This document shows, in pieces, positions 1-64,000 of a stretch of DNA of 64,000 nt; within the stretch, counting starts at the first letter, position 1; every line of letters starts with the position of its first letter. A program made the translations under genes and the position numbers. This DNA is from Lytechinus pictus. Its lineage: Eukaryota. The stretch lies in assembly GCF_037042905.1 (NCBI RefSeq), contig NC_087250.1, positions 18,538,001 through 18,602,000 on the forward strand, written 5' to 3'. The notes below the pieces were generated by a model that ran no database searches, was not told the origin of the DNA, and worked only from the letters and a program-made list of their open reading frames with translations.

Positions 1-11794: not shown

Positions 11795-12318
11795 TAGGAG
11801 CCTGTTCAGACCGGCAGAGATAGCGCGATCTAGCGCGCGCTAGATCGCGCTATCTCTGCGGTGTGGAAGGTACAACGTCGTTTCGGTCCGCCCAACAGCG
11901 AGCCACGGCGAGCCAAAACGGCGTGCCACTGGAGCACCTCTTGGGGGTGGTCCACGAGAGATAGCGCGGTCTAGCGCGCGCTAGATCGCGCTATCTCTGC
12001 CGGTGTGAACCCGACTACGATAGCACGCCGGAAGTCATCGTTCTACACGCGGCTAGCATAATAGGCACAGCGATATCGAGCTCTCAACTAACTAGTACGG
12101 GTTCGTAATAGCGCGCGAAATCTTTGACCGCTCTGACCTCATGACGTCACGCGTCATGGCAACAGTACAGGACCTCTCAAAAAAGGGGGTGCTACGATAG
12201 ACCGCGCTATCTCACTGCGGTGTGAATCCGGCGAATGCCAATGGGCGGACCGTGGATCGCGCTACGATAGCGCGATCCACGGTCCGCCCACGGTCCCCCC
12301 TTGCGGTGTGAACAGCCT
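11795..12318. mobile_element. GC-rich palindromic MITE (Harbinger-like termini)
   Basis: Absent from copy B (empty site at ~15962); termini ctgttcagaccg / cggtgtgaacag. Confidence 0.75.
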
Positions 12319-12652
12319 CAAGGACTTTAAACAAAATGCATGGTTTATTGGAAGCCAATAGAGACTAATGGAGAGTTGGAGTCACATATTCTTAAGTCTT
12401 AAAGCTGGGTGCCAGGGACCCCCTAAAAGCAGTCCATTTTTAATTAGTGACTGAATATATCAAATTCATGAATAAGCCTCTCTTTGGTTGACGTATCCGG
12501 AAAATGCCTTATTTTTGTGGCAAATCTTAGGGTGACTCAACAAAAGATGATCACTCTAAGTATTCAATTTAGGAAATTTCATTGTACATTTGGACTGTGG
12601 TGAGGGCAAAGTCGCCCTCTTGTGTTTTCTACAGTGTTAGCTCTTTTACTAC

Positions 12653-12748
12653 CTAATGAAAATCCAGTTGCTGGTTGCTGAGACGGTGCGGGTGCCGGAG
12701 TAGTCCCACCAAATTGAAATCCCGATGTGGCCGGCTTGGTGGCGGGGG
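12653..12748 (-). CDS. NUP62: Nup62 FG exon, duplicated copy A (APATKPATSGFQFGGTTPAPAPSQQPATGFSL)
   Basis: 96 nt, phase 1-1, polypyrimidine tract plus AG, GT donor. Confidence 0.75.
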   Translation of the reverse strand, partial: PPPPSRPHRDFNLVGLLRHPHRLSNQQLDFH

Positions 12749-12918
12749 CTTCAAATGCAAGCAAATCAAGGAAAGAAAAAAACATGCAAATAAAAAAAGA
12801 AAACAAGCAAATAAAACCAAAAAGCAAACAAACCATGCACAGACATAAACATACATCCTAACATGAATACAGTACAGTGTATGCAAAACCATTTGTCTAT
12901 AGGGCACATATCTATATA

Positions 12919-14255
12919 ACTAGAACAAATTACAAGGCAAATGCCAAGCGTTGTCTCGTCTGCATATTGCAGTCATGAAGAGACTGCATGTCAAAACTAC
13001 ATGTATGCTATATGACTTAGATGGACCTCTGTTACGAGTTTGGCGATCCCATCGCGAAGCTATAGAAAGTTATTGTGTGTACAACACAGCAGTGCCAGTC
13101 ATGGAAAGTTCATTGACCTTTGACCTTAATCAAATTAAACTCATAATTCGAACTTGACCTGCACCTTCAAGAGATGGACCTCTTGTTTGAATTTGGCAAT
13201 CCTACCTCGAAGATATAAAAAGTTATTATGTGTACAACAAAGCACAGTGCCAGTCATGGAAAGTTCATTGACCTTTGACCTTAATTAAATTCAACTCACA
13301 TTCGAACTTGACCTGCACCTTCAAGAGATCGACCTCTTGTTTGAATTTGGCAATCCTACCTCGAAGATATAAAAAGTTATTATGAGTACAACAAAGCACA
13401 GTGCCAGTCATGGAAAGTTCATTGACCTTTGACCTTATTCAAATTCGGCTCACATTTGAACTTGGCCCGCACCTTCAAGAGATGGACCTCTGTTATGAAT
13501 TTGGCGATCTCACCTCGAAGCTATAGAAAGTTATTGTGTGTACAACACAGCACAGTGCCAGTCATGGAAAGTTCATTGACCTTTGACCTTTTTCAAATTC
13601 GACTCATATTCGAACTTGACCTGTACCTTCAAGAGATGGACCTCTGGTATGAATTTGGTGATCCCACCTCGAAGATATAGAAAGTTATTATGTGTACAAC
13701 ACAGCACAGTGCCAGTCATGGAAAGTTCATTGACCTTTGACCTTATTCAAATTCGACTCATATTCGAACTTGACCTGTACCTTCAAGAGATGGACCTCTG
13801 GTATGAATTTGGCGATCTCACCTCGAAGCTATAGAAAGTTATTGTGTGTACAACACAGCACAGTGCCAGTCATGGAAAGTTCATTGACCTTTGACCTTAT
13901 TCCAATTTGACTCGTATTCGAACTTGACCTGTGCCTTCAGGAGATGGACCTCTGTTATGAATTTGGTGATCCCACCTCGAAGCTATAGAAAGTTATTGGG
14001 TTTACAAAGTTATTATGTGTACAACACAGCACAGTGCCAGTCATGGAAAGTTCATTGACCTTTGACCTTTGACCTTATTCCAATTTGACTCATATTCGAA
14101 CTTGACCTTTGCCTTCAGGAGATGGACCTCTGGTATGAATTTGGTGATCCCACCTCGAAGCTATAGAAAGTTATTGGGTGTACAACACAATTGTTGAAGA
14201 CGACGCCGGAAATAGTGATACCTATGTCTCGCTCCGCTACGCAGGCGAGACAATA
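12919..14255 (-). mobile_element. Helentron-associated (HINE-like) element with ~7.5 x 154-bp tandem array
   Basis: Absent from copy B; subterminal inverted repeats tgtctcg(c/t)ctgc, terminal stem-loop, 154-bp period (13246, 13400, 13554, 13708, 13862). Confidence 0.75.
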
Positions 14256-15073
14256 AAACAGGACACAACAGGTCAAATGAGACAGGCTTTGCGGCCAATC
14301 AAACAGCATCTATGGCCATGGCCTTGGATTCAAAATAAAAGAATGCAGAAGTAAGTCCTGCCAACATTTTGAAATGAAAAAAGGAGTCCTCCTAATCGCG
14401 CAGCATGAATTTTTCTGCTCGATGTCAGGTGTGTCTCCCTCACTTTTTTTTTTAAATCAAGACATGTTTAGCATTCTTATATTTAAAGTTAATCATTGAG
14501 AAATTGCACGTTTTGGAAAACTATATTACTCTTACACCCATAAGAGGCCCTGAATTGATCTTGACTGTGAAATAGAAATAGAATAGTTGATAACCACATC
14601 ACACGGGCATCCTTTAATTTGTGATCCCAACCCGATGGAATGACCAGTCTGGGATTGGGCCACCTTCCATACCTGCTGTTGCAATGTTTCCAAAGGAGAA
14701 GGATGATGTCGCCTGTGGCACCCCTTCATTGCCTTACAGCGCAGGCAAGGAGAGAGAGAGTCCTGAACTATTTTTGTTTTACTTATTCTATTTCAGCCAA
14801 TTGTGGGTCATTTTGCATCGTTCAAACTTCCATTTTGATCTTCGTGTACATTTCAAATCGTTTTTGGATATGCCAATGTCCTAAATCAAATTGAATACAA
14901 ATTGATTATTCCTAGATTTCCGTCAGCCGGGAAGCTCTTAAAAGTTTGTTTATACTATTATGTAAGATGGACAGCTGCAATCCAACTCCACCGCTGTGGA
15001 CATTGCCTGTTGCCGGTGGTTGCTGTGTGTTATCAGCTATTATCAGCTGTCAGTCCATCCCTACTCATTTTAA

Positions 15074-15657
15074 AGGAGAATGAAACTCTTGGAGCAAGTT
15101 AGCTTTTGTGAAAGCAGAAAAATCAAAGAATAAGATCAACAAAAGTTTGAGTTAAATAGGACTAGCAATAGAAGAGTTATGAGCATTTGAATGTCGAGAT
15201 CACTAATGCTATGGAGATCCTCCCATTGGCAATGCGACCAAGATCTATGATGTCACAGATGAACAACTCTCCCCTTTTGGACACTGAAAATATACCCCAA
15301 AACATCTCTTTTTGCTCATTCTAATCATATGACAAACGATTCATCAATGATATAATGTTGTGAAACCTCTTTACTTGTCCTCTCATAAAGAGAACACCTC
15401 ACCTTGTGATAGACTCCATAAAAGTGAGAATATAAGTGAAATAAGTACTAAAGTAATGAGGGAGTTGTACGTGTGTGACATCACAGATCTTGGTCGCATT
15501 GCCAATAGGAGGATCTACATGGCATTAGTGATCTCAATATTCAAATGCTCATAACTTTCTTATTATTAATTCAATCTTCCTCAAACTTTCAACAATATGT
15601 TTCTTTGATTTTTCTCTTTGATATGGATTCAACTGGTTTCAAGGGTTTCATTCTCCT
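15074..15657. mobile_element. Kolobok-type palindromic MITE
   Basis: aggagaatgaaac / gtttcattctcct, TTAA TSD; empty TTAA site in copy A at ~11489. Confidence 0.9.
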
Positions 15658-16271
15658 TTAAACGAGAGAAATGACAGCTCTCCCAAAACTGAGAGTGAGG
15701 TGGTAAATACCCCACTTGAGCTCCCATTGACATAACACATAGGGCAATGGGGTTCCTGTGTCCTAAGCAGGTGGGGTATTTTTTAAACAGAGGAACATGT
15801 AATGATCAAAATGAAAGAAAGTTGTCAGATGTGATAACTTGTCGGTTGATAAATCCTGATGAAATGGTCCCCAGCTCTGCTAAAGCATGTATGCAGCATT
15901 GCTGTACAGTGTAGATCGCTAGAGATTTCTGATAAAGTAAGTGTTTAGCACTAAAAAGCAATCAAGGACTTTAAACAAAATGCAGGGTTTTATTGGAAGC
16001 CAATAGAGACTAATGGAGAGTTGGAGTCACATGTTCTTAAGTCTTAAAGCTGGGTGCCAGGGACCCCCTAAAAGCAGTCCATTTTTAATTAGTGACTGAA
16101 ATCTTTGGTTGACATATCCGGAAAATGCCTTATTTTTGTGGCAAATCTTAGGGTGACTCAACAAAAGATGAGCAATCTTAAGTATTCAATTTAGGAAATT
16201 TCATTGTACATTTGGACTGTGGTGAGGGCAAAGTCGCCCTCTTGTGTTTTCTACAGTGTTAGCTCTACTAC

Positions 16272-16367
16272 CTAATGAAAATCCAGTTGCTGGTTGCTGA
16301 GGCGGTGCGGATGCCGGAGTAGTCCCACCGAATTGAAATCCTGATGTGGCCGGCTTGGTGGCATGGG
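16272..16367 (-). CDS. NUP62: Nup62 FG exon, duplicated copy B (AHATKPATSGFQFGGTTPASAPPQQPATGFSL)
   Basis: 96 nt, phase 1-1, intact AG and GT; paralogous to 12653-12748; usage unknown. Confidence 0.6.
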   Translation of the reverse strand, partial: PMPPSRPHQDFNSVGLLRHPHRLSNQQLDFH

Positions 16368-16952
16368 CTTCACATGCAAGCAAATTAAGGAAAGAATAAA
16401 AACATGCGAATAAAAAAAAAGAAAACAAGCAAATAAAAACCAAAAAGCAAACAAACCATGCACAGAAATAGATATACATCCTAATATGAATACAGTACAG
16501 TGCATGCAATACCATTTTTATATAGGGCACATATCTATATATTAAAAGAGCAAAATATGAAACAGGACACAGGCTTTGCGGCCAATCAAACAACATCTAT
16601 GGCCATCGCCTTGGATTCAAGATAAAAGAATGCAGAAGTAAGTCCTGCCAACATTTTGAAATGAAAAAAGGAGTCCTCCTAATCGCGCAGCATGAATTTT
16701 TCTGCTCGATGTCAGGTGTGTCTCCCTCATTTTTTTTTAAAATTAAGACACGATTAGCATTCTTATATTTAAAGTTAAACATTGAGAAATTGCAAGTTTT
16801 GAAAAACTATATTACTCTTACACCCATAAGAGGCCCTGAATTGATCTTGACTGTGAAATAGAATAGTTGATAACCACATCACACGGGCATCCTTTAATTT
16901 GTGATCCCAACCCGATGGAATGACCAGTCTGGGATTGGGCCAACTTCCATAC

Positions 16953-17108
16953 CTGCTGTTGCATTGTTTCCGAAGGAGAAGGAGGATGTCGCCTGTGGCT
17001 GGGCTGGCTGGGAGGGGGTGGAGCCAAAGCCGAAGCCCCCTGGTGCTGCAGCAGGCTTGCTGGCTGGTGTCTGGCCAAACGAAAACCCTCCACTGGGTGC
17101 TGCCGTCC
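16953..17108 (-). CDS. NUP62: Nup62 FG exon (GTAAPSGGFSFGQTP...SFSFGNNATA)
   Basis: AG/GT bounded, 156 nt, phase 1-1, three FxFG motifs, in frame with previous exon. Confidence 0.9.
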
Positions 17109-17795
17109 CTTTAAACAAGAGAATGATAAATGGAAGACATTACAGATGGATGTTTGATAAAGCTGTTATGAATGACTTTAACCATGACTGGTGACCATTT
17201 CTTGTGCTATGTGATATATCCCTATGTAGCTAACTTGGCACCTAAGAACATGTTCCAATCGTGTGTATAGGCCATTTACGACAACATCTGACATATATAC
17301 TGTACAAGAAAGGAAGATGAATATTGAGAGGTGATGAAAATGAAGAGGAAAACGAGGATCAAGAAGAGGAAGAGAAGGAGGAAGGGTAGAAATAAAGACA
17401 AAACTTAATAAGGAATAAAAGGAGGAATATGAACAGGGGGGGGGGGGTGGTTAAAAGGGTGACAGAGTTAAACAAGATCAAGGTAAGGCAGGGAAGAAGA
17501 ATAAGGAGAAAGAAGGAAAGAGAGGAAAAAAGGGGAGTTCAGGGAGTTTATAAGAAAAAATAGAATATGAGGAGAATGATAAAACAAAGTTAATAGAAAA
17601 AGGAGAGAGAAAAAAAGTGTTAATTTCAAAAGAGGAAAGGAATAAGTCATTTTTACCCACAATGCAACATTTTAAGATTTCTGTATTCTCACATGGAAAC
17701 ATGATCAATGAAAATTCTCTACCAATCATTCGAGCAACAAATATGTTGCCCTGGAACAAAAGATCACATACAGTAAGCTTTCCAACATTCCTATA

Positions 17796-18613
17796 AAGTG
17801 CGTCCCACAAAAAACGAAACCGAGATGCATCGATGATTTATCATAACTTAATCATAAATACAATAGACAAATGACCTACCAACGTAAAGCTTAGAATCTC
17901 CTCTTTCATCTGATACCACTTAGATTATTCCGCATTCACACATGAGTGAGCAAAAACGATTCGAAGAAAGGATGCCAAAAACTCATTTGGCGGGGGGTAT
18001 CTGAATTTCAAAAAGGAAGTCACATGACTAAAAAGTTTAATATCTGCTCTTTTATTTGATACCTTAATCACAGAAAATGGTCAAGAAATAAAAAAGTTAT
18101 GATCCCTCAAAATAATGCTTGTATTTCCATAATTTCATTAAATAAATGTGTTTTCACCGGTTTCCCACATAAGCTATCGCACGGTAACAAAAGACTTAAT
18201 GCATGGCTGATCGTCAACAAAACGGAGTGTCGAGTGAGTCTGGGCGCTAGCCTGTAAAACCTCTTCATTTCATGAAATTATTGAAAATCAAGCCTTGTTT
18301 CAAATAACCAGAACTTTCTTATTTCTTAACCATTTACTTTAATTGAGGTATCAAATAAAAGAGCAGATATTGAACTTTTTAGGCGTGTGATTTTCTTTTT
18401 GAAATTCAGATACCCCCGCCAAATGAGTTTTTGGTATCCTTTATTCAAATTGTTTTTGCTCACTCATGCGTGAATGAGAAATAATCTGAGTAATATCAGA
18501 TGAAAGAGGAGATTCTAAGCTTTACAATGGTAGGTCATTTGTCTATTGTATTTGTGATTAAGTTATGATAAATCATCGCTAAATCTCGGTTTCGTTTTTT
18601 CTGGGACGCACTG
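17796..18613. mobile_element. Tc1/mariner-type foldback MITE
   Basis: TA flanks; agtgcgtccca.aaaaaacgaaaccg / cggtttcgttttttctgggacgcactg; arms pair over ~300 bp. Confidence 0.88.
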
Positions 18614-18629
18614 TATACTACTCATAATC

Positions 18630-19051
18630 CAGACATGCCAACCTCCGGGAATAAAAAACTATATTCTGTAATTAAAAAAAAATGTATTTTCCCCCAAAAA
18701 AGTCATTGTATTTCATAATAAAATGCTTGGCACACTCGCTCATTGCGGCGCTCAAGCTGCATGCAAGCTAAAATGCGCACTGCTCTTGCAGATGAAAAAA
18801 AAACACACTGAAACATGTGTATATCTCACCCTGGTTTTTACAAAATGATTGAAAAAAAAAAACAAGTTACCTGAAATTACATTGATCTAATAACCATATT
18901 TGTGTACGTTTTATGAAATAGAGACATATAGAGATGATTTTTCTCAATAAATTAGGATTTTGTAAAAATTTTATACAAAAAACGTACTGCCGTATTTTGG
19001 TTGCAAAAACGTATTAAATATATGCCTAAAACGAAATGGTTGGCAGGTCTG
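18630..19051. mobile_element. hAT-like MITE with 6-bp TSD (second copy)
   Basis: TSD ATAATC on both sides; near-colinear with 3605-4054. Confidence 0.88.
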
Positions 19052-20965
19052 ATAATCATGTGGCTATCATTAGTATGACCACCAAATCCAGAGGCGGCAG
19101 AAGATCAGGCTCGGATAAAGAAAGTGGAGGGGCATCTTTTGTCTGCCAAACAATCGGAGCCCCCAGGGCGGCCACTTCCATTGACGAGTGTATACCATGC
19201 GCGACCATGGGGTCTCGAAAAGCACCCTAAACAAGTATTTTCCATATTCTGAAAATGGACCCCTTAGAAAGTATTGGCATGTGAAACCCTACCCTTATCA
19301 AGTATTGGAACCAAAACGATACCTTTGGCCCGCTAGTATTCCCTGAATTGAACCCCTAAACAAGCGATGTTTTAATTGTTATATGTCACGGACGTCGGTT
19401 TTACCTTTACCTACCTTTACGCAATGTATTGTAACATCGTATTTATTTCTCTTTAGTTTTATGACTGTCATACATGTATTCTCAAACTAATTTGAAATTG
19501 CAATTATTCACAACATTGATCTGGTTTATATTTTTATATGACTTGTTTATTGTTCAATTTGTCTTGCTATTTACAATTTTTTTATACATATTTTTCTTGT
19601 TTTAAATATATTTTAAAAGTGTAAATGTTAATTTATATATGTTTTTAGTACTCGCAACTTTGCTGATTTAATTTTGACTATGATAGTTTTACAATGTTAT
19701 AATTTCAATCAATTTTAATCTTTTTTTGAGATCGTCCAAAATTATTTTTCTAGCTTTATTTGTTGATTATTTGTCTAGCACTAGAATTGTGATATATTGT
19801 AATCTTTTAATAATATACATGTACATTTTTACTTTGTAAATATGATAATATGAGTCTTCAGACTTTTGTCATGTACCATTTTCACAATAAAACCAGAATT
19901 GAATTGAATTGAATTGATCATTGGGTTTAGTACGGCCCCACCTCCACTCGGCCTCCCACACCTCGCGCAAATCGGACTCTAAACACGTACAGGGTTGGGG
20001 CAAAAAGTATATCCTTTATAAAACATTTTAGTCTTTTTTATACCCTCGCAAATTTGAGCCTAAATACGTAGCTTTCCTAGCAAAATAGATACCCTTTCTT
20101 CTTATTTTTTTAGTGTTTTTGACACCCTTATTATTTTATTTTTTATTTATTGGTATATAATGCACATAAATATTGACCAGCAGCACAAGCTGAAAGGGTC
20201 AATGTACAAAAATTCATTAAGTACAATATACAGATATAACAAAGCAAATGAATAAAAACGTTATTACAGTATTCTACATCAAAACTTATCTCCAATTAAA
20301 AGATGTAACTCATAAATAGAAGTTTGAGAAAGAGAGAAATAAGCCAAGGGGAAGAGGGAGAGAGAAGATGAAGAGAGGGGGAGAGAGAAATGAGAGTACT
20401 GGAAAGAAAGAGGGGGAGAGAGGGGGTATGTCCTCCAAATAGACAGAGAAAATTGAGTGAGGTAGAGAGAAAAAAAGAAAGTGGTGAAGAAGAGGAGGGT
20501 GATTTGGAAAACATAGAAGCAAAAACAAAAAGCAAAAATAATGTCAATTATGATTGACATAAAGATATGACTATCCTATATGAGATACAAAATGATTTTT
20601 ATATATATAAATAGATTCAACATAAGAACAATTAGTATAATACATTTTAGCAAGACAGTAACTGTAATCATTTCAAATTTTCCATGTACGTAGGCCTAAC
20701 CTACAAAAAACCGATAGAAAGCTAAAGAAATGATGTAAAGAAAGAAAGAGGGACAGACAAGAAAATAAAAAGAGAAAAGTGTAAGGGATAGGACTCAAAA
20801 AGGTAAAGAAAATAGTACTATAGGAAAGGGAAAGAAAGAGGAAAGAGGGAGAAAAAACAAGGTAAGAGAGTAAGTTTACATTACGTTACCCGACTTCAGA
20901 ATACGGGCCTTTGGCACAAGAGCCTATAGTGTACATGGACCATGTGGAAAAAACCCAATTTTTAC

Positions 20966-21077
20966 CTGCTGCTGCTGGTGCCCCACCAAAGGAAAACCCT
21001 CCTGCTGTAGGGGCTGTGGTGCCAAAGAGACTGGGGGTTCCAGTCGATCCCCCAGCCGTCGTCTGCTTTCCGAACAT
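20966..21077 (-). CDS. NUP62: Nup62 coding exon 1 (MFGKQTTAGG...GGFSFGGAPAAA); 42 nt of 5' UTR at 21078-21119
   Basis: ATG at 21077, acceptor tttctttgcag at 21120-21121, GT donor at 20964-20965, FG motifs; 112 nt ending in phase 1. Confidence 0.9.
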
Positions 21078-21995
21078 GATGATAAAGTCCTCTCAATTAT
21101 CAAACTTCGAGTAGTAATTCTGCAAAGAAAACAAGTGGAAGACAGAAATATCAATGTACGCTGCAGAATTTACCAAAACCAAAACAAATATATCTTCATT
21201 ATGATAATAAAAATAATCATTGTTTCTGTACATTTAATGGTTTTATTCATAATTGAGATTTTTTTACATATTTGTTAGTGGCATATCTTCATTGTACAGA
21301 AGTGTTGCTTTAAATATTCTTAATGATTCATGTATTTTAAGGAAATGAACAATTACAATTCATTGCTAATTGAATAACTTAGCAAAACTTAATAAATATG
21401 CCAAAGTGGAAGAACCATATACTGCATTTTGGGGGTGTTAAAAAAAGTATGCTAATTTCTAATAATACTCATTTCTGTTATTTTGCATGCAAGAATTCAT
21501 GTACGATGTATTTAGTTGTCGGAAAAGGGTTAGATTATACATTTGCATTTTGGACCATGTGAACAGTACGTAATTGTTCTCCTTACATTAGTGGTCAGGT
21601 CTGTTTGACTGCACTAAATAATCTACTCTCTTAGGACAAAAAGCAGTCTCTTGCCATCAAGGAATACAAGGATGGTGTAATAAGAGTGTCTGGGTTTAGT
21701 GAGGTGGCATTGACTACATGTAGTTGCAATGCTCAAGACATACTCTATGGAAATTTTAAAGATACCATAGATTTGGATGTGTGTTAGAGATTGTCAGGTT
21801 CAGGGCAGGTTGTCATGGAAACTCGGAGGATATCTTTGTTGTTTTACCAGTGCTGAACTTGGTGAAAAATCATCGAAAATACTATTCATGGAACCTTGTG
21901 AAGCATTGAACATTGGAATAAAGAACAAGATGACAATATTTTTCATGGACTTTACAGGAGTAAAGATTTCTAGATCTCGACTTGTGGGGTGATTA

Positions 21996-24110
21996 TAATG
22001 TTGTAAATCGGATCAAAAATCAGATCGAAAATCGGATCGGCAGTTAAGCTTCTAAAATCGAAATCGAATCGAAAATCGAATCGGCGATGTTTAAAAACAA
22101 AGGAATACATCAAAATTATGTTCGCGGTCGCGCGCATCTTCCTGACAAAGTCACATAGACGAATGCATTGGAATGGAAGTCGCCAACATGCGCGATCGTT
22201 TGGAACATGTTTTAAAGGGGTTTTGAGGTGCTATTGCTTTAAAATAAACCGAGTGATTTTTATTAGAAAGATAAACGAAAGACGCATCTTCCGAGCAAAC
22301 GCAAAGGAAAATAAAATGAAAATATTTCTCATAGATCACAGGTTAATGAACGATCGGCGGGACATCTTTTATAAGTATTTTTAGGTGCTAGCGATTTAGA
22401 ATTATTGGAATGATCTCTTGATCTCGTACGACGCATCATCTTAAAGTCGCAAGTGCAATTAAAATGTAGTACAAGACGCAAGCACGGACGATGATTTGAA
22501 ATGTTATTAAAATGTTTTGGGTAGCTAGCGTTTTCAAATCAATTTATTACTATCTTGAGAAATAAACTTTTGATATCTAAGAAGAAATATAAAAGCATCT
22601 CCCGACGAAGTTGCAAAGACAAATAAATTGAGGTTGAGAAGATGTAATCATCATAAAGGCTGTAAGAGAGTAGCGCAGTGAGCTCCGTCGTAAATACGAC
22701 CTTTCAAAGTTCACGGCGGGGTCCGCTATCACCACGAGGTTGAAAATAAAATGTATATCATCATGAACGATGTAAGAGAGTAGCGCAGTGAGCTCCGTCA
22801 TAAAAACGACCTTTCAAAGTTCACGGCGGCATCCGCTATCACCACGAGGTTGAAAATAAAATGTATATGATCATGAACGATGTAAGAGAGTAGCGAAGTG
22901 AACTCCGTCTGTAATACGACCTTTAAAAGTTCACGGCGGGGTCCGCTTTCACCACGAGGTTGAAAATAAAATGTATATCATCATGAACGATATAAGAGAG
23001 TAGCGCAGTGAACTCCGTCTGTAATACGACCTTTCAAAATTCACGGCGGCATCCGCTATCACCACGAGGTTGAAAATAAAATGTATATCATCATGAACGA
23101 TGTAAGAGAGTAGCGCAGGCAAGTACGTCTGTAATACGACCTTTCAAAGTTCACGGCGGGGTCCGCTATCACCACGAGGTTGAAAATAAAATGTATATCA
23201 TCATGAACGATGTAAGAGAGTAGCGCAGTGAGCTCCTTCATAAATACGACCTTTCAAAGTTCAGGGCGGCATCCGCTATCACCACAAGGTCGAAAATAAA
23301 ATGTATATCATGATGAACGATGTAAGAGAGTAGCGCAGTGAGCTCCGTCGTAAATACGACCTTTCAAAGTTCACGGCGGGGTCCGCTATCACCACGAGGT
23401 TGAAAATAAAATGTATATCATCATGAACGATGTAAGAGATTAGCGCAGTGAGCTCCGTCGTAAATACGACCTTTAAAAGTTAACGGCGGGGTCCGCTATC
23501 ACCACGAGGTTGAAAATAAAATTTATATCATCATAAACGATGTAAGAGAGTAACGCAATGAGCTCCGCCAGTAGCACGATCTTTAAAAGTCGCGGCGGGG
23601 TCCGCTATCACAACAAGGTTGAAGAGAAGATTTATATCATAAACGATGTAAGAGAGTAACGCAATGAGCTCCGTCAGTACGTAGCACGATCTTTAAAAGT
23701 TCACGGCGGGGTCCGCTATCACCACGTGGTTGAAGAGATTTCTATCAATCATTATAAAGGGGGTAAGAGAGAGTAGCGCAGTGAGCTCCGTCGGTAATAC
23801 GACCTTTAAACATTTCACGGCGGCAACTGCTATCACCATGAGTTGGAAGAGAAGATATCTATCCTCTTAAACATCGTCAGAGATAATACCGCGTCTTTCT
23901 CCCTGAATAATGCGACCTCTAAATAGCTAGCACCTCAAATACAATCTTGAATTTTGTTCTGGACGATCACGCACTGTAACTAGATCTACGCCGATTTTTT
24001 ATTTTCGATTTTTTCCTTCAAGGGGCATGATCGAAGATCGGCAAGTGATCGCCGATTGTGGTGAAATCGAATGGAATCGGTTGCCGATTGCAAAATCGGT
24101 TACAAGCTTA
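21996..24110. mobile_element. Non-autonomous hAT-type element carrying a 110-bp tandem array
   Basis: 8-bp TSD GGTGATTA (21988-21995, 24111-24118); imperfect TIR taatgttgtaa / ttacaagctta; subterminal aatcg(g/a) repeats. Confidence 0.8.
22661..23860. repeat. ~11 x 110-bp tandem repeat
   Basis: Unit starts at 22661, 22771, 22881, 22991, 23101, 23211, 23321, 23431, 23541, then two degenerate copies. Confidence 0.95.
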
Positions 24111-24858
24111 GGTGATTACACATCAACAAAGTTATTCTCCCTATTTTAATTACATTGGTCAACTTCTTTACAATTGAACATATTTTCATCTTTGGAATAG
24201 GAGATCATCTCCCGGGACTTCTTCTGGGTAGTCAAGTTTCAATAACGATGGGATTAACCCTAAATCTCCAAGGGTATTTTAATTCTTGTCATTCCCGGAG
24301 GGGGGAGGGCATTAGGGCCCCCCCCCTTAAGATCTCAGCCGCGGATTGCGCGATCACAACAAAAATTTGCATGATGGGAGTGAATGATGTAATCTACTCG
24401 GTTGCATTGGTAAATTTCACCGAGTTCATATATTTTAATTTTATATGAATTAATTATGCTAGTCTATTCATGAAAACATACTTTTTGCTCTGATTCACTA
24501 AATAAAGCTCCTAGAATGCTATTATTTGGTAAAAATATTCTTTATAGCATTCCTAACAATTGTGAATGAAAAAAATTCTGGTACCAGGACCAATTTCTTA
24601 TGTATTTTATAGTTTTAATTTCTTATGTATTTCTTTGTTTCTTACTTTTTGTTATTTTATTGTTTTTTCGATGGAAATCGTTCCAAACTTAATTCTGATC
24701 ATAAACAAGGCAAAATTAATTAGGTTTAATCAGTAAAAGTAGAAATAAGGATACGTTTATGAATTTTGGCTAAATACACACTTTGCATTGGATTTGTACA
24801 TGAAATCACGTTTTTGAGCAATTTTGGGTCTGACATGCACTTACATAATGTTACGTAA

Positions 24859-25562
24859 CAGTGTCGGAATTACACGGGAGCGACGGGCGATTTTGCCCCC
24901 ATGACAGCCCATATCGCCCCTAAAAATTCTCAAAACCCAATGCTTTGGGGCGACTTTTTATTTCAGAATCGCCCCAATAAAATACCATCGACAATGTAAA
25001 AAATACTTCACATAATTACGTTCTCCAGCGGCGGAGCAAGAGCATCTTTTATATCACCCTTGCTAGCTTTAAGTTGAACGGTCGATGCAATATCCGAATC
25101 TTCCGTAACACCGGAAGCTTCGCGATTGTAAAATAAATGCGCAATGCAATATGGGATGCGGAGTACGCATAGTCTTTAGCACGGGGGTTTTAGAATTATT
25201 GACGCATTTGCCGCATGGCTTATGTACATGTACGCGTGCACGATTAGACTGCGCAGCTGGTAACGAGACCACGTGCATCGTACGGTATATTATGTGTACT
25301 AGGCATGCACAGATCAGCTGGTGATTGTGACAGCGCTGATTGTCGACATCGTCGAGTCGGAGTGCGAGATGGATAAGTTTCTAATTCGAGTTCAACCTGG
25401 CTCTGCCAAACGGCCAGAGCCAGCGCCAGAAGCCTTTCCAAATCGAGATACTGTTGAGAAGGATAAGCCAAAAAAGAAACAGTACTGTACAGAGACAATC
25501 AACAATAAAGTCTTGGGGCTTCGATTGGCTCGAATCTGAAGCTCTGGTGCACTAGCGTACTA

Positions 25563-25599
<37 letters not shown>

Positions 25600-25942
25600 C
25601 TGCCCCCCTGACGAGTCACAACCCATGCACTTTTTTTTTTTTGCTTGTCACATTTTTGGGCGGACAAATTTGCCCCCCCCCCCCTGTGAAAAATCCTAGG
25701 TACGCCACTGCTCTGGTGGGATCACTGTTGTTTATTGTAAGGCCTGTAGCCTACAGTAATTACAGTTAATAATGTTCTGAGCTTAATAGGCGACACATTG
25801 AGTCTCGGAATGTCAAAAGGTAATTGCTGATATGCGATAAAAAAAGTAGCCCCATGAATTAGAAAATAGCCCCAAGATATTCAGTGGTAGCCCCAATGTA
25901 AAAAAAAAAGTAGCCCCTAAAAAAAAATTAATTCCTACCCTG
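24859..25942 (+). mobile_element. hAT deletion derivative
   Basis: 8-bp TSD TTACGTAA; TIR cagtgtcggaatta / taattcctaccctg; 5' transposase-like remnant from ATG 25369. Confidence 0.85.
25550..25710. mobile_element. Short hAT-type MITE with poly-G
   Basis: 8-bp TSD CTCTGGTG; TIR cactagcgtac / gtacgccactg. Confidence 0.85.
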
Positions 25943-28902
25943 TTACGTAATGTCGTAACTGCGTACCCGGGCGTCACAAATTTGGTCTCAAAATTTGTGT
26001 GAGACTTGAAAGTAAAAAGTCCGTGAGTGGCGAGGTCAAAAAATTTTGCGCAGCAGATATATCACGAAAATTGTTATTATTATTATGCCCCCCCCCCCAG
26101 AGAATTAGGGTTAAGACTTGCAACAATTGTTGTAGCATACCCAGTCGTTTGGCTAAAACTTGCAGAGAAAGTAAAGTCTAGAACTTGCAGGGAAGTCAAG
26201 TCTAGCAGTGCAATCAGTTGCAGACAATCTGGTACAGAACTAGAGTCGAGACACAGCTGTGACTTGTGCCTCAGACTTCAAATCTCGTACAACATTGTGG
26301 TTTTTTGAAAGCGGTCAGTTTCTGACCTATTGCAAGACTTTTGCAGCAAGAAACATCTGTAAATGATAAATTTGCATGGAAGCAGAAAGTACTTAGTCTT
26401 TCAGGGCATTTCAATGAACATGCAGTCATGTATTCTCTTTATCCCTTGCCGGCGTAAAGCTTGACCTTCCCTCTTCTGGCAGTCCATTTTGATATTAATA
26501 TATTTTTGCAAACCTTTAGAAACTCCCTTGTAGTCTAGGTATTAGCATCAAGTCGCATAATGTAGCAGCATTTGTTTGATGAGAATACTTGTACCCAAAA
26601 GTCACAATGATAAGTCTCCCCTATTCATTATTGAAACCACTCACGCAAGCATGCGAGGTTAGTTTATGTATTGAAAATACCTCGCGCTCGCAATACGTGT
26701 GAGTACAGAAAGTGCACATCGTCGACTATCTGAATATGGCATAACCATTAAAGATCGCAGGCCACAATGTGCACAAGTGCAGTAAACTCCATTTTCGAGG
26801 AGAGGGCCGGACAGAAGCGATGCCACTTGTTGCAGCACGAACCGCACACGCCCGTTGTCGGTGACCACAAATAATAATACATTGAACCCACAGTGACAAA
26901 TTGTGTACAACAGATAGTGGAGCATGAACGTAGCGGTCGTGTGCATTTTTGCTTATTACATGACGTCATCCAGCCACTGCCGAGAGCCAATTTATGAATG
27001 AAAATATAGTAAGCATGCACAGTGCAAGCCTTCCATTTCCCCACACAGTATTCCACCAAAACAAGTGTGCAAAATCACCTTGTACCAAAATCGACCTAGA
27101 ATTTCACTGTCCTATATTTTATATGAATTATGAAAGGCATTCTCGGAGAATCTATTTTCTCACCGATACCGCACAGGTAAGCGAATTTCAATTCTTTTCC
27201 GTCAAAATCTTATAAATTAGCGTCTATATGTCATCGTGTTCGTTGGAATTGTAGAGTCTAATGCAACGTGCACAGAGTCAATTGGCTTCTGGGTTTCGGA
27301 GCGACGCGTGAATATGCATGAAATTGCAGTTTCGATAATTTTCGATCGATACCGGAACGATCCGATCACGGACCAAAACCATATTCCGCATACACAACGT
27401 GACCGGACATCGTTATCGCTATCGATACTTCCGCACGCAGTCCGAAGAAATTATTTTAGCGACCACGTGATCATGACGTAATATGCGCGATTGACCAATC
27501 AGCGGTCTCTGAATCGCTGTGCGGAGATGATCTATCTTATGTACACAGAACAGTCTATGGACAATTGTTCATTGTTATGGAACCAGCGGCGCGCACAGCG
27601 CTCGCAATGCAGCGGGATGTTTATACCTAAATTGTTAATTAAGGAAAAAGTTAGACCTAAATTTAGAGGACTTGCCTAGCATTCAACATTCTACCCTTCA
27701 CCCACTCATGGGTTCAATGCATCTCGCATGCGAAGGATTCATATGCACATGGTGCACGCGAATCTTTCGCACCCTTTTTACTAAAGTAACTATGCCATTA
27801 CATTTTAGCTAATGTTTCTAATTGTGCTATGACACTTACAGAACCATATGGATCGTTTGTTGACTTCTCTTTGCTGTTTTTTTAATAAAATAAAAGCATT
27901 TTTTCGTGATCTTCACGTAGATAACTCTGCATCATATCAATTTTTGCCTAAAGAGGGCGTGCGATATTATTCACAAGATGTTTGTTTACGGTTCTGCAGC
28001 TTGTACTGCTACTTGCTAGCTGCATTTTAGACGCTCAGCAATCGTTCAATCCACTTTCAATTTCCGATCATGCGCCGACGACTTGAATCGAGAATGTTCG
28101 ATTGGAAAAATTTGCATTTCGATTGTTGACTTGTTTGCGTAATTTCCAACGCAGTATGAAGGATGACTAAGGACGGATCGAAAGAAGTATCCTGGTTGAG
28201 ATTTGGAGGTAAGCAATAAAAACACTTTTATAAATAATTTCCAATTCCTTTTTAAAATGTAACTTAAAAATACGATCAAGAATAACATAGACATTAGACC
28301 AAAAGCTTCAGTCTCTGTATTTTGGTTGTTCAGCTGAACTGCGTTGGCTCACTCACCAATACATAGACTGAAGTGCTTGGAGGCCCGTACGTACAAACAA
28401 CGTATTAGCAGTAACATTAGATCTAACATTCGGCTGAAACCCGATTTTCAGATCATTTTTTTGTGCATAAAATGTCACATTATGAAAAAGAAATCACATC
28501 CATATTTACAAAAAAATGTTTAAAATTCAGAAATATCGTACCTTAGACCGCACTTACCGCTAATTCCTTTCAAATGATGATCGAAACATCGTCATCTTCG
28601 ATCCTTTCGTTGGTCAACGTAAGTTGCCATCTTGGATGACGTCATCATACTTACAGACGTATTTACCAGTCGCTACATATCGCGATTTGTGCCGCTGCTT
28701 TGCGTTTGTACATGTAGATGTGCGTGCGTTCGGAACTTGTCGCTCGCATTGATTGGCCAAGATATCGAAAATTTAATCGGAAAGCCTTGATAAAAGCACA
28801 ACTCATTGACGGCTGCCATATTTTCCTCTCCGGCAGAAAAATAAAAAATAAGGGATAATCCAGGGAATAACTCATCGGTAAGGTATATTTTCAATATTTT
28901 AC

Positions 28903-29110
28903 AGATTTTACATCGTATCAATAGAAAGATTAACTTAGAGTCTAAAGAAAATAGTGGGACTTCGTTCAAGATAATAATGTCTTAAGATAATATAATGTCT
29001 TAAGATAATATAATGTCTTAATTAAGATTTTACATCGTATCAATAGAAAGATTAGAGTCTAAAGAAAATAGTGGGACTTCGTTCAAGATAATATAATGTC
29101 TAATGTCTTT
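28903..29110. repeat. Local direct duplication plus short (taagataatataatgtct) repeats
   Basis: agattttacatcgtatcaatagaaagatta...gggacttcgttcaagataat occurs twice. Confidence 0.85.
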
Positions 29111-29565
29111 TAGAATCTAAAAGAAATGAAAAATCTGGACAAAACCCACCCTCCGAATTGTCGGGCCAGATTACACATGCAGGCTCGCACTAACACATTA
29201 CCGTCGGTGAATGGAATAGTAAAATGTCAGAAATTGTTGAATAAATCCCCAGAAACGACGGTTATTCCTGTCTACCCTGACATAGGCCTAGGCCACTTAT
29301 TCTATGAACAAGGTTATGATATAACCTTGTTCTCTGTTACTCCTCCCTGTGCACTCATCCTACGAACGAGGTTATAATATAACCTCGTTCTCGGCAGCAT
29401 ACAGTGCTGTTGAGCAAAAATACATTGCTCATTTCCCCCCATTAGTCATACCAAGTATCACGAACTCATGCAATTTTATAAATGTGATACTTAGCCCAAC
29501 ATCTTTTTATAAGAAGATCATCCTTAACTGACCTTAAAACATTAAAAAAATGAATAAAATCTCAC

Positions 29566-29720
29566 CGAAATTTACGCGTGATGGCGATTGATCCTCTGGG
29601 TTGCTGCTATGGTGTTCACCAGTGACAAATCAAAAAAGAAAAAAAATCTCACGAAACCTGAGAGGTTTATCCACCCGTTTGGACGAAACTCAACTCGTGA
29701 TGCATTCTGGTAAGGAAGTC
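29566..29720 (-). promoter_or_regulatory. Candidate Nup62 promoter and non-coding first exon
   Basis: GTGAGA donor at 29565, ATG-free exon sequence, Staf/ZNF143-like TGCATTCTGG at ~29701, TCTCGCGAGA-like words nearby; the ATG exon has an acceptor, so an upstream exon must exist. Confidence 0.4.
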
Positions 29721-32700
29721 TCGATAGCCTCTATCAAGACAAAATTGGCAATCTTGTTTCGTCTCGATAAACATATTTAAAGAATAAAATATATAAGATA
29801 TATAAATTAATCATCATAGGTCCTAATTTCACCATACAATATATAGTTTAGAAGTAGGCTGATGGTGCTACAACTATTCATTCGAGGCGGACGAAGCATC
29901 AAAATAGGGGGAGGGATATCTACACCCTTATTTTTAAAAAATCATTCAGGAGGGGAAGTCCATACTGCATTAAGTCTGAAGTTTTAAGTATATCTAGTTT
30001 TATTCTTATAAACAATATTATATTATCAAATAAGGCTTAAGTTAATGATAGCGAGTGCGCCAATCGCGAGATATTTTTCCCTTAGATTAAAACGGACATT
30101 CTATAGAATTTTTGTAATTCTGAAAATGATTGTATTGTCTTGTCTTCCAATTGTTGCTCACAATCATAAAAGTTGATTATATGGGGAATCTTTTTCACGA
30201 CCTCTGTTTTCTCAAGGTTTCCTCCACATGACATATTTTTTTAAGTTACATGATCATTATTACATGTATTTTGCTACTTTCACGAATGTATTGGTTTTTT
30301 ATGTACTCAGTATTGTATCCTTTCCATAATTATGTTGAGATGAAAATATGTATTTACTTTGCTTGCTGTTATTTTGGAAATAAGTGAAATGAAAAAGGAA
30401 GATCAGTATCATCCCCCTAATCCCCCTAATCTGCTTTTTTTGTCCGGCACCACTTCTTGCTAACACTGACTCAACACATTGGAATCTTGCTAAATAAATC
30501 TCTAAATAAATCTTGCGAGCGCAGATGGGCAAGATGAATATATATATATTTCGCCAAGAAAAATGGAGAAGAGAGAAAGGGAAAGAATGAGAAGGAAAAT
30601 AACTTAAGGGGGGGGGGGGCAAGCCGAAGGAAAATGGAAAGGGTAAAAGAGAAAAGTAGATGAAGTAAAGAAAGAATAAAGATAAAAAAAAGTCAATGAA
30701 CGCGAGGAAAGAGTGAAAGAAAGGAGAACATAATGAGAGAAACTCATCTCGAGATGCTAATAAATGAGTGAGAAAGAGGAAAGTATTCGGAAAGCAAAAT
30801 GGAATCTATAATAAAAAAACAAGAGGAGAAATGGGAAATAATGGTACAATGGAAAGGCTACAGGATACGACCAAGAAATCAAAGAAATTGTGAAAGAAAG
30901 AAAAGGAAAGGTGTAATATAGCTATGTTCTATTACTTATGAAAAGGGAACAAAATGTTCTTGATCTTGAATTTTACTAAGAAATATTTGCCGCACTTGAA
31001 AGGCTGTGTCATTCTGGGGGGTTTTTTCTTTGCTTTTCAAATTTCTCGGGAATAATTTTTTTCTCCATTTTTGTTGTGAAACCTTTTTGGGGGCTTTGCA
31101 TATTTAATTCAGCGCCCCCATTCAAAAAATAGTTCCCAGGGCCCTGTAAATTATAGCCAAGATTTGTCTGGAAATAAGGTTCAAATTTTTGACCCCAATT
31201 CCCTTCATTTGGGTGCAATTTTTTTTTGCTTGTATTTTTTTTTCTGATGAAAATCGCTGTCTTCCTTCCTTCCCTCGATTCTTTTTTCTTTCTTTCTTCC
31301 TTAGTCTTTTTTCTTTTTCTTTTTTTAAGGGAACTATTCCCTCTACCTAAAATTTAGGGGGACTTGTCCCCTCTCACCCCCCCCCTTCGCTTCCGCCACC
31401 TGTGACAAAAAATTTTGATGTACAAAAATAGTGAAAAAATGTTTTGTGTCAGGTGATAAAAAGACTACCTTCGCAGGAACAGGCTTCACAGGAAACGGGT
31501 ATTGGTCAGGAGCATGAATAATCCAGCTCTGTGGTCGCGCTCCCATTTAGCTTTCTTTTATTTACCACAAGAGGGCGTTACGGCACTCTACGTAGGAATC
31601 TATGGACAGACGAGGACAACGAAGAATTTCATTACCATTTTACACGATTTAGAAGACAATCAATGAATAAAGGATAATATTTCTTGGATGTGAAGTTACA
31701 ACAGAGCTACAGTGGACCCACAATCTTCGTTTGGTTCTTGACAATCATTGGTAAGTCCAACTTTTTCACTCTTTTCTTCATAAGTTAAAAAATTGTCTGG
31801 AAGCAGGGCTGAACACTGTACAGTCCCATCCCCTACCTTTTGCTGTAAGGCGAATGGTCGGGGTGAACAAGTGTCCCTGTGTAGTGAAATAAGGTTGGCA
31901 ATGTTTGGCTCATTTTCTCTTTTCCTTTGAGACAAATGCTTGATTTTTTTACACTGTCAGGTTCCAGTACAGCTATTCATCATATATCTTGGCTATTAAG
32001 TAAATTTGAATCTTTAAATGATTTTTTCTTAATTAAAAATAGAGATTGAAAAACCAAAATTGTAGTGCCATATTATTTTCCACCAATAGAGGGCGTGTAC
32101 AAAAATATGCCCAAAATTCAACTTTTCGAGTGCTCTGGTGAATAAAAAAATTACCCCCAAGTTACTAATGATAAATAAATTGCAACTGTATGGAAACTAG
32201 TATTTTTGGTCACAAAAGTGATATTTTAATGATTTTTAAAGTTTGTGTTGTGTACAGCATTGGCACACCATAGTCCGACCTGTAATAGTAAGTTGTTAGA
32301 TTCCCCACAGGCAGAATAGAAATGAACCCTTGAGTGGCCTAGGCTAGTGGAAAAATATTGAAAGGTTTGGACTTTGGCGTGTCCTGTGATGAATGAAAAC
32401 GTCAAAATGCACTATGAAATCACATGCATTGTGCGAGGTTAGTATACTAACCTCGCATATGTTGTGTGAGTGCACTTGTCCTTCACCTTGTTGGACTCAC
32501 GCAACACGCAATTGAACAACTCAAGGGTACATTACCGCCGCCGTGCACAGGATAACCACTGGTACGGCACTAGACCAAAAGCTTCGGTCTCTGTTATGTT
32601 GGTTGTTCAGCTGAACTCCGTTGGCTTCACTCACCAAATACAGAGACCGAAGTTCTAGCGCGATCTGTACAGGGGACTCAATGGCCATATGTTTATGTAC

Positions 32701-33429
32701 TTAAGATCGGATAAAACGGGGAAGTGAATTTGCGCGACAGCCGAGGTAAGTCACTGTTTTTGTTCCTTTTAACTTGATTTTTCTCATTTTTTTGGCAATT
32801 GATGCCAAGAGGGAATATTAATTTGCATTTTGGTCGCGTGAATTTTCAAAATTTTGACTTATTAAAGACGAAAATTGAAAAGCCCCGACGGGGGGATTTT
32901 GCATTGCAAGTCCCCTAATGGTGGGTGCACGCTAGCGAGCCGTCTGTGTATGAGGAGAAATTAAAAAAACAATAAAATGTTAAAAAAACTCCTCGAAACA
33001 CACGGCTGCCAGCTGTCTAGTACGGCACTTGCAATGCCTTTTATGGCGGTTTCTTTTAAACTAGCGAGAAATGATGCTTTTATGGAAGATAAGCTTTGGC
33101 TATGAAACTTACCGAACGGTATGAAGCCAATTTCAATTCCTCTCTGTCTTTCACGTAGTTTATATCAAACTTTTTTCTTCATGTCGAAGCAAGCGTGCTT
33201 CCGATTCTCCGGTTTACTCTATACTCTAGGCGCGCGATATTATTTAATAAACTTGGTTGTTTCCGCTTGTTTCCGGACTGCTGGTTGCGTTCTAGGCGCT
33301 CCGCATTTTTTCGCTGTTCAGCGTTATTTTATGATGTAGCGCCATCAGCGATTATACGTGAGATGCCTGTTGATTTTTTTGGTACAATTTCCAATTATGC
33401 GCTGGCGACTTAAATCTAGACTGTTCGAT

Positions 33430-34759
33430 CAGTAGAGGCGCACGGCCAATATTGGAGACTGTCTCCAATGTGGGAGATTATCTCCAATATCAGAGACTTT
33501 TGTAAAGAATTTGGGTATCCAATTTCAGAGACAGTCTCCAGTTTTGGAGACCAATTTCCTTTGTTTACATTTGCTTCAAAAGGATTACCTTGGCGGCAAA
33601 TGAAAATGTGATAAGCACATTCCTCGTGAAAAATTACCCCTTTTCACCGTCTACTTTAAAAATTCACCGTCTACTTTTGTTTTGATAAGGATTTTTGTTG
33701 TCAATCACACACAAAACAAATGGGCTTCTGACCTCAGTGAGACAAAATTTTGGGTGGAAAAAATTAGGCCCGTTTCGGGTACACGTGTACACGCACGGTC
33801 AAGTCAGTGCACGTGTACTAAATTCCATCACCGTGTACACGGTAGCATCTGCATAAAGCTTGCATGGGACTACAAAGTCAGTGAACAAGCTCACAGCCTC
33901 ACATTAAATCTTAGTTCTCAGACACTGCACATGTTTTAATTAATAATATGTCAATATATTTCAATTAATCTAGAGTGAGTTCACTTCCAAAATCGCCGAT
34001 TTAATCCACATTCATTCTGGAGACTCAAGTTTTTGTACCACGAAATGGGTCTGATCCGGTCTCGAAAGCTCAAGAGCATTGCTCAATCACACTCAGAGCC
34101 AATTTGAGAATCACCAATTTGCGATCAGCGATCATTGATACAACTTACGTCAGTTACGTGCTATACGCTCATACACATGTGCTACAAAAGCCTACAAACA
34201 AACGCTCCTCAAATTGGCATCAAAATAATGAAAATCAATCGATAACTTCAGTTACACTTAATTCTGCAGCGATCTGTGCATGCATGTACGGTACAGTATA
34301 CAAAATGCGCATCCAACGGGCGTCGGCGCTAGCTAGGGCCCTGCACTGATTTTCTTTTGCATCCTTTATTAATTTAATGCGCTGCTAAGCTGAGTAAACA
34401 TTTAATTTGCACCAATTTTTGTGGATTGATACTTCAAACTTCTCAGGTAAGCTTTAAAACCGTGACTTAGGCTATAATATAGACCATGTAGACCCCTTTT
34501 TATGACATGTTGATGCGGGTCCGTGTCGACATGAAAACATAACTCACTCTCAGTGTTTACAACGTGTACACGTGTACACGACCGAATAACACGCCGTGTA
34601 CACGTGCATCAAAAATGGACTTTCAAAACGGGCCTAGAAAAAATCATGCTTTTGTTGGTGTTGTTTCTTTTGTCCTTTTGCAAAGCAAGTCTCCAATGTG
34701 GGAGATTGTCTCCCCTAGTATGAGAGAGAGTCTCCCATATTGGCCGTGCGCCTCTACTG
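33430..34759. mobile_element. Non-autonomous DNA transposon with 5-bp TSD
   Basis: Perfect 23-bp TIR cagtagaggcgcacggccaatat; TSD TCGAT; equivalent empty site in the related repeat at ~28099. Confidence 0.88.
33765..34636. mobile_element. hAT-type element nested in 33430-34759
   Basis: TIR taggcccgttt / aaacgggccta; 8-bp TSD GAAAAAAT; subterminal cgtgtacacg repeats. Confidence 0.85.
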
Positions 34760-35590
34760 TCGATAGAAAAAATTTGCATTTCGATTGTTGTTTGCGTAAT
34801 TTCCACCGCAGTATTAAGGATCGGACGGAGTAACTGGCTGAGATTTGGAGGTAAGCGTTTAAAATCCCTTTTTAATAATACAGAGGACCAATTTTAAAAC
34901 TAGATTACATTATAAGATTTAGATTTTAGACGAATAAATCGATTACGCTGTAATGATTTTAGGCGTTTTTCATATTCACACATTCTTGGTGATGAATGAA
35001 AACGTCAAAGTTCATTATGAAATGACATGCGTTGTGCGAGGTTAGTAGTAGTACAACTAACCTCGCATGCTTGAGTGGCAATTGAACAGGCGTGCGTACA
35101 CTGCGCAGACATACACCCCTACACAAATATTGATAGGGTGGGACTACGAAAATTGGAACGGAAATATTTCGATTGTAAAAAAATGTAAATTCTTAGACGA
35201 ATACCTAATGTTAATTATCAAACAGAGATTATATAGATATATGTTGCTGTTGGTATACAAACAGGACATAATAAAATGCATAAATATAAAATTTATGCTT
35301 AATTTTATCAACTTACACTTTTAATACTCAACCATTCGGTTTTCTCCGAGTCTAGTCTGGCGCTATTTTCTGGTTACCCTATTTTCTCGACATCTTGACC
35401 CGTCGCCCTCTTTAGTTTGCTTGCTGTACAACTAAAGAGGGGAAGACAATTAATAGCCCTACTAAAAATAACAGAAAAGCAATTTAAAAAATTGTGAAAG
35501 TTAGAGAAATCCGATCAAAAAATGTAAAAAAATCACTAAATCATTAAATATTTTTTATTCGTGATGTCTTATGAAATCAATATCACTATG

Positions 35591-36749
35591 TGTAATGAAA
35601 GCTGCTTTGAAGATAATTTTGTACATCTAATTTTTCTGAAAAGCCATCAAATGATTTAATGTGTTAAAACTGAAGAATTTCATTGGGTCTGAGGGTCAGA
35701 CTATTTGAGTGAGCACACACACATTTTCTATGTATTTATACTGTGCATGTATAGTATATGTGCTTTGTATGGCTTGTCTGAGGTATTTTATTAATAGCGC
35801 CATCTCTTGGTCAACTGAGGTAATGTGATATTGAAATCAGTTCTGGAGATTCTGTTTGAGAATTTGAATCAAAATAAATCTAAAGCATCCTACATGGGAT
35901 TGCCCTATATAAGAAGATTTCTGGAGGCAAAGAGGTCAGTAGAAACATTGATTTATGTATTTAAGAAATATGAATGTTATAATGCAAGAAAAGTTTATTC
36001 TAATTTGGTTTGATTACATGACAGGCTTAATGCATCAATGTATGTGAAGAAAGATAACAGAAAGTATGTTTGTCAATTGTATCTCAAACACCTGATAATG
36101 CTATAGTATATTCTAATTGATGTCTAAGGGGGTGTTGCAAGAAAATATTTGCAATCAATTGCAAATATTGTGTTGCAAGTTTACAATCAGTAGATTAATT
36201 TTAACTGCAGCAAATCAGATTACACTCCTTATTTCAAGGAGCAGATTAGCAATCAGTTGCAAATTTGTAATTGATTGCAAGACACATGATTGATTTAGAG
36301 ACTGAAATTACACTTGCAATTGATCGCAAGTTTCTTTCAATGCCCCATAAGAGACAATTATATATTAGTATTAAGTACATGAATTTCACAGGTGTAATTT
36401 ACTGCTGACTGCTGAAGATGTTTGGTTGTATACAATTTAGTGAGAAGCTTTTCAGTGCTAAATATTTCAATGTATCTTGAAACTAGATTGTGATTTACAT
36501 TCAGGTCAAATGATTAATTTATCATAATGGTCAGAGTCATAAATGATGTAAAGTTTTATTGTTCTTGTACTTATGACTTTCCTATCATTTTGTTTCTACC
36601 AACAGTTTTCACGGAATTTGCTTCATGTCGATATAGAGAAAATGCTAAGAAGAAATGAATGAAGAATTAAAAGGATGACATGAAACTTTATATTCCTGTT
36701 GAGACCTTTGTTTTTATTTTTTGAACGCTCAAACAAGTCTTCAGTTACA
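35591..36749 (+). repeat. LTR 1 (936 bp plus 223-bp MITE insertion)
   Basis: TG...CA ends; near identity to the other LTRs. Confidence 0.95.
36128..36347. mobile_element. PIF/Harbinger-type MITE in LTR 1 only
   Basis: TAA TSD; TIR ggggtgttgcaagaaa / tttctttcaatgcccc; empty site tgtctaagagac in LTRs 2-4. Confidence 0.9.
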
Positions 36750-36798
36750 GTGAAAACTCTATGCAAAGACTTATTATCATTACATAAAAGGATTCAAG

Positions 36799-39700
36799 AT
36801 GTCCGAGCCTGCTGAATTAAAGAAAGTCACAGCTAATGGCGGTGGTGATGCAAGTGTAAGAACAAGGAAGCCGACTGAAAAAGGAATTCAAAATCAGTTG
36901 GATGCGAAGCTTAAAGCCTGGAAGAGTTCTCTCACCAAATGGAGAAGGCTTTCCAATAAACTTAGAGAGCTTCTAGTTGAAGATGAGGTTGAATCTTCGG
37001 TGATAAAGGATGGCCGTGATAACTTGCAAGCAGCCATGGACAATGTCATCTCAGTGCAGGAGAATTTAGCCGAATTATCTTCATCCCTAAATATTAATGA
37101 TAGCAGTGAGGAGAAATTTGATGAAATTGAAGAAGAACATTCCTCCTTGATGAAGGACACTTTAAAGACGCTTCTTGCACTACGAGGCGAAATGTCTTCA
37201 CATAAAGGAACTTCTCACTTGTCCGTCTCGTCAACATCATGAAAGTTGTGCCAGGAGTGGGTAGACGATTCAAGGAAGGTAAATTCTCCAAAGGAAAAGG
37301 ACATTACCACGATGAGAAGGATTGATGAACCAACCGATGATCCTGAAGCAGTGTCACACAAGAATGTGCATACATCAAGCCTTCATAAAGAAGAAGTTGC
37401 CCTTGCTAGTAGTTTGACGGAGCTTCTTCGCTTGAACAGTCTTCCAATACCTGAGCCTGGAGTTTTCGATGGTAATCCACTGGAATTCACATCATGGAAG
37501 CGAAGTTATGATGCTCTCATTGAACATCGCGGTATTCCAGCTGGAGAGAGATTCTACTTCCTGCTGAAGTATCTTACAGGTGCACCATTGGTGTTGGTGA
37601 AAGGATACTCCTTGCTGGGAGATGACGCCGCATATGTGGAAGCCATGAAGGTGCTACAAGAAAGGTACGGAAATCCCTTTGTTATTTCCAATGCCTTCCG
37701 GGACAAACTCGATGACTGGCCTAAAATCAGCCCCAAGGACTATTTAGGCCTTCGGAGATTTGGAGATTTTCTTCACCAGTGTTGTACAGCAGCCAGATAC
37801 GTCCATCACTTACATCATTTGGATGATGAAAGAGAGAACAAAAAATTGATGAGCAAACTGCCTGATTGGCTAATCACGAGATGGGGCAGGAATGTAGTCA
37901 AATGGCGGCAAGACAGAGGATCCTTTCCTCCCTTTTCTGTCTTCACAGAATTCATCTGCGACGAAGCAGATATCGCTTGTGATCCGATCACTTCTAATCA
38001 GACATCATCCTTGAAAGAAAGGAGACAGCAGTCTTCTAATGTGAGAACATTATCGACCAGTGTGCAGGGGCAGCAAGCAAATGGAGGGAAAGGAAAATGG
38101 AAACCCCTTTGCACCTACTGTAAGGGAGAACATCATCTTACTACTTGTAAATACTTCATGTCACAGACATTAGCTCACCGAACCAAATTTGTTTTCGATC
38201 ATGGTCTATGCTTTGGATGTTTAAAGTCCGGTCATCTATCTAAGAATTGTAAGAAGAGGTCATCATGTTAAACATGCAAAAGACGTCACCCCACTGTTCT
38301 GCATGAAAACTGGACAGAAAGACAAGAATCTAAGAAAGTTGAAATAAGGAATGAAGCTGAGGAAACTTAAACCACAAGATCTCATGCTTCAACCACGACG
38401 GACAATCACAGATCTCTAAAGACATCTACTATAGTTCCTGTGTGGCTATCGCATGAATCAGTACCTGGGGAGAGGTTAGTGTACGCTATGCTGGACACTC
38501 AGTCAGACACTAGCTTCATTTTAGATAAGACTAAGGAAGCAATGGGCATTGAAGGAATAGCAGTCAACTTGCTTCTTTCGACCATGACGCAGGCCAATGA
38601 GAGAATTTCGAGTGAAAAGATCAGTGGACTTAAGGTTCGAGCATTTAACGGAAGAGAAGAAATTTGTTTGCCCCCCACTTACACTCGGAATATTATGCCG
38701 GCAAATCGAGAACACATACCAACGCCAGACATTGCTAAGGCGCACTCTCACTTAAAGACATAGCCAAACATTTGATTCCCCTTCAAGATTGCGAGATTGG
38801 ACTTCTCATTGGCTATGATTGTGCAAGGGCTCTCACTCCGCGAGCTGTGTTAAGCTCCCCTGATGATGGTGGACCATTTGGATTACAAACTGATCTTGGA
38901 TGGAGTGTTGTCGGTACAATAGAACCCAACTATCATGACAGTGCGCATGATCATATTGGAATCAGTCATCGCGTTATGGTGCACGTTGTTCCAGAAGAAT
39001 TGCAAGTAGATGGCCATCCAACCACAGTTACCTTCAGCCATCAATCAAGGATTAAGGAAGAGATCACTCCCTCTCAAGTCATACGTCTTTTAGAAGCAGA
39101 CTTTGCACCAGAGAAAAGACAAAGGCCATATTCGAGGAATGACTTGAGATTTCTAGAGATAATGGAGCGTCAAGTTCATGTGTCTGAAAGTGGTCATTAT
39201 GAGATGCCCCTGCCATTTCGTGATGAAAATCCTACTCTTCCAAATAATAGGGTCCTTGCCGAGAAAAGACTCAATCATCTCAAGACAAAGTTTAAGAAGG
39301 ATCCTGTGTATCATGAACAATATACAAAACAAATGAATACCCTCTTCAATAGCAACTATGCAGAGGTCGCATCAGAATCAGGAGAAGAGGGTAAAGTATG
39401 GTACATTCCCCATCATTGAGTGAAACAGCCCAACAAGTTGAGAGTTGTTTTTGACTGCAGCTCGCAGTTTAGAGGAACTTCATTGAATGCTCACTTGTTA
39501 ACAGGACCGGATATGACTAATACCCTCACCGGTGTTCTTTGTCGATTCAGGAAAGAAGTCACGGCCTTCATGTGTGACGTGAAGGAAATGTTCCACCAAT
39601 TCCAGGTAAATAAAGAGCATAGAAACTATCTCCGGTTTCTATGGTGGTTAAACGGAGATGTTAGTCGCCGACTTAGTGACTGCCAGATGAACGTTCATCT

Positions 39701-42504
39701 GTTTGGTGCAGCTTCATCGTCTGGCTGTTCGAACCTTGCATTAAAGCAGATTGCAAAAGACTATTCAGATGAGTTTGGACATGATGCATCAGATTTCATA
39801 CAGAACGACTTCTACGTAGACGATGGGTTGAAATCTGTATCAACCGAAGATGAAGCCATTGATCTCATCATGAGGACGAGAAAGATTTGTGAACGTGGAC
39901 GTCTTCACCTGCATAAGATTGTATCCAACTCCAGAAAGGTAATGCAATCTGTTCCAGTTGATGACAGAGGAAAGGACCTCAAGGAATTGAATCTTTCGCA
40001 AGACACCTTGCCTGTGGAAAAGGCTCTCGGAGTCCAATGGTGCATTGAATCAGATAAATTTCAATTCAGGATCAACTTTCAGGATAAACCACTGACTCGA
40101 AGAGGAATCCTGTCTACAGTCATGTCAGTGTATGATCCTCTGGGACTATTAGCACCCATAATACTTCCTGCAAAGCTGATTCTCCAAGAATTATGTCGGA
40201 TTTCTGCTGAATGGGACGACCCCTTATCGGATACACTCAAAGCTAAGTGGGAACAGTGGAAGACCGACATTCTCCAACTTCAGTACATCTCCATCGATAG
40301 ATGCTACAAACCAAAAGACTTTGGAGAAATCAGAGATGTGCAACTTCATCACTTCAGTGATGCCAGTAACGCCGGTTATGGGCAGTGTACCTACCTGAGA
40401 CTTACAAATCAAGAAGACAAGGTGCACTGTACCCTGGTGATGGGAAAATCCAGGGTCACTCCTATCAAGACGGTAACCGTGCCCCGATTAGAGTTAACAG
40501 CAGCCCTGTTATCTGTAAAAATTAGTTCCTTTCTGCAAAATGAACTCGATTTTGTAAATGCCAAGCATTTCTTCTGGACTGATAGCAGAGTAGTTTTAGG
40601 CTACATTAAGAATGAAGCAAGACGATATCATGTTTTCGTAGCCAATAGAGTGAGTCAGATCAGAGACGAGTCACTGCCTTCACAGTGGCATCATATTGAC
40701 ACCAAAATAACCCTGCTGATACAGCTTCAAGAGGACTCACTGTCAATCAGATAGAGCAATCAAGATGGTTAACTGGCCCCAAATTCCTATGGGAGAAGGA
40801 AATTCCAGCTATTGAAAGTAAGGATGATGGCGAAATCCTTCCTAATGACCCCGAAGTGAAGCTAACTCAAGCTCATGCTGCTTTCAAGAAGAATGATGAG
40901 TTTGAGCTGGAACGACTAGACCGCTTTTCCAGTTGGCATCAAACCAGAAGGGCTGTAGCAAATTGTCTCAGACTAAAGTCCTACTTACGAAGACGATGTG
41001 AACAGAAGCATCAGAGAGCTAACCAGAAGAAAACGTTATCGAGCCTATGTCTGCTGAATTACTTGCCCAAGCAGAAAAGGAGATAATTAGGCATATACAA
41101 AGAAAGGCATTCCATGATGAAATTCAAAGACAGGAAGTTATGAAAAATGCCACTCAGACATCTTCTCGTGAGAGGAGACGTCATTGTAAGACTACCAGCC
41201 GTCTACAACAACTTGATCCATTTCTAGATGGTGAGAACATCCTGAGAGTAGGAGGTCGCTTGAGAAGGTCTAAAACTTCGTTCACAAACAAACATCCCGC
41301 CATCCTACCTCAAAATCATGTTACGGACCTGATTGTAGCTCATTGTCACAAAGAAGTTGCTCATCAGGGAAGAGGCATGACTACTAACTGTATCAGATCC
41401 CATGGTTATTGGATTTTGGGTTGCAGTAATCTTGTATCCAAGCTCATCTCTCGATGTGTTACCTGTCGGAAACTACGACGACCAACACAGGTACAAAAAA
41501 TGGCGGATCTACCAAAGGATCGTCTAACCTCTGAACCGCCATTTTCTTACTGCGGTATGGATTGCTTTGGACCATGGATAATCAGAGAAGGCAGAAAGGA
41601 GGTAAAGAAATACGGCCTTCTTTTTACTTGTATGTCGTCGCGTGCAATCCACATAGAAGTACTGAACTCGTTGTCCACTGATGCGTTTATTAATGCCCTT
41701 CGACGTTTTATCTCTGTTCGTGGTCCTGTTCGTCAATTGAGGTCGGACAGAGGAACAAATTTTGTTGGTGCCGAGAATGAACTCATGAAAGCTTGGAAGG
41801 AGATGAATCATGAGAAAGTTAAACAGCATTTGCTCCGAGAAGGATGCGATTACTTTGCCTTCACCTTCAACTTCCCCTGCTCAAGCCACATGGGAGGAGC
41901 TTGGGAAAGGCAAATACGTACTGTTCGTAGAGTCTTGGAAGCATTGCTGCGTCAAAATAGTCAGCAACTGGACGACGATTCACTGCGAACGTTGCTATGT
42001 GAGGCAGCAGCTATTGTGAATAGTCGTCCACTGTCTGTAGAATTCCTGAACGATCCATCTCACCTAGAGCCCATAACTCCAATTCTATTGTTGACTCAAA
42101 AATCAAGGGTAATACTTCCGCCACCTGGTGTTTTTCCTCGGGAGGACTTGTACGCAAAGAAACGTTGGAGAAGAGTTCAACATCTAGCAAATGAATTTTG
42201 GTCCCGTTGGAGGAAGGAATTCCTGAGTCAACTTCAATCAAGAAATAAATGGACTGTTCCACAGCGCGACATGAGGGTTGGCGATATCGTGTTAATCAAA
42301 GAAGAGAATATTCCCAGAAATATGTGGTCTCTAGGGAGAGTTGTTGAAACATATGCTTCTGGTGACACTCATATTCGCAAAGTGAAAATTGCAGTAGGTA
42401 ATTCAAAACTGAACAATCAAGGAAAGCGTGTTTCTCCACTGTCTCATCTCGACCGCCCAATTCATAAACTGGTTCTTTTGATCGCGCTAGAAGACCAAGT
42501 ATAA
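36799..42504 (+). pseudogene. BEL/Pao gag-pol, copy 1, disrupted
   Basis: Cys/His knuckles, LDTQS protease, YVDD RT, FSDAS RNase H, DDE integrase; stops at 37240, 38269, 38368, 39417 and frameshifts near 38750, 40705, 41035. Confidence 0.95.
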
Positions 42505-43764
42505 ATTCCCAGCCAAAGAGCCTATAGACATTTAATTAGGATTTTATCTTTCATTTAAATATGTTATTAATTGATATTTGTATAAAGCGAACTCAGAAAA
42601 TACAGTCAAAACGTGAAACCGAGAGACATTCATATTTGAGAACATATTTACTTTAGACTCTGATTGGACAATGATGCATTTCGAATCTACAGAGAAGACT
42701 GTATGAACATTTATGGTTGAAGAAGGATGAATATTTGACATAAATTTGAATTTCTTTATAAGATCGAGTAACTTATTATTCATTTTAAGGTCTGAAATTT
42801 AGACTAAAAGCTACATGTATCATATTTTATACATGTATTTGAGTCTGAATTCAGACTACATGTTCATGTTCAGTGAGATATATGATCTTGTTCTTTATAC
42901 TCGTAATGATCTACATGTATACAAGTACAATACAACAAAATTGTGAATTACTCTTAATCAGGTCTGAATTTTGAGACTAGTTATACTGTGGTGTGGCATA
43001 TAATACAAAGTGCTTCCTTTTCAATGACTGATATGTCATGTTAGATTTCATTCCACTTGTAATGTGCATCTAATGAAGGTTCATGTAATGCATGTATATC
43101 GTTTTCAAATGATCGACAAAAGTTTTGTCCACAGGATTGATTTTTTTTTATGCAAGTGAGTTTTATGAATCATATCACCTTTCTGACATAATGACGATAT
43201 AATGATTTAGTGATATCAACAGTTCACCTTTTGGACTATTACAGTTGCTCAAAGAAATCCTCGGATTGCATAAGGTTCTATGATATATAGGTAGTATAGT
43301 GTAAGTAGAAAAATAGAAATAGAAAGAATGTATTGTATCATATCTTTTAACAAGCAGTATTTAATTGACGTGATAAACGGTGTAGTCATCACCTTTTCAA
43401 TTACAGAATCTTACAGTTTCGTAGATTCAGGTTTTGATTTGAACAAAATTCTGTCGGCTTGATAAAATGCCGACTTTGGTAGTAATGTTAACTTTGGGCA
43501 CCGGATGGTTTAGTCATTTTTCTTGTGCCTTTTTATTCAAAGAAAACATAAAATTTGTATTGATAATAAAAAAAAAAAAAAAAAAGGGTGAAATTGTAGT
43601 ATCAGTGCACAATATTTAACATTTGTTTCTGCTGTAAGATATCTCAAGTCGTTCTTTGCAAGTGTAGCAATAATGAAATGTACATTTACTTTACTAAAGC
43701 TAATAAGGTACAGCTTTCTGTCTGAGCATGTTAGTAAATTAGAAATGATAATTTAAAGGAGCCA

Positions 43765-44700
43765 TGTAATGAAAGCTGGTTTGAAGATAATTTTGTATAT
43801 CTAATTTTTCTGAAAAGCCATCAAATGATTTAATGTGTTAAAACTGAAGAATTTCATTGGGTCTGAGGGTCAGACTATTTGAGTGAGCACACACACATTT
43901 TCTATGTATTTACACTGTGCATGTATAGTATATGTGCTTTGTATGGCTTGTCTGAGGTATTTTATTAATAGCGCCATCTCTTGGTCAACTGAGGTAATGT
44001 GATATTGAAATCAGTTCTGGAGATTCTGTTTGAGAATTTGAATCAAAATAAATCTAAAGCATCCTACATGGGATTGCCCTATATAAGAAGATTTCTGGAG
44101 GCAAAGAGGTCAGTAGAAACATTGATTTATGTATTTAAGAAATATGAATGTTATAATGCAAGAAAAGTTTATTCTAACTTGGTTTGATTACATGACAGGC
44201 TTAATGCATCAATGTATGTGAAGAAAGATAACAGAAAGTATGTTTGTCAATTGTATCTCAAACACCTGATAATGCTATAGTATATTCTAATTGATGTCTA
44301 AGAGACAATTATATATTAGTATTAAGTACATGAATTTCACAGGTGTAATTTACTGCTGACTGCTGAAGATGTTTGGTTGTATACAATTTAGTGAGAAGCT
44401 TTTCAGTGCTAAATATTTCAATGTATCTTGAAACTAGATTGTGATTTACATTCAGGTCAAATGATTAATTTATCATAATGGTCAGAGTCATAAATGATGT
44501 AAAGTTTTATTGTTCTTGTACTTATGACTTTCCTATCATTTTGTTTCTACCAACAGTTTTCACGGAATTTGCTTCATGTCGATATAGAGAAAATGCTAAG
44601 AAGAAATGAATGAAGAATTAAAAGGATGACATGAAACTTTATATTCCTGTTGAGACCTTTGTTTTTATTTTTTGAACGCTCAAACAAGTCTTCAGTTACA
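43765..44700 (+). repeat. LTR 2 (936 bp, shared)
   Basis: Preceded by purine tract aaaggagcca, followed by gtgaaaactct. Confidence 0.96.
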
Positions 44701-44749
44701 GTGAAAACTCTATGCAAAGACTTATTATCATTACATAAAAGGATTCAAG

Positions 44750-47700
44750 ATGTCCGAGCCTGCTGAATTAAAGAAAGTCACAGCTAATGGCGGTGGTGAT
44801 GCAAGTGTAAGAACAAGGAAGCCGACTGAAAAAGGAATTCAAAATCAGTTGGATGCGAAGCTTAAAGCCTGGAAGAGTTCTCTCACCAAATGGAGAAGGC
44901 TTTCCAATAAACTTAGAGAGCTTCTAGTTGAAGATGAGGTTGAATCTTCGGTGATAAAGGATGGCCGTGATAACTTGCAAGCAGCCATGGACAATGTCAT
45001 CTCAGTGCAGGAGAATTTAGCCGAATTATCTTCATCCCTAAATATTAATGATAGCAGTGAGGAGAAATTTGATGAAATTGAAGAAGAACATTCCTCCTTG
45101 ATGAAGGACACTTTAAAGACGCTTCTTGCACTACGAGGCGAAATGTCTTCACATAAAGGAACTTCTCACTTGTCCGTCTCGTCAACATCATGAAAGTTGT
45201 GCCAGGAGTGGGTAGACGATTCAAGGAAGGTAAATTCTCCAAAGGAAAAGGACATTACCACGATGAGAAGGATTGATGAACCAACCGATGATCCTGAAGC
45301 AGTGTCACACAAGAATGTGCATACATCAAGCCTTCATAAAGAAGAAGTTGCCCTTGCTAGTAGTTTGACGGAGCTTCTTCGCTTGAACAGTCTTCCAATA
45401 CCTGAGCCTGGAGTTTTCGATGGTAATCCACTGGAATTCACATCATGGAAGCGAAGTTATGATGCTCTCATTGAACATCGCGGTATTCCAGCTGGAGAGA
45501 GATTCTACTTCCTGCTGAAGTATCTTACAGGTGCACCATTGGTGTTGGTGAAAGGATACTCCTTGCTGGGAGATGACGCCGCATATGTGGAAGCCATGAA
45601 GGTGCTACAAGAAAGGTACGGAAATCCCTTTGTTATTTCCAATGCCTTCCGGGACAAACTCGATGACTGGCCTAAAATCAGCCCCAAGGACTATTTAGGC
45701 CTTCGGAGATTTGGAGATTTTCTTCACCAGTGTTGTACAGCAGCCAGATACGTCCATCACTTACATCATTTGGATGATGAAAGAGAGAACAAAAAATTGA
45801 TGAGCAAACTGCCTGATTGGCTAATCACGAGATGGGGCAGGAATGTAGTCAAATGGCGGCAAGACAGAGGATCCTTTCCTCCCTTTTCTGTCTTCACAGA
45901 ATTCATCTGCGACGAAGCAGATATCGCTTGTGATCCGATCACTTCTAATCAGACATCATCCTTGAAAGAAAGGAGACAGCAGTCTTCTAATGTGAGAACA
46001 TTATCGACCAGTGTGCAGGGGCAGCAAGCAAATGGAGGGAAAGGAAAATGGAAACCCCTTTGCACCTACTGTAAGGGAGAACATCATCTTACTACTTGTA
46101 AATACTTCATGTCACAGACATTAGCTCACCGAACCAAATTTGTTTTCGATCATGGTCTATGCTTTGGATGTTTAAAGTCCGGTCATCTATCTAAGAATTG
46201 TAAGAAGAGGTCATCATGTTAAACATGCAAAAGACGTCACCCCACTGTTCTGCATGAAAACTGGACAGAAAGACAAGAATCTAAGAAAGTTGAAATAAGG
46301 AATGAAGCTGAGGAAACTTAAACCACAAGATCTCATGCTTCAACCACGACGGACAATCACAGATCTCTAAAGACATCTACTATAGTTCCTGTGTGGCTAT
46401 CGCATGAATCAGTACCTGGGGAGAGGTTAGTGTACGCTATGCTGGACACTCAGTCAGACACTAGCTTCATTTTAGATAAGACTAAGGAAGCAATGGGCAT
46501 TGAAGGAATAGCAGTCAACTTGCTTCTTTCGACCATGACGCAGGCCAATGAGAGAATTTCGAGTGAAAAGATCAGTGGACTTAAGGTTCGAGCATTTAAC
46601 GGAAGAGAAGAAATTTGTTTGCCCCCCACTTACACTCGGAATATTATGCCGGCAAATCGAGAACACATACCAACGCCAGACATTGCTAAGGCGCACTCTC
46701 ACTTAAAGACATAGCCAAACATTTGATTCCCCTTCAAGATTGCGAGATTGGACTTCTCATTGGCTATGATTGTGCAAGGGCTCTCACTCCGCGAGCTGTG
46801 TTAAGCTCCCCTGATGATGGTGGACCATTTGGATTACAAACTGATCTTGGATGGAGTGTTGTCGGTACAATAGAACCCAACTATCATGACAGTGCGCATG
46901 ATCATATTGGAATCAGTCATCGCGTTATGGTGCACGTTGTTCCAGAAGAATTGCAAGTAGATGGCCATCCAACCACAGTTACCTTCAGCCATCAATCAAG
47001 GATTAAGGAAGAGATCACTCCCTCTCAAGTCATACGTCTTTTAGAAGCAGACTTTGCACCAGAGAAAAGACAAAGGCCATATTCGAGGAATGACTTGAGA
47101 TTTCTAGAGATAATGGAGCGTCAAGTTCATGTGTCTGAAAGTGGTCATTATGAGATGCCCCTGCCATTTCGTGATGAAAATCCTACTCTTCCAAATAATA
47201 GGGTCCTTGCCGAGAAAAGACTCAATCATCTCAAGACAAAGTTTAAGAAGGATCCTGTGTATCATGAACAATATACAAAACAAATGAATACCCTCTTCAA
47301 TAGCAACTATGCAGAGGTCGCATCAGAATCAGGAGAAGAGGGTAAAGTATGGTACATTCCCCATCATTGAGTGAAACAGCCCAACAAGTTGAGAGTTGTT
47401 TTTGACTGCAGCTCGCAGTTTAGAGGAACTTCATTGAATGCTCACTTGTTAACAGGACCGGATATGACTAATACCCTCACCGGTGTTCTTTGTCGATTCA
47501 GGAAAGAAGTCACGGCCTTCATGTGTGACGTGAAGGAAATGTTCCACCAATTCCAGGTAAATAAAGAGCATAGAAACTATCTCCGGTTTCTATGGTGGTT
47601 AAACGGAGATGTTAGTCGCCGACTTAGTGACTGCCAGATGAACGTTCATCTGTTTGGTGCAGCTTCATCGTCTGGCTGTTCGAACCTTGCATTAAAGCAG

Positions 47701-50455
47701 ATTGCAAAAGACTATTCAGATGAGTTTGGACATGATGCATCAGATTTCATACAGAACGACTTCTACGTAGACGATGGGTTGAAATCTGTATCAACCGAAG
47801 ATGAAGCCATTGATCTCATCATGAGGACGAGAAAGATTTGTGAACGTGGACGTCTTCACCTGCATAAGATTGTATCCAACTCCAGAAAGGTAATGCAATC
47901 TGTTCCAGTTGATGACAGAGGAAAGGACCTCAAGGAATTGAATCTTTCGCAAGACACCTTGCCTGTGGAAAAGGCTCTCGGAGTCCAATGGTGCATTGAA
48001 TCAGATAAATTTCAATTCAGGATCAACTTTCAGGATAAACCACTGACTCGAAGAGGAATCCTGTCTACAGTCATGTCAGTGTATGATCCTCTGGGACTAT
48101 TAGCACCCATAATACTTCCTGCAAAGCTGATTCTCCAAGAATTATGTCGGATTTCTGCTGAATGGGACGACCCCTTATCGGATACACTCAAAGCTAAGTG
48201 GGAACAGTGGAAGACCGACATTCTCCAACTTCAGTACATCTCCATCGATAGATGCTACAAACCAAAAGACTTTGGAGAAATCAGAGATGTGCAACTTCAT
48301 CACTTCAGTGATGCCAGTAACGCCGGTTATGGGCAGTGTACCTACCTGAGACTTACAAATCAAGAAGACAAGGTGCACTGTACCCTGGTGATGGGAAAAT
48401 CCAGGGTCACTCCTATCAAGACGGTAACCGTGCCCCGATTAGAGTTAACAGCAGCCCTGTTATCTGTAAAAATTAGTTCCTTTCTGCAAAATGAACTCGA
48501 TTTTGTAAATGCCAAGCATTTCTTCTGGACTGATAGCAGAGTAGTTTTAGGCTACATTAAGAATGAAGCAAGACGATATCATGTTTTCGTAGCCAATAGA
48601 GTGAGTCAGATCAGAGACGAGTCACTGCCTTCACAGTGGCATCATATTGACACCAAAATAACCCTGCTGATACAGCTTCAAGAGGACTCACTGTCAATCA
48701 GATAGAGCAATCAAGATGGTTAACTGGCCCCAAATTCCTATGGGAGAAGGAAATTCCAGCTATTGAAAGTAAGGATGATGGCGAAATCCTTCCTAATGAC
48801 CCCGAAGTGAAGCTAACTCAAGCTCATGCTGCTTTCAAGAAGAATGATGAGTTTGAGCTGGAACGACTAGACCGCTTTTCCAGTTGGCATCAAACCAGAA
48901 GGGCTGTAGCAAATTGTCTCAGACTAAAGTCCTACTTACGAAGACGATGTGAACAGAAGCATCAGAGAGCTAACCAGAAGAAAACGTTATCGAGCCTATG
49001 TCTGCTGAATTACTTGCCCAAGCAGAAAAGGAGATAATTAGGCATATACAAAGAAAGGCATTCCATGATGAAATTCAAAGACAGGAAGTTATGAAAAATG
49101 CCACTCAGACATCTTCTCGTGAGAGGAGACGTCATTGTAAGACTACCAGCCGTCTACAACAACTTGATCCATTTCTAGATGGTGAGAACATCCTGAGAGT
49201 AGGAGGTCGCTTGAGAAGGTCTAAAACTTCGTTCACAAACAAACATCCCGCCATCCTACCTCAAAATCATGTTACGGACCTGATTGTAGCTCATTGTCAC
49301 AAAGAAGTTGCTCATCAGGGAAGAGGCATGACTACTAACTGTATCAGATCCCATGGTTATTGGATTTTGGGTTGCAGTAATCTTGTATCCAAGCTCATCT
49401 CTCGATGTGTTACCTGTCGGAAACTACGACGACCAACACAGGTACAAAAAATGGCGGATCTACCAAAGGATCGTCTAACCTCTGAACCGCCATTTTCTTA
49501 CTGCGGTATGGATTGCTTTGGACCATGGATAATCAGAGAAGGCAGAAAGGAGGTAAAGAAATACGGCCTTCTTTTTACTTGTATGTCGTCGCGTGCAATC
49601 CACATAGAAGTACTGAACTCGTTGTCCACTGATGCGTTTATTAATGCCCTTCGACGTTTTATCTCTGTTCGTGGTCCTGTTCGTCAATTGAGGTCGGACA
49701 GAGGAACAAATTTTGTTGGTGCCGAGAATGAACTCATGAAAGCTTGGAAGGAGATGAATCATGAGAAAGTTAAACAGCATTTGCTCCGAGAAGGATGCGA
49801 TTACTTTGCCTTCACCTTCAACTTCCCCTGCTCAAGCCACATGGGAGGAGCTTGGGAAAGGCAAATACGTACTGTTCGTAGAGTCTTGGAAGCATTGCTG
49901 CGTCAAAATAGTCAGCAACTGGACGACGATTCACTGCGAACATTGCTATGTGAGGCAGCAGCTATTGTGAATAGTCGTCCACTGTCTGTAGAATTCCTGA
50001 ACGATCCATCTCACCTAGAGCCCATAACTCCAATTCTATTGTTGACTCAAAAATCAAGGGTAATACTTCCGCCACCTGGTGTTTTTCCTCGGGAGGACTT
50101 GTACGCAAAGAAACGTTGGAGAAGAGTTCAACATCTAGCAAATGAATTTTGGTCCCGTTGGAGGAAGGAATTCCTGAGTCAACTTCAATCAAGAAATAAA
50201 TGGACTGTTCCACAGCGCGACATGAGGGTTGGCGATATCGTGTTAATCAAAGAAGAGAATATTCCCAGAAATATGTGGTCTCTAGGGAGAGTTGTTGAAA
50301 CATATGCTTCTGGTGACACTCATATTCGCAAAGTGAAAATTGCAGTAGGTAATTCAAAACTGAACAATCAAGGAAAGCGTGTTTCTCCACTGTCTCATCT
50401 CGACCGCCCAATTCATAAACTGGTTCTTTTGATCGCGCTAGAAGACCAAGTATAA
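44750..50455 (+). pseudogene. BEL/Pao gag-pol, copy 2, same lesions as copy 1
   Basis: ORF pieces offset by 7951 with essentially identical translations. Confidence 0.95.
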
Positions 50456-51713
50456 ATTCCCAGCCAAAGAGCCTATAGACATTTAATTAGGATTTTATCT
50501 TTCATTTAAATATGTTATTAATTGATATTTGTATAAAGCGAACTCAGAAAATACAGTCAAAACGTGAAACCGAGAGACATTCATATTTGAGAACATATTT
50601 ACTTTAGACTCTGATTGGACAATGATGCATTTCGAATCTACAGAGAAGACTGTATGAACATTTATGGTTGAAGAAGGATGAATATTTGACATAAATTTGA
50701 ATTTCTTTATAAGATCGAGTAACTTATTATTCATTTTAAGGTCTGAAATTTAGACTAAAAGCTACATGTATCATATTTTATACATGTATTTGAGTCTGAA
50801 TTCAGACTACATGTTCATGTTCAGTGAGATATATGATCTTGTTCTTTATACTCGTAATGATCTACATGTATACAAGTACAATACAACAAAATTGTGAATT
50901 ACTCTTAATCAGGTCTGAATTTTGAGACTAGTTATACTGTGGTGTGGCATATAATACAAAGTGCTTCCTTTTCAATGACTGATATGTCATGTTAGATTTC
51001 ATTCCACTTGTAATGTGCATCTAATGAAGGTTCATGTAATGCATGTATATCGTTTTCAAATGATCGACAAAAGTTTTGTCCACAGGATTGATTTTTTTTT
51101 ATGCAAGTGAGTTTTATGAATCATATCACCTTTCTGACATAATGACGATATAATGATTTAGTGATATCAACAGTTCACCTTTTGGACTATTACAGTTGCT
51201 CAAAGAAATCCTCGGATTGCATAAGGTTCTATGATATATAGGTAGTATAGTGTAAGTAGAAAAATAGAAATAGAAAGAATGTATTGTATCATATCTTTTA
51301 ACAAGCAGTATTTAATTGACGTGATAAACGGTGTAGTCATCACCTTTTCAATTACAGAATCTTACAGTTTCGTAGATTCAGGTTTTGATTTGAACAAAAT
51401 TCTGTCGGCTTGATAAAATGCCGACTTTGGTAGTAATGTTAACTTTGGGCACCGGATGGTTTAGTCATTTTTCTTGTGCCTTTTTATTCAAAGAAAACAT
51501 AAAATTTGTATTGATAATAAAAAAAAAAAAAAAAGGGTGAAATTGTAGTATCAGTGCACAATATTTAACATTTGTTTCTGCTGTAAGATATCTCAAGTCG
51601 TTCTTTGCAAGTGTAGCAATAATGAAATGTACATTTACTTTACTAAAGCTAATAAGGTACAGCTTTCTGTCTGAGCATGTTAGTAAATTAGAAATGATAA
51701 TTTAAAGGAGCCA

Positions 51714-52649
51714 TGTAATGAAAGCTGGTTTGAAGATAATTTTGTATATCTAATTTTTCTGAAAAGCCATCAAATGATTTAATGTGTTAAAACTGAAGAA
51801 TTTCATTGGGTCTGAGGGTCAGACTATTTGAGTGAGCACACACACATTTTCTATGTATTTACACTGTGCATGTATAGTATATGTGCTTTGTATGGCTTGT
51901 CTGAGGTATTTTATTAATAGCGCCATCTCTTGGTCAACTGAGGTAATGTGATATTGAAATCAGTTCTGGAGATTCTGTTTGAGAATTTGAATCAAAATAA
52001 ATCTAAAGCATCCTACATGGGATTGCCCTATATAAGAAGATTTCTGGAGGCAAAGAGGTCAGTAGAAACATTGATTTATGTATTTAAGAAATATGAATGT
52101 TATAATGCAAGAAAAGTTTATTCTAACTTGGTTTGATTACATGACAGGCTTAATGCATCAATGTATGTGAAGAAAGATAACAGAAAGTATGTTTGTCAAT
52201 TGTATCTCAAACACCTGATAATGCTATAGTATATTCTAATTGATGTCTAAGAGACAATTATATATTAGTATTAAGTACATGAATTTCACAGGTGTAATTT
52301 ACTGCTGACTGCTGAAGATGTTTGGTTGTATACAATTTAGTGAGAAGCTTTTCAGTGCTAAATATTTCAATGTATCTTGAAACTAGATTGTGATTTACAT
52401 TCAGGTCAAATGATTAATTTATCGTAATGGTCAGAGTCATAAATGATGTAAAGTTTTATTGTTCTTGTACTTATGACTTTCCTATCATTTTGTTTCTACC
52501 AACAGTTTTCACGGAATTTGCTTCATGTCGATATAGAGAAAATGCTAAGAAGAAATGAATGAAGAATTAAAAGGATGACATGAAACTTTATATTCCTGTT
52601 GAGACCTTTGTTTTTATTTTTTGAACGCTCAAACAAGTCTTCAGTTACA
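51714..52649 (+). repeat. LTR 3 (936 bp, shared)
   Basis: As for LTR 2. Confidence 0.96.
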
Positions 52650-52698
52650 GTGAAAACTCTATGCAAAGACTTATCATCATTACATAAAAGGATTCAAG

Positions 52699-55600
52699 AT
52701 GTCCGAGCCTGCTGAATTAATGAAAGTCACAGCTAATGGCGGTGGTGATGCAAGTGTAAGAACAAGGAAGCCGACTGAAAAAGGAATTCAAAATCAGTTG
52801 GATGCGAAGCTTAAAGCCTGGAAGAGTTCTCTCACCAAATGGAGAAGGCTTTCCAATAAACTTAGAGAGCTTCTAGTTGAAGATGAGGTTGAATCTTCGG
52901 TGATAAAGGATGGCCGTGATAACTTGCAAGCAGCCATGGACAATGTCATCTCAGTGCAGGAGAATTTAGCCGAATTATCTTCATCCCTAAATATTAATGA
53001 TAGCAGTGAGGAGAAATTGGATGAAATTGAAGAAGAACATTCCTCCTTGATGAAGGACACTTTAAAGACGCTTCTTGCACTACGAGGCGAAATGTCTTCA
53101 CATAAAGGAACTTCTCACTTGTCCGTCTCGTCAACATCACGAAAGTTGTGCCAGGAGTGGGTAGACGATTCAAGGAAGGTAAATTCTCCAAAGGAAAAGG
53201 ACATTACCACGATGAGAAGGATTGATGAACCAACCGATGATCCTGAAGCAGTGTCACACAAGAATGTGCATACATCAAGCCTTCATAAGAAGAAGTTGCC
53301 CTTGCTAGTAGTTTGACGGAGCTTCTTCGCTTGAACAGACTTCCAATACCTGAGCCTGGAGTTTTCGATGGTAATCCACTGGAATTCACATCATGGAAGC
53401 GAAGTTATGATGCTCTCATTGAACATCGCGGTATTCCAGCTGGAGAGAGATTCTACTTCCTGCTGAAGTATCTTACAGGTGCACCATTGGTGTTGGTGAA
53501 AGGATACTCCTTGCTGGGAGATGACGCCGCATATGTGGAAGCCATGAAGGTGCTACAAGAAAGGTACGGAAATCCCTTTGTTATTTCCAATGCCTTCCGG
53601 GACAAACTCGATGACTGGCCTAAAATCAGCCCCAAGGACTATTTAGGCCTTCGGAGATTCGGAGATTTTCTTCACCAGTGTTGTACAGCAGCCAGATACG
53701 TCCATCACTTACATCATTTGGATGATGAAAGAGAGAACAAAAAATTGATGAGCAAACTGCCTGATTGGCTAATCACGAGATGGTGCAGGAATGTAGTCAA
53801 ATGGCGGCAAGACAGAGGATCCTTTCCTCCCTTTTCTGTCTTCACAGAATTCATCTGCGACGAAGCAGATATCGCTTGTGATCCGATCACTTCTAATCAG
53901 ACATCATCCTTGAAAGAAAGGAGACAGCAGTCTTCTAATGTGAGAACATTATCGACCAGTGTGCAGGGGCAGCAAGCAAATGGAGGGAAAGGAAAATGGA
54001 AACCCCTTTGCACCTACTGTAAGGGAGAACATCATCTTACTACTTGTAAATACTTCATGTCACAGACATTAGCTCACCGAACCAAGTTTGTTTTCGATCA
54101 TGGTCTATGCTTTGGATGTTTAAAGTCCGGTCATCTATCTAAGAATTGTAAGAAGAGGTCATCATGTTCAACATGCAAAAGACGTCACCCCACTGTTCTG
54201 CATGATGAAAACTGGACAGAAAGACAAGAATCTAAGAAAGTTGAAATAAGGAATGAAGCTGAGGAAACTCAAACCACAAGATCTCATGCTTCAACCACGA
54301 CGGACAATCACAGATCTCTAAAGACATCTACTATAGTTCCTGTGTGGCTATCGCATGAATCAGTACCTGGGGAGAGGTTAGTGTACGCTATGCTGGACAC
54401 TCAGTCAGACACTAGCTTCATTTTAGATAAGACTAAGGAAGCAATGGGCATTGAAGGAATTGCAGTCAACTTGCTTCTTTCGACCATGACGCAGGCCAAT
54501 GAGAGAATTTCGAGTGAAAAGATCAGTGGACTTAAGGTTCGAGCATTTGACGGAAGAGAAGAAATTTGTTTGCCCCCCACTTACACTCGGAATATTATGC
54601 CGGCAAATCGAGAACACATACCAACGCCAGACATTGCTAAGGCGCACTCTCATCTTAAAGACATAGCCAAACATTTGATTCCCCTTCAAGATTGCGAGAT
54701 TGGACTTCTCATTGGCTATGATTGTGCAAGGGCTCTCACTCCGCGAGCTGTGTTAAGCTCCCCTGATGATGGTGGACCATTTGGATTACAAACTGATCTT
54801 GGATGGAGTGTTGTCGGTACAATAGAACCCAACTATCATGACAGTGCGCATGATCATATTGGAATCAGTCATCGCGTTATGGTGCACGTTGTTCCAGAAG
54901 AATTGCAAGTAGATGGCCATCCAACCACAGTTACCTTCAGCCATCAATCAAGGATTAAGGAAGAGATCACTCCCTCGCAAGTCATACGTCTTTTAGAAGC
55001 AGACTTTGCACCAGAGAAAAGACAAAGGCCATATTCGAGGAATGACTTGAGATTTCTAGAGATAATGGAGCGTCAAGTTCATGTGTCTGAAAGTGGTCAT
55101 TATGAGATGCCCCTGCCATTTCGTGATGAAAATCCTACTCTTCCAAATAATAGGGTCCTTGCCGAGAAAAGACTCAATCATCTCAAGACAAAGTTTAAGA
55201 AGGATCCTGTGTATCATGAACAATATACAAAACAAATGAATACCCTCTTCAATAGCAACTATGCAAGAGGTCGCATCAGAATCAGGAGAAGTTGGTAAAG
55301 TATGGTACATTCCCCATCATGGAGTGAAACAGCCCAACAAGTTGAGAGTTGTTTTTGACTGCAGCTCGCAGTTTAGAGGAACTTCATTGAATGCTCACTT
55401 GTTAACAGGACCGGATATGACTAATACCCTCACCGGTGTTCTTTGTCGATTCAGGAAAGAAGTCACGGCCTTCATGTGTGACGTGAAGGAAATGTTCCAC
55501 CAATTCCAGGTAAATAAAGAGCATAGAAACTATCTCCGGTTTCTATGTTGGTTAAACGGAGATGTTAGTCGCCGACTTAGTGACTGCCAGATGAACGTTC

Positions 55601-58410
55601 ATCTGTTCGGTGCAGCTTCATCGCCTGGCTGTTCGAACCTTGCATTAAAGCAGATTGCAAAAGACTATGCAGATGAGTTTGGACATGAAGCATCAGATTT
55701 CATACAGAACGACTTCTACGTAGACGATGGGTTGAAATCTGTATCAACCGAAGATGAAGCCATTGATCTCATCATGAGGACGAGAAAGATTTGTGAACGT
55801 GGACGTCTTCACCTGCATAAGATTGTATCCAACTCCAGAAAGGTAATGCAATCTGTTCCAGTTGATGACAGAGGAAAGGACCTCAAGGAATTGAATCTTT
55901 CGCAAGACACCTTGCCTGTGGAAAAGGCTCTCGGAGTCCAATGGTGCATTGCATCAGATAAATTTCAATTCAGGATCAACTTTCAGGATAAACCACTGAC
56001 TCGAAGAGGAATCCTGTCTACAGTCATGTCAGTGTATGATCCTCTGGGACTATTAGCACCCATAATACTTCCTGCAAAGCTGATTCTCCAAGAATTATGT
56101 CGGATTTCTGCTGAATGGGACGACCCCTTATCGGATACACTCAAAGCTAAGTGGGAACAGTGGAAGACCGACATTCTCCAACTTCAGTACATCTCTATCG
56201 ATATATGCTACAAACCAAAAGACTTTGGAGAAATCAGAGATGTGCAACTTCATCACTTCAGTGATGCCAGTAACGCCGGTTATGGGCAGTGTACCTACCT
56301 GAGACTTACAAATCAAGAAGACAAGGTGCACTGTACCCTGGTGATGGGAAAATCCAGGGTCACTCCTATCAAGACGGTAACCGTGCCCCGATTAGAGTTA
56401 ACAGCAGCCCTGTTATCTGTAAAAATTAGTTCCTTTCTGCAAAATGAACTCGATTTTGTAAATGCCAAGCATTTCTTCTGGACTGATAGCAGAGTAGTTT
56501 TAGGCTACATTAAGAATGAAGCAAGACGATATCATGTTTTCGTAGCCAATAGAGTGAGTCAGATCAGAGACGAGTCACTGCCTTCACAGTGGCATCATAT
56601 TGACACCAAAAATAACCCTGCTGATACAGCTTTAAGAGGACTCACTGTCAATCAGATAGAGCAATCAAGATGGTTAACTGGCCCCAAATTCCTATGGGAG
56701 AAGGAAATTCCAGCTATTGAAAGTAAGGATGATGGCGAAATCGTTCCTAATGACCCCGAAGTGAAGCTAACTCAAGCTCATGCTGCTTTCAAGAAGAATG
56801 ATGAGTTTGAGCTGGAACGACTAGACCGCTTTTCCAGTTGGCATCAAACCAGAAGGGCTGTAGCAAATTGTCTCAGACTAAAGTCCTACTTACGAAGACG
56901 ATGTGAACAGAAGCATCAGAGAGCTAACCAGAAGAAAACCGGTATCGAGCCTATGTCTGCTGAATTACTTGCCCAAGCAGAAAAGGAGATAATTAGGCAT
57001 ATACAAAGAAAGGCATTCCATGATGAAATTCAAAGACAGGAAGTTATGAAAAATGCCACTCAGACATCTTCTCGTGAGAGGAGACGTCATTGTAAGACTA
57101 CCAGCCGTCTACACCAACTTGATCCATTTCTAGATAGTGAGAACATCCTGAGAGTAGGAGGTCGCTTGAGAAGGTCTAAAACTTCGTTCACAAACAAACA
57201 TCCCGCCATCCTACCTCAAAATCATGTTACGGACCTGATTGTAGCTCATTGTCACAAAGAAGTTGCTCATCAGGGAAGAGGCATGACTACTAACTGTATC
57301 AGATCCCATGGTTATTGGATTTTGGGTTGCAGTAATCTTGTATCCAAGCTCATCTCTCGATGTGTTACCTGTCGGAAACTACGACGACCAACACAGGTAC
57401 AAAAAATGGCGGATCTACCAAAGGATCGTCTAACCTCTGAACCGCCATTTTCTTACTGCGGTATGGATTGCTTTGGACCATGGATAATCAGAGAAGGCAG
57501 AAAGGAGGTAAAGAAATACGGCCTTCTTTTTACTTGTATGTCGTCGCGTGCAATCCACATAGAAGTACTGAACTCGTTGTCCACTGATGCGTTTATTAAT
57601 GCCCTTCGACGTTTTATCTCTGTTCGTGGTCCTGTTCGTCAATTGAGGTCGGACAGAGGAACAAATTTTGTTGGTGCCGAGAATGAACTCATGAAAGCTT
57701 GGAAGGAGATGAATCATAAGAAAGTTAAACAGCATTTGCTCCGAGAAGGATGCGATTACTTTGCCTTCACCTTCAACTTCCCCTGCTCAAGCCACATGGG
57801 AGGAGCTTGGGAAAGGCAAATACGTACTGTTCGTAGAGTCTTGGAAGCATTGCTGCGTCAAAATAGTCAGCAACTGGACGACGATTCACTGCGAACATTG
57901 CTATGTGAGGCAGCAGCTATTGTGAATAGTCGTCCACTGTCTGTAGAATTCCTGAACGATCCATCTCACCTAGAGCCCATAACTCCAAATCTATTGTTGA
58001 CTCAAAAATCAAGGGTGATACTTCCGCCACCTGGTGTTTTTCCTCGGGAGGACTTGTACGCAAAGAAACGTTGGAGAAGAGTTCAACATCTAGCAAATGA
58101 ATTTTGGTCCCGTTGGAGGAAGGAATTCCTGAGTCAACTTCAATCAAGAAATAAATGGACTGTTCCACAGCGCGACATGAGGGTTGGCGATATCGTGTTA
58201 ATCAAAGAAGAGAATATTCCCAGAAATATGTGGTCTCTGGGGAGAGTTGTTGAAACATATGCTTCTGGTGACACTCATATTCGCAAAGTGAAAATTGCAG
58301 TAGGTAATTCAAAACTGAACAATCAAGGAAAGCGTGTTTCTCCACTGTCTCATCTCGACCGCCCAATTCATAAACTGGTTCTTTTGATCGCGCTAGAAGA
58401 CCAAGTATAA
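52699..58410 (+). CDS. BEL/Pao gag-pol, copy 3; near intact, with two 1-bp indels (~53288, ~55265)
   Basis: 205 + 661 + 1049 aa overlapping ORFs; first and last pieces share a frame, so the span equals 1903 codons plus stop. Confidence 0.9.
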
Positions 58411-59669
58411 ATTCCCAGCCAAAGAGCCTATAGACATTTAATTAGGATTTTATCTTTCATTTAAATATGTTATTAATTGATATTTGTATAAAGCGAACTC
58501 AGAAAATACAGTCAAAACGTGAAACCGAGAGACATTCATATTTGAGAACATATTTACTTTAGACTCTGATTGGACAATGATGCATTTCGAATCTACAGAG
58601 AAGACTGTATGAACATTTATGGTTGAAGAAGGATGAATATTTGACATAAATTTGAATTTCTCTATAAGATCGAGTAACTTATTATTCATTTTAAGGTCTG
58701 AAATTTAGACTAAAAGCTACATGTATCATATTTTATACATGTATTTGAGTCTGAATTCAGACTACATGTTCATGTTCAGTGAGATATATGATCTTGTTCT
58801 TTATACTCGTAATGATCTACATGTATACAAGTACAATACAACAAAATTGTGAATTACTCTTAATCAGGTCTGAATTTTGAGACTAGTTATACTGTGGTGT
58901 GGCATATAATACAAAGTGCTTCCTTTTCAATGACTGATATGTCATGTTAGATTTCATTCCACTTGTAATGTGCATCTAATGAAGGTTCATGTAATGCATG
59001 TATATCGTTTTCAAATGATCGACAAAAGTTTTGTCCACAGGATTGATTTTTTTTTATGCAAGTGAGTTTTATGAATCATATCACCTTTCTGACATAATGA
59101 CGATATAATGATTTAGTGATATCAACAGTTCACCTTTTGGACTATTACAGTTGCTCAAAGAAATCCTCGGATTGCATAAGGTTCTATGATATATAGGTAG
59201 TATAGTGTAAGTAGAAAAATAGAAATAGAAAGAATGTATTGTATCATATCTTTCAACAAGCAGTATTTAATTGACGTGATAAACGGTGTAGTCATCACCT
59301 TTTCAATTACAGAATCTTACAGTTTCGTAGATTCAGGTTTTGATTTGAACAAAATTCTGTCGGCTTGATAAAATGCCGAATTTGGTAGTAATGTTAACTT
59401 TGGGCACCGGATGGTTTAGTCATTTTTCTTGTGCCTTTTTATTCAAAGAAAACATAAAATTTGTATTGATAATAAAAAATAAAAAAAAAAGGGTGAAATT
59501 GTAGTATCAGTGCACAATATTTAACATTTGTTTCTGCTGTAAGATATCTCAAGTCGTTCTTTGCAAGTGTAGCAATAATGAAATGTACATTTATTTTACT
59601 AAAGCTAATAAGGTACAGCTTTCTGTCTGAGCATGTTAGTAAATTAGAAATAATAATTTAAAGGAGCCA

Positions 59670-60605
59670 TGTAATGAAAGCTGGTTTGAAGATAATTTTG
59701 TATATCTAATTTTTCTGAAAAGCCATCAAATGATTTAATGTGTTAAAACTGAAGAATTTCATTGGGTCTGAGGGTCAGACTATTTGAGTGAGCACACACA
59801 CATTTTCTATGTATTTACACTGTGCATGTATAGTATATGTGCTTTGTATGGCTTGTCTGAGGTATTTTATTAATAGCGCCATCTCTTGGTCAACTGAGGT
59901 AATGTGATATTGAAATCAGTTCTGGAGATTCTGTTTGAGAATTTGAATCAAAATAAATCTAAAGTATCCTACATGGAATTGCCCTATATAAGAAGATTTC
60001 TGGAGGCAAAGAGGTCAGTAGAAACATTGATTTATGTATTTAAGAAATATGAATGTTATAATGCAAGAAAAGTTGATTTTAACTTGGTTTGATTACATGA
60101 CAGGCTTAATGCATCAATGTATGTGAAGAAAGATAACAGAAAGTATGTTTGTCAATTGTATCTCAAACACCTGATAATGCTATAGTATATTCTTATTGAT
60201 GTCTAAGAGACAATTATATATTAGTATTAAGTACATGAATTTCACAGGTGTAATTTACTGCTGACTGCTGAAGATGTTTGGTTGTATACAATTTAGTGAG
60301 AAGCTTTTCAGTGCTAAATATTTCAATGTATCTTGAAACTAGATTGTGATTTACATTCAGGTCAAATGATTAATTTATCGTAATGGTCAGAGTCATAAAT
60401 GATGTAAAGTTTTATTGTTCTTGTACTTATGACTTTCCTATCATTTTGTTTCTACCAACAGTTTTCACGGAATTTGCTTCATGTCGATATAGAGAAAATG
60501 CTAAGAAGAAATGAATGAAGAATTAAAAGGATGACATGAAACTTTATATTCCTGTTGAGACCTTTGTTTTTATTTTTTGAACGCTCAAACAAGTTTTCAG
60601 TTACA
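59670..60605 (+). repeat. LTR 4 (936 bp)
   Basis: Ends ttaca, followed by TSD ctatg. Confidence 0.96.
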
Positions 60606-62168
60606 CTATGGCTTCCCTGCCCAGTAGTTCAATGAAATGCAATTTCTTTAAAAAAAGGGGGAAATGATGTTTATTGTAGGCCTACTTTACATGGCCCTGA
60701 GGAGCTGGGGTGCAGCTTTGGATGCTTAACTTCCCGTAAAATTTAATTTCCTTGGGGGCGTTGCGTGTAATATTCGACATACTCATTATTATGTTCATTA
60801 TATTCATTTTTTGTTATTTATTCATTTACTATGCATGTGTTCTGCTTTGATTTATTGTGTTTATGTTTCTTTTTATTCGTGGAGGGCTCCGTTGTAAAAC
60901 AGTTTTTTTAACTGAACGGGACTGCCCTTCACTGTTCTTTTTATCGATTTTTGTTAAATAAAACATGAATAAATAATTAATACTAAGCACCCCAGGCAGT
61001 AGGATTTTTAGGGGGGGGGTTCAAGGTTAAATGCAATGTTGACACCCCCCCCAAAAAGGCCTCCACCACCAATATTGTGGGTCGATTCCTACCTCAAAAG
61101 AGAATTGAGAAGCAAAAAAAGGTCGATCACCACAAATTTTACTTCGTTTTGTACCTAAAAAAAAATCGACAAGCAAACCAATTCTTGTGGGGGGGGGGGG
61201 GGTACCAACAAATTGTGGTTTGAACCCCTGGCACCCCCTGCATACATTACTGCAGCACCCCTAGTAATTCGGATGTGCAAAAATTGAAAAAAGAAAACCA
61301 AACCGTACTTTATTTTGTAGTAAACATTTTTGGGGGGATTTTCATTTTTTCCCAGAACATTTTACATCCCACTGGGCAATTTGTTACCGATTACCAATTT
61401 TACCGGTTATTACCGGTAATATCACCCGGAAATTTGAGTAACACCAAATATTACCGTTATTACCATGCTATTACCGAAATTATAATTCCTGTTGATACCT
61501 GTTACTGTTATCACCCTGATGAAACCGACATTTACCGAGTTACAACAGGGTGACGATGGGTAATAAGGGTAATGTTGAATGACTTTGATTGGTTATAACA
61601 TTGCAAACTTTAGTAATAACAGTAATCTTACAGCAATCCCAGCGAAATTGTCAAAGTCCAAAAAATTACTGTTATCACCCTGATGAAACCAACATTTTAC
61701 CCAGTTACAAACAGGTTGATAAGGGGTAATGGGTAATGTTGAAGCGCTTCCATTCCCAGACAGCAAAGTATCTGGATCACATACGGTTCTTATCTGGGAT
61801 ATCTGGGTCCCATATGGGCCCACATGGAACCCAGATGAAAACATATACTTGAACCCACATGGTGCCCAGATAGGACTCAGATGGAAACGAGACCTCCAAC
61901 CCATGCGGAACCCATTAATATTGGGTAAATGGAGTAATATCAGATGGTAATATCAGGAAAATGCTGGGAATATTAGTTACTCATGAATATTCATTACTAC
62001 AATAAATGGCCAAAATTTTAGCTAATATAGCTGTAATAATTAATGTGTTTATGTTTATGCAATTATTCCACCCAGAAAATTTTCAGAAAAATGTGTAGTT
62101 TATATATCATATTAGTCATAATCATGACATTTCTCAACAAGTCCATCCCAGAAAATTGTGGATTTGAA

Positions 62169-63092
62169 TCAGAAGTTTTGAACAAACAATCTATGTGATG
62201 CTTTGAGTCCATTCCAATATTGCATGTAGCACTTATATATGTTTTGCACTGTCTAGCAATTCCCCGATCCAACAATGCAAGATGGTCTATTCAAACTAGG
62301 CTCATCAAAATCACAACCTAAAAGGACAAGTTCACCCCAACAAAAAGTTGATTTGGTAAAAAGGAGAAAATCGAACAAGCATAACACTGAAAATTTCATC
62401 GAAATCGGATGTAAAATGAGAAAGTTATGACATTTTAAAGTTTCGGTTATTTTTCACAAAACAGTAATAGTGAATGCACCACTCAGCGATATGCAAATGA
62501 GAAAGTCAATGATGTTCCTCACTCACTATTTCTTTTGTTTCTTATTGTTTGAATTTTTACAGATCTGACAATAAGGACCAACTTAACTAAACCATAAACT
62601 TAAAATTATGGTAATTCCTCATGTTCAGGAGAAATAAAACTTTTTTCACTTGACAAGGAGAAGAAAATTAGAACATTTCATATTTCATACAATAAAATAC
62701 AAAATAAACAGTGAGTGGGTGATGTCATCAGTCTGCCAATTTGCATACTGACCAGGATGTGCATATCACTGTTTTGTGAAATTAAGCGAAACCTTAAAAT
62801 GTCATAACTTTCTTATTTTACATCCGACTTTGATGACATTTTCAGTGTTATGCTTGTTAGATTTTTCTCCTTTTTTCCAAATCAACTTTTTGTTGGGGTG
62901 AACTTGTCCTTTTAGGTTGTGGTTTTGATGAGCCTGGTTTTAATAGACTATCTTGCATTGTTGGATCGGGGAATTGCTAGTTATAGTCTGTATGACCAAA
63001 GAGAGCTAGTATGCTAGACAGTGCAAAACATATACATGCAATATTGGAATGGACTGAAAGCATCACATAGATTGTTTGTTCAAAACTGCTGA
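62169..63092. repeat. Extended inverted repeat including ~150 bp of MITE flank
   Basis: 62169-62322 is the reverse complement of 62911-63092 apart from small indels. Confidence 0.9.
62323..62910. mobile_element. Kolobok-type palindromic MITE (family of 2404-3005)
   Basis: aggacaagttcaccccaacaaaaagttgatt / aatcaactttttgttggggtgaacttgtcct. Confidence 0.88.
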
Positions 63093-64000
63093 AGCGAAAT
63101 CAATGATTTTTTTTATACAGAAGTTAATACATAAAATGATCTCCCTATTTCCGCAAAAAGTTGATTAATTGAGAGTAACACAGCTTTATTAAAAGTCATC
63201 TGCTCTGAATAAACAAATCGGCCTAAAGCAAACAAACAAATATATGAATAAATAAATAATAAATAACTAATAAATATCTAATTTCAGAATAAAATCAGTC
63301 GTATATCAGAGTTACATTGTTTGGGACGCGCTATATGAGTTGAAAAACTATAGAGGGAAAATTACGCAGGAGTGAGAAAACGAGTATAAGAACAAAACAT
63401 TCCTGCCTTATATTAAGAAACGTTTCTCTATAAGTTACGTTATATTAAAAACATCTCTTTTTATAGTGTTCGTGTCTACAAAAGGAGTGCCTCCTTATCA
63501 AAATGAATTTCTTGTTCGTCATAAAAAGCAATCTGTTCATTTAATTTTTTTCGTTCCCAAATACCGTTCATGCAAGATAAGATCATTTTGGAGCAGTCCA
63601 TTTCCAAGTTTGCAATTTATTATCTTCTTTTTATAACTGCCGGACAGATATTCTCGATTGAAATTCTGATATCACTATTTGACTTTCCCAGAAAATACCC
63701 AAGACAAATATATTAACACTTTAATTTATCGGCTTGACCTGATTTTTTTATTATCATCCTTGCAAAATGTAGTTAGTCTGTACTCTGTAGATAGCAATAG
63801 CTTATCTTGCATAATGTGTATATTTATAGGAAATTGTTTGTTCAGCCAAAATAACATATAAGAAATTAACACTAAGTGCATAGCTTTGCAACTACCAATG
63901 CAAATATTTGTTCAGCCCAGGTAAGTATACTTAATTATATATATTTTATTATCGCAATTATGTACTGAATCAAAATACCTGTATATACCACGTGGGCAGT

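Follow-up and report, generated by a model that had tools for sequence, protein, structure and literature searches.

How does a retrotransposon begin reverse transcription if the sequence that follows its 5' LTR starts with GTG, not TGG? This question is raised by an array of three element copies in the window (the whole 64,000-nucleotide stretch of Lytechinus pictus DNA that we analyzed). A first-pass annotation had placed the element in the BEL/Pao superfamily and had proposed that it primes itself, as Tf1 does, with a 9-mer from its own LTR. To our knowledge, self-priming is established only in the Tf1/sushi group, and priming in BEL/Pao elements has hardly been studied. The array consists of these parts:

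35591-36749, + strand: LTR 1, the outer 5' LTR (1159 bp; from self-BLAST and termini)
36799-43751, + strand: internal region of copy 1 (from Pfam and the ORF list)
43765-44700, + strand: LTR 2 (936 bp), common to copies 1 and 2
44701-51713, + strand: internal region of copy 2
51714-52649, + strand: LTR 3 (936 bp), common to copies 2 and 3
52650-59669, + strand: internal region of copy 3
59670-60605, + strand: LTR 4, the outer 3' LTR (936 bp)
43752-43764 (copies at 51701-51713 and 59657-59669), + strand: polypurine-type tract TTTAAAGGAGCCA, just 5' of the next LTR (from the sequence)

All four LTRs begin with TGTAATG and end with GTTACA (the TG..CA type), and a 5-bp TSD (CTATG, at 35586-35590 and 60606-60610) flanks the array. 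The greater length of LTR 1 (1159 bp) is due to a MITE-like insert of 219 bp (36129-36347). The junction at the 3' end of the internal region (..GGAGCCA/TGT, where here and below a slash marks the border) is also present in fam2 and in relatives from a starfish, a coral, and a clam. The internal region encodes, in order, a 147-aa ORF, gag (DUF1759), a Pao protease/RT, and an integrase with DUF5641. Stops and frame changes interrupt the coding regions of the window copies, and copies elsewhere in the genome carry open frames of 1922 aa.

The Pfam domains in the window bear out the assignment to BEL/Pao. In particular, we found the Pao-type aspartic protease (Peptidase_A17, PF05380) with the adjoining RT at 39420-40754 (E = 9.5e-50), the gag domain DUF1759 (PF03564) at 37246-38271, and, 3' of the RT, the integrase zinc-binding, rve, and DUF5641 domains (PF17921, PF00665, and PF18701) at 41047-42504. 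TG..CA ends with a short TSD are also as expected for BEL/Pao LTRs. Membership in the Tf1/sushi clade (Ty3/gypsy chromoviruses, with gypsy-type RT/IN and a chromodomain) is ruled out because the domains are specific to BEL/Pao.

The putative primer site and the signal that precedes the end of the LTR are as follows:

36750-36760 (copies at 44701-44711 and 52650-52660), + strand: core of the primer-binding site, GTGAAAACTCT (11 nt), directly after the CA of the LTR
36666-36671 (copies start at 44617, 52566, and 60522), + strand: ATTAAA polyadenylation-type signal, then a T-rich U5

The pair of complementary 9-mers that had been noticed is present throughout the array: AGTTTTCAC is in all four LTRs (at 36604, 44555, 52504, and 60460 on the + strand), and its complement GTGAAAACT lies directly 3' of each 5' LTR (at 36750, 44701, and 52650). 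The second 9-mer begins immediately 3' of the LTR's CA, which is the exact register for priming, and fam1b, fam2, fam3, and all of the window copies share this register. The two 9-mers have 7 matches, as compared to 1.19 expected, and none of 100 shuffles reached 7. Elsewhere in the genome, nine GTGAAAACT sites and a GTGAAAATT site lack a complementary 9-mer in the 1500 nt upstream. The 11 nt of GTGAAAACTCT are invariant in four Lytechinus families, and the bases further downstream differ. The ATTAAA at 36666 and the T-rich U5 are also as first described, and a poly(A)-type signal lies 3' of the primer sequence in all of the families that we inspected.

Although the site does complement the element's own LTR in the priming register, the primer does not appear to be a contiguous 9-mer. 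The CAGTT that had been taken for an initiator-like motif more plausibly belongs to a 3' splice site (a pyrimidine tract and then CAG), and the LTR contains a matching donor:

35906-35913 in LTR 1 (copies start at 44080, 52029, and 59985), + strand: box TATATAAG, probably part of the promoter (from the sequence)
35927-35934 (copies at 44101-44108, 52050-52057, and 60006-60013), + strand: end of exon 1, GCAAAGAG, the 5' half of the split primer, followed by the donor GTCAGT
44109-44556 (copies at 52058-52505 and 60014-60461), + strand: LTR intron, GT..AG, 448 nt, with a pyrimidine tract before CAG
35935-36605, + strand: the intron of LTR 1, including the 219-bp insert
36606-36612 (copies at 44557-44563, 52506-52512, and 60462-60468), + strand: start of exon 2, TTTTCAC, the 3' half of the split primer

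The 9-mer is thus a composite: its last seven nucleotides (TTTTCAC) are the sequence after the splice acceptor, and its leading AG is the terminal dinucleotide of the intron, which happens to duplicate the AG that closes the upstream exon. The conserved donor GCAAAGAG/GTYAGT lies 448 nt upstream of the CAG acceptor and 21 nt 3' of the TATATAAG box. The final C of TTTTCAC is the partner of the base directly 3' of the LTR. To complement all 11 nt of GTGAAAACTCT, the joined form AGAG+TTTTCAC is needed (14 of 15 nt with the flanks). So, the proposal that the primer is the first 9 nt of a transcript that starts at the A of CAGTT does not fit: the conserved site has 11 nt, and its full complement exists only after removal of the intron.

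The same split layout is found in many metagenome contigs, in a coral and a clam, and in three further Lytechinus families. GCAAAGAG is kept in the four Lytechinus families and, with changes, in the starfish, coral, clam, and metagenome relatives. The GAG/GTYAGT donors and the pyrimidine-tract CAG acceptors are conserved, but the sequence and the length of the intron (448, 460, 521, and 595 nt) are not. GT..AG ends and a pyrimidine tract before the acceptor are found in all of the Lytechinus families, the coral, the clam, and most of the metagenome members. The donors (GTTAGT, GTCAGT, and GTATGA) are weak.

If the split sequence is the primer, then it should change in step with the site, and the co-variation that had been proposed as a check is what we see: across phyla, the pairing is kept by compensatory changes. 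There are at least 10 different primer/site pairs among the relatives. For example, UUUUCAC of the urchin pairs with GTGAAAA, UUUUUAC of the coral pairs with GTAAAAA, and AUAGAG/UUCGAC of the clam pairs with GTCGAACTCTAT. The metagenome primers include AAUCG/UUUGAC, ACAUUGAG/UUGAC, UGAAG/UAUUAC, AGAUAU/UUUAC, CGAUGU/UUUAC, and AAAAGAG/UUCUUAC. The exon-1 half co-varies with the distal part of the site (AUAGAG with CTCTAT, AAUCG with CGATT, UGAAG with CTTCA, and ACAUUGAG with CTCAATGT). We tabulated 17 elements, using only those whose site was fixed by an LTR pair or by shared architecture. Nucleotides 1-10 of the site are paired in 17/17 (with one G.U pair) and nucleotide 11 in 16/17, and from nucleotide 12 onward the pairing is random. 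Nucleotide 3 has three Watson-Crick pair types among these elements, the most at any position.

To ask how often such a match arises by chance, we used mock sites drawn from the interior of the same element as decoys. The observed split match was reached by 62 of 13926, 0 of 9700, 0 of 12896, 1 of 23724, and 1 of 14242 decoys, and in further trials by 8 of 13322, 9 of 13192, and 1 of 10900. (We rejected unconstrained scans for split complements as a counting tool because they gave as many matches on the opposite strand as on the element's strand.) Individual relatives vary. In one contig, L163, the complement is contiguous and there is no intron. In the starfish Patiria miniata, a 3' LTR (L096) has exon 1, the intron, and exon 2 intact, and the 5' LTR is truncated, so that the site is lost; a search found no other close Patiria copies. 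From its exon-1 change GCAAGGAG, the site is predicted to be GTGAAAACTCCTTGC. A Lineus locus (L097) was set aside: it has a donor-like CCAAAGAG/GTTAGT, but the sequence after the LTR is unrelated. No LTR pair was found at the Lingula L093 or Lineus L094 loci.

The joined form exists in nature. For fam1, a contig of public run X1 (which we guess to be RNA) joins 44106 to 44555, with GT..AG ends and the cut shifted by +2. For fam2, the genome contains an intron-less LTR (G000:C13:2861557-2861593) in which exon 1 is fused to exon 2 (37/37 nt), and the metagenome contigs L117 and L178 each contain one joined-form LTR. In three raw RNA-seq runs of the species, of which we read about 6% each, there were 0 reads on the LTR and leader. 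The minimum-energy folds of the fam1, fam2, and clam spliced leaders contain a helix between the junction and the site; that of the coral does not.

We propose, with a probability of roughly 0.7, that the element uses its own LTR RNA, once spliced, as the primer of minus-strand synthesis, in place of a tRNA. The primer's 5' half (..AGAG) would close a short exon just 3' of the TATA-like box, and the 3' half (UUUUCAC) would open the exon that follows a GT..AG intron of 170-600 nt that lies wholly within the LTR. Splicing would unite the halves into AGAG-UUUUCAC, and the joined RNA would pair with the 11-nt site GUGAAAACUCU immediately 3' of U5, with the primer's last C opposite the first base after the LTR. 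By analogy to Tf1, the element's RNase H would nick after that C, and RT would extend the 3'-OH through U5. The first base of the minus-strand DNA, attached to ..AGAGUUUUCAC-3', would then be complementary to the final base of U5, and the strong-stop DNA would transfer to the 3' R. If the 3' LTR of the template retains its intron, then intron-bearing LTRs would be regenerated; alternatively, a template that is spliced in its 3' LTR would give an intron-less LTR. The model predicts such LTRs as rare fossils of 3'-spliced templates.

Where the primer RNA starts affects where it could come from: it may be the 5' leader, or it may be a 3' or trans copy. In fam1, a TCAGT initiator overlaps the donor, and from the spacing to TATATAAG transcription is expected to begin within the intron, near its 5' end (at about 44112). 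Exon 1 would then be missing from transcripts of the 5' LTR, and read-through RNA and the 3' LTR would be the only places for the junction to form. A start a few nucleotides 5' of the donor would instead leave a first exon of just 4-8 nt, an unusually small size for a spliced exon.

A stronger version of this idea is that splicing of the LTR intron is an obligatory license for reverse transcription in an ancient BEL/Pao lineage of cnidarians, molluscs, and echinoderms. We advance this tentatively, at somewhat below even odds. The primer would exist only on leader-spliced RNA, so splicing could act as a switch that divides the element's RNA into message (unspliced) and replication template (spliced), and the 3' LTR would have to remain unspliced for the intron to be inherited.

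The alternative that survives best, although we consider it unlikely, is that the helix between the junction and the site is real but has a role in regulation or packaging (for example, as a switch that conceals the site when the RNA is spliced or as a dimerization mark), with some other host RNA as the primer. In retroviral leaders, long-range helices near U5 take part in packaging or translation control, and the helix here, which is adjacent to U5, could do the same. Also, in L178 a 4-nt spacer separates the end of the LTR from the site, so the register is not absolutely fixed. Nevertheless, the helix ends exactly at the first post-LTR base in 17/17 tabulated elements, which is a position set by the 3' end of a primer, and its length (10-11 bp, and then random) is that of the Tf1 primer duplex. 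If progeny sites are copied from the primer, that would explain how perfect pairing was maintained through so many changes. In contrast, a host primer would keep the site constant, yet lineages within single collections differ, and no tRNA in our scans fits the site.

A second alternative is that transcription starts at the A of CAGTTTTCAC and that the first 9 nt of the unspliced RNA (AGUUUUCAC) fold back on the site, as in Tf1, so that the GCAAAGAG/GT motif is irrelevant. The 9-mer is a perfect in-register complement in all of the window copies, the unspliced LTRs of relatives retain 7-9 nt of complement, and the downstream poly(A)-type signal and T-rich tract would give a short R/U5. Also, if the coral and clam RNAs start at the acceptor's AG, then the 5' end pairs with the site in the minimum-energy fold. 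However, in minimum-energy folds of unspliced urchin leaders that begin at the acceptor, the 9-mer is not paired with the site, and in fam1 the TATA/Inr geometry points to near the donor and not to 36604. This alternative does not explain nucleotides 10-11 of the site, even though conservation spans all 11, and it cannot account for the co-variation of the exon-1 half with the distal half of the site. A pyrimidine tract and CAG precede the 9-mer in every lineage, and the exact exon-exon junction was observed. Finally, exon 1 of L103 does not end in AG, and there the unspliced match drops to 7 nt, while the joined match remains at 11. So, we consider fold-back of unspliced RNA to be quite improbable.

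The view that this is not a tRNA site, which the first-pass annotation had put forward, agrees with both the GTG start and our genome scans, which found no tRNA complement. Allowing up to 2 mismatches, the complement of a 15-mer occurs 725/730 times in the genome versus 610/633 for the control, which is the chance level, and the exact 15-mer matches are element copies and two places without a tRNA. ARAGORN found no tRNA at the 24 non-element loci that we tested from the scan matches, a scan of the host genome for AGTTTTCAC with a T-loop pattern gave no tRNA, and there was no match in Rfam. The Rfam tRNA scan scored 63 of about 73,000 candidates, so that this survey covers part of the nuclear tRNA set. 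A half-tRNA (copia-type) site was rejected, as these scans turned up no complementary internal tRNA segment and their counts were at the chance level. In the tRNA-Glu(TTC) genes, read from TTTCAC (6 of the 7 exon-2 nt) onward, the next bases are CCACGCGG... Thus, although TTTTCAC resembles the Glu(UUC) anticodon loop by our own reasoning and half-tRNA priming is known for copia-type elements (PMC6317226), it is very improbable that priming at GTGAAAACTCT is done by a piece of a host tRNA (for example, the 5' half of tRNA-Glu(UUC), with the anticodon loop UUUUCAC at its end) or by another small host RNA, given these scans and given that the site varies among lineages in step with the element's own LTR.

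If spliced LTR RNA is the primer, then self-priming extends to BEL/Pao, a third superfamily of LTR retrotransposons, and the primer is not contiguously encoded but is assembled by splicing, which would couple the initiation of reverse transcription to the spliceosome of the host. If splicing is also a license, then the spliceosome would be a direct gatekeeper of retrotransposition. The split primer would account for "no PBS" calls by tools that look for tRNA sites, and it would supply a simple sequence rule for annotation. The 10 or more natural primer/site pairs are a compensatory series that could be used for biochemistry.

The element would work like Tf1 without belonging to the Tf1/sushi clade. 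Like that group (Tf1, Tf2, Maggy, Skippy, and sushi-ichi, and the Tcn1 clade in plants, all Ty3/gypsy), it has no tRNA site, and, as in Tf1, an 11-nt site next to U5 complements the element's own LTR transcript in a duplex that ends at the LTR's edge. (The paired core is 10-11 nt here and 11 nt in Tf1.) Unlike Tf1, it is a BEL/Pao element (Pao protease, DUF1759, and DUF5641), and its complement is split by a GT..AG intron of 170-600 nt and is whole only at the exon-exon junction. Also unlike in Tf1, what is established is that the complement lies in the LTR, not that it opens the mRNA, and cleavage by RNase H is presumed.

We found no paper in the searchable literature on priming of BEL/Pao by self RNA or on a spliced primer, which agrees with the earlier impression that BEL/Pao self-priming is undescribed, and a survey of BEL/Pao does not mention primer sites (PMC3118150). 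Self-priming has been predicted for the TAR lineage of Ty1/copia (Houba and Osr-1; PMC6317226), which, as here, rests on LTR-site complementarity outside of Ty3/gypsy; in contrast to our BEL/Pao elements, these are plant elements whose complement is contiguous, without an intron. Half-tRNA systems (copia and the Osser, Bryco, and Bianca lineages) also have sites that do not begin with TGG, but the match there is to internal stretches of tRNA-Met or tRNA-Ile, whereas here there is no tRNA match and the site co-varies with the LTR. Fungal GalEa elements with a "Conserved Hairpin Site" and bivalve TRIMs lack a recognizable primer site (PMC5445492; PMC6934838). They resemble our elements in lacking a tRNA site and in having short conserved inverted repeats near the end of the LTR, but their repeats are in the internal region 3' of the LTR and not within it, with no splice junction and no proposed mechanism.

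Splicing from LTR-derived leaders has precedents: retroviruses of the HTLV-1/BLV type have a splice donor in R, and copia and Ogre make spliced RNAs. In these systems, as here, the donor is within the LTR-derived leader. However, their acceptors are in the body of the element and yield subgenomic mRNAs, whereas in these BEL/Pao elements both the donor and the acceptor are within the LTR, and the splice junction is itself the complement of the primer site.

Four LTRs and three internal regions (99.3-99.9% alike) form an array at 35591-60605, in the order LTR-int-LTR-int-LTR-int-LTR:

35591-36749, + strand, LTR 1
43765-44700, + strand, LTR 2
51714-52649, + strand, LTR 3
59670-60605, + strand, LTR 4

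The host is a sea urchin of the genus Lytechinus; the top protein matches come from L. variegatus (94%) and L. pictus. Because the internal region codes for DUF1759 (gag), Peptidase_A17 (the Pao protease/RT region), an integrase, and DUF5641, we assign the element to BEL/Pao. The copies in the window have stops and frame changes; copies elsewhere in the genome have open frames of 1922 aa. The LTR is 936 bp (ends TGTAATG...GTTACA), and LTR 1 additionally holds a 219-bp MITE-like insert (36129-36347; ends GGGGTGTTG.. and ..CAATGCCCC; TAA(G) duplicated). The sole 5-bp target duplication, CTATG, is at the outer ends of the array (35586-60610 overall), which suggests either a single insertion, with unequal exchange between LTRs afterwards, or an effect of the assembly. 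Upstream of the gag-pol frame, and in phase with it, is a 147-aa ORF (36799-37242), with one stop between the two. This arrangement is also present in copies whose 1922-aa main frame is open; the ORF could be an independent leader ORF, or the arrangement could serve read-through. The window also contains two satellite-like tandem arrays (12961-14189 and 22537-23716; periods 154 bp and 110 bp) and a run of 823 N (5862-6684, masked or gap).

The first-pass annotation had proposed that this family (fam1) primes itself, like the Ty3/gypsy-group element Tf1, from a 9-nt transcript start. The underlying observations hold: the 9-mer AGTTTTCAC lies within all four LTRs, GTGAAAACT occupies the 9 nt immediately past all three 5' LTRs (together, 7 matches in the window vs 1.19 expected), and ATTAAA follows the 9-mer, at 36666. 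At nine unrelated GTGAAAACT sites in the genome, and at one GTGAAAATT site, there was no complement within 1.5 kb upstream. However, the primer-binding site is conserved across 11 nt (GTGAAAACTCT), and the 9-mer leaves two of these unexplained. On sequence grounds, the site's complement is split in the DNA by a putative intron inside the LTR. Seven nt of the 9-mer belong to exon 2, and its first two are the AG that closes the intron, a repeat of the AG at the end of exon 1. We retain self-priming from the element's own LTR, with a splice junction as the probable primer instead of the 9-nt transcript start. The features in LTR 2 are:

44080, + strand, TATA-like box TATATAAG
44101-44108, + strand, end of exon 1, GCAAAGAG
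right after 44108, + strand, donor GTCAGT
then, + strand, intron body of 448 nt and a pyrimidine tract with an ACAG end
after ACAG, + strand, start of exon 2, TTTTCACGG

Joined, GCAAAGAG+TTTTCAC matches the site's complement at 14/15 nt, and AGAG+TTTTCAC complements all 11 conserved nucleotides. A contig from public run X1, which is only guessed to be RNA, joins 44106 straight to 44555; the 448 nt left out have GT..AG ends. The MITE-like insert sits within this intron and lengthens it in LTR 1 from 448 to 671 nt. Three RNA-seq runs (~6% of each sampled) gave 0 raw reads on the LTR, which is uninformative about the start.

Both motifs are retained in other copies and in three further Lytechinus families: fam1b (L023), fam2 (L091, and L095 in L. 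variegatus), and fam3 (L048). In gag they are 44-67% identical to the window element; the motif-to-site distance is 135-261 nt, and the sequence between the two motifs is unrelated and of differing length. G(G)CAAAGAG followed by GT(T/C)AGT is upstream in 4/4 families, and the joined complement is 11 nt in fam1 (14/15), 13 nt in fam1b, 14 nt in fam2, and 11 nt including a terminal G.U in fam3 (14/16 nt paired overall). L095 (CM031017.1; 1-5985, 14346-21965) is a young element, with LTRs 99.9% alike, within a long satellite array.

The same architecture extends to other animals and, with other primer/site pairs, to many of the 80 loci (50-62% identity) in metagenome contigs that we scanned with an RT alignment.

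Proposed split primers and sites in relatives
Oculina patagonica (coral, L098): exon 1 end GAGAAAGAG, donor GTATGA; acceptor ..TTTTCAG, exon 2 TTTTTACG; LTR end TTTACA, site GTAAAAACTCTTTGG; joined match 13 nt
Mercenaria mercenaria (clam, L099): exon 1 end CCAAATAGAG, donor GTATAA; acceptor ..GATTTCAG, exon 2 TTCGACGG; LTR end TCACA, site GTCGAACTCTATGG; joined match 12 nt
L133: exon 1 end AGAAG, exon 2 start UUUAC; site GTAAACTTCT
L153: UGAAG, UAUUAC; GTAATACTTCA
L103, L106: AAUCG, UUUGAC; GTCAAACGATT
L175: ACAUUGAG, UUGAC; GTCAACTCAATGT
L112, L137: AGAUAU, UUUAC; GTAAAATATCT
L123: CGAUGU, UUUAC; GTAAAACATCG
L145: AAAAGAG, UUCUUAC; GTAAGAACTCTTTT
L115: CGUUG, UUGAC; GTCAACAACG

In the coral, a C-to-U change in the primer is compensated by G3-to-A in the site; in the clam (TSD GTGAC), both primer halves differ from the urchin's. 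The 3' LTR of a Patiria miniata (starfish, L096) element has GCAAGGAG followed by GTACAT, then TACCAG followed by TTTTCACGG; it has no site because the 5' LTR is truncated. There are two exceptions. L178 has a 14-nt pair and a 4-nt spacer. L163 has a short LTR (~200 bp) and no intron, with a contiguous 10-nt complement, TGTTTTTTAC / GTAAAAAACA (about 5973-5982 and 6075-6084), and a 4-nt spacer past the LTR; this element may represent the same priming scheme in a naturally occurring form that lacks the intron. A BEL/Pao element of Lineus longissimus (L097; 6843-6858, 7362-7390) has an LTR with a donor-like CCAAAGAG followed by GTTAGT, and its post-LTR sequence (ATCACATGTAAAAT..) is no match to the junction or to a tRNA site of the TGG type.

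Pairing between LTR and site is preserved through compensatory changes. Across a table of 17 elements, site nucleotides 1-10 are paired in all 17 (one G.U) and nucleotide 11 in 16, pairing is random from nucleotide 12 onward, and C-G, U-A, and G-C pairs all occur at position 3. As decoys, all 20-mers from the interior of an element served as mock sites for that element, scored against the observed split match. (Unconstrained scans were noisy, with as many matches on the opposite strand, and are excluded from the counts.)

Decoys matching at least as well as the observed site
fam1: 62/13926
fam2: 0/9700
L. variegatus fam2: 0/12896
coral: 1/23724
clam: 1/14242
L103: 8/13322
L104: 9/13192
L175: 1/10900

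Folded to minimum energy, spliced leaders form a junction-site helix of 11+3 bp in fam1, 14 bp in fam2, and 12 bp in the clam, and these folds are ~10 kcal/mol more stable. In urchin unspliced leaders starting at the acceptor, the site is paired elsewhere; for the coral spliced leader, the minimum-energy fold is a different one, without the junction-site helix.

A joined form is also found in the genome: in one fam2 LTR (G000:C13:2861557-2861593), exon 2 directly follows the U3-end/exon 1 (37/37 matches), which is the expected product of reverse-transcribing RNA spliced in the 3' LTR. Metagenome contigs L117 and L178 each have one joined-form and one intron-form LTR. The joined form is the 5' LTR in L178 (1-214 vs 6947-7265) and the 3' LTR in L117 (100-326 vs 6880-7103). 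As we know of no way for normal reverse transcription to yield unequal LTRs, these contigs may be assembly chimeras, recombinants, or RNA-derived.

In retroviral and Tf1 replication, the 3' end of the primer must lie directly after the LTR's CA because it sets the U5 edge, and a helix that stays at the LTR edge through sequence change is the outcome to expect when each cycle copies the site anew from the primer. In every lineage, the helix ends exactly at the LTR edge, spans ~11 bp, and is perfect despite many sequence changes. Given this register, length, and pairing, and by analogy with Tf1, we propose that the minus-strand primer is the element's own spliced LTR junction (probability roughly 0.7). 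Splicing would build AGAG-UUUUCAC, which would anneal to the site, and a nick after the last C, as by RNase H in Tf1, would supply the 3'-OH; we infer both this cleavage and the priming. Strong-stop DNA would span U5 and the post-primer part of R and then jump to the 3' R. For progeny LTRs to inherit the intron, the 3' LTR of the template would have to remain unspliced; the sole genomic LTR without an intron is consistent with the occasional use of a template spliced there.

A tRNA primer is improbable on our survey: the site's 15-nt complement occurs at chance frequency in the 812-Mb genome, and it matches exactly only at element copies and at two other places, neither of which has a tRNA. 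No tRNA fits the site in our survey, which is not exhaustive (a genome scan for AGTTTTCAC with a T-loop pattern found no tRNA, and Rfam found nothing on the LTR and leader), in line with the first-pass annotation. The genome's tRNA-Glu(TTC) genes have TTTCAC then CCACGCGG.. (the base preceding TTTCAC was not read). Dozens of tRNA genes, 0.5-1.4 kb apart, form a dense cluster at G000:C4:9,700,000-9,736,000.

The source of the primer would depend on the transcription start. In fam1, a TCAGT initiator overlaps the donor; together with the TATA box, this geometry predicts a start at ~44112, four nt within the intron. Exon 1 would then be missing from the 5' leader, the junction would be only in the 3' LTR or read-through RNA, and the primer would have to be supplied in trans or by the 3' end. 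Several other members have an AT-rich box 36-37 nt ahead of the donor, which would put the start 6-7 nt ahead of the donor. The spliced RNA would then begin with the primer (its first 10-14 nt), an exact analogue of Tf1, and an unusually short first exon would be needed.

Our literature search found nothing on BEL/Pao self-priming or a spliced primer, and a BEL/Pao survey does not treat primer sites (PMC3118150); a split, splice-dependent primer would thus have no described counterpart that we found. Tf1/sushi elements are established self-primers; for the plant Tcn1 clade and the TAR lineage of copia, self-priming is predicted, and copia types are known to use half-tRNAs as primers (PMC6317226, PMC6934838, PMC5445492). 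The BEL/Pao element shares the ~11-bp helix length with Tf1; it would be Tf1-like in its action but lies outside the Tf1 clade.
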